Below, one piece after another: positions 1-62,263 of a stretch of 62,263 nt of DNA. This stretch comes from Planctomycetota bacterium (GTDB lineage: Bacteria > Planctomycetota > UBA11346): positions 1 to 62,263 of the forward strand of contig JANPLC010000142.1 of assembly GCA_031426335.1 (NCBI GenBank), in the 5' to 3' direction. The position numbers and the translations under genes are program-made. The notes beneath the pieces were generated by a model, which saw only the letters and a program-made list of their open reading frames with translations, searched no databases and was not told the DNA's origin. Each line of letters begins with the position of its first letter. The stretch's first letter is position 1.

Positions 1-1
1 G

Positions 2-304
2 GTGTTGCCCGCCCTCCGCGGGGCCGCGCCCATTCAGTACGCCCTACTCAATGGGGACGAAAGTACAGGTGTCTCGATTCAAAAAATGGTTAAGCTTGCG
101 CCAAATCTGAAGGCCCTTGGAGTTCTGCTCACTCTGTATTCGCACAACGAACGCATCTGCCGCCAAGTCGAGTCGATGCTTCGAAAGGAGCTAGGAGCCA
201 AACTCTTCGAGACGAAAATTCGCGTGAACACAAAGGCGAAGGCGGCTCCCAGCGTTCAGAAGACGATGGGCGAGCTGGAAACGTTCGTGCGCGCGAGCGC
301 GTAG
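2..304 (+). pseudogene. Chimeric ORF remnant: a methionyl-tRNA formyltransferase-like fragment fused in frame to a ParA/Soj-type ATPase C-terminal fragment
   Basis: aa 1-29 (LPALRGAAPIQYALLNGDESTGVSIQKM) resemble the Fmt core motif (LLPRxRGAAPIQxAxxxGDxETGVTIMxM). aa ~36-90 (LKALGVLLTLYSHNERICRQVESMLRKELGAKLFETKIRVNTKAKAAPS) resemble the C-terminal half of ParA/Soj (GxLLTMxDxRxxLxxQV...FxTxIxRNVKLAEAPS). Neither part is full length. Codon choice (agt, aca, att, caa, aaa, ctt) and GC are visibly atypical for this window. The ORF is cut by the window edge. Confidence 0.4.
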
Positions 305-470
305 GATTCAGAAGAGCCGAGTGCACCTCGGCGATCCCAGGGGACGGCCTGGAAGCCCGGCAGAGTTCATGCTCTCGCGGCTTTCGACCGCCGGATGTCG
401 CTGATCGCCTGCCAGGTTGCCGCGCAGCGGGCGGGCTGGCAGCCCGCGCTCCTGGCAGAAAGAGCAGGAA

Positions 471-1667
471 TCAGACGGCGGGTTCGCCGGTCGACCCCGC
501 CATCATCGCCACCACCTTGGCCCGAGTCGGCTGGTGGATCACGCCGCGTTCGGTGATCAGGGCGGTGATCAGCGCGGCCGGGGTGACGTCGAATGCCGGG
601 TTGGCCACCGGAACGTCAGCGGGTGAGAACTGCGTGCCCTGCGGACGACGGACTTCGTCGGGCTTGCGTTCCTCGATCTCGATCTGCATGCCGTCTTTGA
701 GCGAGAGGTCGAAGGTGCTGTACGGCGCGGCGACGTAGAACGGGATGCCGTGGTATTTGGCCAGCACGGCGAGGCCGTAGGTGCCGATCTTATTCGCTGC
801 GTCGCCGTTGGCGGTGATGCGGTCGGCGCCGACGATGACGGCCTGGATGCGCCCACGTTGCATCAGGTGCGCTGCCATGTTGTCGCAGATGAGCGTGACC
901 GGCACCTTGGCGCGTTGCAGTTCGAGCGCGGTCAGACGCGCGCCTTGCAGCAGCGGACGGGTCTCGTCAGCGAAGACGTGGATCTGCCGGCCATCACGAT
1001 GCGCCTGGACGATACAGCCGAGGGCCGTGCCGACACCACCGGTAGCGAGCGCGCCGGTGTTGCAGTGGGTCAAGACACCGCCGGATTTCGGCAGCAGACG
1101 GGCGCCGTTTTCAGCGATGCGCGCGCAGAGTTCAGCGTCCTCGCGATGGATGCGCTTAGCTTCCATCAACAAGCGGGCGCAGAGTTCCAGCGCGGTGAGA
1201 TCGCTCAGGTGACGCTGGAAACAATCGCGCATGCGCTCCAGGGCCCACTTGAGATTCACCGCGGTCGGGCGGCTGGTGACCAAGCGCTCAAACGCGACGG
1301 CGAAGGGTTTCTCCAACGCGGTGGCGTTCTTGGCCTTCATGGCGAACGGCACCAGGTGCAGCACCAGGCCGTAAGCCCCGGCGATGCCGATGGCCGGCGC
1401 GCCACGCACCACCAGGTCGATGATCGCCTGCCGCAGCGGCTCCAGCTCACGAATGGCGCGGTACTCGACGGACGCGGGCAGGCGTGTCTGGTCGATCAGG
1501 ATCAGCGTGCCGTCATCCAAACCACCACGCCATTCGACGCCGCGCAGGACCCCATCAGCGGGACCGGCGATTACCGTCTGCTTCTTGCTGACGCGGACGA
1601 CTGGACCTTTGGACTTGGCCTTCGTGGACGGACGGGGACGGGACGTGGATTTTTTGCGTGCGGGCAT
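471..1667 (-). CDS. mtnA: S-methyl-5-thioribose-1-phosphate isomerase (eIF-2B alpha/beta/delta family) with a basic N-terminal extension
   Basis: Motifs RGAPAIGIAGAYGL, TSRPTAVNLKWAL, THCNTGALATGGVGTALG, VFADETRPLLQGARLTALEL and VGADRITANGDAANKIGTYGLAVLAKYHGIPFYVAAP. I place the start at the ATG at 1667 (MPARKK...), because the longer ORF to 1793 runs into an intergenic hairpin element. Confidence 0.9.
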   Translation of the reverse strand: MPARKKSTSRPRPSTKAKSKGPVVRVSKKQTVIAGPADGVLRGVEWRGGLDDGTLILIDQTRLPASVEYRAIRELEPLRQAIIDLVVRGAPAIGIAGAYGLVLHLVPFAMKAKNATALEKPFAVAFERLVTSRPTAVNLKWALERMRDCFQRHLSDLTALELCARLLMEAKRIHREDAELCARIAENGARLLPKSGGVLTHCNTGALATGGVGTALGCIVQAHRDGRQIHVFADETRPLLQGARLTALELQRAKVPVTLICDNMAAHLMQRGRIQAVIVGADRITANGDAANKIGTYGLAVLAKYHGIPFYVAAPYSTFDLSLKDGMQIEIEERKPDEVRRPQGTQFSPADVPVANPAFDVTPAALITALITERGVIHQPTRAKVVAMMAGSTGEPAV

Positions 1668-1778
1668 GGCGGCATGCTGCGAGGGCGCGCACATCAGCAA
1701 GAGCGGCCCGCCGGCAGCGACCTGCGGCTGTGCATCGGCGATGAGGAAACCGCAAGGATTCGATGAACCTACAACCGG

Positions 1779-1912
1779 CGATAGATCGAACACAGAGCAC
1801 CAGAGAACCAGAGACGAAGGGGAATTGCGACATCAGCACGCGTCACCAAGTGGGTGAGAGTCCTCTCGGTCACAAACCCTTGGCCCTTCCTCTGGTGCTC
1901 TGTGTTCTATCG
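1779..1912. repeat. Intergenic word-repeat hairpin element (CACAGAG/CCAGAG type)
   Basis: The left arm is gcgatagatcgaacacagagcaccagagaaccagagacgaagggg. The right arm cccttcctctggtgctctgtgttctatcgc is its reverse complement with two bulges. A central loop of about 60 nt separates them. It lies between the DUF2339 stop (1933) and the mtnA start (1667). Confidence 0.75.
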
Positions 1913-1932
1913 CTGGCTATCACCGCGCACGG

Positions 1933-4900
1933 CTAGGCTCCCGTCTGCTTGGGGGCCGTCGTTTCGCCGGTCAAGCGGCGCTCCAGCCGATGGTACGCAT
2001 ACGACGCGGCGATCAGCACCACACCGACCAGCATGAACGCCAGGATGCGGTAAAGCTGCTGCACGCCGTTCATGTCGACGATCAGCAGCTTGGCCGCAGT
2101 CAGAGCGAACAAGCCGAGCGCGAGATACCGCACCAGCTGCAGGCGCCACTGGAAGCCGACGATGAGCGCACCCACCGCCAGCACCACCCACACCACGGTG
2201 ATGGAAAAGGTCGCCACGCGTTTGGCCAAGGCCGGATCAGCGATGGCGTGCAGGTAATGTGCCGGTGCCTCGATGGTGCAGAGCAGGAAGCCCATCAACG
2301 TGGCATACCACCACAGGAACACCGGTCGCCCGGCATCATCCGGCAGCGGCCGTGACTCGACCGCACGCGCGGCGACCACCAGCGCCGCCAGCACCATTGC
2401 CGGCGCCAGCACGCGCAAGTTGAGGAACGGCTGCCAGGTGTCCCAAGCGAAAAGATAGACCATCAGCGCCGGCAGCACCGCCGCACCGGCCAGCAACGTG
2501 CCGAGCCACCACGCATCGCTGGTCGCACCGCGACGCCAACGTTGCGTGGCCAACACGGCGGAACCGGCCATGACCAGCGCCAACGACCACACGCCGGTGG
2601 AAGCTGCCTCATCGCCGCTGAAGTGGTCGTGGCTCCAACGCAGGACCTCACACGCTGCCGCGCTGGTCGCCAACAACTGCACTACGCTCGGCCACCACTC
2701 TGGGCCGTTGAACACCAGGCGTTGCAGACCGACTACCACCACCGCCAACACCACCACCAGGAAGCGGGCGTTCGCCACCAACGGCACCGCGGTGCCGTCA
2801 CGTCCGTACAACAGGAAGGCGGCAAGGACGCCCGCGCACAGCGGCAGCAGATTCACCTGCGCGATCACTCGCGTCTTGAAGGCCAGGGCGAGCACGCTGC
2901 CCATCAGCGCGGCGACCAGCCACACCACGGCCAGAGTGCGGTGGAGATCACCGTTGGCTGTGGGTGGTGCCTCTGCCCGTGCGTACCACGCCATGGTTTC
3001 AATCGTCGCCAGCAAGACGAGGCCGAGTTGGATCAGCACCAGCACCGGCGACTGCAGCGCGCTGGTGTCGCCCAAGCGATCACCGCCACGACGTGCGCAC
3101 CACCACCACAGCGCCAAGCCAGCCAACGTCACCACGGTCAACAGGCAACGCGGATTGACTACCACGCTGCCTCCTGGCCAGGACGAGGCATAGGCCGCGA
3201 AGGCGAGGACCACCCCAAGTATCGCCGGCAACAGCGCCAACCGCGCGGTGATACCACAACCCCAGCGCCACGCCCCGGCGAGGAATCCCAGTCCGCCGCA
3301 CATCCACCACAGGCCATGGATGCTCGCCTGCGGAATCAGCACCCACGCTTGCGGATGTCCTGACGCATGCCGGATGAGCTCTCCGCTGCCGATCAGCAGC
3401 AGCGCCGCACCGGCCAACCACCAGCACGCACGCTGCCACTGGCGATCACCCGCGGTGTTACCGAACCAGCGATGGACCGCCGCCGTCGCCGCCAGGCCCA
3501 ACGGGGCAACCAAAAGCGCCATCACCCACGCATTGAATCCCAGGGCGGCGGAGAAGTCCTCGGGCGGCAGGGTCTTCATCAGCAGACGGACCAGCGCCAA
3601 GGCCAACACCACATGCGCCAGCAGACGCGTGGGAGCGTGCGCAAAGCGGTAACCGAGTGCCAACAGCGTGACGGACTCGGCAACCCAGGCGGTGGCGATG
3701 GCCTCAACCGGCATGAGGTAAAACAACCCGAGCGTCAGCAACATCACGCCGAGCGCGAGGAAGCCGTGCACGACCTTGCGATCATCGCCAATGCGCGCGC
3801 GCGTGAACCCGCCGATGCCGCCGTAGAGCGCCGCCAATCCCAGACACACCAACGCCAGCACCGTCGCGTGGTGATCGCGCAACAGCAGGGCGGCGAAACC
3901 GAGGGTGAACGCCAGGTTGCCGACCGCGAGGGCGAAACGTTCGACGGTGACCGTCGAACGCATGCGCCAGTGGTGGGCGAACGGCAGCACCAGAAACACT
4001 AGGTGGAAGATCATCAACCACGTGAGCATGCCCCACGGTTCAGCGCCCGGTGCTTCTCGGCTAAACTGCCAGCCGGCATAAAGCACCACGGTGCCGACAA
4101 AGGCCAGCACATCGAGCGCGCGCCAACGACGATACCACGCCGCGCCAAGCACGCCGAGGTCGAGCATCAGCACGTAGGTGAACAACGCCTCGCGCGAACC
4201 ACCGCCGGTATCGATCAGCACCGGCGTGGCGAAACCACCGAGGATCGCGCACACCGCCATCGGCAGCGCGTGCGCGCGCACGGCCAGAGTCATGCCCACC
4301 GCGGTGATCAAGGCCATCAGGCCGAAGGCGAGTTTGCCAGGGAACAACGGCTCCGGCACCAGCATCACGCTCGGCGAAAATCCGCCGTACACCGCCAAGT
4401 ACGCCAGCGCGATGCCACCACCGGCCAATCCCTGCCCCAGTGCGGTCATGCCTTGGCGCAGAAAACGCAAGCCGGTGAGCACCATCACCACCGCCGCCAA
4501 GGCGATGCCGCCGATGCGCATCGGCGGCGTGACGTATCGTCCGAGCCAATCCTGATCGTAAGCGTATTTCAGCAGGAACACGCCACCAAGGAACAACAGC
4601 GCCACGCCCGACCACGTCAGCCAGCGTTTGCCGACCACCACCTCGAAGTCGGCTGCGGGTGCGGCGGCCGGCGATGGTGGTGTGGGGAAGGCGGGTGGTG
4701 GCAACGCCGACTTCACTTGCGCGGACGACGCCATGGCGACCGGGATCGCAGCAGGCTCCGGTATCGGCGCAGGTGTGGGCGCGGGTGTCAGCAACGCCGG
4801 CGTCGGGCCCGCTGTCACGGCTGAGGTGACGTCTGAGGTGACGGCAGCAGTGGAAGCAGCCGCAGGGACCGCCGGCGCAGGCAGCACTGGTGTTGCGGCC

Positions 4901-5244
4901 GGCTGCGGAGCAATCGGCGGCGGCGACTGCGGCTTCTGCCGCTGGGGCAGATCAACGAGCAACGATGAACGTGCGGCGCGCGCAGCGACAAAACCGCTGT
5001 CAGGCGGAGGCTCGACCGGCCGCGGGGACGGCGACGGGCTCGGCAGTGGGCGCGGCGCAGCGGACGGCGGCGTGGGCGCTTCGGCGACGCGACGGCGCAA
5101 GTCGGTCACCTCCTTTTTCAGCTCGATGACCTCCCGCTCCAATTTGCGGACCAGCGCGAAGGCCACCATTCCCAGGATCGCGCCGACCGGCAGGCCGACG
5201 ACGATCAGGATGCCAAGCAGGATCAGACCACCGTCCATCAGCAA
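1933..5244 (-). CDS. DUF2339-type large polytopic membrane protein
   Basis: N-terminal TM helix, a short coiled coil (LEREVIELKKEVTDLRRRV), a ~170 aa Pro/Ala-rich linker, then more than 25 predicted TM helices. This architecture is typical of DUF2339. Confidence 0.7.
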   Translation of the reverse strand: MLMDGGLILLGILIVVGLPVGAILGMVAFALVRKLEREVIELKKEVTDLRRRVAEAPTPPSAAPRPLPSPSPSPRPVEPPPDSGFVAARAARSSLLVDLPQRQKPQSPPPIAPQPAATPVLPAPAVPAAASTAAVTSDVTSAVTAGPTPALLTPAPTPAPIPEPAAIPVAMASSAQVKSALPPPAFPTPPSPAAAPAADFEVVVGKRWLTWSGVALLFLGGVFLLKYAYDQDWLGRYVTPPMRIGGIALAAVVMVLTGLRFLRQGMTALGQGLAGGGIALAYLAVYGGFSPSVMLVPEPLFPGKLAFGLMALITAVGMTLAVRAHALPMAVCAILGGFATPVLIDTGGGSREALFTYVLMLDLGVLGAAWYRRWRALDVLAFVGTVVLYAGWQFSREAPGAEPWGMLTWLMIFHLVFLVLPFAHHWRMRSTVTVERFALAVGNLAFTLGFAALLLRDHHATVLALVCLGLAALYGGIGGFTRARIGDDRKVVHGFLALGVMLLTLGLFYLMPVEAIATAWVAESVTLLALGYRFAHAPTRLLAHVVLALALVRLLMKTLPPEDFSAALGFNAWVMALLVAPLGLAATAAVHRWFGNTAGDRQWQRACWWLAGAALLLIGSGELIRHASGHPQAWVLIPQASIHGLWWMCGGLGFLAGAWRWGCGITARLALLPAILGVVLAFAAYASSWPGGSVVVNPRCLLTVVTLAGLALWWWCARRGGDRLGDTSALQSPVLVLIQLGLVLLATIETMAWYARAEAPPTANGDLHRTLAVVWLVAALMGSVLALAFKTRVIAQVNLLPLCAGVLAAFLLYGRDGTAVPLVANARFLVVVLAVVVVGLQRLVFNGPEWWPSVVQLLATSAAACEVLRWSHDHFSGDEAASTGVWSLALVMAGSAVLATQRWRRGATSDAWWLGTLLAGAAVLPALMVYLFAWDTWQPFLNLRVLAPAMVLAALVVAARAVESRPLPDDAGRPVFLWWYATLMGFLLCTIEAPAHYLHAIADPALAKRVATFSITVVWVVLAVGALIVGFQWRLQLVRYLALGLFALTAAKLLIVDMNGVQQLYRILAFMLVGVVLIAASYAYHRLERRLTGETTAPKQTGA

Positions 5245-5288
5245 CTCCGCGTTACTCGCCGGTGAAGCGGCCGGAGCGAGTGCCGCAG

Positions 5289-5317
5289 ACTGTAGAAATG
5301 GTATCGTTCGTTATCAA
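5289..5317 (-). promoter_or_regulatory. Candidate sigma-70-type promoter for the DUF2339 gene
   Basis: The minus strand reads TTGATA-17 nt-TACAGT in the AT-richest part of the 88-bp gap, about 45 nt upstream of the ATG at 5244. Confidence 0.35.
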
Positions 5318-5331
5318 TGACTTTCTGCCGC

Positions 5332-7170
5332 TCAAGTCGGCGTCACCATGGTCGCCTTGGGCTCGATCGGCAGTTCTTCGCCCGGGTTCACGTAGCGCTC
5401 GCGTTCAACCGCGTACTGCCGGTCGTGCAGCGCACGGTAGCGACCGCCAGCGTGCTCCATCAGTTCATCATGCGTGCCGCGTTCAACGATGCGGCCCCCT
5501 TCGAGCACCAGGATCTGATCGGCGGCGCGAATGGTCGAGAGCCGGTGGGCGATGACGAAAGTGGTGCGGCCCTTGCGCAACTCGGCGAGTCCGGCCTGGA
5601 TCGCCGCTTCGCTTTCGCTGTCGAGCGAGGAGGTCGCTTCGTCGAGGATGAGGATCCGCGGATCCGCCAGCAGCGCGCGCGCGATGGCCACACGTTGCCG
5701 CTGACCGCCACTGAGTTTCACGCCGCGTTCGCCGACGATGGTGTCGTAGCCGAGTGGGAAGCCGCGCACGAACTCGTCGCAACGAGCGATGGTAGCCACG
5801 CGCTCGATGTCGGCGCGCGCAGCTTCCGGCCGGGCGAAGGCGATGTTGTCGGCCACCGTGCCGTCGAAGAGGAAGTTGTCCTGCATGACCACGCCGATGT
5901 TGGCGCGGTACGACGCTAGACGCAGCGTGGCAAGATCATGGCCGTCGACGCGGATGACACCGTCCTGCGGACGATTGAACGCCATCAGCAGGCTCATCAG
6001 CGTGCTCTTGCCTGAGCCACTCGAACCGACCAACGCGGTGGTCGAACCCGCCGCGGCGGCAAACGAGATATCGTGCAGCACCGGTCGTCCGGCGTCATAG
6101 GCGAAGGTCACGTGCTCCATCGCCACTGCACCAGCAAGCGGCGGTGTGGGCTGACGCGTGGCGTCCTCGGCATCTTCCGGCGCCTGTGAACGCAGTTCAC
6201 GGATACGGTCGAGACCGGCGAAGGCCTCGGTGATCTGCGTGCCGATCGAGGCGATCTGGAACACCGGCCCGGCGACCAACGCGGTCAAGGCGATGTAGAG
6301 CACCAGATCGCCGATCTGCATGGTACCCGCCATGATCGCCCGTCCGCCGATGACCATCGCCAGGGTGCTGACCACTCCGATGACCAGCGTCGCCAGCGCC
6401 GAGACCAACGAGATACCGGTCATCGAAGCCTTCACTTGCGCGAACAACTTGTCGACGCCGCCGCCGAACACCGCGCGTTCACGTGGCTCGGCGGTGTAGG
6501 CCTTGACGATGCGGATGCCGCCGAGCGTCTGATTGAGCCGACCGGTGACCTCAGCATTGAGCCGCCCACGTTCGCGGAAGATCGGGCGGATGCGTTTGAA
6601 AGCGAAACCGAGCACGCCACCGAACATGCCAAGGGCCACCAGGATGCCGAGGGTGAGCTGCCAGTTGAGCCAGAACAACACAGTGATCGCTATGGTCCCG
6701 GTGAACAGGCCACCAACCAGATTGACGATGCCGGTACCGACCAAGTTACGCACGCCTTCGGCGTCGGTCATCACGCGCGAAATCAATACGCCCGACTGGG
6801 TGGCATCAAAACTCTTCACCGGCAGACGCAGCACGTGGTCGTGGACCGCCTTGCGCAGATCGTTGATGGCGCGCTGGGCGGCGATGCCGAGCAGCTGTGC
6901 GAGCGCGAAGCCAGAGGCGGCCTCCACCAGCACGGCCCCGAGCACGCCCAGCACTAGCCAGGTCAGCAATGTGTGGTTCTGGTGCGGAATGACCTCGTCG
7001 AACAACAGCTTGGCGGCTACCGGCAGGACGAAACCCGCTGCGCGGTTAACCACCAGGATCCCCAGCCCCGTCATCAGCCGACGACGGTGCGTATGCAGCA
7101 ACACCCGGGTTTCAGCCCAGGCGTTGGCGGTGTTCAGGGGTTTCTTGGGTGATTTCTGGTCATCCGCCAT
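5332..7170 (-). CDS. ABC exporter, fused permease/ATPase (MsbA-like type I exporter fold)
   Basis: Six N-terminal TM helices. Walker A GSSGSGKST, ABC signature LSGGQRQRVAIARAL, Walker B ILILDEATSSLD, and an H-loop (FVIAHRLST). Confidence 0.9.
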   Translation of the reverse strand: MADDQKSPKKPLNTANAWAETRVLLHTHRRRLMTGLGILVVNRAAGFVLPVAAKLLFDEVIPHQNHTLLTWLVLGVLGAVLVEAASGFALAQLLGIAAQRAINDLRKAVHDHVLRLPVKSFDATQSGVLISRVMTDAEGVRNLVGTGIVNLVGGLFTGTIAITVLFWLNWQLTLGILVALGMFGGVLGFAFKRIRPIFRERGRLNAEVTGRLNQTLGGIRIVKAYTAEPRERAVFGGGVDKLFAQVKASMTGISLVSALATLVIGVVSTLAMVIGGRAIMAGTMQIGDLVLYIALTALVAGPVFQIASIGTQITEAFAGLDRIRELRSQAPEDAEDATRQPTPPLAGAVAMEHVTFAYDAGRPVLHDISFAAAAGSTTALVGSSGSGKSTLMSLLMAFNRPQDGVIRVDGHDLATLRLASYRANIGVVMQDNFLFDGTVADNIAFARPEAARADIERVATIARCDEFVRGFPLGYDTIVGERGVKLSGGQRQRVAIARALLADPRILILDEATSSLDSESEAAIQAGLAELRKGRTTFVIAHRLSTIRAADQILVLEGGRIVERGTHDELMEHAGGRYRALHDRQYAVERERYVNPGEELPIEPKATMVTPT

Positions 7171-7266
7171 GACTGCCGTCCTTGCCGCTGCGATCTGCGA
7201 CCCGCGCCAGGTGGCGGAGCCTGAGTGTGTTCCCCGACGATTGGCCGTCGGCCGCCGATCGCGTGC

Positions 7267-7701
7267 TCAAACGCGTAGCCAATCGGCCTGCCAGTCGCTG
7301 ATCTTGCGCTTGATCGCATCGTTGCTGAGCGACTGCGCCAACGCCTCATGCACCAGGCCGGGCAACTCGGCATCGCTGGCGAAACGCAACGCGACCAGCT
7401 GCGCCAGCGTCAAGCGCGCGGCTTCCGCGTGGCGCTCGACGGGCAGGACGCGCTGCAGACGGACCTGCATCTCCAGGCGGATGATGCGGTCCTGGATGAT
7501 CTGCGCGGCGCGCCGAGCCACCAACATCGCCAGCACCAGCGCGAGGGCGACCAGCAGTGCCATGACACTGCCGAACCCTGGGACCTGAAACACCCCAATG
7601 CCCTGCCACACCACGTTCACCACCAGCACCAGGAAGGCCGCGATGAACAGGGGCGACGGCAACGCCCGGTGATTGGCGTAGGTCTGAGCAGGCGTGGTCA
7701 T
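7267..7701 (-). CDS. Small two-TM membrane protein, function unknown
   Basis: I place the start at the ATG at 7701 (MTTPAQTYANHRALP). Two hydrophobic helices are followed by an amphipathic C-terminal domain. GC3-rich coding signal. Confidence 0.55.
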   Translation of the reverse strand: MTTPAQTYANHRALPSPLFIAAFLVLVVNVVWQGIGVFQVPGFGSVMALLVALALVLAMLVARRAAQIIQDRIIRLEMQVRLQRVLPVERHAEAARLTLAQLVALRFASDAELPGLVHEALAQSLSNDAIKRKISDWQADWLRV

Positions 7702-7789
7702 GGGGCGCTCCTGGGGGAGCGGATGACGCCACCGGATTCCCGCGGCGCAAGCCACGGTAGGGAACTGATCCACGCACGCGCGACCAGCG

Positions 7790-9013
7790 TCAGCTGCCGA
7801 GCACGTCGCCCCAGCGCTTGCCGATGGCGCTCAGCGCCTGATCGATCGGCACAGCGGCAAAATGCTCACCTGCGCGCGTCACCAGAGCGAAACGCTGCAA
7901 TTTCTCCACCGCATCGGCGACTTCGAAGTCGACTGGTTTGCCGATGAGGTCCTTCAGCCAGGCCTCGATGCGCGCGTCCAGGTCAGCGGCAGTCGCCGGG
8001 CCATGAGCGAGCAAGAAGGCGTAACCGAGAATCGCTTCCTTGGCCTCTTCTTCTTCCGCGCTGTCGACCAGGTGATGGATGACGCCGGCGTTGTTGTCGA
8101 GGTTGCGGTAGTAGAGGTTCTCAGTCAGCGTTTTGAGGAACTGCAGCTTTTTGAAGCGGAAGCGTGCGAGCTGGCGGCTGGCAAAGATGCCGACGGTGAA
8201 GATCGCCGCACCGAAGGCCACCAGTTCGGTCTGCGTCACCATGCGCGGTTTGTCGCCCAGGCCGATGAGACTGAGCGCGAGACCGATGACGAACAGCGCA
8301 GCGGCACTGAGCTGCGCAAGGATGCCGACACTGCCGAGCAACGCCGGCACGCCGAGTACCAACTGATCGAGGGTACGCATGCGCACCTCGCTGTTGGGCA
8401 GCAGCATCTCCAGGTCGGCGACGGGGATGTTCTCGAACAGTTTGAGCGTGGTTGAGCCGGGCTTGAACGGCAGTTTGGCCCGACGCTTGGGCGCGAAGTG
8501 TTCGTCTGGCTGGAAACGCACGAACAAGGCGACGTGTTCGAAATACTCGACATCGATCAGGTGCCGACGCAGACCGAACCACGAGCGCACCACCTCATGC
8601 CGGTGACCACGACCACGGGCGAACAGCGTCAGTTCGGCGAAGTCGCTCAGCCGGGTGTGCAGCTTGACCTTGAACACCGACTCGGCCTTGAGCGCAAGCT
8701 CCAGTTCGGCACTGGAGACCGTCTGGTAGTTGGCCCGCGCCAGCAGTTTCCGCAACTCGGCGCTGAACGCATCTGCCTGCGCGGGCGTGACGGGAACCCC
8801 TGGTTTCACCGCGTTGGGATCAAGCGGGGCGTAGAGGTCCTTCAACCGTTCGGCCTGCCGGTGGTACTCCACGTGCAACAGCTCGGTAAGCGCCCCGGCG
8901 ACCCGTTCCAAACCGTTACGCCACGAGGCGAACGTCGGTTGTTCCAGCATACGCCGCACCAATGCCGAACGGGCGATCGGCAATGAATGATCGCGCGCAG
9001 TCGCAGCGCTCAC
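7790..9013 (-). CDS. DUF3754 / TMEM143-like membrane protein
   Basis: Two central TM helices are followed by TLTENLYYRNLDNNAGVIHHLVDSAEEEEAKEAILGYAFL, which matches my recollection of the DUF3754 signature. The GTG start overlaps the carA stop (GTGA). Confidence 0.6.
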   Translation of the reverse strand: MSAATARDHSLPIARSALVRRMLEQPTFASWRNGLERVAGALTELLHVEYHRQAERLKDLYAPLDPNAVKPGVPVTPAQADAFSAELRKLLARANYQTVSSAELELALKAESVFKVKLHTRLSDFAELTLFARGRGHRHEVVRSWFGLRRHLIDVEYFEHVALFVRFQPDEHFAPKRRAKLPFKPGSTTLKLFENIPVADLEMLLPNSEVRMRTLDQLVLGVPALLGSVGILAQLSAAALFVIGLALSLIGLGDKPRMVTQTELVAFGAAIFTVGIFASRQLARFRFKKLQFLKTLTENLYYRNLDNNAGVIHHLVDSAEEEEAKEAILGYAFLLAHGPATAADLDARIEAWLKDLIGKPVDFEVADAVEKLQRFALVTRAGEHFAAVPIDQALSAIGKRWGDVLGS

Positions 9014-10158
9014 TTCAAGCGCTTCCGGATGTCTTCACGGAAACGTTCGAAGAGATACAGCGGATCCGCTGGGCCGGGGCCGGCTTCCGGATGGTACTGG
9101 ACGCTGAACTGCGGCTTCTGTTCGTGTTCGATGCCGGCGCAGGTGTTGTCGTTCAGATTCACGTGGCTCATGCGCACGCCGGCCGGCAAGGTTTTGGGAT
9201 CGACCGCGAAACCGTGGTTGTGGCTGGCGATTTCCACCACGCCGTTGCTGACGCGTTTGATCGGATGATTCACGCCACGATGACCAAACTTGAGCTTGTA
9301 CGTCGAAGCACCGTAGGCGAGCGAGAGGATCTGATGGCCGAGGCAGATGCCGAAGAGCGGCAGGTCGGTCTTCACCAATTCCTTCACGGTTGCGATGCCA
9401 CCGGTGACGGCGGCAGGATCGCCGGGGCCGTTGGAGAGGAACAAGCCATCGGGCTTGAGTGCCAGAATGTCTTTCGCTGGATGACCAGCGGGCACCACGG
9501 TGACCTTGAAGCCGCACGCCACCAACAGACGCAGGATGTTGCGCTTGATGCCGAAATCGATCGCGACCACGTGCGCCTGACGTGGCAGCTTGTCGCCCGG
9601 AATCAGCGAGCCGAAGGTCGCGGCGCTGCTGGCCTCGGTCCACTCGTAGGGTTTCTTGGTGCCGACGTCGCTGGCGAGGTCGAGTCCGGCCATCGACGGC
9701 TGGTTCTTCGCCAGCGCCACCAGTTCGGCGTCGCTCTTGCTCTCATCGCTCGACAGCACCGCGTTCATCGCGCCGCTGACACGCAGCTTGCGAGTGATGG
9801 CGCGGGTATCGACGCCATCGATGGCGACGATGCCGGAACGGGCAAGGAACGCGGGCAGCGATTCGACCGAGCGGAAACTGGACGGCACATCGCAGCATTG
9901 GCGCATGACGAAACCGGCGGCCTGGATCTTCTCGCTTTCCATGTCGTCCGGGTTGATGCCGTAGTTGCCGATCTCCGGGTAGGTCATGGTGACGATCTGG
10001 CCGCGGTAGGACGGATCGCTGAGAACTTCCTGGTAACCGGTCATGCCGGTGTTGAACACCGCCTCGCCGCCGACGGTGCCCTTCGCTCCGACGCTGCGGC
10101 CGCGGAGCACGGTGCCGTCGGCGAAGGCGATGCGGGCGGGAGTGACGGCGGTCGGCAT
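9010..10158 (-). CDS. carA: Carbamoyl-phosphate synthase small (glutaminase) subunit
   Basis: FNTGMTGYQEVLSDPSYRGQIVTMTYPEIGNYG, the class-I amidotransferase triad region LFGICLGHQ, FGHRGVNHP and QYHPEAGPGP. The start is the ATG at 10158, and the upstream ORF extension has no homology. Confidence 0.95.
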   Translation of the reverse strand: MPTAVTPARIAFADGTVLRGRSVGAKGTVGGEAVFNTGMTGYQEVLSDPSYRGQIVTMTYPEIGNYGINPDDMESEKIQAAGFVMRQCCDVPSSFRSVESLPAFLARSGIVAIDGVDTRAITRKLRVSGAMNAVLSSDESKSDAELVALAKNQPSMAGLDLASDVGTKKPYEWTEASSAATFGSLIPGDKLPRQAHVVAIDFGIKRNILRLLVACGFKVTVVPAGHPAKDILALKPDGLFLSNGPGDPAAVTGGIATVKELVKTDLPLFGICLGHQILSLAYGASTYKLKFGHRGVNHPIKRVSNGVVEIASHNHGFAVDPKTLPAGVRMSHVNLNDNTCAGIEHEQKPQFSVQYHPEAGPGPADPLYLFERFREDIRKRLK

Positions 10159-10309
10159 GGAGGGCTCCCAAGCACGGGGGTGGGTAAAAAAGCTCGGGGA
10201 CGCTACGAAGGCCCCCCAGGCAGACAAGCACAGCCCAGCCGGCCCCAGCACGCCGGCCGCAGCCCTGCGCTTCCCCCTCGGGCGGCAGCGGCCACCATTC
10301 CCGGCCTCC

Positions 10310-13300
10310 ATGCCTGCTCCCCGTCCGTGGTCGAATCGCTTGTTGCTGCTCGTCGCCCTGTTGCCGGCGCTGGTAGCCACTGTCTGGGCGTTCCTGATCC
10401 TAGGCCGAGAAGGCCGGCGTGAGCACGAGACGCGCTTCTCTGTACAAGCCGACGAAGTCAGTGCCGGCATCCATGAACGCTTGCAGAACTGCCTGGATGT
10501 GTTGTGGGGTGGTCGCGGTCTGTTTGTCGCGTCGGAAATGGTCACTCAAGACGAGTTCCGCAACTACATCGCCGCCCTGCACCTGGATGAGCGGCATCCC
10601 ACCATCCGCGGCGTCGCCTTCGTCCAGCACGTACCAGTTGGTGGCCTGGATGCGGTGTTGGCGACCATTCGCAGCGAGCTCCCCAGCGTCGCGCCGACCG
10701 CCCTGGCGGACGGCGGCGCGGCCCACGCAGTGGTACGGTTCATCGAACCGTTGGCAGCCAATCAGCAAGCGCTGGGACTCGACGTCTTCGCCGAGCCGCT
10801 GCGGCGGGCTGCCCTGCAGGCCGCGCGCGACAGTGGCGAGGCGCAACTGACGGCACCGCTGTCGCTGGCGCAGGATCCCGGCGGTGCGCTCGGCTTCCTC
10901 CTGATGGTGCCGGTCTATCAGTCCGGTCCGCCACCGACCACGGTGGACGATCGACGGGCCCGCCTACGTGGCTGGGTCGATGCTCCGTTCACCAGCGCCG
11001 ATATCCTGCGCAGTCTGCCGCTGAATGAACAAATCGGAGTGCAGATCCGCGATATTACTGATGCCCAGCAACCGCTGCTGGTCGGTGATTCCGGTAATCT
11101 GGTCGCCACCTCCAACGTCCTCACCGCCCTGCGCCGTTTCTCTTTCGCCGGTCGCACCTGGGAGATCACCTTGCGCGCCAGCCAACCAGCGCTGCGGCAA
11201 GGCGCCCGCTCATGGACCGCGATGGTGAGCGGCCTACTGCTCAGCGGTTTGTTGGCCGCCCTGTTGTTCGGGCTCCAGTCGCGCCGCGAACGCGCCGAGT
11301 CCGCCGTCGCCCGTCAAGCGGTGGCGCTGCACCACAGCGAGGACCGTTGGCGTACGGCGATCGAGACCATCAACGACGGCTTCTGGGAGATCGATCTGGC
11401 CGATGACCGGGTGTCGTGCTCACGCCGCTGGCTCGAACACCTGGGCTACCAACCAGGTGCGATCCCCACCACCCGGGCGGCGTGGCGCGAGCTGATGCAT
11501 CCCGACGACCAGGAACGGGCACAACAGGCCCTGGCCGACCACCTCGCCGGACGCACCCCACTGTTCCTGCTCGACACCCGCATGCGTCACCGCGATGGCT
11601 CCTACCGCTGGATCCATGTGCGTGGACGGGCGCTGCTGGACGCCCACGGCCTGCCAGTGCAGGTGCTGGGGTCGAATACCGATATCACCGAGCAGAAACG
11701 CATCGCCGAACAGCTCGCGGCGAGCGAGGCTGGCTATCGTGCGGTGGTCGACCACCTGTCACTAGTGGTGTTCCGCACGGATGACGAGGGCCGCATCACC
11801 TTTCTCAACCACGCCTGGCTCGACCTTACTGGCGTGACGAACGAAACCGCGCTCGGCCAGCCGCTGCACGCGTTCTTCCATCCCGACGACCGCACCACCG
11901 TCACCGGCATGTTCACCCAGGTGGAGGGCCAGCGCTCGGGACGGCGCGAAATGCGGGTGCTCAACCGCACGCGCACCTACCGCTGGGCCGAAGTCGAAGT
12001 GCGACGGCTGGCCGCTGGCGGAAGTGGCTTCACCGGCACGCTCACGGATGTCACCCGGCGCAAACTCGCCGACCTCTCGATCCGCTCATCGGAAGAGAAG
12101 TTGCGGGCATTGTTCGAACTGTCGCCACTCGGCATCGCGCTGTGCCGCCTCGATGGTTCGCTGCTGCAGGTCAACCAGGCCTACTGCGATATCGTCGGCT
12201 CCAGCGCCGAGGAATGCCTGCGCCTGAGCTTCTGGGGAAACACCTCCCGCGAGGACCACGAGCAGGACCAGGAGCAGTTGCGTCTGCTCGCGGAACTTGG
12301 GCGGTACGGGCCGTACCAGAAAAGCTACCTGCGCAAGGACGGCCGCCCGGTGCCGGTGCTGCTCAACGGCATCCTCATCCGCGATATCAACGGCACGCAG
12401 CTGATCTGGTCCTTCGTCGAAGACATCACGCCGCGCCAGGCCGCCGAAGACGCGCTCAGGCATTCGCGCGATGCGGCCGAAGACGCCAGCCGGGCAAAGA
12501 GCGAATTCCTCGCCACCATGAGCCACGAGATCCGCACGCCGATGAACGGCATCATCGGCATGTCGCGTTTGTTGCTCGGTTCGACGCTGACGGCCGAGCA
12601 ACGCGAATTCACCGAGATCGTGCGTTCGAGCGCCGACAATCTGCTCAGCCTGCTCAACGACATCCTCGACCTTTCGAAGATCGAAGCCGGTCGATTGGAG
12701 CTGGAGGCCATCCCCTTCGACCTGCGCACCGTCATCGACGACGTGGTCTCGCTGATGGCCGGGCGCATCGTCGAACGCCGCCTGGAATGTGTGGTCGACT
12801 GCGATCCGCAGGTGGATTCGCGGGTGGTCGGCGACCCGGTGCGTCTGCGTCAGGTGCTGCTCAACCTGGTGTCGAATGCGGTGAAATTCACCCGCGCTGG
12901 CGAGGTCCTAGTGCGCGTGCGCTGCCATGGCGACGGACGCCTGCGCTTCGATGTCTGCGATACCGGCATCGGCATCGCCCGTGAGGTCCGCCAAGGCCTG
13001 TTCACCGCTTTTTCGCAGGCCGACAGCACCACTACCCGGCAGTACGGCGGCACCGGACTCGGTTTGGCGATCTGCAAACACCTAGTCGATTTGATGAAAG
13101 GCGAGATCAGCCTGGAGAGCGCCCCAGGTATCGGCAGCACCTTCTCGGTCCTGCTGCCGCTCAAACGGGCTGACGACCTGGTGCCGATGGACCCACCGCT
13201 GAGTGGCGCCGTGGTGCTGCAACATGTGTCGCCCACCATCCGCGATGCGCTCTGCCATCTGCTGCAGCACCTGGGACTCACGCCCTACGCCGTCGCTGCA

Positions 13301-14389
13301 CTGGCCGACATCCCCGCCGCGCTGGCGGAACTGCATGCGCTGGTGCTGCTGGATGGCGACCAGGACGGCGCACGCGACCTGGTCGCGGCGTTGGCTGCGC
13401 GCCAGCCACCGGTGCGCGTGGTGGTGATGACCCGTACTCCGCCGGCGTGGGCGGACCGCGCGCTGGCAACACCAGTGGCAAAACCGCTACGCACGTCGCG
13501 TCTGGAGGATGCCATCGCTCAGGCCCTGGGGCGGCGCCGTCCGTCGCGCGCGCTGAACACGGTGCTCGGCGCGCCGCCAGTGCGGCGCGGCCAGACCGTG
13601 CTGGTGGTGGAGGACAATCCCACCAACGAACGGGTGGCGGTGGCGATGCTGCAACGCCTCGGCTTCGATACCGCCACTGCGGTCAACGGCGTCGAGGCGC
13701 TGCGCGCACTCGAGCAGGCCGCCAAGGCGAAGCCGTTCACCCTGGTGCTGATGGACTGTCAGATGCCGGTGATGGACGGCTTCACCGCCACCAATGAATG
13801 GCGCCAGCGTGAACGCCGCGGCGCCGTCGCCGGACACTTGGCGATCGTGGCGCTGACCGCCAACGCCTTCGACAGCGACCGGCAACGCTGCCTGGACGTC
13901 GGTATGGATGATTTTCTCGCCAAGCCGCTCCAAGTCGAGGAACTGCTGGCGATGCTCGCGCGCGTGTTGCCCAAGGGCTCGCCGCCCCTGCCGGATGGCA
14001 ATCCGGCGCTGAGCACCACGCCGCCGATGGGCTCGTCGGTGCTCTTCGATCCCTCGCCACTGCGCCGTCTGCGCTCCGCCACCGGCGAGAAGAACATCAT
14101 GAGCGAAGTCGCCGACCTCTTCCGCGTCGACGCCACCACCCAGCTCGCTGATGTGCGTCGGCTAGCCGACGCTGGCGACAGCGCACAATTGGCGCGCGCC
14201 GCGCACAAGTTCAAGGGCGCCTGCCTGACCGTTGGCCTCAACGCCTGCGCCAATCTGGCGGAGGCAATTGACCACCTGTCCGTGATCGGCGACCTGGGCG
14301 CGGCCCGTCAGGCGTTGGCGGAACTGGAAGAGCAATTCCCCTCGGCACTCGCGGCGTTGGCGCAGTCGCTCGATAAGACTACGGACTGA
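10310..14389 (+). CDS. Hybrid sensor histidine kinase: TM-CHASE-TM, multiple PAS/PAC, HisKA-HATPase, an atypical receiver, a receiver, and Hpt
   Basis: The periplasmic block between two TM helices has CHASE character (EFRNYIAALHLDERHPTIRGVAFVQHV ... IEPLAANQQALGLDVFAEPLRRAALQAARDSGEAQLTAP). H-box ATMSHEIRTPMNGIIG, G-boxes DTGIGI / GGTGLGLAI, REC VLVVEDNPTNE...LVLMDCQMPVMDG, and Hpt AAHKFKGACLTVG. I chose the ATG at 10310, which immediately precedes the first TM helix. Confidence 0.9.
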   Translation: MPAPRPWSNRLLLLVALLPALVATVWAFLILGREGRREHETRFSVQADEVSAGIHERLQNCLDVLWGGRGLFVASEMVTQDEFRNYIAALHLDERHPTIRGVAFVQHVPVGGLDAVLATIRSELPSVAPTALADGGAAHAVVRFIEPLAANQQALGLDVFAEPLRRAALQAARDSGEAQLTAPLSLAQDPGGALGFLLMVPVYQSGPPPTTVDDRRARLRGWVDAPFTSADILRSLPLNEQIGVQIRDITDAQQPLLVGDSGNLVATSNVLTALRRFSFAGRTWEITLRASQPALRQGARSWTAMVSGLLLSGLLAALLFGLQSRRERAESAVARQAVALHHSEDRWRTAIETINDGFWEIDLADDRVSCSRRWLEHLGYQPGAIPTTRAAWRELMHPDDQERAQQALADHLAGRTPLFLLDTRMRHRDGSYRWIHVRGRALLDAHGLPVQVLGSNTDITEQKRIAEQLAASEAGYRAVVDHLSLVVFRTDDEGRITFLNHAWLDLTGVTNETALGQPLHAFFHPDDRTTVTGMFTQVEGQRSGRREMRVLNRTRTYRWAEVEVRRLAAGGSGFTGTLTDVTRRKLADLSIRSSEEKLRALFELSPLGIALCRLDGSLLQVNQAYCDIVGSSAEECLRLSFWGNTSREDHEQDQEQLRLLAELGRYGPYQKSYLRKDGRPVPVLLNGILIRDINGTQLIWSFVEDITPRQAAEDALRHSRDAAEDASRAKSEFLATMSHEIRTPMNGIIGMSRLLLGSTLTAEQREFTEIVRSSADNLLSLLNDILDLSKIEAGRLELEAIPFDLRTVIDDVVSLMAGRIVERRLECVVDCDPQVDSRVVGDPVRLRQVLLNLVSNAVKFTRAGEVLVRVRCHGDGRLRFDVCDTGIGIAREVRQGLFTAFSQADSTTTRQYGGTGLGLAICKHLVDLMKGEISLESAPGIGSTFSVLLPLKRADDLVPMDPPLSGAVVLQHVSPTIRDALCHLLQHLGLTPYAVAALADIPAALAELHALVLLDGDQDGARDLVAALAARQPPVRVVVMTRTPPAWADRALATPVAKPLRTSRLEDAIAQALGRRRPSRALNTVLGAPPVRRGQTVLVVEDNPTNERVAVAMLQRLGFDTATAVNGVEALRALEQAAKAKPFTLVLMDCQMPVMDGFTATNEWRQRERRGAVAGHLAIVALTANAFDSDRQRCLDVGMDDFLAKPLQVEELLAMLARVLPKGSPPLPDGNPALSTTPPMGSSVLFDPSPLRRLRSATGEKNIMSEVADLFRVDATTQLADVRRLADAGDSAQLARAAHKFKGACLTVGLNACANLAEAIDHLSVIGDLGAARQALAELEEQFPSALAALAQSLDKTTD

Positions 14390-14409
14390 TACCTGATAGA
14401 GGATCCAGG

Positions 14410-15774
14410 TCAGGCCAGCAGTTGCTTGACCACCTCGCCGTGCACATCGGTCAGACGGAAGTCGCGGCCGGCGTGGCGATAGGTCAGGCGTTCGTGGTCG
14501 AAACCGAGCAAGTGCAAGATCGTGGCGTGGAAGTCATGCACGTGGACTTTCTGGTCCGCGACGTTGATGCCGTGGTCGTCGGGGACACCGTAGGCGATGC
14601 CGCGTTTGGCGCCGCCGCCGCACATCCACGAGGAGAAACAATCCTTGTGGTGTTCGCGACCCTTGTGGTCCGCGGTGTCGACGTACGGCGTGCGGCCGAA
14701 TTCGGTGGTGCAGACCACCAGGGTGTCGTCGAGCATGCCGCGCTGTTTGAGGTCGGTGAGCAGCGCGGCGATCGGCTGATCGACGTTCTTCGCCAGCTTG
14801 GCGTGGTCCTGCATGTTGCCGTGCGAGTCCCAATTGTTGCTCGCGCCGGTGTCGATCAGTTCGATGAAACGCACGCCGCGTTCAGCGAGGCGACGCGCGA
14901 CCAGCGCCTGCCAGGCGAAGCCTTTTTTATCGCCACGTTTGAGGCCGTACAGTTCGTGCGTCGCATCGCTTTCACCCGACAGATCAAACGCCGCCGGGCC
15001 TTCTTGCTGCATGCCCGCCGCCGTTTCAAACGAGCGGATGCGCGCTGCCAGATTGCTGTCGTCGCTACGACCAGACAGATGGCGATCGTTGAAGGAACGG
15101 ATGAGTCCCAGTTCCAGATCCTGGAGGCCGGAGCTCGGCAGGATGCGGTTAAGATTCGCGATCGGTTCATCGCCAGGAATCAGCCGCGTGCCCTGATGGC
15201 AGGCCGGCAGAAAATCGTTCGCCCAAGTCTGGCCACCGGCGTAGGGCAGGTGTGGCGCAAGCACCATGAACGAGGGCAGATTTTTATTCTCGCTGCCGAG
15301 GCCGTAGCTGACCCACGAGCCAATGCTCGGGCGCGAGAACGTCACCGAGCCGGTGTGGATGCCGAGCGTGGCCTCAAAATGATTGCCATGATCGCCGACC
15401 AGCGAGTTGACGATGCACAGGTCGTCGGCGCGTTCGGCGATATGCGGGAACATCTCGCTGATCATCAGGCCACTCTGGCCACGCGGCTTGAACTCCCACT
15501 CCGGCTTTTTGAGAAAGCGTTTGTCGCCGATTTTCTTGCCTGCTTCCTCGATCAGTTTCGGCCGGTGGCAGAAGCTGTCGACGTGCGAAAAGCCGCCAGT
15601 GAGGAAGATGAAGATGACGCGTTTGGCCTTGCCGGGGAAATGCGCGGCCTTCGGCGCAAGCGGGTCGACCACCGCGGACTTGTCGGCGCCGATCAGGTCA
15701 GACAGCACCGCGGGCATCAGCAGCGAACCAGCCATCAACGACTGGAGCGCGGTACGACGAGTGATGGGAGTCAT
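14410..15774 (-). CDS. DUF1501 protein (Tat-exported, sulfatase-fold-like), partner of the upstream DUF1553 protein
   Basis: Twin-arginine leader MTPITRRTALQSL. Conserved DUF1501 blocks FGRTP, REHHKDCFSSWMCGGGAKRG and HDFHATILHLLGFDHERLTY. Confidence 0.9.
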   Translation of the reverse strand: MTPITRRTALQSLMAGSLLMPAVLSDLIGADKSAVVDPLAPKAAHFPGKAKRVIFIFLTGGFSHVDSFCHRPKLIEEAGKKIGDKRFLKKPEWEFKPRGQSGLMISEMFPHIAERADDLCIVNSLVGDHGNHFEATLGIHTGSVTFSRPSIGSWVSYGLGSENKNLPSFMVLAPHLPYAGGQTWANDFLPACHQGTRLIPGDEPIANLNRILPSSGLQDLELGLIRSFNDRHLSGRSDDSNLAARIRSFETAAGMQQEGPAAFDLSGESDATHELYGLKRGDKKGFAWQALVARRLAERGVRFIELIDTGASNNWDSHGNMQDHAKLAKNVDQPIAALLTDLKQRGMLDDTLVVCTTEFGRTPYVDTADHKGREHHKDCFSSWMCGGGAKRGIAYGVPDDHGINVADQKVHVHDFHATILHLLGFDHERLTYRHAGRDFRLTDVHGEVVKQLLA

Positions 15775-15815
15775 GGGTGGGATCCTTGAACGACGGACGG
15801 AAAGGCAAAAGAACT

Positions 15816-15921
15816 ATCAAACCGCAGAGACGCAGAGGTGAGAGGAGGGCCGCAGAGATGAAACTTCCAGGTCTGTCTGCTCTGCGGCCCTCTTCGTACC
15901 TCTGCGTCTCTGCGGTTTGAT
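15816..15921. repeat. Intergenic word-repeat hairpin element, CCGCAGAG type (copy 1 of 3)
   Basis: The 42-nt arms atcaaaccgcagagacgcagaggtgagaggagggccgcagag and ctctgcggccctcttcgtacctctgcgtctctgcggtttgat are reverse complements except for about 5 nt. The loop is 22 nt. The element sits between the DUF1553 stop and the DUF1501 start. Confidence 0.85.
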
Positions 15922-15939
15922 CGGCTGCCAGTTGGCAAT

Positions 15940-18390
15940 TCAATCGATGAACATGAACTCGTTGCTGGCGAACAGCGCGCGGACGAAACTGGTCAACGGC
16001 TTGGCGTTGGTCGCGTTCTCGGCCTTGGCCAAGTCTTCGAAGCGTTTGAGGTAGTCGACGCCGGCGCGGACCTCGTCCTCGCTCGCCGGACGCGCGAGCA
16101 CCATGACATAGGCCGCAGCGACGCGATTGAGCGGATCACCCGCCGTTTCCAGACGGCTGCTCAGCGCCTGCGCCTGATCTTGCATGAAGCGGCTGTTGAG
16201 CTGGAACAACGCCTGCAGCGGAGTGATGCTGGCGACGCGTTCACCGACCGCGCTGTTGGTGTCGGCGCCGTCGAAGATCTCGAAGAACGGATGTTTGCGG
16301 ATGCGCTGCTGCATGACGTAGACCGAGCGGTACGGGCTGTCGTAGACCGCCTGGAACGGCGCATGCTGGCTGTAATCTTTTTTGTTCAGCGAGGGGAATT
16401 CCTTGTGCGCTCCGGGCATGGCGCGGTCGAGGGTGCCGCTGACCACCAGCACGGCGTCGCGCACTTCCTCTGCCGACAAGCGCCGGCGGTTGAAGCGCCA
16501 ATGGCGGGTGTTGTCCGCATCCTTCACCAAGGCCTGCGGATCGTTGGTGGTTGCCAGACGGTAGGTGTGCGAGGTCATGATCTGACGGTGCATCTGTTTG
16601 AATGACCAACCGTTCTGCACCAGACGCAGCGCCAGCCAGTCGAGCAGTGCCTGGTTCGACGGCGTGCCGCCACGCAGACCGAAGTCATTGGTCGACGGCA
16701 CCAAACCACGGCCAAAATGCAGGTGCCAGAGGCGGTTCGCGGCGACGCGCGCCGTCAGCGGGTTTTTTGCGTCGGTCAGCCAACCGGCGAGGTCCAGGCG
16801 TCCGCTTCCCGCCGAGCCGTCCGGCAGTTTCTGTCCGCCAGCGATCTGCAGGAAGCCGCGGTGGACCTCGTCGCCGAGTTTCCAGCGTTCGCCGCGTTTC
16901 TGAATGCGTTCGTTGCGCGGGTCGCCCTCGGCCACGGCATAGGCGGTGGGGATTTCCTGCGGCAGTTCCTCGACCAGCGTGCGTCGTTCCTTCATCAGCT
17001 TGTTCATCGCATCGCGGATCTCGGTGTGGCCACGCGGCTCCTTCGGCGGCTCGCGGTTCTCCGCCTTGGCCTTCTTGATCTCCTCGCGGATCTTCCAGTC
17101 GTTCTCCTTTTCGTTACGCAGCACCGCATATTCCGCGTCGATCGCCAACACGCGGTCCTTTTTGTCACCGAGCAACTGGTCGCGTTCCTGGTCGCTGACC
17201 AGTTGCACGAAGCTGTGTTGGAAGCGGTATTCCTCCGACCCAGGGAACGGATACTTGGTCGACGCGAAGATGCCGTAGAGCGCATAGTAATCGCTGGTCG
17301 GGATGGGGTCGAACTTGTGGTCGTGGCAGCGCGCGCACGACAACGACAGTCCCATCATCACCCGCCCGGTGGTATCGATGGTGTCTTCGATGGTCAGGTG
17401 ATGATCGCTCTCCGGATTGACGCTGAAGCGCCGCGACAAGGCGATGAAGCCGGTGCCGATGGTCATCTCGCGGCGATGCGCGTCGTCGCGCGCGGGCAGC
17501 AAGTCGCCGGCGATCTGCTCACGCAGGAACTGGTCGTAGGGTTTGTCGGCATTGAACGAATCGATGACGTAGTTGCGGTAGCGAAAGGCCTGTGGCACCG
17601 GGTAGTCGGCGCTGTCGCCTTCGGTGTCGGCGTAGCGCGCCAGATCGAGCCAGTGCCGGCCCCAGCGTTCGCCGTAGCTCTTCGACGCCAGCAACCGGTC
17701 GATGACGGTGGCGAAGGCCTGCGGTGAATCGTCGGCGAGGAAGCGGTCGACCTCCTCCGCCGTCGGTGGCAGGCCGGTAAGATCGAACGTCGCGCGGCGG
17801 ATGAGCGTACGCTTGTCGGCATCACCGACCGGCTTGACGCCCGCCTCGGCGTGGCCGGCGGCGATGAAGCGGTCGATCTCGTTCTGGGCCCAACCGTCGC
17901 CAGCACTCGGCACGGCCGGCATGGTCAGCGGCTGGAACGACCAGTGCGATTTGGCGGCCAACAGTTCGGCCGCCGGATCACGGACCTTGGCGCCGGCGGC
18001 ATCCGGATGCGGGGCGCCCATGGCGACCCATTGCTCCAGCAGCTTTACTTTCTCTGGTGCCAGCCGCTCCTTCGGCGGCATGGCGGTGTCTTCGTCGAGC
18101 CAGCGCACCGCGTGGATGAGCGCGCTGGCGTCGAGTTTGCCTGGGACCAGCGAGGGCTTCTTGGAGGTGCCACCGGCGAGCATGCCGGCGTAGGTGTCGA
18201 CGCGCAGCGCACCCTTGAGCTTCTTCGCTTCGGCGCTGTGGCAGGAATAGCAGGCCTCGGCCAACAGCGGACGGATCTGGCGCTCGAAGAACTCGATGCC
18301 CGCGGGATCGCTGGCCGACGGCTCAGCGGCGGTCGCGCTTACCAGTGCAGCGAAAACGATGAGAACGCGGGTGGAGGGGCGGATACGCAT
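15940..18390 (-). CDS. PSCyt1 (cytochrome c) - DUF1549 - DUF1553 secreted protein
   Basis: Signal peptide, heme motif CYSCH in EACYSCHSAEAKKLKGALRVD, DUF1549 block NEIDRFIAAGH, and DUF1553 block CARCHDHKFDPI. Confidence 0.9.
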   Translation of the reverse strand: MRIRPSTRVLIVFAALVSATAAEPSASDPAGIEFFERQIRPLLAEACYSCHSAEAKKLKGALRVDTYAGMLAGGTSKKPSLVPGKLDASALIHAVRWLDEDTAMPPKERLAPEKVKLLEQWVAMGAPHPDAAGAKVRDPAAELLAAKSHWSFQPLTMPAVPSAGDGWAQNEIDRFIAAGHAEAGVKPVGDADKRTLIRRATFDLTGLPPTAEEVDRFLADDSPQAFATVIDRLLASKSYGERWGRHWLDLARYADTEGDSADYPVPQAFRYRNYVIDSFNADKPYDQFLREQIAGDLLPARDDAHRREMTIGTGFIALSRRFSVNPESDHHLTIEDTIDTTGRVMMGLSLSCARCHDHKFDPIPTSDYYALYGIFASTKYPFPGSEEYRFQHSFVQLVSDQERDQLLGDKKDRVLAIDAEYAVLRNEKENDWKIREEIKKAKAENREPPKEPRGHTEIRDAMNKLMKERRTLVEELPQEIPTAYAVAEGDPRNERIQKRGERWKLGDEVHRGFLQIAGGQKLPDGSAGSGRLDLAGWLTDAKNPLTARVAANRLWHLHFGRGLVPSTNDFGLRGGTPSNQALLDWLALRLVQNGWSFKQMHRQIMTSHTYRLATTNDPQALVKDADNTRHWRFNRRRLSAEEVRDAVLVVSGTLDRAMPGAHKEFPSLNKKDYSQHAPFQAVYDSPYRSVYVMQQRIRKHPFFEIFDGADTNSAVGERVASITPLQALFQLNSRFMQDQAQALSSRLETAGDPLNRVAAAYVMVLARPASEDEVRAGVDYLKRFEDLAKAENATNAKPLTSFVRALFASNEFMFID

Positions 18391-18532
18391 GGTCGTTAGT
18401 GGGGTACGTCGGAGCCGTCCCGGTGTTTATGCGTGAATAGGTGTGTCTGCTCAGGGGCTTTGCCCCGCCCCTGCGGGCCTGCCCCCACGGGCTTGGTCGT
18501 GGCTCGGTTTCGTCGGCTTCGCCTCCTTAACC

Positions 18533-18568
18533 GTGGGCGGATGCGCTTCGCGCATTGTATCCGCCCAC
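18533..18568. repeat. REP-like imperfect palindrome
   Basis: gtgggcggatgcgcttcgcgcattgtatccgcccac has a 10-bp outer stem (gtgggcggat/atccgcccac) and an inner gcgc stem. Its layout resembles enterobacterial REP units (GCCGGATGCGGCG...CGCCTTATCCGGC). Only one copy occurs in this window. Confidence 0.5.
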
Positions 18569-18632
18569 CGCCACTCGGGCGCCCCCCCATCGCAAAGCGA
18601 CGGGGCCCCAGGCCTGAGTAGATACGAATTGG

Positions 18633-18989
18633 TTACTTTGGGCGGCTCTTTTTCTTCCGTGGTGCGCGCTTGTCTGCCGTGTCGCGAAGCGGCTTGCTGG
18701 ATCCTCCAGGGGATACAGCGGAAGAATCCGCCGGGCGCACCGGCCACAAGGCCACCAGCAAGCCCAGCAGCAGCGTGCCGGCTCCGCCCCAGATCAGCCA
18801 CGGCGTGACCATGCGGTACCACGCCAGCAGTTCCCGCCCGTCAGTGGTCGACCACAGGACCCACGAACGGACGAAGCCCATGGTGCCGGTTTCGAGTTGA
18901 TAAATCAACTCTGCCCGCAAGTAGAGTCCACGCGACAACGCGACGGCGCCGAGCACCAGCAGGATGAGAGCGAAGATAGCCCGCAGCAT
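18633..18989 (-). CDS. Small membrane protein with a basic C-terminal tail, function unknown
   Basis: Two to three hydrophobic helices (ILLVLGAVAL, GAGTLLLGLLVALW), a KRAPRKKKSRPK tail, and GC3-rich codons. Confidence 0.5.
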   Translation of the reverse strand: MLRAIFALILLVLGAVALSRGLYLRAELIYQLETGTMGFVRSWVLWSTTDGRELLAWYRMVTPWLIWGGAGTLLLGLLVALWPVRPADSSAVSPGGSSKPLRDTADKRAPRKKKSRPK

Positions 18990-19086
18990 AGGCGGATGCT
19001 GCCAGAAAAACGCCCTAACGGGAGGTGCAAGGCGATGGAGCCTCGTCTACCGGGATGCGTCGCCGAGCGGCGAAGCACTTCCGGGG

Positions 19087-19134
19087 CCGCCGGTTTTCAA
19101 CCGGCGGGTGTCGCTCGCCGGTTGGAAACCGGCG
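19087..19134. repeat. Tandem pair of near-identical GC-rich hairpins downstream of the methyltransferase gene
   Basis: ccgccggtt-ttc-aaccggcgg (9-bp stem) and cgccggtt-gga-aaccggcg (8-bp stem), separated by 8 nt and lying about 35-80 nt beyond the stop at 19170. There is no U-tract. Confidence 0.6.
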
Positions 19135-19169
19135 GTCCCAGGCATCACCGAGCGCTGCTGGTCAATGCG

Positions 19170-20222
19170 TTATTCCCGCAGCGACGTCCGCCGCCACAGT
19201 CGCGTCGCGGTGATCACCATGAACACCGGGAACTCTTTGGCCGCGCGGTCCTCGGCGCTGGAGCGGATGCCCTGCGTGCCGCGGCGGGTGCTGCACAGTT
19301 CCTCGCAGCCGACCACCGCCAGGCCTGCGGTGCCGAGTGCCGTTAGGATGTGGTGCAAGGGGCGGTGGAACGACGTCGTGCTGCTGGAGTCGTTGACTTG
19401 GCCTGGGTGAGTACGGATCGGCAGCGCCAGCGGTGACATGTACGCTTCTAAGCGGCGGTACTGCACGCCGAGCTCTTCATCGAAACCCCACGACGTGCGT
19501 TTCGGGATGCGGAAACACGGATGGGTCATCACGATCACCACTCGTCCGCCAGGTTTCACCAGCGCACGCACGCCGGCGAATACCGGTTCGATCGGATCGA
19601 GGTCCTGCACCGCCATCACCAATGCCGCGTGATCGAAACGCTTGCCCGGCAACACGGCTTCGAGCGTGCGCGCATCGCCCACTACGTAACGTTCACGATA
19701 ACCAGCGCGGCCAGTGGCCGCCGCAACGAGCGATGGACTGGCGTCGACGCCGACCACCTCCATGCCGCCTTCGGCAAGGAAGCGTCCGAGCACGCCCTGA
19801 CCGCAACAGACGTCGAGGATGCGTTGGCCCGGCCGCGCCTGCAGCTGCCGCGCTACCGCCGGCAACAGCAGTTGGCTGTGGAAATCATCGCCGCGTTCAC
19901 CGTGCAGCTGGTCGTACCAACCGGCCTGCGGTTCCCACGCGGTCTCGGCCGCGGGCAGCTGCGGCTGCTCGGGCGCAACTTCCTCAGGAGGGACATCGGT
20001 TCGATGGTCAGCGAACTCGGCATCCCGCTGAGAACGGCCTTCGCCACGATCCGCACGCGGGGCACGGGGCGGGCGGCGATCGCCACGATCGTCCCGCTGG
20101 GGACGTGGTGGACGGCCGTCTCCGCGATCACCCCGGGTCGGACGCGGCGGCATCGCCTGCTCCTCTGGAGTGCGACGGGGACGCGGTGCGTAGTTGCGCT
20201 TGGGGAACTTATCTGCGGGCAT
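19170..20222 (-). CDS. Class I SAM-dependent methyltransferase with an Arg/Pro/Asp-rich N-terminal low-complexity region
   Basis: Motif I ILDVCCGQGVLG, post-I VVGVDAS, PGGRVVIVMTHP. The first ~70 aa are PRPRRTPEE...RGDRGDGRPPRPQRDDRGDRRPPRAPRADRGEGR. Confidence 0.8.
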   Translation of the reverse strand: MPADKFPKRNYAPRPRRTPEEQAMPPRPTRGDRGDGRPPRPQRDDRGDRRPPRAPRADRGEGRSQRDAEFADHRTDVPPEEVAPEQPQLPAAETAWEPQAGWYDQLHGERGDDFHSQLLLPAVARQLQARPGQRILDVCCGQGVLGRFLAEGGMEVVGVDASPSLVAAATGRAGYRERYVVGDARTLEAVLPGKRFDHAALVMAVQDLDPIEPVFAGVRALVKPGGRVVIVMTHPCFRIPKRTSWGFDEELGVQYRRLEAYMSPLALPIRTHPGQVNDSSSTTSFHRPLHHILTALGTAGLAVVGCEELCSTRRGTQGIRSSAEDRAAKEFPVFMVITATRLWRRTSLRE

Positions 20223-20294
20223 GGGCGCAGCATCGCGCCTCCTCCGGCTACCGGAAGCCCGGAGGTGCGAACACTTGCTGCCGCTGACAAGCGC

Positions 20295-22385
20295 TTAGGC
20301 GCCGTTGATGCGCTCGATGAGTTCACTCGGGCGGAACGGCTTCATGACGACACCGATGATGTCCACCCCGGGAGGCGCTGGATGAGGGAGGACCGGCGGT
20401 GCTCCGCTGATGACGAGGACACGCAGTGGAGACACCCGCTGGGCATCCCCCAGGTGCTGCAGCACCTCGCCACCGCCCATGCCAGGCATTTGCCAATCGA
20501 GCACCAGCAGATCGATCTCATCAAGCGGCTGTTCGGCGAGAAACCGCAATGGCTCAATGTACGTGCGTACCGGGAAACCAGCATCCGACAGGGTGTCGTG
20601 CAGCAGTTGGCTCAGATGAGTGTTGTCGTCGAGCACCACCACCCGCAGACGATCAGTTGGTCGTACCGCCATCGTTCCACTGGGAGTGCCAGTGACCGGA
20701 GTCGCCCCCAGCGGGGCCGTAACGGGCTCCTCACACAAGCGCAGCGTGATGCTGACGGTGGTACCCGCCCCAGGGCGACTGCTGACCACCAGGTCGCCAC
20801 CAGCGCGATCGACCAGCACCTGACAGACCGGCAGACCAAGTCCCGTGCCGCCCACCGACGGCGGAAACAGACCACTGCGATCGTGCGGTCCTTTGCGCGA
20901 GAAGAACGGCTGAAACAGCCGCGGCATGTCTTCGGCCTCAATGCCGACGCCGTTATCGCGTACGGTCAGCACCACTTGCTGAGCCCGGCGCTCGATACTC
21001 ACCGTCACTCGTGGATCGGTCGCACGATGGACGGCATGCAACGCATTCACCACCAAGTTGGACAACACTTGATGCAAGTCGTTGCTGTCGATGCGTACCG
21101 GGCAGGGTTGTTCACCGCTGACCAACTGCAAAGTCGCGCCGAAACGCCGAGCGCGCAGTTCCATCAACGCCAAGGTATCAGCTAGGTGCGGCCGCAGATC
21201 GATCACGGCGACTGCCCCTTCCGATGGACGGCCCAAGGTCAACAGCGATTCGCTGATGCGTCGGCTGCGTTCCACTACACCGAGGACGCGAGTGATCAGA
21301 TCACGTGCCGCAGGATCACTAGAGATATGACGGTGTAGCCGTTCGAGTCCGGCCAGCACCACCGCATTAAGATTGTTGTACTCATGCGCCACACCGGAAG
21401 CCATGCGCCCGATGGTCGCCAAACGTTCGCTGCGTAACAGATCCTGCTGGCTGCGTTCGAGTGCCTGCTTCGCCTGAGCTTGGGCGACAGCGAACCGCAG
21501 CGTGCGATCGAGCAGCGCCGGTTTCAGTTCCTCCTTGGTCAGGAAGTCAGCGACGCCGAGCGACAGGTAGGTTTCCGGCAATGCCGGATCAGCGGAACCG
21601 GTAACCACGACGACCGGAGGCCGTGCCACATCCGCAGGCAGCAGTCGCAGGACCTGGTCACCTACCATGCCCGCGAGGTGATGGTCGAGGATCCATACAT
21701 CATAGCGCCCATGCTGCAGCCGATCACCGAGGCCATCCACCGTCTGCAGCGCATCGACCACCCAACCACGCGGCGAACCACGTAGCAGCATGCGGATCTC
21801 AGCTACCAGATCCGGATCATCGTCCACGACCAGGACCCGCGATGCTGTGGCGTCACTGGCTATCGCACGCACTTCCTCACGTGGCGTCCGTTCCTCGCAT
21901 GGCGTCCGTTCCTCGCGTGGTGGCCGTTGCTCGCGTGGCACCTGCACATCGCGGAGTGACAGCGGCACGCGACCGAACTCCAACCAATGGGCGATCACCG
22001 CATTCATCACGCTGGTGGTTTCACCCAGGGACGATGGCTTGGTCAGGAAGGCGTTCGCGCCACTGGCATAGGCGCGGTCCACCTGCAGTTGATCAGAGGC
22101 GGTGGTGTAGATCACCACCGGCAGGAGTTCTCCGCGTGGACGCAAACGCAGGCGTTCGAGTACGGTGAATCCATCCATGGTCGGCATGTTGAGATCGAGC
22201 AGCACGACACAGCGTTCTGGCAGCGTCGCTTGATCGACGGCATCCAGCAACGCCAGGCCGCCATTCATATGAATGATGCGGATGTCGCGACCCATGCGCC
22301 GTGCGGCGGTGCGCAGCATCAGCACATCTTCTTCATCATCATCGACCATCACCACGGTGGTGTCGTAAAGTGTCTCAGGTGCCAT
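20295..22385 (-). CDS. Hybrid two-component protein: REC-REC-HisKA-HATPase-REC
   Basis: REC1 VVMVDDDEED...LLDLNMPTMDG, REC2 VLVVDDDPD...WILDHHLAG, H-box MASGVAHEYNNLNAV, G-box GTGLGLPV, and REC3 VVVLDDNTH...LVLDWQMPGMGG. Confidence 0.9.
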   Translation of the reverse strand: MAPETLYDTTVVMVDDDEEDVLMLRTAARRMGRDIRIIHMNGGLALLDAVDQATLPERCVVLLDLNMPTMDGFTVLERLRLRPRGELLPVVIYTTASDQLQVDRAYASGANAFLTKPSSLGETTSVMNAVIAHWLEFGRVPLSLRDVQVPREQRPPREERTPCEERTPREEVRAIASDATASRVLVVDDDPDLVAEIRMLLRGSPRGWVVDALQTVDGLGDRLQHGRYDVWILDHHLAGMVGDQVLRLLPADVARPPVVVVTGSADPALPETYLSLGVADFLTKEELKPALLDRTLRFAVAQAQAKQALERSQQDLLRSERLATIGRMASGVAHEYNNLNAVVLAGLERLHRHISSDPAARDLITRVLGVVERSRRISESLLTLGRPSEGAVAVIDLRPHLADTLALMELRARRFGATLQLVSGEQPCPVRIDSNDLHQVLSNLVVNALHAVHRATDPRVTVSIERRAQQVVLTVRDNGVGIEAEDMPRLFQPFFSRKGPHDRSGLFPPSVGGTGLGLPVCQVLVDRAGGDLVVSSRPGAGTTVSITLRLCEEPVTAPLGATPVTGTPSGTMAVRPTDRLRVVVLDDNTHLSQLLHDTLSDAGFPVRTYIEPLRFLAEQPLDEIDLLVLDWQMPGMGGGEVLQHLGDAQRVSPLRVLVISGAPPVLPHPAPPGVDIIGVVMKPFRPSELIERINGA
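21882..21935. repeat. 3 x 18-nt tandem repeat inside the REC1-REC2 linker
   Basis: tggcgtccgttcctcgca / tggcgtccgttcctcgcg / tggtggccgttgctcgcg, encoding REQRPP-REERTP-CEERTP on the minus strand. Confidence 0.8.
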
Positions 22386-23931
22386 GGGCTAATTCCTTTC
22401 GCAGTGGCAAGGTAACGGTGAATTCAGCGCCGCCGTCCTCACGACCGGTGGCAGCCAGGTGGCCCCCGTGGGCCTCAACGATACGACGACAGATGGCCAG
22501 ACCGATGCCGGTGCCTTCGCTGGTCACCTGCGGATGCAAGCGTACGAATGGCTCGAAGAGACGACCCGCCTGGTCCTGGGCGAAACCGCGCCCGTTGTCG
22601 TGTACGGTGATCCGCGCCTGACCGTTGCCGACCACCGCCGCGATGCGGATCTCCAGCGGCCGTTGCGGATGGCGATACCGCACGGCGTTGGCGATGAGGT
22701 TCTGGAACACCTGGACCAGGAGCTGGGAATCACCCGGCACCTCAGGCAGGGTACCGACCTCCAGCAGCGCGCCACATTCGCGCACACCAGCCTCGCAGTT
22801 TTCCAACGCCTCGCGTACGACTTCGCCAAGATTCACCGGTTTGACCGCGACCAGCGATTTTCCCGCACGGGCGAAGGCGAGCAGATCCTTGACCAAGCGC
22901 GACATGCGCTCGCTCGCGGAGCCCAAGCGGCGCAGGGCGTCTTCGCCGTCGTGGGTCAGACGACCGGAAGATTCCACCGCCACCACATCGGCAAAAAAGC
23001 GCATCTTGCGCAGCGGCTCCAGCAGATCGTGGGAAGCGATGTAGGCGAATTGCTCCAACTGCTGGTTGATGCGTTGCAGTTCCTGGCGCTGCTGCTCCTT
23101 GGCCAAGGCATCAAGTTTCTGCACGGTGATGTCCTGCACCGTTCCCCACAACCGGCGCAGGGTGCCATCAGCATGGCGCTCGGCATGCATGATACTGTGG
23201 TGCCAAGCGATGGTGCTGTCCGGCAGGCGCACCTCCAGATCACATTCGCTGCGCGCCGCCCCGCGTTCGATCACCGCCATCGACTCCTGCAAGGCGGCAG
23301 CTCCGGACGTGGTGTAGAGCGTCAGGTTCTCCTGGTAGTCCTTCGGTGGACCCTGTGCCGTATCACGCCGGAACATGCGATAGACCTCGTCGCTCCAGAA
23401 GATGCGTTGGCCCGCCGGATCGAACGACCAGTCACCGATGTGGGCCGCCTGCTGCGCCGCCAACAACCGCGATTCGCTGCGTTGCAGTTCGCCACTGCGG
23501 GCCAGCAACTCGTTCTGCGACGCCGTGCGTGCCGTGACCTCCGCCTGCAGGCGAAGGTTCATTGCCGCGATCCCAGGAATGGCCAAGGCCTTGGGCATGA
23601 TGTGGGCCGTGGCGATGACCGCCGCGATCGACACCAGGGCGGTGAACAATTTCACCACTCCCTGCACGGGATAGATCGGATACCAGAAAATGATCGCTTC
23701 GATCAGGTGGGTTGCACCACAGGCGAAGATGAAGGCGCAGAACAGCCAGAACACATAGGGGAATGGCACGTCGCGTTTGGCGCGCACGTACAGCGCAATG
23801 GTGATCGGGATGGCGGTGTAGGCGGTGAAGATCGCCAGATCGCTGAGGATGGTCATCCACCCCAGCAACGACGACCACTCGCCGCAATGCCAGCGCGGAG
23901 GAAATCCAGAAATGTCGAAGAAGCCGCCCAC
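22375..23931 (-). CDS. Sensor histidine kinase with an ETR1-type ethylene-binding transmembrane domain, then PAS, HisKA and HATPase
   Basis: The N-terminal three helices align with Arabidopsis ETR1: LSDLAIFTAYTAIP vs ISDFFIAIAYFSIP, FPYVFWLFCAFIFACGATHLI vs [23 protein letters not shown], and KLFTALVSIAAVIATAHIMP vs KVLTAVVSCATALMLVHIIP. H-box YIASHDLLEPLRKM, G-box GTGIGLAI. The gene overlaps the downstream hybrid kinase gene by 11 nt. Confidence 0.85.
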   Translation of the reverse strand: MGGFFDISGFPPRWHCGEWSSLLGWMTILSDLAIFTAYTAIPITIALYVRAKRDVPFPYVFWLFCAFIFACGATHLIEAIIFWYPIYPVQGVVKLFTALVSIAAVIATAHIMPKALAIPGIAAMNLRLQAEVTARTASQNELLARSGELQRSESRLLAAQQAAHIGDWSFDPAGQRIFWSDEVYRMFRRDTAQGPPKDYQENLTLYTTSGAAALQESMAVIERGAARSECDLEVRLPDSTIAWHHSIMHAERHADGTLRRLWGTVQDITVQKLDALAKEQQRQELQRINQQLEQFAYIASHDLLEPLRKMRFFADVVAVESSGRLTHDGEDALRRLGSASERMSRLVKDLLAFARAGKSLVAVKPVNLGEVVREALENCEAGVRECGALLEVGTLPEVPGDSQLLVQVFQNLIANAVRYRHPQRPLEIRIAAVVGNGQARITVHDNGRGFAQDQAGRLFEPFVRLHPQVTSEGTGIGLAICRRIVEAHGGHLAATGREDGGAEFTVTLPLRKELAHGT

Positions 23932-24072
23932 GGTACCTTCCCGACCCGCTCGTCGTCCGTGGACGCGGATGTCCGGAGATAATTACGGCAAGTTCATTCC
24001 TGATTCAACCTGCGGGCGACACGTTGTATGGGTTGAAATAATCCCATCGGTCATGCCCTTCCCCAGGCGACC

Positions 24073-24960
24073 TCAGGCGAAGGCGGCAAAAACCGCCCCG
24101 GCCAACACGGAAGCGCTGCCCAGCCGCAGCGCGTGGATCCACCACGGCAGCGGCTCCAGGCCGGTGGCAAACCAGCGATCGAGGGCGAGCACCATCAGCA
24201 CCGCGACCAAGCCACGGAAGGCGATGACGATGTTGACCTCAGCCACCGCGTGGCCCGGATCATGGCCGGTGGCAATGGCGAGTGACAGCATGGCGATGAA
24301 GCCGGTGAACAGCAGGCCCTGCATGCAGGCGCGCCGGATATTGGCCAACGGTTCCGGACGCTTGGTGGTCCACCACGCCAAGGCCGGCAGCACGCCAAGC
24401 CCCATGCACCAGCCAGCGATGGTGGCCCAGCGCAGCTCCGGCCCCGCCACCGCCAGGGCTTTGGCGCCGAACAGGTCGGAGAACGTCATCAACACCACCG
24501 ACGACAACATCAGCGAGAAACCCCAGCGCGGATGCGGCGCGTGCAGATGACGCCGCACCGGCCCGAGCCCGCCCAGCGCAATGCCGATGGTGGCCAGCGC
24601 GCACGCCCAGATCAGCCCAGGGGGCAACGCCGTGCCGAACACCAGCCACACCAGCGGGATCATCACCAGCGGTTTGGCGCCGCTGACCGGCACCAGCACA
24701 CTCGCATCGCCCCACGCCAGCGCCTGGTTAGCGCACACGTGCGCCAAGCTGCCCGCAACACCTGCGAGCAGACACCAGCCCCACGGCACCGCTGGCGCGC
24801 CAAGCGCCAACCAACCGATGAGTCCACACGCGCCCGTGGTCATCAACGTCCAACGCCACAGCGCCTGCCACGCCATGCCGTGCCGCGCGATCACGACCTT
24901 GCCGCCAACAAAGAATGCCGCCGACAAGACGGTGGCGATGATGGCGAAGGTGATGTGCAT
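24073..24960 (-). CDS. DMT-superfamily (EamA-like) 10-TM transporter
   Basis: About 10 hydrophobic helices arranged as two similar halves. No soluble domains. Confidence 0.6.
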   Translation of the reverse strand: MHITFAIIATVLSAAFFVGGKVVIARHGMAWQALWRWTLMTTGACGLIGWLALGAPAVPWGWCLLAGVAGSLAHVCANQALAWGDASVLVPVSGAKPLVMIPLVWLVFGTALPPGLIWACALATIGIALGGLGPVRRHLHAPHPRWGFSLMLSSVVLMTFSDLFGAKALAVAGPELRWATIAGWCMGLGVLPALAWWTTKRPEPLANIRRACMQGLLFTGFIAMLSLAIATGHDPGHAVAEVNIVIAFRGLVAVLMVLALDRWFATGLEPLPWWIHALRLGSASVLAGAVFAAFA

Positions 24961-25071
24961 GAACGTCCGAGGTCGCCTACGACGGACCTGGCCGACGCGG
25001 AGGACGGACGCTAACCGATTGTACGCGAGCGCAACTCCACCATGGCTAGGCCCTGCTGGCTAAAAATGCCA

Positions 25072-25118
25072 TGCGAGATGCGAGGTGCGAGGTGTTATCC
25101 AGCCTCGCACTTCGTACT
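25072..25118. repeat. Short word-repeat hairpin (GCGAGRT type)
   Basis: The words gcgagat-gcgaggt-gcgaggt are followed by a loop and then cctcgcac, giving an 8-bp stem (gtgcgagg/cctcgcac). It lies between the ThuA-like gene stop and the EamA-like gene start. Confidence 0.4.
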
Positions 25119-25130
25119 GCTCTCTTCGGG

Positions 25131-26165
25131 CTATTTTTTCTTCTCGCCGATCGGCGCATCTTTGTTGTAGATCGGCGTATCCCAGCCGGCGATGTCGGCG
25201 GGCTTCACACCCTGGCGGTTGCCGCTGAAATTGAACGTCACCGGGTTGTAGGGACCGACGAACTCGATGTTGGCATCAGGCTTGATCAGGTCGTCCATCC
25301 CCAGGCACCACAGATGCGCGTTGAGCAACATGCGGCGGAAACCGGGGTTGAGGATGTCTTCCGACGCGCCGTGCGTGGTGCAGAACACCCGGCTCTTGGG
25401 ATTGTCCTTCACATAATTGCGCACCCATGCGACCGGCAGGACTTTTTTCGACGCATCCGCGGGATCATCGATCTTCATGCCATTGAGCACCTCACCACGC
25501 GCCAGGATCACGCTGTCGGGCATCGGATCGGCGTTGTAGCCACCGCACTGCACGTGCACTTTGTCGACGCCGCGCAACACCGCGTGCATGGCCTGCGCCG
25601 GATCGAGCACCAAGCGCGAGCTCTGTTTGTGGTTCTGACCGTAGTGACCAACCCAGTGTTCGCCCAGAATCTGCCGGCCGAAGCCGAACTTGAAGTCCTC
25701 GCCCTTGTAGCCTTCGTTGAAGCGCTCGTAGGTGCCCTTGATGCCGTTGAAGCCGTGTGTCGAGGTGCGCAGGCCGATGACCGGGCCACCGCGTTTCAGG
25801 TACTCGTCGATGTGCTTCATCTGGTCGTCAGAGAACGCCTGGAAGCGCACGAACACCACCATCAGGTCGGCGGTGCCGAGTGCTTCCAAGCCGGTGATGT
25901 AGTTGCTGCCCGGTTTGATGAAGCCGGTGTCTTTGTCGGTGGTGACGAAGAACGAGCACTTGAAGCCGTAGTTCTTCGCCAGGATGCGCGCGAGCGCCGG
26001 CAGGGTTTCCTCACCGCGGTACTCGTGATCGCCGGCGATGAAGACGATGTGTTTGCCTTTGCCGGGGCCCGAGTCGCCTTCCCAGCTGACGCCATTGGGC
26101 GAATCAACGGCGGGCAGGTGGAGGGAAAGCAGACACAGGACAACCAGGGCGAGTAAGCGGGACAT
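25131..26165 (-). CDS. Secreted ThuA-like (class I glutamine amidotransferase-like fold) protein
   Basis: Signal peptide MSRLLALVVLCLLSL. HIVFIAGDHEYRGEETLPALARIL...LMVVFVRFQAFSDDQMKHIDEYLKRGGPVIGLRTSTHGF resembles ThuA-domain proteins of PVC bacteria. I chose the ATG at 26165. Confidence 0.55.
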   Translation of the reverse strand: MSRLLALVVLCLLSLHLPAVDSPNGVSWEGDSGPGKGKHIVFIAGDHEYRGEETLPALARILAKNYGFKCSFFVTTDKDTGFIKPGSNYITGLEALGTADLMVVFVRFQAFSDDQMKHIDEYLKRGGPVIGLRTSTHGFNGIKGTYERFNEGYKGEDFKFGFGRQILGEHWVGHYGQNHKQSSRLVLDPAQAMHAVLRGVDKVHVQCGGYNADPMPDSVILARGEVLNGMKIDDPADASKKVLPVAWVRNYVKDNPKSRVFCTTHGASEDILNPGFRRMLLNAHLWCLGMDDLIKPDANIEFVGPYNPVTFNFSGNRQGVKPADIAGWDTPIYNKDAPIGEKKK

Positions 26166-26258
26166 GGGGACCTTGAGCAGGAGTGGGCGCGTGGAGGGAA
26201 AGACATACCCCAAACACTGACGATCCGCTGTGGGGTGCTTGGTCGCTCATCAACGACT

Positions 26259-26369
26259 CGGTAACCGCAGAGACGCAGAGGTGAGAGGAGGGCCGCAGAG
26301 ACGAAGGGTTAAGCCATCCTCTTTCTGCTCTGCGGCCCTCTGCGGCGCTCTGCGCCTCTGCGGCTACCG
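26259..26369. repeat. Intergenic word-repeat hairpin element, CCGCAGAG type (copy 2 of 3)
   Basis: The left-arm core aaccgcagagacgcagaggtgagaggagggccgcagag is identical over 38 nt to copy 1. The right arm is ctctgcggccctctgcggcgctctgcgcctctgcggctaccg. It lies between the DUF1501 stop and the ThuA-like start. Confidence 0.85.
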
Positions 26370-26393
26370 AGCCAAAAACCAGCGACGCGCAGG

Positions 26394-27820
<1,427 letters not shown>

Positions 27821-27824
<4 letters not shown>

Positions 27825-30800
27825 TCCTTGCTGACAAATTCATCGGTGTTCATCACGGCGCGTGCCAACGCGGTCCACACCGCGCGTTCGGCGACGTCCC
27901 CCTCACCCGGCCCAGCCAACGGTGCCGGATCGAGTTCTTTGGCCGCATAACGTGCACGCTGTTTGTTCACGAAGGTGCTCAGGCGTTTGGCTTCTGCCTC
28001 ACCAGGAGCACGCACCAAGCAGCGCCGCACCAGCGCAGTGATGCGCGCGCTGTCGTCGCCGGGCATGCCAGCGATGTTCTTGCCGAGCGCCTGCGCACAT
28101 TCGAGCACCATGGTGTCGTTGAGCATCATCAGCGCCTGCAGCGGACTGTTACTGACCTCGCGCTGGGCAACGCAGGCTTCGCCGCTAGGCGCATCGAATG
28201 CCGCCGACATGGCGTACGGCGTGGTGCGTTTCATGAAGGTGTAAAGCCCGCGGCGGTAACGATCCTCGCCCGTGGGAACCTTCCAGTCGAAGCTGCCATA
28301 GGCGCCTTCGGTGGTTACGCTGGCCGGTTGCGGCGGGAACACGCTCGGGCCACCGATTTTGTGCGACAGCAGCCCAGACGCCGTCAGCAGGGAATCGCGG
28401 ATCACCTCGGCATCGACGCGAAAGCGCGGTCCACGAGCCAGCAAGATGTTCTGCGGATCCCGTTCACGAGCCGCATCGCTGACGCGCGACGACTGGCGAT
28501 ACGTCGCGCTGGTGACGAAGAGCTTGTGCAACTGTTTCTGCGACCAGCCGCGATTCATGAACTCGACCGCCAGCCAATCGAGCAATGCTGCATGGCTGGG
28601 CACATCGCCCTGGTAACCAAAGTCGTCGACACTCTTGACGATGCCGCGGCCGAAAAACGCCGCCCAGTGACGATTGACGGTCACCCGTGCAGTGAGCGGG
28701 TTATTGCGCGCCACCAGCCATTGAGCCAGACCGAGGCGGTTCTTCGGCGCACCTGCGGGAAAAGGATTGAGCGCGCTGAACACCGTCGGCTCAACGATCT
28801 CTGCCGGCTGAAGATATTCGCCGCGGTTGTAGCGATGCGTCGGCCGCGCGTGTTCGACCGCACGTTCGCTCATAACCAGCGTGGTCGGATACGAACGCAG
28901 CGAGTTGCGCTGACCATCGATCGGCTTGCGCGCATCGGCCAACTCCGGCGCGTTATCCAACCACGCTCGACGCAGCGTCGCCTGCTGGGTCGGCGTGCGT
29001 TTCGCGGCGGGCGTCAAGACGATGGCTTCGATCTCGGGCGGCAGAGCGGTGACGGCTTCGGGCGCTGAATCAGTGGTCACCGACCAACGGAAACGACCGA
29101 GGGCAGAGGCGTAGTAACGCTCAAACAACATCGCCAGCTGGATGCGTTCGCTTGGGCCGAGCGGGCGTTCCAGCACGAACATCGCACTGTGAGCCTTGCC
29201 GGGCTTGCCGTTGGTGCTCCAGCCGGTGTCGGTCTTGCCGTCGATCGCGCCGCCAGCGCCGTTGCGGCCTTCCTTGCCACCGGCGTAGCTGTGTTCGCCG
29301 CGGACGAACTTCAACGGCTGGCCTCCCACCGTGGCGGTCAGTTCGGTGAGCAAGAAATCACCGGCCTGTCCTTCGTAGTAAACCCGCCCTGGGCCACCGC
29401 TGGGCAGGCGTTCATCCGGCAGCGCTTCGAGCCGCAGCGCAGTGACGCCAGCGAAGTCGCCGGCAAGTTCGACATCGTAAACATCGCTCTTGGTGATGTC
29501 GCCACTCGACAGCACTGAGGCGTCGTCGAGCACGCTCAGGATCGGCACGGCCGACGACACCTTCGCCGGACGGATCACGCGCCAACGCACGGTCGACGCC
29601 GAGGTTTCTTGCTCCCAGCGGGCGAAGGCTTCGTCCGCCGCCCGTTGACGGGCTTCAACGGTGTTGCGCGTGGGATCGTCATGACCGAGCGAGAGACGTA
29701 CGCGGCGCAAGGTATGTTTGCTGCCGTACTGCTGAGCGATGGTGACTTCGACGCGCATGCCGCCGCTGTGTTTGACTGGTTTGTCGATCACGGCGGTGGC
29801 GGTATGTGTGGCCTTCATGTCGCTACCAGCCACGGCCCAACCGCTCTTGGGGTCGCCGTCGATGGCGCCCTTCACGTCGTAATCCTTTTGCGAGAAATCC
29901 GCGCTGATCGCTTTCAGCTTCACTGGCGACAACTCACCACCACGCGGACCAGCGCGCATGACCAAGTCCGTGACGACGAAGTTGCCGCTCTCCGCACGTC
30001 CGACGCGCTGATCGCCGTCGGGCAACGCTTCCAACCGCAACACCGAGAACTCGCTGGCGTCGGTATCCAGCGTGATGGTGACGGTATCGGTATCGGCACC
30101 GGCACCGGTCAACCGCCATGAGCCATCGCCCTGACGTTCCGCCTGTTCGCCACCGGCACTGACGAAAGTCGACGCTGAGATCGACGCCCACACGCGGGTG
30201 TCGAGCGGATACTTCGTCGGCAATTCATCAATCAGCTTGGCGACCTTAGCCTCGACCTCGGCCTGCTTCGCCGGGAAGTCCTCGGGTTTCAGCATCAACA
30301 CCGGTTCGTCGGCGTTGTTCATCAGCGCATAAATGCCGTAGTATTCGCTGTGCGGCAACGGGTCAAACTTGTGCGTATGGCACTGCGCACACAGCGTGGT
30401 CAGTCCCAGCCAGGTCTTGCCGGTGGTGGCGACGCGATCGTTGATCGCATGAAAGCGGAACTCCAGCGGATCGATGCCGCCTTCTTCGTTGATCATGGTG
30501 TTACGATGGAAACCAGTGGCGATGCGATCCTGCTGCGTCGCGTTCGGCAGCAGATCGCCGGCGATCTGTTTGATGGTGAAGTGGTCGAACGGCAGGTCGT
30601 CGTTGAGCGCGGTGATCACCCAGTCGCGCCACGGCCACATCGAGCGCGGGCGATCTTTTTCATACCCGTTGGTGTCGGCATAGCGCGCGAGGTCGAGCCA
30701 TTTGCGCGCCCAGCGTTCGCCGTAGTGCTTCGATGCCAGCAAACGATCGACCAGCTTGGCGTATGCCTCCGGCGATTGATCGGCGAGAAACGCATCGACC

Positions 30801-31423
30801 TCCTCCGGCGTCGGCGGCAGACCGATCAGATCAAGCGACACGCGGCGGATGAGCGTGGTGCGATCGACCTCGGGCGAGGGTACGAGTTTCTCCGCCTCCA
30901 ACTTGGCGAGCACGAAACGATCGATGGCGTTCGCCGACCACGCGGCGTTCTTTACCGCCGGCAACGGCGCCTGCACCGGCGGCTGGAAAGCCCAGTGCGG
31001 TTGGTAGTCGGCACCGGCAGCAATCCAGCGTTTGAGGATGTCCTTTTCGGCATCGGTCAGCGGCTTCTTCACTTCGGGTGGCGGCATCAGATCATCTACA
31101 TCGCTGGTGAAGATGCGCTTCACCACTTCGCTCGCCGCGGTTTTTCCAGGAACGATCGCGAGCTCACCCGACTTGCCCTTGCCGATCGCCGATTCGCGCT
31201 GATCAAGCCGCAGCTTGCCCTTGCGAGCCTTGTCGTCGGGCCCGTGGCACGCGAAGCAGTGCTTTGACAGGATCGGGCGGACCTGCGTGGCGAAGTCGGG
31301 CGCCTGGTCCGCGGCAGCAAGCATGGCCACGCCGACCAACAGGGCAGACACCACGGACGACAGACGGAATGCGATGGATGAGGGCATCGTGATGGTTCCC
31401 ATGACCCTGCGGGTCGACTTCAT
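27821..31423 (-). CDS. PSCyt1 - DUF1549 - two discoidin/F5-8-type-C-like modules - DUF1553 secreted protein
   Basis: CFACHGPDDKARKGKLRLD, NAIDRFVLAKL and CAQCHTHKFDPL. Two internal ~170 aa modules each carry LRLEALPD and AIDG(D/K)xxxGW motifs. Confidence 0.85.
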
Positions 31424-31591
31424 ACCTGCGAGAGGCCGGCCTCGTTGCCCGATGCGGCCCCGGTTCGACTGCCGTATAACCCTACGGGCCGCGGACTTTC
31501 AGCAATTCTGCAAATCCGTTGGTGGATGCCCGGTGAGCATCACCTACAGGCGGAAGCGTGCGGGTGCGACCTGCCTGCGAAGGAGCACAGC

Positions 31592-32647
31592 TCAGCGCAC
31601 GCCCACCAGCCCACTGGCAGTCCAGGTGATGTTGCCTGGCGGCATGCGGTCGACGCGCTGAAGCATGATGGGGTCCGTCGGCTTCTTCCCTCCGCTGCTC
31701 TGCGCGGCAAGTTCGGCGGCGATCGCCTCCGGCGTCACGCCCAGCACGGTGTCGGCATCGGCATCCATGACGCCGGTGGGTTTCACCTGATCGGAATAAC
31801 GCGCCTTGTTCGCGATGCGCAGAGACGCGAGGGCGAACTGGCAGTTCGCCGTCCAGCTGCCCGGATTGGTGCCATCACCCAGCCCCAGACCACCACCGGC
31901 ATGCACCGGGATGATGGGGAACTTTGAATCGCCCTGCGCCACCGGTTTGCCGTTGAGCCACAGGCGCACGCTGCCGGCGTCGAACTGGACGGCGATATGC
32001 GTCCAGTTGGCGCTGCGGTCGAAGGGCGCCGTGATCGCATAGGCCGTGCTATTGGCACGCACCACATAATGGATTTCAGCGCCGACGACGCCCACGGCTT
32101 GGCCATTGCCGGAGGCACCTTCTTCGAACAGCACACCGTCGCCGGAAACCCCACCCACCACCAGCTCCGTCGTGCGCGCGGTGAACGTTTGGGTCAATGT
32201 GGGCACGCCAGCGGGCACCAGGGCGCCGCCGGCACCGAAGAGCAGCACCGCCTTGCCGGCACCTGGTTTGGTCGGCCCGGCAAGGGGATTACCCAGCAGA
32301 TCGGTGGGGTTGTCGATGTCCGCCAACACGGCGTCGAGCGTGCCGAGTTTGGTGAACCACGCGATCGCCTCGGGATGATGGCGGTCGATACGCAGCACCT
32401 CGGTCCACGCGGCATTGCCCGCGCTCGGGTCGCTGTCCTTCACCGCGCTTTTGGCGACGCGCACATAGGCCTTGAGCGCCTTGTCGTCCGCCACCTTCAC
32501 CGCCGCGTCGTAGACCTGCTTGGCCTTGGCGACCTCGGCTTCGCGCTTGGCGATCTCCTTGGCCACATCGTCGACCGTGGCACCGCGTGCCGGAGTCGTC
32601 AGCGAGAGAGTCAGGAGCGCTCCCAAGATCAGCCGATGAGGGGTCAT
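31592..32647 (-). CDS. Secreted LamG/concanavalin-A-like lectin domain protein
   Basis: Signal peptide. The C-terminal ~190 aa are WTHIAVQFDAGSVRLWLNGKPVAQGD...ASLRIANKARY, typical of Laminin_G_3. Confidence 0.7.
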   Translation of the reverse strand: MTPHRLILGALLTLSLTTPARGATVDDVAKEIAKREAEVAKAKQVYDAAVKVADDKALKAYVRVAKSAVKDSDPSAGNAAWTEVLRIDRHHPEAIAWFTKLGTLDAVLADIDNPTDLLGNPLAGPTKPGAGKAVLLFGAGGALVPAGVPTLTQTFTARTTELVVGGVSGDGVLFEEGASGNGQAVGVVGAEIHYVVRANSTAYAITAPFDRSANWTHIAVQFDAGSVRLWLNGKPVAQGDSKFPIIPVHAGGGLGLGDGTNPGSWTANCQFALASLRIANKARYSDQVKPTGVMDADADTVLGVTPEAIAAELAAQSSGGKKPTDPIMLQRVDRMPPGNITWTASGLVGVR

Positions 32648-32774
32648 GCGGCTGGCGAGGTTGGTCGCCTGGACTGGCGTGTCGACCGCTCAGTGCCTGG
32701 ATGTGGTACAGCGTGACGGACTGTGCCTGCGCGCCTGCAGTTGCACTGACCCGAAAAACCGCAGGTGAAGAGCG

Positions 32775-32905
32775 ACTTCCAACGCCAAGACGCCCAGACG
32801 CCAAGTGGAGACAAGAGCTTGAACGGGGAGCGGCGTGTTGGTGGGGCATCACTCCAGGTGATTGGCAGGTCTGATGGAAGTCCTTGGCGTCTTGGCGTTG
32901 GAAGT
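32775..32905. repeat. Intergenic word-repeat hairpin element (CGCCAAGA type)
   Basis: The left end acttccaacgccaagacgcccagacgccaag and the right end cttggcgtcttggcgttggaagt pair perfectly over the outer 20 nt. The centre is about 70 nt. Confidence 0.75.
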
Positions 32906-32924
32906 TTTGCTCAACTGCAACTTT

Positions 32925-33175
32925 TTGATTCACGTCCTGGGGCGCCAGACCAAGGGCGCCTTCCAGGACACCGAGCTGTTCGCCGCCCTGGTAACCCTGC
33001 TGGACGACAAGAGCCCGGCCCTGCGGGCCTTTCTGGGCCCCCTGCGTTCGAGCGCCTACCGACCGGACCCGGCGACCAGGAAGGCGCCGCGGCGGTGGCC
33101 GAGTGGAAGACCTGGATCGCGGGATTGGTCGGGAAAAACGGGGTCGGGAAGCATACCGGGCCGATCAAGAAGTGA
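32925..33175 (+). pseudogene. Possible frameshifted C-terminal gene remnant (HEAT-repeat-like tail)
   Basis: One frame reads LGRQTKGAFQDTELFAALVTLLDDKSPALRAFLGPL. A second frame then reads AAAVAEWKTWIAGLVGKNGVGKHTGPIKK-stop. Both parts look protein-like, while the rest of each frame looks like off-frame high-GC noise. There is no credible start codon or RBS. Confidence 0.3.
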
Positions 33176-33288
33176 CGGTCTGAACCGGAGTTAGGTACTG
33201 GTGTCGGACTCGCTGTAGCGTCCGGAGCGGGCATTCCCTGGCCAAACGCGGTAAACCGCGTAGCCTCTGCGACCCTCCTGGAGAAACC

Positions 33289-33771
33289 GTGGACGAAGCC
33301 AAACTGATCAGCCGCCAGATTGCCGAGACTCGCGTCGAGATCGCCGTCTGCACCCGCCTCAAGACCAACGGCGTGATGATGCGCCTGGGCAAGCCCGTGG
33401 GCGACCTGCTGGTGGCCTACGAAATGAAGCTGGTCGACCTGGAAAACCAGCTGCTGGCCCTGGGCAAGAAGCCCGCGCCCAAGCCCGCACCGGCTGCGGC
33501 CACCGCCCCAGCACCAACGGCCAAGCCCGCGCTGCAGGCCAAACCGAGCACGCCGATCGCCGCCAAGCCCGCCGCTCCTGCCGCGGTCAAGCCAGCGACC
33601 GTTCCGGCCCCGACCAAGGCCATCACGCCCGCGCTGACCAAGCCGGTGGCTCCTGCTCCCGCTCCGGCCAAGCCAGCGGCACCGGTGAAGGCCGTCGCCG
33701 CCAAGGCTGCCGCGCTGGAACCCAAGGCTGCGCCGGCGCGCAAAGCCGCTCCCGCCAAGGCCAAGAAGTAG
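33289..33771 (+). CDS. Small protein with an N-terminal helical domain and an Ala/Pro/Lys-rich histone-H1/AlgP-like tail
   Basis: GTG start with GGAGA 7 nt upstream. aa 1-58 are helical (LVDLENQLLALGKK), and aa 59-160 are KPAxPA-type repeats ending in AKAKK. A strong terminator follows. Confidence 0.6.
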   Translation: MDEAKLISRQIAETRVEIAVCTRLKTNGVMMRLGKPVGDLLVAYEMKLVDLENQLLALGKKPAPKPAPAAATAPAPTAKPALQAKPSTPIAAKPAAPAAVKPATVPAPTKAITPALTKPVAPAPAPAKPAAPVKAVAAKAAALEPKAAPARKAAPAKAKK

Positions 33772-33827
33772 TCCAGAAGCAGCCCACGCGCATGTCCGCA
33801 TAATCTGCGGACTTGCCCTGCTTGCAG

Positions 33828-33865
33828 CACTCCGCTGGGTCCAACCCAGCGGAGTGTTTTTGTTT
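33828..33865 (+). terminator. Rho-independent terminator
   Basis: cactccgctggg-tccaa-cccagcggagtg (12-bp perfect stem), followed by tttttgttt. Confidence 0.85.
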
Positions 33866-33965
33866 CGCGAGCCGATTCACGGCGGCAGCGGCAGCCAGTT
33901 CACCTGAACGCGGCGATGAATAGAAACGGTAGAGACGGCACCGCCATCGAGCGAAACGCAAAGGC

Positions 33966-34075
33966 CAATCGAACCGCAGAGCCGCAGAGGTGAGAGCACG
34001 GCCGCAGAGATGATTTTTTAGGCCTATCGGCTCTGCGGCCCTCTTCGTGCCTCTGCGGCTCTGCGGTTTGATCGG
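33966..34075. repeat. Intergenic word-repeat hairpin element, CCGCAGAG type (copy 3 of 3)
   Basis: Arms caatcgaaccgcagagccgcagaggtgagagcacggccgcagag and ctctgcggccctcttcgtgcctctgcggctctgcggtttgatcgg. It lies in a convergent intergenic region. Confidence 0.85.
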
Positions 34076-34112
34076 TTGTCCGGAATGACTGACGACTGAT
34101 GGAGGATCGCGC

Positions 34113-36185
34113 TCAGGCGGTGAAATCCGCGGTTTTCAGCACCATGCTCACCGACACTTCGGCATTGAGGGTTTTTTCCAGCTCGGCCGCTGCTTTGGTC
34201 CGCTGGTTGGTCCACCATTGAGCCGCATCGGTATCGATCCACCGACCAGCATCAGCACAGGCCAGCAACTCCTGGCGGAAGGCGCGTACCGACGCCGGAC
34301 GTTGGCCCGGATCCTTGCTCAGCGCATGCATGATGGCCGCTTCCAGATCGGCGGGGATCTTCTGCGAAGTCACGGCACTGGGCGCCTTTGGTGCTTCATT
34401 GATATGGGCCATGAGGATCTCCATGGCCGAGTTCCGCTCGAACAGGCATTTGCCGGTGAGCAGGAAATACCCGACGCAGGCCAATGCGTAGAGATCGCTG
34501 CGTCCATCAATGCCGGGCTTTTGCTCGATGACTTCCGGTGCCATGTACGGCGGCGTACCGCTGATGACATCCGCGCGGCTGAGCTGCGGCGCGTTGCTTT
34601 CCATGCTCTTCACCAAACCGAAATCGAGCACCTTGAGTACGTCATTTTCGCCGCCGCGATTGGTGATGAACAGATTGGCCGGTTTGATGTCGCGGTGAAT
34701 CATTTGCAGATCGTGCGCCTCAGCGAGCGAGCCGCAGGCTTGCACCAAGAAATGGATAACGCGGGCTGGCGGCAACGGGCCGTACTTTTCGATCATCACT
34801 TCCAGGTCCATGCCATCGAGCAGTTCCATGGCGTAATAAAAAGTGCCATCGGCGGTGCGTCCATAATCGTAGATGGCGATAGTGTTGGGATGCGACAAGC
34901 GGCAGCAAAGCTGGACTTCGCGTTCAAAACGTGCAAGTACGTCGTTGTTGATTTTTCCGGTAATCAGTTTGATCGCGGTCGGACGACGCATCAGCGCGTG
35001 ACGTCCGCGATAGACTGCACCCATGCCGCCTTCGCCGAGTTTGCGTTCAAGGGTGTATTGCCCGAGCTGCTGCAACTGGCCCTTGGCCTTGTCGAGTTTA
35101 TGGCTCAAACGCGCAGCATTGCCGAGCCACCACACGCCGGCGATCGCCGCGATGGCGAGCAGCGCGATGAGACCAACAAAGATCATCCGTAGAATGGCCA
35201 ACGGGCGGAAGGCCTCGGCACGATCGATCTTGGTGATCACTCCCATGCCAGTTTCGCCGAGCATCGCCCAGGCCACCACCACCGATTGTCCGCGGTAGTC
35301 GAGCCCCTCATCCAGATCTATGCCCGCCTTACCGGCGATGATGCCGGCAGCAGCGGTGGTGTAGGGCCATGCAGCGGGCGAGCCGTCGACTGGCTTGCCA
35401 GGGACCAGCAGTGCTGGCGGACGACGCAGCGCCAAGGTCATGATGGAGTGGGGATACTCCTGCGGCACCAGTCCCACTGATTTGAGGTCATCCAGGTAGC
35501 GACTGCGCGAGGCGATGAAGCCCTCCTTCGTGCATGCATAGGTTTCCCCGGTCTCACCAAAACGCGCGGATTCGAGCACGGCGCTGAACTCATCGGTCGG
35601 GTCCATGGTGAGCACCAGGAAACCCGCCACCTGCTCACCGTCACGGAGCGCCGCCGCCGACACCATCGCCGGACGTTTACTGTTGCCGTCAGGTACCCAG
35701 GCAGGCGCCAGGAGGAGTGCGCGTCCCGCCATCAGCTCGGCTATACGTGCGTGCAGGTGCTGCGGCAAGGTTGGCCAGCCGGTGGCTCGCTGACCAGCCG
35801 CGATGATGCGCCCATCCGTCCCAGCCAAGGCCCAGCCGTCGTAATGCTGCGTCCCGATCAGTCCCTCGATCAGCGTGGTTAACTGTTGGCGATGAGGTCC
35901 ATCACCACGCAAAGTCTGAAGCGCCAAAGGACGCAGCCCAGGCGCGTTGGCCAACACCAGAGTGGTGGCGCGTTGGCGATCGAGAAATCGCACACTGGCG
36001 GTCTGTGCCATCTGGAGCGTGCTGGTCAGCGTCGCGCTGACTTGCCGCCGCACCTCGCCAGAGATGGCGTTCAGCGTCAGCCAGGCGACGAGCGCCAGCG
36101 CCGCGAGCACGCCAAAGAGGATGAGCCACGTCCGCGAACGGTTGTTGCGCGTGAAGGTAGAGCCGGACGGGACGGTGATGGCCAT
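34113..36185 (-). CDS. Receptor-topology Ser/Thr protein kinase: TM - periplasmic Cache-like sensor - TM - C-terminal Hanks kinase
   Basis: Kinase motifs GEGGMGAVYRG, AIK, HRDIKPANL, DFG and PPYMAPE lie in the C-terminal half. The N-terminal half has two TM helices flanking ~300 aa that include ARFGETGETYACTKEGF, a Cache-type motif. Confidence 0.85.
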   Translation of the reverse strand: MAITVPSGSTFTRNNRSRTWLILFGVLAALALVAWLTLNAISGEVRRQVSATLTSTLQMAQTASVRFLDRQRATTLVLANAPGLRPLALQTLRGDGPHRQQLTTLIEGLIGTQHYDGWALAGTDGRIIAAGQRATGWPTLPQHLHARIAELMAGRALLLAPAWVPDGNSKRPAMVSAAALRDGEQVAGFLVLTMDPTDEFSAVLESARFGETGETYACTKEGFIASRSRYLDDLKSVGLVPQEYPHSIMTLALRRPPALLVPGKPVDGSPAAWPYTTAAAGIIAGKAGIDLDEGLDYRGQSVVVAWAMLGETGMGVITKIDRAEAFRPLAILRMIFVGLIALLAIAAIAGVWWLGNAARLSHKLDKAKGQLQQLGQYTLERKLGEGGMGAVYRGRHALMRRPTAIKLITGKINNDVLARFEREVQLCCRLSHPNTIAIYDYGRTADGTFYYAMELLDGMDLEVMIEKYGPLPPARVIHFLVQACGSLAEAHDLQMIHRDIKPANLFITNRGGENDVLKVLDFGLVKSMESNAPQLSRADVISGTPPYMAPEVIEQKPGIDGRSDLYALACVGYFLLTGKCLFERNSAMEILMAHINEAPKAPSAVTSQKIPADLEAAIMHALSKDPGQRPASVRAFRQELLACADAGRWIDTDAAQWWTNQRTKAAAELEKTLNAEVSVSMVLKTADFTA

Positions 36186-36218
36186 GGCGGAGAACCTTGG
36201 CCGGCCACCGATTCGAGT

Positions 36219-36378
36219 CTAGCAGGGTGCTGAAAAGCACCCTGCGTGGGGGTAACACGGGGGGCGTCTGCCCCTGGACAAAGAGCCACTGCGGATTTTC
36301 CCGTAGGAAATTGCGACCGCCGGTCGCCCCCGGGAAAGTTCGCAGCTAGCAGGCTGCGTTTTTCAGCAGCCTGCTAGC
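36219..36378. repeat. Pair of related hairpins in inverted orientation flanking about 100 bp (MITE-like, or back-to-back terminators)
   Basis: Left: ctagcagggtgctgaaaagcaccctgc (36219-36245). Right: gctagcaggctgcgtttttcagcagcctgctagc (36345-36378), whose reverse complement begins gctagcaggctgctgaaaaac. The two share ctagcaggStgctgaaaa in inverted orientation. Confidence 0.5.
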
Positions 36379-36717
36379 CGCTTGGCACGAAAAACGGACG
36401 TGGCTATAACACCAGAACCATTGGAATGAACCGGAAGAGCGCGACTGGCCAGTGATGAACGCGGCACGACCGGCGGTGCAGCTCTGCTGGCCGTACCAGT
36501 CAGTGAACAGCGCGCCTTCTTTGGCGATGCGGTCGATGTTCGGCGTCTTGTACCCCATCATGCCGTGGTTGTAGGCGCTGATGTTGAAGCCGCCGATGTC
36601 GTCACCCCAGATGATCAGGATGTTGGGCTTTTTCGCCGGCGCGTCGCCGGCGTGCAGCGCAGGGCTGACTGCGCCAAACGCGACGAGCGCGATGGCAAGG
36701 TGTTGGAGGAGATTCAT
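36346..36717 (-). pseudogene. Truncated arylsulfatase (N-terminal ~93 aa only)
   Basis: Signal peptide plus [61 protein letters not shown], including the formylglycine motif C-T-A-G-R. Homology stops near nt 36440. The reading frame then continues into AT-richer non-homologous sequence and ends in the right hairpin. Full-length sulfatases are about 450-550 aa. Confidence 0.7.
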
Positions 36718-36739
36718 GGAATCCTTTCGTCGTGATGAT

Positions 36740-37849
36740 TTACGGTGTGGCAAAGCTGGGTGGGATTGGGGAGGTCTCAGGTTTAGCTAGACGAGACAGC
36801 AATGCCGCGCGGCCGCCGGTGGCCTCACAACAATCCGCTTTGGCGCCGGGGAGGGCGCCAGGGATCTGCGAGGTTTTCAGCGGTGGATAGATCGCCTTCC
36901 AATCGCGTTTCATGTCGGCGATGGTCCAACCTTTTGTGAAGGCTTCATCAAGGCCCTTGTCCAACTGGCCGATGTGGGAGGTTCGATCATAGGCCCATTC
37001 GCGCTCTGCATCGGTGTGATGGACGTAAAGACAGAAACGGGGGCCTGGGCCAGCGGCGGTCCATTGCAGCATTTGCAGATCACCGTCGGAATTGCCGAAC
37101 GCGGCAATGGGGCGACGGCCGATGTGCTGTTGGATGCCGATGGGTTTGCCGGTCTTGTCGTCAATAAAGTTGATCTCGGGTAAACGTACGAGCACCGGGC
37201 CGTCAGCGCGCATCTCGAATTTGGTTTTGATGCTGCTGCCGATCACCTGTTCCGGCGGGATGCCGTAGACGTGTTCCGTCCACGGGCGCATGAACTCGAT
37301 GCCGCCGCCAGAGACGATGTAGGTTTTGAAGCCGTTCGCGCGCAGGTAGGCGAGCACTTCCAACATCGGCTGATAAACCATTTCGGTGAATAACCGCTTG
37401 GTCTGCGGATGCCGCGCGGTGGTGATCCATTCGCTGACGATTGCGGTGAACTCCTCACTGGTCATGCCTGCGTGCGTGGCCATCGCCATTTCGACGATCC
37501 CACGTTCGCCGCCAGCTAACGCCGCTTTCACATCGCCTTTGAGCACCGAAGCGAACGGCTCTTTCGTGGTCCACTCCGGATGTTGCGGCGCCAGCGTTTT
37601 GATCCGATCGAAGATGAAGAACGCCTGGAAGTACATCGGCTGTTCCGCCCACAGGCAGCCATCGTTATCGAAGGTGGCGATGCGTTCGGCCGGTGGCACG
37701 AAGGTCGGCGCGCCGTCGGTCGTCACCTGCGTGACGAAGGTGATGATGGATTGTTTGGTCGCGCCCTCATTCCACGACGGCAATGGATCCGCGGCCGGGA
37801 GCCAGGCGACGGTGATCAAGACGAGCGCGATGACGAATGCGCGGTTCAT
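36740..37849 (-). CDS. Secreted HAD-IB (SerB-like) family hydrolase
   Basis: Signal peptide [20 protein letters not shown] motif I FDNDGCLW, motif III/IV region [11 protein letters not shown] and [11 protein letters not shown]. The ATG at 37849 overlaps the upstream stop (ATGA). Confidence 0.7.
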
Positions 37850-38316
37850 ACTGCGGCACCCAGTCGTTTGGCCGCCCCACGCGTGCCGAGCGCGGCGCCG
37901 GCCAGCAACACGACGACCAGGAAGATAAGCGCGACACCGGTCGCGTTCAGATTGCCGTCCGTGATCAACGCGGACGAATGCACCACGGCGCCGATCACCA
38001 CCGCGACAGCGTAAAGCAGGTAACCGATGCCAGCCAACGCCCGTGCGGGCGCAAACAATAGCCCAAGGCCAAGCGCGATCTGGAGCGCACCGACCACGTA
38101 GACGCCCCACGGTGCATCGATGACGCCGCCGGTCGATAAACGCAGCAGGGCCGCGCTCGCCGGTTCATTCCCATCAGCGCTCGGCACCAGTTTGAGCACG
38201 CCGACGGCGATGGTCAGCAACGCGACGGCCCATGTCGCCGCCAACGCGAGCGGCGCCGCCAGACTGGCAGCGAGCAACGTGATGCAGGAAGTCGGTTGAT
38301 TGGCGGGTACGTTCAT
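37846..38316 (-). CDS. Four-TM membrane protein (DoxX-like size and topology), function unknown
   Basis: Four hydrophobic helices. GAGGA RBS 6 nt upstream of the ATG. Confidence 0.5.
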   Translation of the reverse strand: MNVPANQPTSCITLLAASLAAPLALAATWAVALLTIAVGVLKLVPSADGNEPASAALLRLSTGGVIDAPWGVYVVGALQIALGLGLLFAPARALAGIGYLLYAVAVVIGAVVHSSALITDGNLNATGVALIFLVVVLLAGAALGTRGAAKRLGAAV

Positions 38317-38344
38317 GGCGGTTCCTCAACTGGGACTTACGGAG

Positions 38345-39670
38345 TTACGGTAAACGACTGGGGCTGCGTCGCAGGATCTTCACCACCACGATGACGCAGA
38401 CGCTGGCGACCAGCAGCACGGCGATACACCAACCGGCGATGGCCGTAACCAGGGAGTGCAGGCTGCGATCGACCTCGGCGACCCGCTGCGGAATGGCCGG
38501 AGCAGCGATGATGGCTTCGGCGCTGGCCAGCGTGGCACGCAGGTCGCGCGCGGCGACAGCGGTCGCTTCCAGCGCTGCGGTGTATTCGCGGATATCGAAC
38601 GGCCGACCGGGCGGGCCATCGGCGGTTGCCGGCGCCGCAGCGCCCGGCGGCGGCATCACCCGCGCCAACATCGTATCGATCGCGGTGGTGAGCTTTTCCA
38701 ACGCTTCGGCGGCTTTGGTCGCGGAGGCCAAGGTATCGCGCACATCGCCCTGCGCGGCGCGACTTTGGTCGAGCAATGCCACGGTTTCAGTGCGTACCTG
38801 CGCCGGCATGGCGCGGATGGTGGTCAGCAGTTCAGCGACGCTGGCGTTGGCCTGATGGACCTCCCGCAGCAATCCGGCAACGCCGTCCTGCGATTGCATT
38901 TCCACCATCGCGACTTGCAGATGCCAGTTGATCAATTGCGGATAGGTGGCCATCAAGTCGACGGCGCGTGCTGCCACCACCGACAACTGTGCCGCAGCGT
39001 CACCGCCGGTTTTGACGCCTTCGAAGGCGCTGAAGGGCGACAAGGGGATGGCGATCAGCGATTCCAGCCGGCTCGCTTCCAACAGGCCACTGAGCGGATT
39101 GGACTCGCTGCCCTTGCCGGTGACGAAAGCATCGCCGGATTCCGCCGCGGCGAGAATGCGCTTGTGGAGTTCATCAAAGCGTTCTGGTGGCACACAGCGG
39201 CGGACCAGTTTTTCCGCCGTGACGACTAAACCATGGATCCGCACCAACAAGACTTCCCGATGGGCGGCAAAATACTTGGCCGGTTCGCCAACGGTCATGT
39301 GCCGCTCAGTGACGATGGTCCAGAACCACAGTTCGATCACACCCGCCAGGGCATTGTCGCGCCAACGTGCTTGGGTGCAGACCTCGGCCATGCGGATGCG
39401 CCAGCGCAGCGTCCGCCGACGCGTGTCGTTGCCTGGCATCAGGTGTTCCATTTCGTCGGAAGCCACCTGCACCTGCTGCTGCATCTGGTTGCTGAGCGCA
39501 TCCAGAGCTTCAGCCACTTCCGTCGGGGCGATGCGCGGGGCGGGCGCAGACACGGGCGCGGGCGTGCTGGTGGCGGAATCACCGGCCGACGTGGTCGTCG
39601 CCCGTGGAGCGCCCGTGCATCCTGTCAGGAACACGCCCACCACCACCATCAGGACCAACGGTTTCGCCAT
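38345..39670 (-). CDS. Lipoprotein-type all-helical protein with a C-terminal TM anchor, function unknown
   Basis: Lipobox LTGC at aa 15-18, a Ser/Thr/Pro linker, a long helical region, and a C-terminal helix IAGWCIAVLLVASVCVIVVV. Confidence 0.6.
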   Translation of the reverse strand: MAKPLVLMVVVGVFLTGCTGAPRATTTSAGDSATSTPAPVSAPAPRIAPTEVAEALDALSNQMQQQVQVASDEMEHLMPGNDTRRRTLRWRIRMAEVCTQARWRDNALAGVIELWFWTIVTERHMTVGEPAKYFAAHREVLLVRIHGLVVTAEKLVRRCVPPERFDELHKRILAAAESGDAFVTGKGSESNPLSGLLEASRLESLIAIPLSPFSAFEGVKTGGDAAAQLSVVAARAVDLMATYPQLINWHLQVAMVEMQSQDGVAGLLREVHQANASVAELLTTIRAMPAQVRTETVALLDQSRAAQGDVRDTLASATKAAEALEKLTTAIDTMLARVMPPPGAAAPATADGPPGRPFDIREYTAALEATAVAARDLRATLASAEAIIAAPAIPQRVAEVDRSLHSLVTAIAGWCIAVLLVASVCVIVVVKILRRSPSRLP

Positions 39671-39747
39671 GCCTGCGGACCATGTCGTCAGCGTTTTCAG
39701 GTCAATGGGACAGGATCTGGCAATGGCCGAACACGCCGCTGACCGGT

Positions 39748-41937
39748 TCAGCGGCGACGTCCGCCACCGCCGCCTCCGCCAGCACGTCCGCCACCGCCGC
39801 TGCGTGGCGGCGCTGACCGTTGTTGCACGCGCTGTTCACCACGACTGCGCTGTTGCTGCGTGCGATCAAAGCTGTCGGGCCGGCTGGCAGGTTTCGTCGC
39901 CGGACGTTCCGCAGGTTTGGGTGCAGGCTTGGTCGTCGGTTTTTCTGCCGCAGGACGCTCAACCGGCCGGGTGGCTGGCTTGGGTTGCTCTTTCCAACCA
40001 CCCGCTTCGCGCGTCTGCCAACCGCCATCGGTGGTCGGGCGAGCGATGTTACCATCACGATCGACCGCAAGGTTGTCGCGCGCCGGACGCGTGGTCGCCG
40101 GCTTCGCCGCCGCCTTGTCGCGCATGCGATTGCCAGCGTCCTGCAACTTCGGCTGCTCAGCACCTGGAACGCGGTCATAGATGGCCGGCCGCGTGCTCGG
40201 GCGATTGCCGTTGCCGATGTTGTTGCCGTTACCATTGCCGATGTTGATGTTGTTGCTGTTGTCGATGTTGATGGTGTTCGAGCCGCCGCAGCCCCACCAG
40301 CCGCCGCCGTGGTATCCACCGCCAGAAGAAATACCGATCGACCAGTGTGGGCCGCCGACACCGACGCTCACGCCCCAGCCGCTCCACGGATTGTAATGGA
40401 TGCCCACGCCCCAGGTCAGCGGACGCGGATAGACGATCGGGCCGTACCAGCCTGGATAGCGCCAACCGGTGCCATAGATCGGGCAGCCGTACCACGAGTA
40501 CCACCCCATGTACCCAGGCGTGTAGCCGCACCACACGTACTCCGGTGTGCTTTCGTAGACCTGAACGTAGGTGACGTTGTGCCATGGGCAGTCCGCTGGC
40601 AGACGACGCAGCGCTTCGGGCACTGACGTCGCCACGGTGAAGCTGCCGCGTGGATCTTTGCCCTCGTACCACACGCCATCGCGGCAAACGTAGAAGAGCG
40701 AACCAGGAATACGGAACACCGCGTCGGCGGAGTTTTCGGCGTACTCGACTTCCATTTTGCTGACCTTCACCCATTTCGGTTCACCGTCGAAGGTGACGGT
40801 GATGGTCGCGGCGCGCGGGATGCGCGCGGTCTGGGGAATCTGTTGCTGCGCGGTGGCCTCGTCGGCTTCCGGAGTGCCCGCGACGTGCGCGCGTACGTCG
40901 TCGTACTCCGAACCCGCAGGGATCGCGGTGAATGCCTCTGGCAGCGCATCCGGCTTTACCAGTTCCCAGGTTGCATCGTCCGCCAGCTTCGCGGCGCTGT
41001 ACCAACGACCAGCGAGCAGCAGGAATTGTTTGCCGGTGGCGACCTCTACCAGGGCGGTGGTGTCGCTGTTGCTGGCGCCGAGCAACGCGCCATCGCCGAT
41101 GGGGGCGAATGACGGCTTGCCGGTGAACACCACCAGTTCGCTCGGCTCCGTCGCGATGATCACCGCTGGCGCCTTGGCGTCGCCGGCACGTGCCACCGAA
41201 GACGGGTAACCTGCTTTCTTCGCTGCTTCAGCGACCGCGCGTGGAATCGCGGTCGTCGGCAGGGTCCATGGACCTTGCATGCTCACGGCGGTCAGCCAGT
41301 CACGGTCCCCGCGTAACCACCACGTGAGACCGGACTCGACCAGGAACGCGGGCGAGTTCACCACGCGTTTGACGCCGTCGACCTCACGGGTCTGCGCTTC
41401 ACCATCGAGCACCACCAGCACCGTCGGCTCCTGACGGATGAGGATACGCGGCGGTGCGGGATTGAAGTCGGCGGCACCAGGCCCGCTGACCTCTTCCAAG
41501 GTGGCAACCAGACGATCGAGATCGAGTTCCAGACCAAGCGCGATCACCGCGTCCTGGATCGCCTTTTTTGCCGCGGCGCCGTCATCGGCTGATTTCTCGC
41601 CCTTGGGCGTCACCACCTTGGTGATGGTCATGGTGCGCGCCTTGGCGACGTCGTTCACGCGATCGATGTCGAGTGTGGCGGTAAACCACAAGGCGCCGAA
41701 CACCCGGTCGTCCTCAGCCTTGCCGGTGGCCAGGTACGAGGCGGCGGCGCGACCGGTGAGCGTGTTGCCTTCCAGCTTTTCCGGCTGCGGCTGATAGAGC
41801 GTGATGACGCCCGCTCCATGCGGAATGTCGAGCGGCCAGGGCGAGAGCGGTGCCACGAGCGGTTCATCAGCGGAAAACACGGTTCCCGTGCTGAACATGC
41901 ACCAGGTCAACAGCACCAGCAGGGGACGGATGGACAT
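39748..41937 (-). CDS. Secreted protein with a Trp/Tyr/Gly-rich core, an Asn/Gly-rich stretch and a very basic Pro-rich tail, function unknown
   Basis: Signal peptide MSIRPLLVLLTWCMFSTGTVFS (ATG at 41937, GAGG RBS). VTYVQVYESTPEYVWCGYTPGYMGWYSWYGCPIYGTGWRYPGWYGPIVYPRPLTWGVGIHYNPWSGWGVSVG, then NTINIDNSNNINIGNGNGNNIGNGN. The tail ends GGGGRAGGGGGGGRRR. Confidence 0.65.
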   Translation of the reverse strand: MSIRPLLVLLTWCMFSTGTVFSADEPLVAPLSPWPLDIPHGAGVITLYQPQPEKLEGNTLTGRAAASYLATGKAEDDRVFGALWFTATLDIDRVNDVAKARTMTITKVVTPKGEKSADDGAAAKKAIQDAVIALGLELDLDRLVATLEEVSGPGAADFNPAPPRILIRQEPTVLVVLDGEAQTREVDGVKRVVNSPAFLVESGLTWWLRGDRDWLTAVSMQGPWTLPTTAIPRAVAEAAKKAGYPSSVARAGDAKAPAVIIATEPSELVVFTGKPSFAPIGDGALLGASNSDTTALVEVATGKQFLLLAGRWYSAAKLADDATWELVKPDALPEAFTAIPAGSEYDDVRAHVAGTPEADEATAQQQIPQTARIPRAATITVTFDGEPKWVKVSKMEVEYAENSADAVFRIPGSLFYVCRDGVWYEGKDPRGSFTVATSVPEALRRLPADCPWHNVTYVQVYESTPEYVWCGYTPGYMGWYSWYGCPIYGTGWRYPGWYGPIVYPRPLTWGVGIHYNPWSGWGVSVGVGGPHWSIGISSGGGYHGGGWWGCGGSNTINIDNSNNINIGNGNGNNIGNGNRPSTRPAIYDRVPGAEQPKLQDAGNRMRDKAAAKPATTRPARDNLAVDRDGNIARPTTDGGWQTREAGGWKEQPKPATRPVERPAAEKPTTKPAPKPAERPATKPASRPDSFDRTQQQRSRGEQRVQQRSAPPRSGGGGRAGGGGGGGRRR

Positions 41938-42206
41938 CGTGACCTCAGGGGTATGGCGGGCGGGCAACTTTGGGCCCAGCCCTCAGGAGGCAACCGCTCA
42001 AAGACCATCCGGGGCATGGTCAGAGACGTTGCGGCGACCTGAGAATCGTGCGCTGGCAGGGACTGGCGATACCAATGCCGGCCTCCGGTGTGGCACAGCA
42101 CCTGGGGCAGTGCGATTCCCAGGATTGCGCTCGCTGCCGACGACGCCATCCACACGGCATCGATGCACGGAGCCCACCGTGTTTAAACCGTGCTAAGGAG
42201 CCAATC

Positions 42207-42830
42207 GTGAAAAATCTTGCCCTGCTGTTCCTCTCCTTGGTGTGCCTCCCCCTGCCGGCGGCGGTGGTGGTGTCAGGCGGCGATAGCGGGAATTCCGACT
42301 GGTGGCGCGAAGGCAACACGGCGCCTGCGTCGTTCGGCGTCATCGACCGCGATCGTGACGGTAAAGTGACCCAGGGTGAGATGGCTGAAGCCCGCCAGCA
42401 ATTCGCTACGGAGCTGAAACAGACCAAGTCGAGCCTGCAGGCCGCAGTCGATCTGGACCAGAGCGGCAAGCTCTCTCGTTTTGAAGCCGCCGAAGCCACT
42501 CCGCGCTGGAACAGCCTGCGTGAACGTGCGCGTGAGCTGGCCGTGGCGGCAAACGATAAGAACCACGACGGCAAGATCACCGAAGACGAGTCGATGGGCT
42601 TAGAGAAGCGCATCGGTGCCGTGTTCGTGCGTTATGGCGCCGCGGTCGTCGACGCTGACCACAACAAGAATTTCAGCCGCACGGAAGTGCAGATGGCGAT
42701 CAAGGCCATCCGCGACGGTAAGGGTGCGATGTTCACCATCTGCGACCTCTCCAATGATGGTCTGCTGTCGGTCAGGGAGGCCGACATGGCCTTCGCCATC
42801 CTCGCCGCCGCGGCTGGAATCAGTAACTGA
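42207..42830 (+). CDS. Secreted protein with five EF-hand calcium-binding loops
   Basis: GTG start with AAGGAG 8 nt upstream, and a signal peptide. EF loops DRDRDGKVTQGE, DLDQSGKLSRFE, DKNHDGKITEDE, DADHNKNFSRTE and DLSNDGLLSVRE. Confidence 0.8.
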   Translation: MKNLALLFLSLVCLPLPAAVVVSGGDSGNSDWWREGNTAPASFGVIDRDRDGKVTQGEMAEARQQFATELKQTKSSLQAAVDLDQSGKLSRFEAAEATPRWNSLRERARELAVAANDKNHDGKITEDESMGLEKRIGAVFVRYGAAVVDADHNKNFSRTEVQMAIKAIRDGKGAMFTICDLSNDGLLSVREADMAFAILAAAAGISN

Positions 42831-42866
42831 GGAAGCCCAGGCCCGCGTCAGAGCGGGGGCGTACGA

Positions 42867-44687
42867 CTACTTCGCATTGGCGTGTAGGTCGAGGATCCGC
42901 CGCAATTCGAGGAGCGCGGCGGAACATTTGTAAATCTGGCCGTGATCGACGGGTAGGATCACTTCGCTGTCGATGTCGGTCAGGTGGGCGCTCTGGTACG
43001 AGACCAGTCCGTCATTCCCGTCGCCCAACTCACCCACCACGCTGTTGATCTTCACGTCGATTCCCGCCGGCTTGGTTGCCAGCCACGTCAGCAGCTGGCT
43101 GCCCGGCCGCATGTTGTGCAGGCTAGTGCGCTCCCCTCCGCGCATGACCACGGCGAGATCGGCGCTCTCCTTTGGTAGCTCCAGCCAACGGGTTGCACCA
43201 TCCAACCAGAAGGCATCCAGCAGCTCCACACCGCGATGCGGCGTGCCGATGTAGACCACGCGTTTGATGCGCTTTTCATGAGTGAAGGTCGTGCAGCGTG
43301 TCAGGAGTGCGGAACCGGCGTCACCTGCGGGCAGGTCGGGGGCGAGGGTACCGCGCAAGCGCTCATCACTGTCGATGACCACCAAGCGTGCGATGAGTCC
43401 GCCCATCGAGTGCCCCATCAGCAGCATGTGGTGCATGGCCGGGTCCTCGTCACGCGGATCAAGCCGCCGCACCTGCGCCGCAATGCTGTCGCGCAGCAGC
43501 GTCGCCGACACCGCGATCGAATTGCTGGTCGGATAACGGAAGAACCACACCTGATAACGATCACGCAACCACGGATCCCCGCGCAGGCTGACCAGCAGCG
43601 GCAGCCAAGCCTCTGGTGTGGCCATGGTGCCATGCACCAGGATGAGCGGAATGCGCCCAGGCACGTAAGGCTCCAGCATGGTGATGCCGGCTAAGTGGCC
43701 GACCTGGTCGCCGTCAAAAAATCCGCTGCTGAGGTGACTCGCTGGCAATTCGCTGGCAAAAACCTGGAGCGGCGTGGTCAGATCCGCCTCCAGACGGATG
43801 GGCGGACGTTGGTCGAACAACGGGAAGCGGACGTTGCGCAAGGGATCGAGCACCAGCCATTCACCGGCGAGCTCGTCATGAGCGAGCGGGAATCCCGCGA
43901 GACGGACGACGAAGGTCGCGGCACAGACCAGATTGGCCTCGCTCTCCCGTTGTTCGAAACGCACGGCCATCGGCGCGCCCAAACCACGCTGGATCACCGG
44001 CAGTTCGTTGCCGATCCCATGCAGGGCATAACACGCGTCGAAGCGACGCGCGGTGTCGAGTGGGTAGGGCAGTTGGTAAGCACCCGGCTTCAACCGCAGC
44101 GAACCGGCGACCAGCGGCAGGCTGAACTCCTGACCACGTTCGGTCGCGACGCTTTGCCGATACAATGCCAACCACGACAGGCTGCGGTTGTAGATCTCAC
44201 GCGCATCGTTGGTGCGTTCGTCGAGTGCCTCCGGAGTCGCGGAAAAATGCGGAGGGATCGGCTCGAAGAGGAAGGTATATGCCGCGACCATCGCCGTGGT
44301 CATGGCGCGCAGTTGGTGATCCGCCTGTCCAGCATGGTCACCTGTCACGGCATGCTGGTACGCCGACGCGGCCAGTACGTAGGAGATTCCTTTGCGCAGG
44401 ACGGCATGCCGTTCGGCCTGCTGCGGATCGGCGACCGGCACACCATAAATTCGCCACTGCCGATCGAGCTCAAGGAGCGTCGGCCACGGCGCAGAAATAA
44501 AACGGCCGTCGAGTCCGAGGAAGGCGAGGTGGCTGGTCAATTGTGCCGGTAGTTGCCGGTTGCGGTCCATCGTCACTGGTCGATTCAACCATTCGTCATC
44601 CACTACCGTGCGAACCGCGGTACCACCACAGGAGACCAGACCGATCGCAAACGTGATCACGAGTAGCAGCGTGCGCGTAGTCAGCAT
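42867..44687 (-). CDS. Lipoprotein with a C-terminal alpha/beta-hydrolase (lipase/esterase-like) domain
   Basis: Lipobox LVSCGG, nucleophile elbow GHSMGG in LLMGHSMGGLIARL, and LILVHGTMATPEAW upstream of it. Confidence 0.65.
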   Translation of the reverse strand: MLTTRTLLLVITFAIGLVSCGGTAVRTVVDDEWLNRPVTMDRNRQLPAQLTSHLAFLGLDGRFISAPWPTLLELDRQWRIYGVPVADPQQAERHAVLRKGISYVLAASAYQHAVTGDHAGQADHQLRAMTTAMVAAYTFLFEPIPPHFSATPEALDERTNDAREIYNRSLSWLALYRQSVATERGQEFSLPLVAGSLRLKPGAYQLPYPLDTARRFDACYALHGIGNELPVIQRGLGAPMAVRFEQRESEANLVCAATFVVRLAGFPLAHDELAGEWLVLDPLRNVRFPLFDQRPPIRLEADLTTPLQVFASELPASHLSSGFFDGDQVGHLAGITMLEPYVPGRIPLILVHGTMATPEAWLPLLVSLRGDPWLRDRYQVWFFRYPTSNSIAVSATLLRDSIAAQVRRLDPRDEDPAMHHMLLMGHSMGGLIARLVVIDSDERLRGTLAPDLPAGDAGSALLTRCTTFTHEKRIKRVVYIGTPHRGVELLDAFWLDGATRWLELPKESADLAVVMRGGERTSLHNMRPGSQLLTWLATKPAGIDVKINSVVGELGDGNDGLVSYQSAHLTDIDSEVILPVDHGQIYKCSAALLELRRILDLHANAK

Positions 44688-44754
44688 GCGTCGAGCGTTT
44701 GGTGATCCGTCGCTGCGACAAGTGGCGATTCACCGCCGTGTGCGAATCGCTTGG

Positions 44755-45390
44755 TCAGTTCTCCAGACGGGAAGACACCGCCAGTCGCCGATGGGTGAGC
44801 GTGCGCACGAACAACACCAGCAATGGGAACACCAGCAACATGATCATGATCTGGGCGGAGATGGCGCCGAATAAGGATGCCACCGCGGTCGTGGCAAAGT
44901 GCGGACTGGCATCACCCGCGATCAGCAGCACCCACCGACTCTGGGTAGGCGCGGGCATGTCGTCGGCCCGCCACAACACCACGTCGATTGGGGTCCGTTC
45001 CTTGGCAACGAAGACCAGGCGCTGCCCAGGCAGGCGCGCCTGCCAGGACGCGACGACCAGCCGATGTGGGCCTGGGTCAGACGTTGGGGGAATTGGTGAA
45101 TCCGCGCTGTACTGATCACGCTCGGAGAACTGCAGCGGAGCGAAGTGTTCCAACGGTAAACGCTGATCACCGAGGCCGATCTGCAAACACTCGCGTAGGA
45201 CCTGACGCGCTTCCGCGGCATCGGCGATATTGGGATTGTCGCTATAGTCAGCGGTCAGTTCCAAGGCGACGTGGCCGTCGTCACTGATGGTCACGCGGGC
45301 GCAGACGAATTGGTTGCCGTGTGCAAAGGATAACGGGGCTGGCAACACCAGCCCCGCAATAAGGACCGCCAGGATGGCGATCCGTCGCAT
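44755..45390 (-). CDS. Secreted/anchored hypothetical protein
   Basis: The ATG at 45390 overlaps the NHL gene stop (ATGA). Signal peptide MRRIAILAVLIAGLVL and a C-terminal TM helix AQIMIMLLVFPLLVLFV. Confidence 0.5.
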   Translation of the reverse strand: MRRIAILAVLIAGLVLPAPLSFAHGNQFVCARVTISDDGHVALELTADYSDNPNIADAAEARQVLRECLQIGLGDQRLPLEHFAPLQFSERDQYSADSPIPPTSDPGPHRLVVASWQARLPGQRLVFVAKERTPIDVVLWRADDMPAPTQSRWVLLIAGDASPHFATTAVASLFGAISAQIMIMLLVFPLLVLFVRTLTHRRLAVSSRLEN

Positions 45391-46379
45391 CACTTCTTGT
45401 TCCAACGCAGCACGCGGCCGAAGTTGTTCCATTCGGTTTCCAGGATGTTGCCCTGGAGGTCGAAGGTCACGCCGTGCGGCGAGGTCACCAGGTCGTCTTT
45501 CCAATCCTTGGGCTCGACCTTGGGCGTGTCGGACTGGTTTTCACCGTTGTTGGCGCCAAGTCTGGCGACCAGACGACCGTCCTTGTCGAACACCACGATG
45601 CCGCCGCCGCTCTTGGTCTTGTTGTCGCCGATCTCGGCGACGCACACGTAGTCGCCGTGGAACGAAGCCGAACTGGGACGACGCAGCGCGCCTTTATCTT
45701 TGTCCGCAATCACGCCGATGAAGGTGCCGTCGAGCGCGAGGTGCACGATGCGGTTGTTGCCACGATCGCACAGCAGCAGGCGCGGCGGATCAAAACGCGG
45801 ATCGACGAACAGCTTGTGGGTGTTGCTGAGTTTGAGCGGTTCATCGCGACCACCGAACACCGTCTTGTAGGTGCCATCCTTGGCGAAGACGAAGATCCAA
45901 TCTTTGCCGTAGCCATCGACGACGTAGATGTCGCCGTTGGGCGCGACGTCGACGCTGGTGAGTTTGAGGTTGCCTTTATCCGCAGGAAACGAGGTCTTGG
46001 GAATCTCCAACAGCACCGTGCCGTCGGTCGTGAACTTGATGATCTTCGACTGGCCGAGCACGGCGGCGTAGATCACATCCTTGCCATCTTCCTGACGGAT
46101 GACGAAACCATGCAGCGAGGCGGGGATGTTGGGGACGTAGCGCAGGAACTTGCCATCGGCACCGTAGACCTGGAGCCCCCCTTCTTTCTGGCCTTCGACG
46201 CTGACGTAGATGTTGCCGAGGGAGTCGACGCGGATTTCACCATGGCCGTTGCCGATGGTCTCCTTTCCCGGCGGCGGCGTGAGCGCATTCGGAACGTACG
46301 TCCAGGTTGGATCGGCGGCACTGAGCGCGGCAAGGGTGAGCGACAGGGCGCAGGCGACGTGACGGAGCGAAGCGAACAT
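45390..46379 (-). CDS. Secreted NHL-repeat six-bladed beta-propeller protein (peptidylglycine amidating-lyase-like)
   Basis: Signal peptide. Repeated blade motifs VDSLGNIYV, VAPNGDIYVVDGYG, CDRGNNRIVHL and PHGVTFDLQGNIL. Confidence 0.65.
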   Translation of the reverse strand: MFASLRHVACALSLTLAALSAADPTWTYVPNALTPPPGKETIGNGHGEIRVDSLGNIYVSVEGQKEGGLQVYGADGKFLRYVPNIPASLHGFVIRQEDGKDVIYAAVLGQSKIIKFTTDGTVLLEIPKTSFPADKGNLKLTSVDVAPNGDIYVVDGYGKDWIFVFAKDGTYKTVFGGRDEPLKLSNTHKLFVDPRFDPPRLLLCDRGNNRIVHLALDGTFIGVIADKDKGALRRPSSASFHGDYVCVAEIGDNKTKSGGGIVVFDKDGRLVARLGANNGENQSDTPKVEPKDWKDDLVTSPHGVTFDLQGNILETEWNNFGRVLRWNKK

Positions 46380-46513
46380 GTGGAAGTTCCCAGGTAGGTG
46401 GAGATCGGAGCAGAGATGATGGATGACCAGCTCGCAGATACCAGTTCAAGCGTGGTGGGTGTCCAGATGGACTTACGCGTTAGCGAGTGTGGCCGTGGCA
46501 GAGAAGAAAATTT

Positions 46514-46586
46514 GAACAAGTGAAACGGAGGAACGGAGTGAAAGCAAAGGCTCCAAGCCGTTGTCCTCCGTTGCTCCTCGTGTTCA
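46514..46586. repeat. Short word-repeat hairpin (AACGGAG type)
   Basis: The words aaacggagg-aacggag are followed by a loop and then tcctccgtt, giving a 9-bp stem. The outer gaaca/tgttc pairing reaches the DUF1501 stop codon. Confidence 0.45.
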
Positions 46587-48086
46587 GGCCAGCAACGCCT
46601 TGATCACCTCGGCCTTTTCAACGCCAGTCAGGCGCGCATCGAGGCCTTGGTAGCGGTAGGTCAGGCGTTCGTGGTTGAAGCCGAGTTGATTCAGGATCGT
46701 TGCGTGGAAGTCGCGGATGTGGATCGGATCTTTGATGATGTTGTAGCTGAAGTCGTCGGTCTCGCCGTGGATGTGGCCGGCCTTCACGCCGCCGCCCGCC
46801 ATCCACATGGTGAAACAACGCGGGTGGTGATCGCGGCCGTAGTTCTCTTTCGACAGGCCACCTTGTGAGTAGATCGTGCGGCCGAATTCTCCGCCCCAAA
46901 TGATCAGCGTGCTGTCGAGCAGACCGCGGCTCTTGAGGTCCTTGATCAGTCCCGCGCACGGCTGGTCGATGTCTTTACACTGCGACGGCATGCGACCACC
47001 CAGGTTGCCGTGGTGGTCCCAGTTGTTGTGGTAGATCTGCACGAAGCGCACACCGCGTTCAACCAAGCGACGCGCCATCAGCACGGAGTTGGCAAAGGTC
47101 CCGGGCTTCTTCGCCTCGTCGCCGTAGAGCGCGTACGTGCTTGCCGGTTCCTTGTCGATCGCGGTCAACTCCGGCACGCTTGCCTGCATGCGGTAGGCCA
47201 TCTCGTACTGCGCGATGCGCGTGTTGATCTCCGGATCGCCGACCTGTTTGGCGGTAATGCGGTTCAGCTCGTTGATGCCGTCAAGCGTGGTACGGCGAAC
47301 ATCGCTGCTGACGCCATCGGGATTATTGATGAAGAGGATGGGATCGCCGGCGGAGCGGAACGACACGCCGGCGTGTTCACCTGGAAGATAGCCCGACGAC
47401 CACACGCGGCCGCTGATGGCCTGCTCTTGCTCGCGATTCGTGGGAGTCGCCACCAGCACCACGAAGGTCGGCAGGTTGGCATTGAGCGTGCCTAGGCCAT
47501 ACGACGCCCATGAACCCAGGCACGGACGACCAGTGACCTGGTTGCCGGTCTGGAGTTGGCTGATGGCGGGTTCGTGGTTGATTGCCTCGGTGTGCAGCGA
47601 ACGCATCCAGCAGATGTCATCCGCCACCGTGCCCAAATTGGGCAGCAGATCGTTCATCCACATGCCGCACTTGCCCTGCTGCTTGAAGGTGAACTTCGAG
47701 GGCGCGATAGGGAAACGCTTCTGACCCGAGGTCATGGTCGTCAAACGCTGACCGGCGCGAATCGATTCCGGCAGCTCCTTATCGTACCACTCCTGCATCT
47801 GCGGCTTGTAGTCGAAGGTGTCCATCTGCGACGGACCACCGACCATGTGCAGGTAGATGACGTGTTTCGCTTTTGGCGGAAAATGCGGACCAACAGCGCC
47901 GATTGGCTTGCCTGGCTCGCCGGCGGCGAGGTCGCTGGCCATCCCGCCCATCATGCTGGCGAGCGCCGCACCACCGAGGACGTTCATGCCCTGGCCGAGG
48001 AAGGCCCGGCGGTTCGCGAACAGCCGACGCTGGCGCAGCAGGTGGGCGAGTACGGGATCGTTCTGGGGAGACATGTGCGGGCTCAT
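46584..48086 (-). CDS. DUF1501 protein (Tat-exported)
   Basis: Leader NRRAFLGQG. FGRT, RDHHPRCFTMWMAGGGVKAG and RDFHATILNQLGFNHERLTY. I chose the ATG at 48086 because it gives an ATGA overlap with the upstream DUF1553 stop. Confidence 0.9.
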   Translation of the reverse strand: MSPHMSPQNDPVLAHLLRQRRLFANRRAFLGQGMNVLGGAALASMMGGMASDLAAGEPGKPIGAVGPHFPPKAKHVIYLHMVGGPSQMDTFDYKPQMQEWYDKELPESIRAGQRLTTMTSGQKRFPIAPSKFTFKQQGKCGMWMNDLLPNLGTVADDICWMRSLHTEAINHEPAISQLQTGNQVTGRPCLGSWASYGLGTLNANLPTFVVLVATPTNREQEQAISGRVWSSGYLPGEHAGVSFRSAGDPILFINNPDGVSSDVRRTTLDGINELNRITAKQVGDPEINTRIAQYEMAYRMQASVPELTAIDKEPASTYALYGDEAKKPGTFANSVLMARRLVERGVRFVQIYHNNWDHHGNLGGRMPSQCKDIDQPCAGLIKDLKSRGLLDSTLIIWGGEFGRTIYSQGGLSKENYGRDHHPRCFTMWMAGGGVKAGHIHGETDDFSYNIIKDPIHIRDFHATILNQLGFNHERLTYRYQGLDARLTGVEKAEVIKALLA

Positions 48087-51000
48087 TTGTTCAGCACCTC
48101 GTCGAGATTGAGCAGGGCATTGCACAACATGGTCATGGCGGCGAGCTCGGCCGGCGGCAGGGCCGCGTCGGCCTTGCGTTCGCCCACCGCGATCAGGGCC
48201 TTGGCCGCTTCAGCGTTGGCTTGGTAGTGCGCCAACAGCTTGGCGTGGTTGGCAGTGATCAACGGCAGTTCCGTCGCCGTGAAGGGTCGGAGCAGGATCC
48301 GCCGACCGGCATCAGCGACCCGTTTGTCCGCTGGCGCCTTCAGTATCTGTTCCGCCAGCACGCGCGCCGCTTCAATGAACTGTGGATCATTGAGCGTCAC
48401 CAGCGCCTGAAGTGGCGTGTTGGTGCGTTCGCGGCGCAAACACGACACTTCACGATTGGTCGCGCCCAGGACCTCCATCGAAGCCGGCGGAGACATGCGT
48501 TTCCAGAACGAGTACATGCTACGGCGGTAGAGCGCATCACCGCTGTCGCGCTTATAATACTTGGTGTTGCTTTCGCGCATGCCGACCGCCTCCCACACGC
48601 CTTCCGGCTGATAGGGTTTGACGCTCGGACCACCGATGGTCGACACCAACAGGCCACTGACCGTCAGGGCGTAGTCGCGAATTACTTCCGCATCCATGCG
48701 GAAGCGCGGGCCACGCGACAACAAACGATTGGCGACATCTATCTCGATCTTCTGCGCCGTGGCGACCGCTTGTTGGCGGTAGGTCGCAGACATCACCATC
48801 AGTTTGAACAGGCGCTTCACATCCCAGTCGGATTTGAACTCCACCGCCAGCCAGTCGAGTAGCTCCGGATGCGTGGGCGCGTCGCCCATGATGCCAAAGT
48901 CCTCACTCGATTTGACGATGCCGGTGCCGAACAACTCCTGCCAGTAGCGATTGACGATCACCCGCGGGGTCAGGCCGTTGTCCTTCGCGGTCAGCCACTG
49001 GGCCAAGCCCAAGCGATTTTTCGGTGCGTCGGACGCCTGCGGATGCAACGCGCTGTAGGTCCCCGGCTCCACTTCATCTTTGCGCTTGTCGTATTCGCCG
49101 CGGAAGAGGATGTGGGCCATCGCCTTGTTGTTCATCTTCTCCTGCTGAATGTGCGTGACCGTCGAGCGCTCACGCACGGTCTTCATCTCGTTCTCCAGAT
49201 CCTGGAGCTTCTTCGATGCCGCCATCAACGGTTGGTCGTTGTCGTCCATCACCTCGAACAAACGGTCGATGGCCTTGCCATCACGTTTGTCGACGGCCGT
49301 GGTAAGCAGCTTGCGTGCTTCCGGCGTGGCGGCTTGGCGAGCGATCGCCTCACTCGCCAGCACGTGGTCGTAGAATTGGATCTGCTGCAACGCGACGTTG
49401 GTGATCAGGCTGCTCGACTTGCGCCGCGCGAGTTGAAACGGTGCGTCCGTGCGCGTGGTGCTCTTGAGCGTGTCGGCCTCCTTATCGAAGCCGTTGTACT
49501 TGCCGTTCATCCAGATCTTCAATCCGGCGGGTTTGGCCGAACCGTCATAGGTGATGACGATGTACTGCCAGGTGTCGCGTTTCACCTGGTTGCCCTTGGT
49601 GCGAACCTTGAGCGCGTCGTCCGGATAATTGTGGATCAGATGGCTGGCGAATTCGCCGCCCTGAAGCCACAGGTCCCAGCCGCGATGTTGGTTCTCGTTG
49701 TCCATGCGTCCGAAGATCGCACCGTCCGGCGTGTCTTTGGCGATCTTCACCCAGGCGCTGACGGAGTAGGGCTTGTCCTTCTCGAAATCACCGACCTCTG
49801 CCGTATAGGTGATGGCCATCTCGCCGTTGACCTTGGCCGCTGGGCCGAAAGGACCGTCGTCGACCCACTCCACCGGTTTCGCACTGGTCGCAGCCAGCAC
49901 TTTGTCGCCTGCTACGCCGTTCAATGCGTCGTCCTTAGCCGGGCCGGTGAGCGACAGTCGTGCGACTGATGCCCGGTCTTTCGCCAATTCCTTATCCCAG
50001 CTCTCGAGCGTGGCGGTTTTCAGCCACGCATCGAAATTGCCTCGGGCAGCTTTACGTGCCTCGTCGCGATCTTTCTTGGCTGCCTCGATCAATGGCGGCA
50101 GCTCACCATAGCGTTTGTGGTCCTCGTTTTTTGGCAGCACCAGGATCGGCGGGGTGTCCTTGATGTTGCCATCGAGGCCGCTCTGCGTGGTGTTGCGGAA
50201 GTACGCGCTCATCGCGTAGAAATCCCGCTGCGAGATCGGATCAAACTTGTGGTCGTGGCACACCGCGCAGTTGGCGGTCAGGCCGAGCCATACCCATGAG
50301 GTGGTCTCGACCCGATCACGCGCGTAGCCGACGAGATTTTCTTCCTCGATCGTGCCGCCTTCATTGGTGGTGATGTTGCAGCGATGGAAACCGGTGGCGA
50401 TCTTTTGTGGTACGGTCGCATTCGGCAGCAGATCACCAGCCAACTGGTCGATGGTGAACTGATCGAAGCGCTGATTGGCGTTGAAGGCGTTGATCACCCA
50501 GTCGCGGTACGGCCACATTTCGCGGTAGTTGTCGAAATGCACGCCGTGCGTGTCGGCGTAGCGCGCGGCGTCGAGCCAGTAACGCGCACGAGCCTCGCCG
50601 TACTGCGGCGAGGCCAGAAAGCGGTCGACCAGTTTTTCGTACGCATCCGGGCTCTTGTCGGCGACAAAGGCGTCGACCACCTCGGGCGTCGGCGGCAGAC
50701 CGGTCAGATCCAAGCTCAGGCGACGCGCGAGCGTGCGACGGTCGGCCTCGGGCGCTGGAGCCAACTTGGCTTCTTCCAGACGCGCGAGCACAAAACGGTC
50801 GATCGGGTTCTTGACCCACGCAGCGTTCTTGACCTTCGGCTCAGCGGGACGTTCCGTCGCCATGAACGCCCAGTGTTTCTGCCACGAGCCGCCCTGTTCG
50901 ATCCAGCGCCGCAGCAGTTCTTTTTGCTCCGGCTTGAGCTGGATGTGCGCATCCGGCGGCGGCATGACCTCGTCTTCATCCTTCGAGATGATGCGCTGCC

Positions 51001-51379
51001 ACATCAGGCTCTCGGCCGGCTTGCCCTTCACGATCACGAAGCCGTCTTCACGTTTGGCGGTGAAGTCCTCTTCACGGTCGAAACGCATCTTGGCCTTGCG
51101 GCTGGCAGGATCGGGACCGTGGCAGTGGTAGCAGGCCTCAGCCAGGATCGGCCGGATGTCACGGTTGAACTTCACCTCGCCCACCGGCGCAGCGGCAGCG
51201 AAGGCGCTGCCCGCCAAACCGGTCAGGACGGCGATCAACGGCAGGCGACGGAAACGGGGCGTGGGGGCGGGAGTGGTCAGCACAAAAGCAGCCTCCGGGT
51301 CAGGCAATACCTGGCCTTCGATGGAACGTTGAACTACTTGTGACACAAACAGTTGGATGGAAGCCACAGATCTACGCAA
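48083..51379 (-). CDS. PSCyt1 - DUF1549 - LamG-like insert - DUF1553 secreted protein
   Basis: CYHCHGPDPASRKAKMRFD, NPIDRFVLARL and CAVCHDHKFDPI. The internal segment WVKIAKDTPDGAIFGRMD...WQYIVITYDGSAKPAGLKIWMNGK is Laminin_G_3-like. Confidence 0.85.
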   Translation of the reverse strand: MRRSVASIQLFVSQVVQRSIEGQVLPDPEAAFVLTTPAPTPRFRRLPLIAVLTGLAGSAFAAAAPVGEVKFNRDIRPILAEACYHCHGPDPASRKAKMRFDREEDFTAKREDGFVIVKGKPAESLMWQRIISKDEDEVMPPPDAHIQLKPEQKELLRRWIEQGGSWQKHWAFMATERPAEPKVKNAAWVKNPIDRFVLARLEEAKLAPAPEADRRTLARRLSLDLTGLPPTPEVVDAFVADKSPDAYEKLVDRFLASPQYGEARARYWLDAARYADTHGVHFDNYREMWPYRDWVINAFNANQRFDQFTIDQLAGDLLPNATVPQKIATGFHRCNITTNEGGTIEEENLVGYARDRVETTSWVWLGLTANCAVCHDHKFDPISQRDFYAMSAYFRNTTQSGLDGNIKDTPPILVLPKNEDHKRYGELPPLIEAAKKDRDEARKAARGNFDAWLKTATLESWDKELAKDRASVARLSLTGPAKDDALNGVAGDKVLAATSAKPVEWVDDGPFGPAAKVNGEMAITYTAEVGDFEKDKPYSVSAWVKIAKDTPDGAIFGRMDNENQHRGWDLWLQGGEFASHLIHNYPDDALKVRTKGNQVKRDTWQYIVITYDGSAKPAGLKIWMNGKYNGFDKEADTLKSTTRTDAPFQLARRKSSSLITNVALQQIQFYDHVLASEAIARQAATPEARKLLTTAVDKRDGKAIDRLFEVMDDNDQPLMAASKKLQDLENEMKTVRERSTVTHIQQEKMNNKAMAHILFRGEYDKRKDEVEPGTYSALHPQASDAPKNRLGLAQWLTAKDNGLTPRVIVNRYWQELFGTGIVKSSEDFGIMGDAPTHPELLDWLAVEFKSDWDVKRLFKLMVMSATYRQQAVATAQKIEIDVANRLLSRGPRFRMDAEVIRDYALTVSGLLVSTIGGPSVKPYQPEGVWEAVGMRESNTKYYKRDSGDALYRRSMYSFWKRMSPPASMEVLGATNREVSCLRRERTNTPLQALVTLNDPQFIEAARVLAEQILKAPADKRVADAGRRILLRPFTATELPLITANHAKLLAHYQANAEAAKALIAVGERKADAALPPAELAAMTMLCNALLNLDEVLNK

Positions 51380-51609
51380 AGGCCTCGCATGACTGCCATT
51401 GAGGGCTGCCGAACGACCCCTCCGCCAAACCTACGCCACTCGTCCACCGGCCAGATGTGGCGTCGTGCCAGGTTCTTTCAGCGGACGTGCGCAATGGCTC
51501 AACCTGGACGATGGAGTGATGGCGATCTGAGCGCTCCAGGCCACCGCTGGGTTGTCTGATTCTAGTAGGATTTTGTTGAGCAGGCGAACGGCCGATGGCC
51601 GATGGCCGA

Positions 51610-52017
51610 TCACCGATGTCTTTTGCGATACTCGCGGGGCGAAACCCCCGCCACGCGCTTGAACACCGCACTAAAATACAACGGATCATCATAGCCCAGA
51701 CGCTTGGCGATCTCCTGGCACGACAGCGTGGTATTGCTGAGCGCGTCCTTGGCCTGCGCAATCAGATGTTCACGCGCGTACCGCAACGGACTGGTGCCGA
51801 GCGCGTCTTTGAACAATCGGTGCAGATGCGACACCGACGTACCGACCGTGCGTGCGACCTGACGGATATCGAGATCACGTGCGCCGCTGGTTTGCAGGAT
51901 GTGCAACGCCGCCGCGACCTGGGGAGTGAGCGTGCTTACCAACGGGCCGCCGTGATGGGCGACCGACAGCGGCAGAGCCGCGTTGGCGATGGGCGTCAAC
52001 GTGTCGACGCTAGTCAT
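51610..52017 (-). CDS. Short AraC-family HTH transcription regulator (DNA-binding domain only)
   Basis: VARTVGTSVSHLHRLFKDALGTSPLRYAREHLIAQAKDAL...CQEIAKRLGYDDPLYFSAVFKRVAGVSPREYR. Confidence 0.8.
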   Translation of the reverse strand: MTSVDTLTPIANAALPLSVAHHGGPLVSTLTPQVAAALHILQTSGARDLDIRQVARTVGTSVSHLHRLFKDALGTSPLRYAREHLIAQAKDALSNTTLSCQEIAKRLGYDDPLYFSAVFKRVAGVSPREYRKRHR

Positions 52018-52117
52018 GGAGGCCTCGCTGGACCACGGGCGTCCGCGCGTGGCTGCCTAACCTTGCGGCGAGGAGCCGGACCTTAGCGAAAGTCTTCTGG
52101 TAGATGCCCGCGTCTGT

Positions 52118-52927
52118 TCACCCAAGCAACGGCGCGGTATGACGCAACCGGCCTTCCATGACTGTCACGGCCGTACCACCGAGCAACACCCGGTCGCCAC
52201 GTGGCTCGACTTCCAACAGCCCACCGCGGGCGGAAGCCTGCCGGCAGCGGAGCACGGGCACTCGCAAACGTCGACTCCAGTACGGACCGAGGGCGCAGTG
52301 CAGTGAACCGGTGACTGCGTCCTCGGGAATGCCCGACGCCGGAGCGAAGAAGCGCGACACCACGTGATGATCCCCCTGGCCAGCCGCGGTCACCGCCACT
52401 CCACGACATGGGATCGCGGCCAAGGCCGCGATATCAGGGCGGGTGTCCTCCACCGTCGCGGCATCGTGCGCTTCGATCACCAGATCCGGACCAGCGCGCC
52501 AGACCGACAGTGGCTGCACGCCGAGCGCACCGATCAGCCCTTCTGGCGGCGCACAGGGCGTCATCGCCACCTCCGGGAAATCGAGCACGATGCGCTCGCC
52601 CTGCGCCGTGGCGGTCAGCAGGCCGCTGCGGGTATGGAAACGCACCACCTGTGTGCGTGGCTGCAGGCCCTCACCCCACAACACCTGCGCCGCCGCCAGG
52701 GTCGCATGCCCGCAAAGGTCGACCTCGACGATCGGCGTGAACCAGCGCAGCTCCCAGTCACCGTCTGCACGTTGCATGACGAAGGCGGTCTCGGCCTGGT
52801 TCATCTCTCCGGCGACCGCCTGCATCCAGTCCGTGCCCACACCCGCCGGTGGCAGGCACACCGCGGCCGGATTGCCCGTGAACGGACGTTCGGCGAAGGC
52901 ATCGACCAGAAACAGCGGAATCGTCAT
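52118..52927 (-). CDS. PhzF-family isomerase/epimerase-like protein
   Basis: MTIPLFLVDAFAERPFTGNPAAVC...NQAETAFV...RWFTPIVEVDLCGHATLAAA...EDAVTGSLHCALGPYW. I chose the ATG at 52927. Confidence 0.85.
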   Translation of the reverse strand: MTIPLFLVDAFAERPFTGNPAAVCLPPAGVGTDWMQAVAGEMNQAETAFVMQRADGDWELRWFTPIVEVDLCGHATLAAAQVLWGEGLQPRTQVVRFHTRSGLLTATAQGERIVLDFPEVAMTPCAPPEGLIGALGVQPLSVWRAGPDLVIEAHDAATVEDTRPDIAALAAIPCRGVAVTAAGQGDHHVVSRFFAPASGIPEDAVTGSLHCALGPYWSRRLRVPVLRCRQASARGGLLEVEPRGDRVLLGGTAVTVMEGRLRHTAPLLG

Positions 52928-53118
52928 AAGGCACCTGTGGGCTGGAACTTGATCGCTTCCTACCGCCCCGCAACGCACGCCGGGCTGGCTTGTAGGAAAG
53001 CTCCACAGGACACGGAGTGGCACGTCCGTTCGAATTCGACAAGCTGACTAAACGACTGACCGGCTCAGGTGGTATCATATCACCGCTGTTCTGAGCTAAT
53101 TTGAGTAAAGGATCCCGC

Positions 53119-54198
53119 ATGCGCCTCCTCATCCCTGCCCTCGCCCTACTCTTCGGTACCGCCGGCCTGCTGGGTGCCGCGACCACCGTCGAGGTGCGCG
53201 TCACCAGCGGCGACCTCATCACCGGCGAAGTGGTCGAAGAGACCGCCAGCACACTGGAACTGAAACGTCTGGTGCTGATCAAACACAAGCCGGTCGAAAC
53301 CTCCATCACCTTGAACAAGAGCACCATCACCACGCGCAAAGAGGTCCCGCCACTCCTGGCCCAGTACGAGACGCGCCGCACGAGCGCCCCGTCGACGCTG
53401 CTCGGCCAATGCGCCCTGGCGCGCTGGTGCCTGGATCGTGCGCTGACCGAACCCGCGCTGGTGCACACCCGCGCGGCCGAACAACTCGACCGCTTCAGCC
53501 CGATCGTCAACAAGCTGTATGCCGACCTCGGCTACCTCAAGATCGACGACGCGTGGGTACGCGAAAGCGACCACCTCGCGAGCACCGGCAAGGTCAAGGT
53601 CGGCGATACGGTGATGAGCAAAGAAGAAGCCGCGCTCGCCAAGGAGCAAACCACCAAAGCCGGCGCCAACGCGCGCATTGAACAGCAGATCCGCGACGCC
53701 GAATGGGTGATCAAGACCAGCGAACGCAAACTCGAAGAAGCCACCGAGCGTCGCGACAAGGCCAAGAGCGAACTGGCGACGGCCGAGGCCGACGCCAAAG
53801 GTGCCGCGAATCGCAAGGAGCAGGCACAAAAACGCATGGAAGCCCGCGCCGGCAAGGCCCAGAACAACCGTACCCAGAATCAGGACCGCGAAGACCAAGC
53901 GAGCCTGCAACAGGCCGCCAGCGATGCCAGCCGCGCCGGCGGTGCACAGAAGAAATGGGAAAAGGAACTTGAGGCTGCCGAAGAATCCCTGGCCAAGGTC
54001 AAAGCCGGGATCGAGAAGGCCAAGGCAGCGCTGCCAGAACTGCAGAAACAACTCGCCGCCGCCGGTGGGAAACCCGCTGAGGGCAGCGACAGCAAGCCTG
54101 GCGAAAAGACGGACAAGGCCGGCGAAAAAGCCACTGATAAAGCTGGCGACAAGGCGGTCGCCGACGGCAAGCCGAAGAGCCGCTTTGGCGGCGAGTGA
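53119..54198 (+). CDS. Secreted protein with an N-terminal beta-rich domain and a long charged coiled-coil C-terminus, function unknown
   Basis: ATG at 53119 with AAAGGA 6 nt upstream. Signal peptide MRLLIPALALLFGTAGLLGA. aa ~190-330 are E/K/A/Q-rich heptad-like sequence. Confidence 0.6.
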   Translation: MRLLIPALALLFGTAGLLGAATTVEVRVTSGDLITGEVVEETASTLELKRLVLIKHKPVETSITLNKSTITTRKEVPPLLAQYETRRTSAPSTLLGQCALARWCLDRALTEPALVHTRAAEQLDRFSPIVNKLYADLGYLKIDDAWVRESDHLASTGKVKVGDTVMSKEEAALAKEQTTKAGANARIEQQIRDAEWVIKTSERKLEEATERRDKAKSELATAEADAKGAANRKEQAQKRMEARAGKAQNNRTQNQDREDQASLQQAASDASRAGGAQKKWEKELEAAEESLAKVKAGIEKAKAALPELQKQLAAAGGKPAEGSDSKPGEKTDKAGEKATDKAGDKAVADGKPKSRFGGE

Positions 54199-54318
54199 CC
54201 TGTACAAGGTTCACTTGACGGTCAGCCGATTCGTCGGGTATTACTTACGTGGAAGGAACGACGAGCCCACCGGACGCACATCACCAGAGCGCTGGGAGAC
54301 CCCAAACGCCTACTACCC

Positions 54319-54334
54319 TGGCATGAGTCCTGCT
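54319..54334 (+). promoter_or_regulatory. Sigma-54-type -24/-12 promoter candidate
   Basis: TGGCATG-agtc-CTGCT, compared with the consensus TGGCACG-N4-TTGCW. The GG and GC dinucleotides are at the canonical spacing. It lies in a gene-free gap and points at the terminator at 54394. Confidence 0.35.
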
Positions 54335-54344
54335 GCTTCTGGAT

Positions 54345-54422
54345 GACGCCTCACGGCTGCGATCCGGTCTGCTCGAAACGAACTTCCCCCAAGCGCCGGT
54401 CACTCGACCGGCGTTTGTTGTT
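54345..54422 (+). ncRNA. Candidate small RNA of about 75-80 nt (predicted promoter to terminator)
   Basis: Bounded by the -24/-12 motif and by a strong intrinsic terminator. No credible ORF. Contains an unpaired C-rich stretch, acttccccca. Confidence 0.25.
54394..54422 (+). terminator. Rho-independent terminator (plus-strand polarity)
   Basis: cgccggtc-actc-gaccggcg (8-bp GC stem, 4-nt loop), followed by tttgttgtt. Confidence 0.75.
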
Positions 54423-54433
54423 GGGAGTAACGC

Positions 54434-54919
54434 TCAGCCAGCGACGACGCGTTGGGTCAACGACGCGCCGCAGGCGGTGCAGCGCCCCGCTGACGGGATG
54501 ATCGGCTGAGTGCATTTCGGGCAGCGATCGTTGCGTTGTTCACGCGCCGCCAGAGCGCGAAGGACTCCCGGCAATTCCCAACTTGCCATCATGCCGTGGT
54601 AGAAGAACCACCCGAACAGCGCGGCGACCACGATGCCCGACATCGAGCCGGTGGAATGCCACTGCAGCAGCTTCGAGCCGACGAAGAACACGAACAGGCC
54701 GGTCGCGGCGAAACGGTTGGCCCGGAAGGTGCCGTAGATGAGCAGGCTGAGCACCGCGATATCGACGTAGACGAACGTCGGATCGATACCTGCTGCACCC
54801 GAAAAGATGCCGAGCGCGAAGCCGATGATGATGGTGAACGCCAAACTGATCACACCGCAATACCCCGCCGTGCGGATCCGCTTGCGCAGCACATCTTCAT
54901 CCAAGTCGTCATTGAGCAT
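54434..54919 (-). CDS. Four-TM membrane protein with a C-terminal zinc-ribbon
   Basis: Hydrophobic helices are followed by CPKCTQPIIPSAGRCTACG (CxxC-N10-CxxC). Confidence 0.55.
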   Translation of the reverse strand: MLNDDLDEDVLRKRIRTAGYCGVISLAFTIIIGFALGIFSGAAGIDPTFVYVDIAVLSLLIYGTFRANRFAATGLFVFFVGSKLLQWHSTGSMSGIVVAALFGWFFYHGMMASWELPGVLRALAAREQRNDRCPKCTQPIIPSAGRCTACGASLTQRVVAG

Positions 54920-55003
54920 CGTATGATCCCTCCCAGCGATTCGCGCGGGAAGGTAGGGAGCACCTGGCCGGGCTCAAGCCCCGGCAGGTCCTCTTGCCCA
55001 GGG

Positions 55004-56320
55004 TCACTGATCCGTCGACAACCGCTCCACCGGGATCATCTCCGGCTGCTGGTTCGGGCTGGCCCAATCAAGTTTCACCATCATGCCCGACTTGGGCTGC
55101 CGGTACTCGACACGCAGAGCGTGGCGTTTGCTCGCGTCGAGCATCACCGAGCCCTGGTGGTACGCCGCGCGTTCGGCACCCCAGGCGTCGATCACCAGCT
55201 TGTCGTCGATGAAGAGACGTATGCCGGCATCGCTGCGCAGCGTCAGCAGGTACTTCTCGCTAAAGAGTGGCTGGAGGTAGCCATTCCAACGCACCGAAAA
55301 ATCCGTACGGCGCTGGTCAACCGGCACGCTTTCCAAGCCGAGGTCGGTGTGGATGCCGGTCTCGATGCGTTCGAAGATCATGTCCTTCAGATTGGTACCC
55401 GCGAAATACGTCGCCCGCAGGCCAGCGCGGTAGTTCTTGCGCGCGGCGGTGGTCGTGGCGACCAACGGACGGGCGACAGTCTTGGTGTTTTCCGCCACCG
55501 TGGCGAAGTGGCCGGCGGGAACTTCGACCAACGTACGGTTGCTGGCGTCGGTGATGCCGACCAGTCCTTCGCTGACATCCAGGCGCGTCGCGCCGGCGGT
55601 GGAGGTGAACTCCAGGGTCAGCACGGTACCGAGCACCACCGCCTGGGCGTTGGGCGTGTTGAAGATCATCGGCCGGCCGGCCGGTTGTTTCGCGACGTCG
55701 GCGGTCACCCGACCCCACTTCAGCACCACCCGTTTACCCACGCCGACGGCAGCCGATCCATCGGCAGTCACCTGCACATCGGTGCGCTGGTCGAGTTGGA
55801 TCCTGGTCTTGTCCGGGTAATCGATGCGCGCCTGCGCGCCGTCACCGACGCGCACGTGATCGCCTGGGAGCACCTGGGTGCCGACCTTGGCGATGATGGT
55901 TTCCTTGCCCCGCAGGATGTTGACCTCGGCGGTAACCGCGCCGAGCGCAGCGAGCGGCTCGACTTCACCCGACGGCCGGGTGAGCCACAACGCCACCATC
56001 AGCGTGGCCGCCAGGGCGGCGAACGGCACCAACATGCCGAGCGCACGACGCGGCGACGGACGCCCTGGGGCGACGCGCAAGGTCGGGCGACGGCGTTTGC
56101 CGAAATCGCTGTTGGAACTGTCGTCCATCACCGGGCACGAATTGCCGGTGATCTGGCGCGCGGATTCCGCGAGCAGTTCCCATTCCTGCAGCACTTCGAC
56201 AAAACGCACGCGGGCGGAACGGTCGCTAGAGAGCACCTGTTTCAGGCGCACCACATCGCCGGCACTCAGGCGGTTGGCCAAGTAATCTTCAAACAGCGCA
56301 TCATCAGGTGTGGTCTTCAC
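55004..56320 (-). CDS. Anti-sigma factor: N-terminal zinc-free anti-sigma helix, TM, FecR-like domain and a C-terminal PA14 domain
   Basis: The GTG start overlaps the sigma gene stop (GTGA). TM helix LGMLVPFAALAATLMVALWL. The FecR-like region is GDHVRVGDGAQARIDYPDKTRIQLDQRTDV. The PA14 region is GLRATYFAGTNLKDMIFERIE...FSVRWNGYLQPLFSEKYLLTLRSDAGIRLFIDDKLVIDAWG. Confidence 0.75.
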   Translation of the reverse strand: MKTTPDDALFEDYLANRLSAGDVVRLKQVLSSDRSARVRFVEVLQEWELLAESARQITGNSCPVMDDSSNSDFGKRRRPTLRVAPGRPSPRRALGMLVPFAALAATLMVALWLTRPSGEVEPLAALGAVTAEVNILRGKETIIAKVGTQVLPGDHVRVGDGAQARIDYPDKTRIQLDQRTDVQVTADGSAAVGVGKRVVLKWGRVTADVAKQPAGRPMIFNTPNAQAVVLGTVLTLEFTSTAGATRLDVSEGLVGITDASNRTLVEVPAGHFATVAENTKTVARPLVATTTAARKNYRAGLRATYFAGTNLKDMIFERIETGIHTDLGLESVPVDQRRTDFSVRWNGYLQPLFSEKYLLTLRSDAGIRLFIDDKLVIDAWGAERAAYHQGSVMLDASKRHALRVEYRQPKSGMMVKLDWASPNQQPEMIPVERLSTDQ

Positions 56321-57003
56321 GGGCGGATCCCTTGGGCTTCGAGCCGTTTGCTCAGGCAGGTGCGCAGCTTGTCGCGCAGGCGGGACAACATCAGACGGAT
56401 GGCGTTGACGCTGCGGCCATGGCGGTCAGCAAGCGTCTCGCAGGATTCCTGCTTCCAGTAGAAACCAGCCAGCAGGTCGACATTGAAGGTGTTGAGGCGC
56501 GACATGCAGTCGCGCAGCGAAGTGCTCATCATGCGCTGACGCTCAGCGAAATGATCGTCGAGATTTTCCTTCACCGCGTGCTCGACCAGATCGAGCAGCT
56601 CCTGATCCGGTGTCGAGGTCTCGCGTCCACGCGCGCGGATCGCTTCGAGGGTCTTGAAGTGCACGATCTGACGGACCCACAGGAAGATGCCGCCCTCGTC
56701 CTTGAGGTCCTGCCACTTGTTCATCACCACCAGGTAGGCTTCCTGCACCACGTCCTCGGCCAGCGTCCACGAGCGCAGCATGGCGTAGGAGTAGCTCAGC
56801 AACGAGTCGCGGTACTGGAACGCCGCCTTGACCACGTCGTCACGTGTGCGCGGCTTGCCGTCAGCAACCGGACCCATCGGGGCCGACGCTGCCGACGCTG
56901 CCGACGCTTCCACGGAGGCGACAAGATCCTCCGGAATGGCAGCCGAGGCTGCTGGAGCGACGAAGGTGTCGGTATCGGGCGTTGCGGTCACACAGGACTC
57001 CAC
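56317..57003 (-). CDS. ECF-type RNA polymerase sigma factor (Rhodopirellula/Verrucomicrobium family)
   Basis: Region 2 is AEDVVQEAYLVVMNKW and region 4 is SVNAIRLMLSRLRDKLRTCL. The start is uncertain: either the GTG at 57003, or the ATG at 56877, which would give a typical 186-aa protein. Confidence 0.8.
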   Translation of the reverse strand: MESCVTATPDTDTFVAPAASAAIPEDLVASVEASAASAASAPMGPVADGKPRTRDDVVKAAFQYRDSLLSYSYAMLRSWTLAEDVVQEAYLVVMNKWQDLKDEGGIFLWVRQIVHFKTLEAIRARGRETSTPDQELLDLVEHAVKENLDDHFAERQRMMSTSLRDCMSRLNTFNVDLLAGFYWKQESCETLADRHGRSVNAIRLMLSRLRDKLRTCLSKRLEAQGIRP

Positions 57004-57180
57004 AGGTGGATGCCCTGCCGGGCAGGGTCATGTCGGCGAAAACCTCCGGACTGGACCGGTCGCAGGTCGCAGGCATGGCAGGCCCGCCTGCGAGGTCCAG
57101 CAGGACGCTGGTCCAAGGGCAGCACCCATTCACGCGCTGGTCCTGATCTATCGACCTAAGCAGTGATTTAACAATTAGAT

Positions 57181-57216
57181 AAAATTAAAGAACCGGAGTC
57201 CCTCCGGTGCTCCGGT
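57181..57216 (-). terminator. Rho-independent terminator downstream of the two-component operon
   Basis: The minus strand reads accggag-caccggaggga-ctccggt, followed by tctttaatttt. It starts about 27 nt after the kinase stop codon. This is the most AT-rich spot in the window. Confidence 0.5.
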
Positions 57217-57242
57217 CCTCCATGTCCATCCGGCTGTCTGTA

Positions 57243-57953
57243 CTACGCCGTTGGCCAACTCAGGGAGAAGCGGCTGCCGGTCGGCCCCGTGGCCGTCAGC
57301 GTCAGGTCACCCTGCTGACGACGCTGACAGCGCCGGGCCACCGTGGCGCCGAGTCCCAGACCACGAGTACGCCCGGTGATAAACGGTTCGAACAAGCGCT
57401 CGCGCAGGATCTCGGGCACGCCACCGCCGGTGTCTTCGACGACGATGCGGCCGTCTTCGATCACCAGCGCGACGTGGCCGCCTTCACGGCAGGCCTGCAC
57501 GGCGTTGCGGATGACGTTGAGCAAGGCCTGGCGGCTCAGGTCGGTGTCGCCCAGCGCGCGTCCGCGGCCAGCCCACGTCAACTCGACGCCAGCGCGCTCG
57601 GCGTCGCTCTGTGACAGCTCGCAGGTGGTGCGCGCCAACCACGGCAGATCGATGGGGCGCAGTTCGGGTTCGCGTTCGCGGCTGTAGTACAGCAGGTCGG
57701 TGACCAAGTGGCCGAGGCGCTCGACCTCGGCGAGGATGATGTCGACACACTCGCTGTCCGGACCGCTGACGGCTTCACGCAGCAGCTCGGCGTTGGCGCT
57801 GATGCCGGCGAGCGGATTGCGGATCTCATGCGCCACCGTCGCCGCCATGCGGCCCATCTCGGCGAGCGGACGCAGTCGCGCCAACTCCGCCTGCAACTGA
57901 TCGACACTCAACGTGTCAGTGGCACTGATCTCGCTGCGCGCAAGCGGTTCCAT
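57243..57953 (-). CDS. Sensor-less cytoplasmic histidine kinase (HisKA-HATPase only)
   Basis: H-box MAATVAHEIRNPLAGI, N-box LLNVIRNAVQA, G-boxes EDTGGGV / GLGLG. There are only about 25 aa before the DHp domain and no TM helix. Confidence 0.85.
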   Translation of the reverse strand: MEPLARSEISATDTLSVDQLQAELARLRPLAEMGRMAATVAHEIRNPLAGISANAELLREAVSGPDSECVDIILAEVERLGHLVTDLLYYSREREPELRPIDLPWLARTTCELSQSDAERAGVELTWAGRGRALGDTDLSRQALLNVIRNAVQACREGGHVALVIEDGRIVVEDTGGGVPEILRERLFEPFITGRTRGLGLGATVARRCQRRQQGDLTLTATGPTGSRFSLSWPTA

Positions 57954-59407
57954 CAGACGCTCTCGGCGACCACTTCATCGTGTTCGTGTCCGGCCGGATC
58001 CAGCTCACGCAGTTTGTTGTACAGTGTCGTGCGGTTGATGCCGAGCAGTTCGGCGGCGCGGCTCTTCTGCCCACCGGTCTCGTCCAATGCCACACGCACC
58101 AGCATCGCTTCGATACGGGCGAGGTTGCGTTCGCCCGCGGGGATTACCAAGGAGCCCTTGGGCAGTTGCGGTGCTTCGGCAGGCGCCGCTGGTGGCGCAG
58201 CCTGGGTCGGCATGGCGAAGGCCAGCGGTGTTGGCGCAGCGGTGAAGATCTGTTCGTCCATACACAGGTCGCCAGCGACAATCTCGCCGGTTTCGGCGGT
58301 GATTACCGCGCGTTCAACCGCATTGGCGAGTTCACGCACATTGCCGGGCCACGCATACGCCGACATCGCCGTGCGCGCCGACGCGCTGAACTTCAGTTCT
58401 GGCCGGCCAAGTTCAGGCGCCAGACGTTTGAGCAGGTGATCGGCGAGTGGCAGGATGTCTTCGGTACGATCGCGCAGTGCCGGCACCTGGATGGGCACCA
58501 CGCGCAAACGGAAGTAGAGGTCCTGACGGAAGCGCCCACCGGCGACCTCCTGACGCAGATCGCGGTTGGTGGCGGCGACCACGCGTACGTCCACCGCCAC
58601 GTCAACCAGCCCGCCGACCCGGCGGAAGCGCCGTTCCTGCAAGACGCGCAGGAGCTTGGTCTGCAATTGCAGCGGCATCTCGCCGACTTCGTCGAGGAAG
58701 ATCGTGCCGCCATCGGCGATCTCGAAGAGGCCGGCCTTGCCCTTGCTGTCGGCACCGGTGAAGGCGCCTTTTTCATAGCCGAACAACTCGGCTTCGAGCA
58801 GGTTCTCTGACAACGCCGCGCAGTTGATGGCGACGAACTGCTTTTCGTTGCGCGCTGAGCGCTCGTGGATGGCGCGGGCGACCAGTTCCTTGCCGACACC
58901 ACTTTCACCTTGGATCAGCACGGTGGTCGACGGCACTGCGGCGACGCGTTTGACCAGGCCCATCACGCGTTTCATCGCCACGCCGTGCGCCACCAGCGAA
59001 TGACGACCCGAAGCCTTGCCCGACAGGCGCGCGACTTGGCGTCCCAAGCGCTGTTTTTCCAGCAGCAGATTTACCGTCGTACGCAGGCGTTCGAGCTTGA
59101 AGGGTTTCTCGACAAAATCCGCGATGCCTTGTTTGAGCGCTTCGACCGCCAGATCGACGCTGCCATGGCCGGTGAGCAGCACGATCGGCAATTCCGGATC
59201 GATGCCGCGGATCTTCGCCGCCAGAGCCAAGCCGTCGCCGTCCGGCAGTTTCTGATCGAGCAGCACGAGGTCGGGATAGGCGTCGCGCACCAGCGCCAGC
59301 GCCTGTTCACCGGTCTCCGCCTCGCGCACAGTCAACCCGCTGAAGGCGCGGACGATCGCGTGGCGGATCGATGGTTCATCATCAACGACAAGGATGGTCT
59401 CGCTCAT
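57953..59407 (-). CDS. NtrC-family sigma-54-dependent response regulator (REC-AAA+-Fis HTH)
   Basis: [14 protein letters not shown]...[12 protein letters not shown], Walker A GESGVGKE, the sigma-54 contact loop GAFTGA, and the C-terminal [19 protein letters not shown]. Confidence 0.95.
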
Positions 59408-59449
59408 GGCTGGACTCCTGGGAGGTTTAGACTGCGACGACGCAGCCGC

Positions 59450-59821
59450 TCATCCCAGGATCTTGCTCAGCTTTTCCTTGAAGCGGTCGGGCGTGAAGGG
59501 CTTGGCGAGGTAGTTGTTGGCACCGGCCAACACCGCGTCCTTGACCTTGTCGGCGCTGCCTTCGGTGGTGACCATGATGATCGGCACCTTCTTCTCGGGA
59601 TCGAGCTTGCGGATCTCGCGCACCATGGTCAGCCCATCCATGTTGGGCATGTTCCAGTCGGACAGCACCAGGTCGATGCCGCCAGCAGCAAACTTGTCGA
59701 GGCCCTCCTTGCCATCGCTGGCTTCCACGACCGTGACATCGAAGCCACAATCTTTGAGATTTTTGATGACGATCTTGCGCATCATGGCGGAGTCGTCGAC
59801 GACCAGGACGTTCTTAGGCAT
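59450..59821 (-). CDS. Single-domain CheY-like response regulator
   Basis: VLVVDDSAMMR...VLSDWNMPNMDG...IIMVTTEG...YLAKPF. Confidence 0.9.
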   Translation of the reverse strand: MPKNVLVVDDSAMMRKIVIKNLKDCGFDVTVVEASDGKEGLDKFAAGGIDLVLSDWNMPNMDGLTMVREIRKLDPEKKVPIIMVTTEGSADKVKDAVLAGANNYLAKPFTPDRFKEKLSKILG

Positions 59822-59921
59822 GGGGAGTCTCCTCGTTCGGAAAATCAGTGTCGAGTATTACCTCAGCTTTGCGCTGGCCGCAAGATGAGGTCTTGAGGTG
59901 GTCACAAGTATGTGGCGAAGG

Positions 59922-62114
59922 TCAACGTCTGGCGACTTCCCCAGGCGGCACGAGTCCCAGGCGTTCTGGACGCGCACCTTCGCTGGCGGTCGGAAGTTCG
60001 AGTCCTTGAACCGCTTTGGGGGCCTGGAACTGCAGCCGTTGCCAGCTCCAGGCGGGATCACGCTGGCCCCGCCACCACAGCCCGGTGTCTGACGCGCTGA
60101 CGCTCAGGCCATTGATCGCCGGCAGCCGGGCACCGTCACAGCGCACGCCAGTGGTGACGCGGTGGACCGACACGTCGCGCAAGGTCGCCGACACACCGGC
60201 CCCCAGGTCCAGGCCGATGTCCGCCACCGTCGCCGGTTCAACCACCACCGCGTCCATATCCAGCTGCCCGCTGAGTGCCTGGACCACCGCTCCAGGTCCA
60301 CCGCCGACCAGGCGGGAACGCACCACCTCGGCGCGGCCATCGCGCAGGTGGATGGCCGGCTGCTGGGTGACCAAGCTGTCCTCCATCATCACCGTGCCTT
60401 GCAGATCGAGCAGCACGCCGCCGCGCAGCGTCATGGTGCGCAGCACCAGGTGCGCGCCATGCGCAGCGACCTGCCCGCTGATCGTGCAATCGCTCATCGT
60501 CGCGCGTGCGCCAGCCATGGCCTCCACGGCGATACCATCAGGATGAATGATCTCGACACCGCTGAGGGTGAAGCCCGTGAGACCCGGTTCGAGCCGCACC
60601 AGCGAGACGTCGCGCGCCACGCCGGCATCGACCACCCGTACCCCTGGGCCTACGGCGCGAATGGTCACGCCGGCATGGGCCGCGCCGAAACGCCACGGAC
60701 CTGGGTAATCGCCGGGTTCAAGCAGCACGGTGCGCTGGTCCTGGTGGCCGATGCCCGCCAGCACCACCGCAAAAGTTGCGGGCGAGACGCGTTGCCCCTG
60801 CTCGCCGAGCTGCGTCAGGCTCCAGGCGCCGACCAGTACCGCGGCCAACAGGCCAACTGATACCGCGGTGAACAACGGCAAACGGCTGCGCGCCGCTTTG
60901 GGCATGCGCACGGTCGCATGGATGAGGTTGTGATCCGTGGACTCGTTGCCGCTGGCGGAGGTGGTGCTGCCCGGCGCGGCTGGCACGGCGGTCGGTGCCG
61001 GATGAGCGGCCGAACCTGCAACCGAGCCGAGAGCTTTTTCCTGGATCTCGACCAGCGCGGATGCCAGCGTCTTCACCGCGTCGAGGACCTCGTCCCAGGT
61101 ATTCAAGCGGCGTTTGCGGCTCTTTTCCAACATCCGGCCCATCAATTTGACCATGCCATCACTGGATCCGATGGCGCGCAGCGGATCGAGGTCGGCGCTC
61201 TCGGTCACCTGTTTGTACATGATGATGGTCGAGCTCTTGCCGTGGTGCATGGTCTGCCCCAGCAAGGCGTGGTAGACCGAGGCGGCGAGGCTGTAGATGT
61301 CGGCGCGCTGATCGAGATCGATTTCGCCGGAGGCCTGCTCCGGCGGCATGTAGTGCGGCGTGCCCAGCGCCATGCCGGCGCCGGTGAGCATGCCTTTGCT
61401 GTCCTCGTCAGGCGCGTCGCCTTGGACGATGACCTTGGCCAGACCGAAGTCACAGATCTTGGCACAGAACGGTTCGGCGACCCCCGCCCGCGGTGGCGCC
61501 AACATCAGGTTCGCCGGTTTCACGTCGCGGTGCAGCACGCCGTGATTCCAGGCATAACGCAGGGCGCTGGCAATCTGCCACAGCAGGATGATCGCCTGGT
61601 CCTCGGGCAGTTTGCCGCGCTCGGTCATGCGCTGCTTGAGGCTCGGCCCCTTGATCAGCTCCATCACCAGGTAGCGCTGACCCTCGACCTCGCCGGCTGC
61701 CAGGGATTGGGTGATGTGCGGATGTTTGAGCCGCATCGAGGCGCGCGCTTCACGCTGGAAACGCCGGGCGTTCTCCTGGTTCTTCGCCAGCTTCGATGAC
61801 AGCAGCTTGACCGCGGCCTCCTGGCCGGCGGCGTTGGTGGCGCGAAAGACATCGCCCATGCCACCCGAGCCGATGCGGCCCTGCAACACGAAGCCTTCGA
61901 CTTCCAAGGCCCGGATGGAGGTCGAACTGACATATTTGCGCAGGTCACGGGCCTGGGCGTCGTTGACGTACCCCAGGTCGAGCAGCAGGAACCACAAGCT
62001 GCGTTCGACCCCGCGATCAGCGAGGGACTGCTGCTCCTTCTTGGCGCGCTCAACCTGCTCGATCGTGAGCAAACGGTTGTCGAGCGCCAACTGCACCATG
62101 CGTTGGTCTTCCAT
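59922..62114 (-). CDS. Ser/Thr protein kinase with one TM helix and a C-terminal extracytoplasmic beta-helix-like domain
   Basis: GSGGMGDVFRA, AVK, HRDVKPANL, DFG and PHYMPPE. TM helix LPLFTAVSVGLLAAVLVGAW. The C-terminal ~290 aa contain repetitive V/G/A-rich short strands typical of right-handed beta-helices. Confidence 0.85.
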   Translation of the reverse strand: MEDQRMVQLALDNRLLTIEQVERAKKEQQSLADRGVERSLWFLLLDLGYVNDAQARDLRKYVSSTSIRALEVEGFVLQGRIGSGGMGDVFRATNAAGQEAAVKLLSSKLAKNQENARRFQREARASMRLKHPHITQSLAAGEVEGQRYLVMELIKGPSLKQRMTERGKLPEDQAIILLWQIASALRYAWNHGVLHRDVKPANLMLAPPRAGVAEPFCAKICDFGLAKVIVQGDAPDEDSKGMLTGAGMALGTPHYMPPEQASGEIDLDQRADIYSLAASVYHALLGQTMHHGKSSTIIMYKQVTESADLDPLRAIGSSDGMVKLMGRMLEKSRKRRLNTWDEVLDAVKTLASALVEIQEKALGSVAGSAAHPAPTAVPAAPGSTTSASGNESTDHNLIHATVRMPKAARSRLPLFTAVSVGLLAAVLVGAWSLTQLGEQGQRVSPATFAVVLAGIGHQDQRTVLLEPGDYPGPWRFGAAHAGVTIRAVGPGVRVVDAGVARDVSLVRLEPGLTGFTLSGVEIIHPDGIAVEAMAGARATMSDCTISGQVAAHGAHLVLRTMTLRGGVLLDLQGTVMMEDSLVTQQPAIHLRDGRAEVVRSRLVGGGPGAVVQALSGQLDMDAVVVEPATVADIGLDLGAGVSATLRDVSVHRVTTGVRCDGARLPAINGLSVSASDTGLWWRGQRDPAWSWQRLQFQAPKAVQGLELPTASEGARPERLGLVPPGEVARR

Positions 62115-62191
62115 GACTGATCAGTCTACCACCGAACTTCTTGGTTCGGCAACTCTTTACCGGTTTTGGAGGCACCTCGTGGGTCTGTTCG

Positions 62192-62263
62192 GGCTACAAA
62201 CCACAGGCTACACGCTACGGGTCCTGAACCAGACGTCGCAGCACGATCCTGTGGTCTGTAGCC
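62192..62263. repeat. Intergenic word-repeat hairpin element (CTACANG type), possibly cut by the window end
   Basis: The left end ggctacaaaccacaggctacacgctacgg and the right end cctgtggtctgtagcc match in 15 of 16 outer bases as reverse complements. Confidence 0.55.

Follow-up and report, generated by a model that had tools for sequence, protein, structure and literature searches.

The window, by which we mean the whole 62,263-nucleotide stretch of DNA that was analysed, contains on its reverse strand a sensor histidine kinase gene and, immediately downstream, a gene for a hybrid kinase (Table 1). The sensor kinase is read from a GTG start codon with a Shine-Dalgarno-like GGAAGG 5 nt upstream, and consists of an N-terminal domain of the ethylene-binding type (EBD), a PAS domain and a histidine-kinase core (AlphaFold model, mean pLDDT 88.3). 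The database gene call for this protein (P0230; 493 aa) begins at Met26 and is 25 codons shorter, so that the N-terminal segment is lost. Translation of the hybrid kinase starts at an ATG within the final codons of the EBD kinase gene, so that the two genes overlap by 11 nt (ATGGCACCTGA).

We presume that the intergenic region upstream of the kinase holds the promoter of the two-gene operon; no sigma-70 consensus was found in these 141 nt, and the assignment therefore stays presumptive. The EamA gene upstream of the kinase is followed by a weak terminator-like hairpin (24112-24096). A methyltransferase gene downstream (19170..20222) was considered as a part of the system and rejected, having only loose synteny in one related locus (L001) and no CheR-type domain. 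Searches of the window for a second EBD gene and for copper-handling or ethylene-metabolism genes found none. The closest named loci of the kinase are in Planctomycetota metagenome-assembled genomes (MAGs), and the window holds three DUF1501 and PSCyt1/PSCyt2/PSD1 gene pairs. Because this lineage is Planctomycetota, the earlier placement of the DNA in the PVC group is supported.

Table 1. Positions of the genes, domains and key codons at the EBD kinase locus, numbered along the window.
Feature	Position	Strand	Residues	Basis or detail
EBD-PAS-HisKA-HATPase sensor histidine kinase gene	22375..23931	(-)	518 aa	ORF at exactly these ends
Predicted periplasmic N-terminal segment	23872..23931	(-)	1-20	motif R13-W14-x-C16-G17-x-W19
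C16 codon	23884-23886	(-)	C16	
EBD (Pfam ETR1_N)	23578..23865	(-)	23-118	Pfam, MAFFT, EBD-only model, profile-profile alignment
EBD helix TM1	23779-23871	(-)	21-51	EBD-only model
EBD helix TM2	23689-23760	(-)	58-81	EBD-only model
EBD helix TM3	23581-23673	(-)	87-117	EBD-only model
EBD codons, first group	23839-41, 23818-20, 23809-11, 23806-08	(-)	D31, Y38, I41, P42	
EBD codons, second group	23728-30, 23719-21, 23707-09, 23650-52, 23629-31	(-)	I68, C71, H75, K94, S101	
Long cytoplasmic linker helix, TM3 into PAS	23446..23580	(-)	118-162	helix 119-162 in AlphaFold model
Divergent PAS (PAS_3-like) domain	23128..23445	(-)	~163-268	orthologue profile, model, Foldseek
DHp/HisKA dimerisation and phospho-acceptor helices	22867..23127	(-)	269-355	Pfam HisKA 292-357
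Phospho-acceptor codon	23029-23031	(-)	His301	H-box IASHDLLEPLR
Catalytic ATP-binding domain	22399..22842	(-)	364-511	Pfam HATPase_c 400-511
Partner hybrid kinase gene, REC-REC-HK-REC	20295..22385	(-)	696 aa	
Partner REC1	21996-22364	(-)	D64	
Partner REC2	21507-21836	(-)	D234	
Partner DHp/CA	20730-21473	(-)	H334	
Partner REC3	20304-20648	(-)	D630	
Intergenic region upstream of the kinase, 141 nt	23932..24072	(-)		presumed promoter region of two-gene operon

Conservation of the predicted ethylene-binding site

Pfam ETR1_N (PF25487; cut-off 27 bits) matched the kinase at 108.8 bits (E 1.7e-31) over profile positions 2-97 of 97, a match far above chance. The model of the EBD in isolation contained three confident TM helices (pLDDT 91.8), whose mean hydropathy was 1.3-1.7. 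Positive charges (R50, K52 and R53) were confined to the TM1-TM2 loop, and by the positive-inside rule the N-terminus would lie outside, in the periplasm, and the C-terminus in the cytoplasm.

We aligned the kinase by MAFFT with Azospirillum brasilense ethylene response 1 (AzoEtr1; PLoS Genet 2025, PMC11819568), one gammaproteobacterial EBD, four database plant ‘ethylene receptor’ sequences and Arabidopsis ETR1. The invariant columns were D31, Y38, I41, P42, F64, F67, I68, C71, G72, H75, K94, V100, S101 and P113. The conclusions do not hang on the ETR1 sequence used; the independent plant references were proteins named ‘ethylene receptor’ with 85-91% identity to it among the matches listed, which included none at 100%, apparently because the listing was limited to short entries. 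The ETR1 positions required for binding, D25, Y32, I35, P36, I62, C65 and H69, aligned with D31, Y38, I41, P42, I68, C71 and H75 of the kinase, respectively, in both the MAFFT and the profile-profile alignments, as did ETR1 K91, the partner of D25, with K94. The requirement for seven ETR1 residues is that of Wang et al. 2006 as summarised in PMC11819568, PMC6682694 and PMC6586836, and a D25-K91 polar bridge in ETR1 couples binding to helix 3 (PMC10266040). In Roseobacteraceae homologues (L005 and L006), N31 goes with L94, a co-occurrence that fits this coupling.

In the profile-profile alignment (hhalign), the bacterial subfamily profile matched the plant profile at 99.4% (E 1.4e-21), with kinase residues 23-123 placed on plant residues 17-120. 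These findings bear out the preliminary description, which had proposed a histidine kinase with an ETR1-type EBD at 22375-23931 and conservation of all seven ethylene/Cu(I)-site residues, and the codons that it gave for C71 (tgt) and H75 (cac) were read directly in the sequence. The alignment to ETR1 that it called gapless is so within each helix but not over the whole domain, as the loop between TM2 and TM3 lacks 3 residues relative to plant receptors. Across 164 relatives, the seven binding-site residues and K94 were 98-100% conserved, though polar and intramembrane. C71 and H75 are four residues apart (i, i+4) on a helix that was modelled confidently, and so lie on one helix face. The kinase's clade is set apart from most bacterial EBDs by T27 (usually His) and P88 (usually Arg). 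A Foldseek search of the PDB with the EBD-only model returned nothing meaningful (best E 2.1), and no EBD turned up among the PDB sequences searched with phmmer; by the Foldseek search, there is no experimentally solved EBD structure.

The idea that the gene is a decaying, non-functional copy, or that hydrophobic helices resemble the EBD by chance, is effectively refuted. No support was found for it beyond the shorter database gene call. Against it stand the E value to a curated profile, the profile-profile match to plant receptors, an intact frame with GC3 of 0.78 and GC2 of 0.45, typical of coding sequence of the source genome, and some 35 orthologues of full length, 53-88% identical, that keep all catalytic and binding residues.

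Upstream of the first helix, R13, W14, C16, G17 and W19 were identical in 164 of 164 relatives, and C16 and W19 were also invariant in alignments A2 and A3. Together with G24 and W25, these residues form an invariant extra motif of the subfamily; plant receptors lack this motif, and hhalign left it unaligned. Members of the RWxCGxW type occurred in Planctomycetota, Bacteroidota, Roseobacteraceae and a MAG labelled Akkermansia, and the invariant periplasmic motif appears to be a new feature that defines a multi-phylum subfamily. The fair confidence of the model in this segment (pLDDT 82-88) suggests that it packs on the helix bundle.

This motif and its predicted packing are what favours a rival explanation in which Cu(I) is bound as in ETR1 while the subfamily responds to a signal other than ethylene, either a different pi-ligand of Cu(I) (CO, an isonitrile or a larger alkene) or envelope copper or redox status, with invariant periplasmic Cys16 acting as an extra ligand or redox switch. 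We consider this unlikely, since all seven ETR1 ethylene-binding residues and the K91 equivalent are kept and ethylene-binding AzoEtr1 also carries a pre-helix Cys-x-x-Trp. Furthermore, cyanobacterial EBDs have a single N-terminal Cys that was already proposed to substitute for the C4/C6 dimer disulfide of plant receptors (PMC6682694).

Cytoplasmic domains and the partner hybrid kinase

The preliminary description also placed a PAS domain after the EBD. This holds for the orthologue profile and for the structure prediction; the kinase sequence alone matched no Pfam PAS model at E<0.1. By phmmer, the kinase matched the PAS structure 3nja (E 1.9e-4), and the orthologue profile matched it at 1.4e-11 in addition to 3mr0, FixL and LOV-HK. 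PAS_3 was matched by 7 of 16 orthologues. The region forms an alpha/beta fold in the AlphaFold model, for which the best Foldseek matches were the LOV-HK structures 8a7h and 4gcz. Pfam detected neither a GAF (PF01590) nor a phytochrome domain in the kinase.

PAS domains commonly sense ligands or redox state, and this one sits between membrane and kinase. It could be the true sensor, with the three helices left over from an ancestral ethylene receptor and serving only for membrane anchoring and dimerisation; SynEtr1 of Synechocystis is an EBD kinase with a second sensory input (PMC11819568). However, invariance of buried Asp, Cys, His and Lys across phyla is unexpected of an anchor, the PAS domain is far less conserved than the EBD, and no cofactor-binding motif was identified in it. 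We consider a sensory role for the PAS domain in place of the EBD to be improbable.

The HisKA-HATPase core is complete, as first described. H301 was invariant in 57 sequences, as were N415, D445, G447, G449, F459, F462, G473 and G475, and the N, G1, F and G2 boxes of the ATP-binding domain are intact. The best PDB relative of the DHp region was 8f71, a bacteriophytochrome histidine kinase.

The partner carries canonical receiver residues in all three of its REC domains. The pair of genes with the 11-nt overlap was also present in L001, L037/L038 and L039/L040, and the pairing is kept down to 57% identity. At L039, REC1 is a separate 148-aa gene, a gene fission, and this is the only orthologue locus with a stand-alone REC. 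An adjoining stand-alone response-regulator gene, a trait of the AzoEtr1 type, is not present at the kinase locus; the hybrid-kinase neighbour is a variant output and gives no ground for exclusion from the EBD family. Judged from sequence, the conserved, translationally overlapping REC-REC-HK-REC partner gene appears to be new.

Relation to known ethylene receptors

Ethylene binding has been demonstrated only in plants, in Synechocystis and in a very small number of other microbes, a statement in the preliminary description that agrees with PMC11819568. The closest characterised comparison is with AzoEtr1, whose first 130 aa bind 14C-ethylene saturably (PMC11819568). Both proteins have an EBD-PAS-HK layout (525 aa in AzoEtr1 and 518 aa in the kinase) and are colinear over residues 4-510 (E 2e-46). 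Their EBDs are 40% identical, and both contain the seven binding residues, the K91 equivalent, a short bacterial TM2-TM3 loop that contains WYP.Y and, ahead of the first helix, an FFD(T/I)S...C-x-x-W segment whose alignment is free of gaps. Both also have a receiver-domain gene immediately downstream. In contrast, overall identity is only 29%, and AzoEtr1 has PHGxCxxW as its N-terminal motif where the kinase has RWxCGxW. The H-box of AzoEtr1 is FixL/NtrB-like (AHEMSQPLN), whereas that of the planctomycete kinase is phytochrome/Cph1-like (SHDLLEPLR), and the AzoEtr1 neighbour is a stand-alone response regulator rather than a REC-REC-HK-REC hybrid kinase. AzoEtr1 is alphaproteobacterial, and its ethylene binding is experimental where that of the planctomycete kinase is predicted.

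Relative to the subfamily-1 receptors ETR1 and ERS1 of Arabidopsis, the kinase shares a three-helix domain of the Cu(I)/ethylene-binding type and, after it, the core of a histidine kinase, with D25, Y32, I35, P36, I62, C65, H69, K91 and S98 all matched. EBD identity is about 30%, however, and the planctomycete kinase has PAS in place of GAF, a single Cys (C16) in place of the plant C4/C6 pair and no fused receiver. Plant receptors signal via CTR1/EIN2, whereas a bacterial phosphorelay is expected for the planctomycete kinase. SynEtr1 (slr1212, UirS), set beside the kinase by description, is likewise a bacterial EBD kinase, and cyanobacterial EBDs, too, have a single N-terminal Cys (PMC6682694). 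Signalling by SynEtr1 depends on its being active as a histidine kinase and on phosphoryl transfer to a receiver protein that neighbours it (PMC11819568). SynEtr1 is a receptor for both light and ethylene, having a photosensory module that binds bilin, whereas the planctomycete kinase has no detected GAF domain and a PAS_3-like middle domain.

The novelty first ascribed to the kinase was overrated. The ETR1_N domain has its own Pfam family and occurs in 7,558 protein clusters at 50% identity, found in Planctomycetota, Bacteroidota, Pseudomonadota, Myxococcota, Acidobacteriota and other phyla, and AzoEtr1, of like architecture, is experimentally validated. The kinase is a member of this bacterial family, which is very large and had been catalogued before. 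It was already established that EBDs carrying all seven residues are widespread in bacteria, and two of these bacterial EBDs have been validated; the general picture is unchanged. A literature search for a link between ethylene receptors and Planctomycetes, partly under a loose query, returned only irrelevant matches.

Proposed function and implications

The most likely function, as predicted from sequence, is that of a Cu(I)-dependent ethylene sensor feeding a two-kinase phosphorelay. We consider it probable that the kinase is a bacterial ethylene-receptor-family sensor in which Cu(I) and ethylene binding changes autophosphorylation of His301 and phosphoryl groups pass to the hybrid-kinase partner. 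The kinase would be a homodimeric inner-membrane protein with a periplasmic N-terminus and cytoplasmic C-terminus, holding one Cu(I) per monomer in the three-helix bundle. The ligands would be C71 and H75, which are separated by one turn of helix 2, and D31 on helix 1 would assist ligation. Ethylene, or a closely similar small olefin, would enter the membrane and bind the copper, and a D31-K94 polar bridge would relay the change to helix 3. From there it would pass through the long linker helix and PAS domain to the DHp helices, raising or lowering His301 autophosphorylation. The phosphoryl group would most likely move from His301 to Asp64 in REC1 of the translationally coupled hybrid kinase, a partner suggested by gene order, and the output would therefore be a second kinase and a further phosphorelay with no locus-encoded DNA-binding regulator. 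The model assumes a source of ethylene for the uncultured host organism. The clade's departures at T27 and P88, and the negative search of the window for copper-handling or ethylene-metabolism genes, weigh against it.

More tentatively, and with doubt outweighing confidence, RWxCGxW EBD kinases may form a distinct multi-phylum branch in which the Cys/Trp motif alters copper coordination or ligand selectivity, with an ethylene- or olefin-gated planctomycete kinase cascade running into REC-REC-HK-REC. To our knowledge, a kinase cascade of that kind is undescribed for any ethylene receptor.

No EBD has been solved experimentally, which makes compact EBD kinases of bacteria, this one included, sensible targets for structural work. 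The locus also supplies a defined candidate output in the overlapping hybrid kinase that is conserved with the receptor. Ethylene is produced in habitats where Planctomycetota abound (soils, peat, algal biofilms and aquatic biofilms), and we know of no studies of hormone or gas sensing in this phylum. If the prediction is true, ethylene perception would reach Planctomycetota.

The ETR1-type domain and its conserved residues

The preliminary description had placed a histidine kinase gene at 22375..23931, and an intact minus-strand open reading frame occupies exactly these coordinates. In the public database, the protein (P0230, 493 aa) is called from Met26, which drops 25 codons (aa 1-25, 23857-23931) and with them an RWxCGxW...GW motif that is invariant in the subfamily. 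With GGAAGG 5 nt upstream, the GTG at 23931 is a better start than Met26. The ETR1_N model of Pfam, for which the cut-off is 27 bits, matched the window protein with 108.8 bits (E 1.7e-31; profile positions 2-97 of 97), far above chance level.

Features of the EBD kinase (EBD, ETR1-type ethylene-binding domain) and its neighborhood; aa, residues of the EBD kinase
Feature	Position	Strand	Details
EBD kinase	22375..23931	-	GTG start, 518 aa, intact
ETR1_N (PF25487)	aa 23-118		Pfam; 'Ethylene receptor 1-like, N-terminal domain'
Three long helices	aa 21-51, 58-80, 87-115		AlphaFold2
Linker helix	aa 119-162		AlphaFold2
Alpha/beta PAS fold	aa 165-267		AlphaFold2
DHp helices	aa 269-320, 327-355		AlphaFold2; catalytic domain next
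HisKA	aa 292-357		Pfam
HATPase_c	aa 400-511		Pfam
Partner hybrid kinase	20295..22385	-	696 aa
Class-I SAM methyltransferase	19170-20222	-	
CHASE hybrid kinase	10043-14389	+	CHASE-PAS-PAS-HisKA-HATPase-REC-Hpt, 1,448 aa
DUF1501 + PSCyt1-PSCyt2-PSD1 tandem pairs (n=3)	14410-18390, 26394-31423, 46584-51379	-	'Planctomycete cytochrome C'
Eukaryotic-type Ser/Thr protein kinases (n=2)	34113-36185, 59922-62114	-	
Regulator cluster	55004-59407	-	
FecR-PA14 anti-sigma-like protein	55004-56320	-	paired with ECF-type sigma factor
ECF-type sigma factor	56317-57003	-	
Short soluble HisKA-HATPase kinase	57243-57953	-	
REC-sigma54-activator-HTH_8 regulator	57953-59407	-	adjoins soluble kinase
IF-2B/MtnA-family protein	471-1793	-	methylthioribose-1-phosphate isomerase-like, 440 aa

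We aligned the N-terminal region with AzoEtr1 (the ethylene receptor of Azospirillum brasilense), a gammaproteobacterial EBD (P0227), four plant proteins called 'ethylene receptor' by their database sources, and Arabidopsis ETR1. The AzoEtr1 sequence was found in Azospirillum genomes via the cloning primer printed in PMC11819568. Columns D31, Y38, I41, P42, F64, F67, I68, C71, G72, H75, K94, V100, S101, and P113 were invariant. All seven ETR1 residues claimed to be conserved are indeed so, with D31/Y38/I41/P42/I68/C71/H75 corresponding to D25/Y32/I35/P36/I62/C65/H69, and the codons tgt (23719-23721) and cac (23707-23709) were both read directly in the sequence. A profile alignment had been named as the check able to refute this assignment; when alignments of the bacterial subfamily and of plant receptors were compared (99.4% probability, E 1.4e-21; residues 23-123 on plant 17-120), D31, Y38, I41, P42, I68, C71, and H75 all fell on the ETR1 binding residues. 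The alignment to ETR1, described as free of gaps, holds except in the TM2-TM3 loop, which is 3 residues shorter than in plants; this shorter loop and a WYP.Y motif are common to AzoEtr1 and other bacterial EBDs.

K94 aligns with ETR1 K91, a polar residue that co-evolves with D25 and passes the signal to helix 3, and the D25-K91 pair is tied to ethylene affinity and signal transmission (PMC10266040). At positions 31 and 94, the window protein is in the D/K state. In two homologous loci from uncultured Roseobacteraceae (L005 and L006; EBD at ~6001-6426), N31 occurs together with L94, a natural double change consistent with D25-K91 coupling. Two other positions characterize the window orthologue clade: T27 (23851-23853), one helical turn before D31, is His in 156 of 165 related bacterial EBDs and in AzoEtr1 and Gln in plants, and P88 (23668-23670) is Arg in 157 of the 165.

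The 20 residues ahead of helix 1 are no disposable leader, as R13, W14, C16, G17, W19, G24, and W25 are nearly invariant in the 164 closest relatives, and C16 and W19 are still invariant in wider alignments. AzoEtr1 has Cys-x-x-Trp at the same ungapped position, inside PHGxCxxW; plant receptors lack this pre-helix motif. Cyanobacterial EBDs have a single N-terminal Cys that may stand in for the plant C4/C6 dimer disulfide (PMC6682694), and the simplest reading, by analogy, is that C16 would be such a substitute. The invariance of C16 would also suit a redox role for this residue, or the domain may respond to another Cu(I) ligand, in either case instead of sensing ethylene; with all seven ETR1 residues in place, we consider this unlikely.

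Kinase architecture and the partner hybrid kinase

We built an AlphaFold2 model of the full protein with 57 homologues (mean pLDDT 88.3) and a model of the EBD only (aa 1-125; pLDDT 91.8). Arg and Lys are grouped in the TM1-TM2 loop (R50, K52, R53), and neither the segment before helix 1 nor the TM2-TM3 loop has net positive charge, a distribution that indicates an N-out/C-in topology like that of ETR1. A Foldseek search of the PDB (to April 2026) with the EBD model returned no similar chain (best E 2.1); thus, the EBD fold was experimentally unsolved as of that date.

The PAS domain described after the EBD is present but divergent. No Pfam PAS model matched the window protein alone at E<0.1. 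A phmmer search matched it to the PAS domain 3nja (E 1.9e-4), a 16-orthologue profile matched 3nja at 1.4e-11 as well as 3mr0, FixL, and LOV-HK PAS domains, and PAS_3 was matched by 7 of the 16 orthologues. The best structural matches of the full model in Foldseek were the LOV/PAS-histidine kinases 8a7h and 4gcz (~373 columns), which together with the sequence matches establishes the domain. Sensing by PAS alone, with the EBD merely an anchor, is conceivable in this architecture; considering the binding-site conservation of the EBD, we regard it as very improbable.

Pfam also found the HisKA-HATPase core expected after the sensor part. Among 57 homologues, H301 (H-box IASHDLLEPLR), N415, D445/G447/G449, F459/F462, and G473/G475 were invariant, which marks the EBD kinase as catalytically competent by sequence. 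Its core is of the phytochrome/Cph1 type, with 8f71 as the best PDB match, and its H-box differs from that of AzoEtr1 (AHEMSQPLN).

The partner gene begins within the last codons of the EBD kinase, overlapping it by 11 nt (ATGGCACCTGA), and Pfam assigned its product a REC-REC-HK-REC architecture. Equivalents of CheY D12/D13/D57/T87/K109 are kept in all three receivers (REC1 to REC3), and the H-box His is residue 334. The pairing and the identical overlap were also observed in orthologous loci L001, L037/38, and L039/40. A single gene encodes the whole REC-REC-HK-REC partner in L001, L037, and the window, but L039 (9553-11528) and L040 have REC1 as a separate 148-aa stand-alone REC plus a REC-HK-REC gene. 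This fission or fusion suggests that REC1 is the likely phospho-acceptor for the EBD kinase.

Downstream of the hybrid kinase, after a gap of 72 nt, comes the methyltransferase gene, whose product has a low-complexity N-terminal extension of ~110 aa rich in Arg, Pro, Asp, and Glu. Because its homologue in L001 is ~3 kb further away, it is doubtful that the methyltransferase is functionally tied to the kinases.

Lineage and gene neighborhood

The window itself is absent from the GTDB-representative collection. The closest EBD-kinase locus was in a Planctomycetota MAG (68% identity), with synteny that takes in the upstream EamA gene (84%). The housekeeping MtnA-like gene matched only unclassified Planctomycetota MAGs (70-85% identity). 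The DUF1501 + PSCyt1/PSCyt2/PSD1 pairs are a strong lineage marker, and these pairs, the Ser/Thr kinases, the sigma-54 activator pair, and the ECF sigma/FecR pair are typical of planctomycetes. These findings support the PVC lineage that had been proposed.

Other genes in the window have features of their own. One PSCyt1-PSCyt2-PSD1 protein (48083-51379) has an inserted Laminin_G_3 domain, and the Ser/Thr kinase at 34113-36185 has a weak dCache_1-like extracytoplasmic sensor region (27.9 bits, under Pfam's 45-bit cut-off). The MtnA-family protein has an N-terminal extension of ~90-125 aa found only in the closest Planctomycetota MAGs, in which matches begin at residue 27-42, compared with ~86 elsewhere. 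The CHASE hybrid kinase lies ~8 kb from the EBD kinase, placing both 'plant-hormone-receptor-type' sensor domains in one window. Plant cytokinin receptors have sensor domains of the CHASE type, but CHASE is also common among bacteria, so that its co-occurrence with the EBD may be without significance. No copper-trafficking genes, ethylene-metabolism genes, or second EBD were found within the window.

Family membership and proposed function

We used HMMER to search 1.84 billion cluster representatives exhaustively with aa 1-130; 7,558 proteins matched at E ≤ 1e-3, of which 5,195 reached E ≤ 1e-10 and 479 reached E ≤ 1e-30. Approximately 35 full-length orthologues (53-88% identity) had the same architecture, named 'signal transduction histidine kinase' or not at all by their sources. 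Carriers of the same subfamily included Planctomycetota MAGs, Gemmataceae, Cytophagales, Chitinophagales, Hymenobacteraceae, the cultured Huijunlia imazamoxiresistens (Chitinophagaceae), Roseobacteraceae, and a MAG labelled Akkermansia, with remoter EBD kinases in Rhodopirellula (P0271), Polyangiaceae, Bdellovibrionales, and Acanthopleuribacter. The protein of H. imazamoxiresistens H34 (Bacteroidota; L002) is 34% identical to the window protein and is likewise an EBD-PAS-HK. EBDs with all seven residues are widespread across bacteria, and ethylene binding has been demonstrated in plants, Synechocystis, a mycorrhizal fungus, and most recently in Azospirillum (PMC11819568, PMC10266040, PMC7700396). 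The family to which the window protein belongs is known, very large, and covered by an existing profile.

AzoEtr1, a bacterial relative with experimentally shown function that was expressed as a GST fusion in Pichia pastoris, shares the architecture of the window protein, being a 525-aa EBD-PAS-HK with an adjoining receiver gene. The two are colinear over residues 4-510 (29% identity, E 2e-46), with EBDs 40% identical. Family match, residues, and architecture confirm the observation behind the first reading of an ETR1-type sensor and support its interpretation. Alongside the family membership, residue conservation, fold, kinase competence, and gene pairing demonstrated here, we infer copper and ethylene binding, a direction of regulation, and a phosphotransfer partner. 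The window protein is probably a Cu(I)-dependent ethylene sensor feeding the partner hybrid kinase, its most likely function. In such a sensor, the signal would pass from a copper site at C71/H75/D31 to K94 on helix 3, then through the linker helix and PAS domain to His301, and from there to REC1 of the partner at Asp64, with the partner feeding a further phosphorelay.

The literature searched held no link between ethylene receptors and Planctomycetes, so that the occurrence in this lineage and the output through a hybrid kinase add new details, yet ones unsurprising to a specialist.
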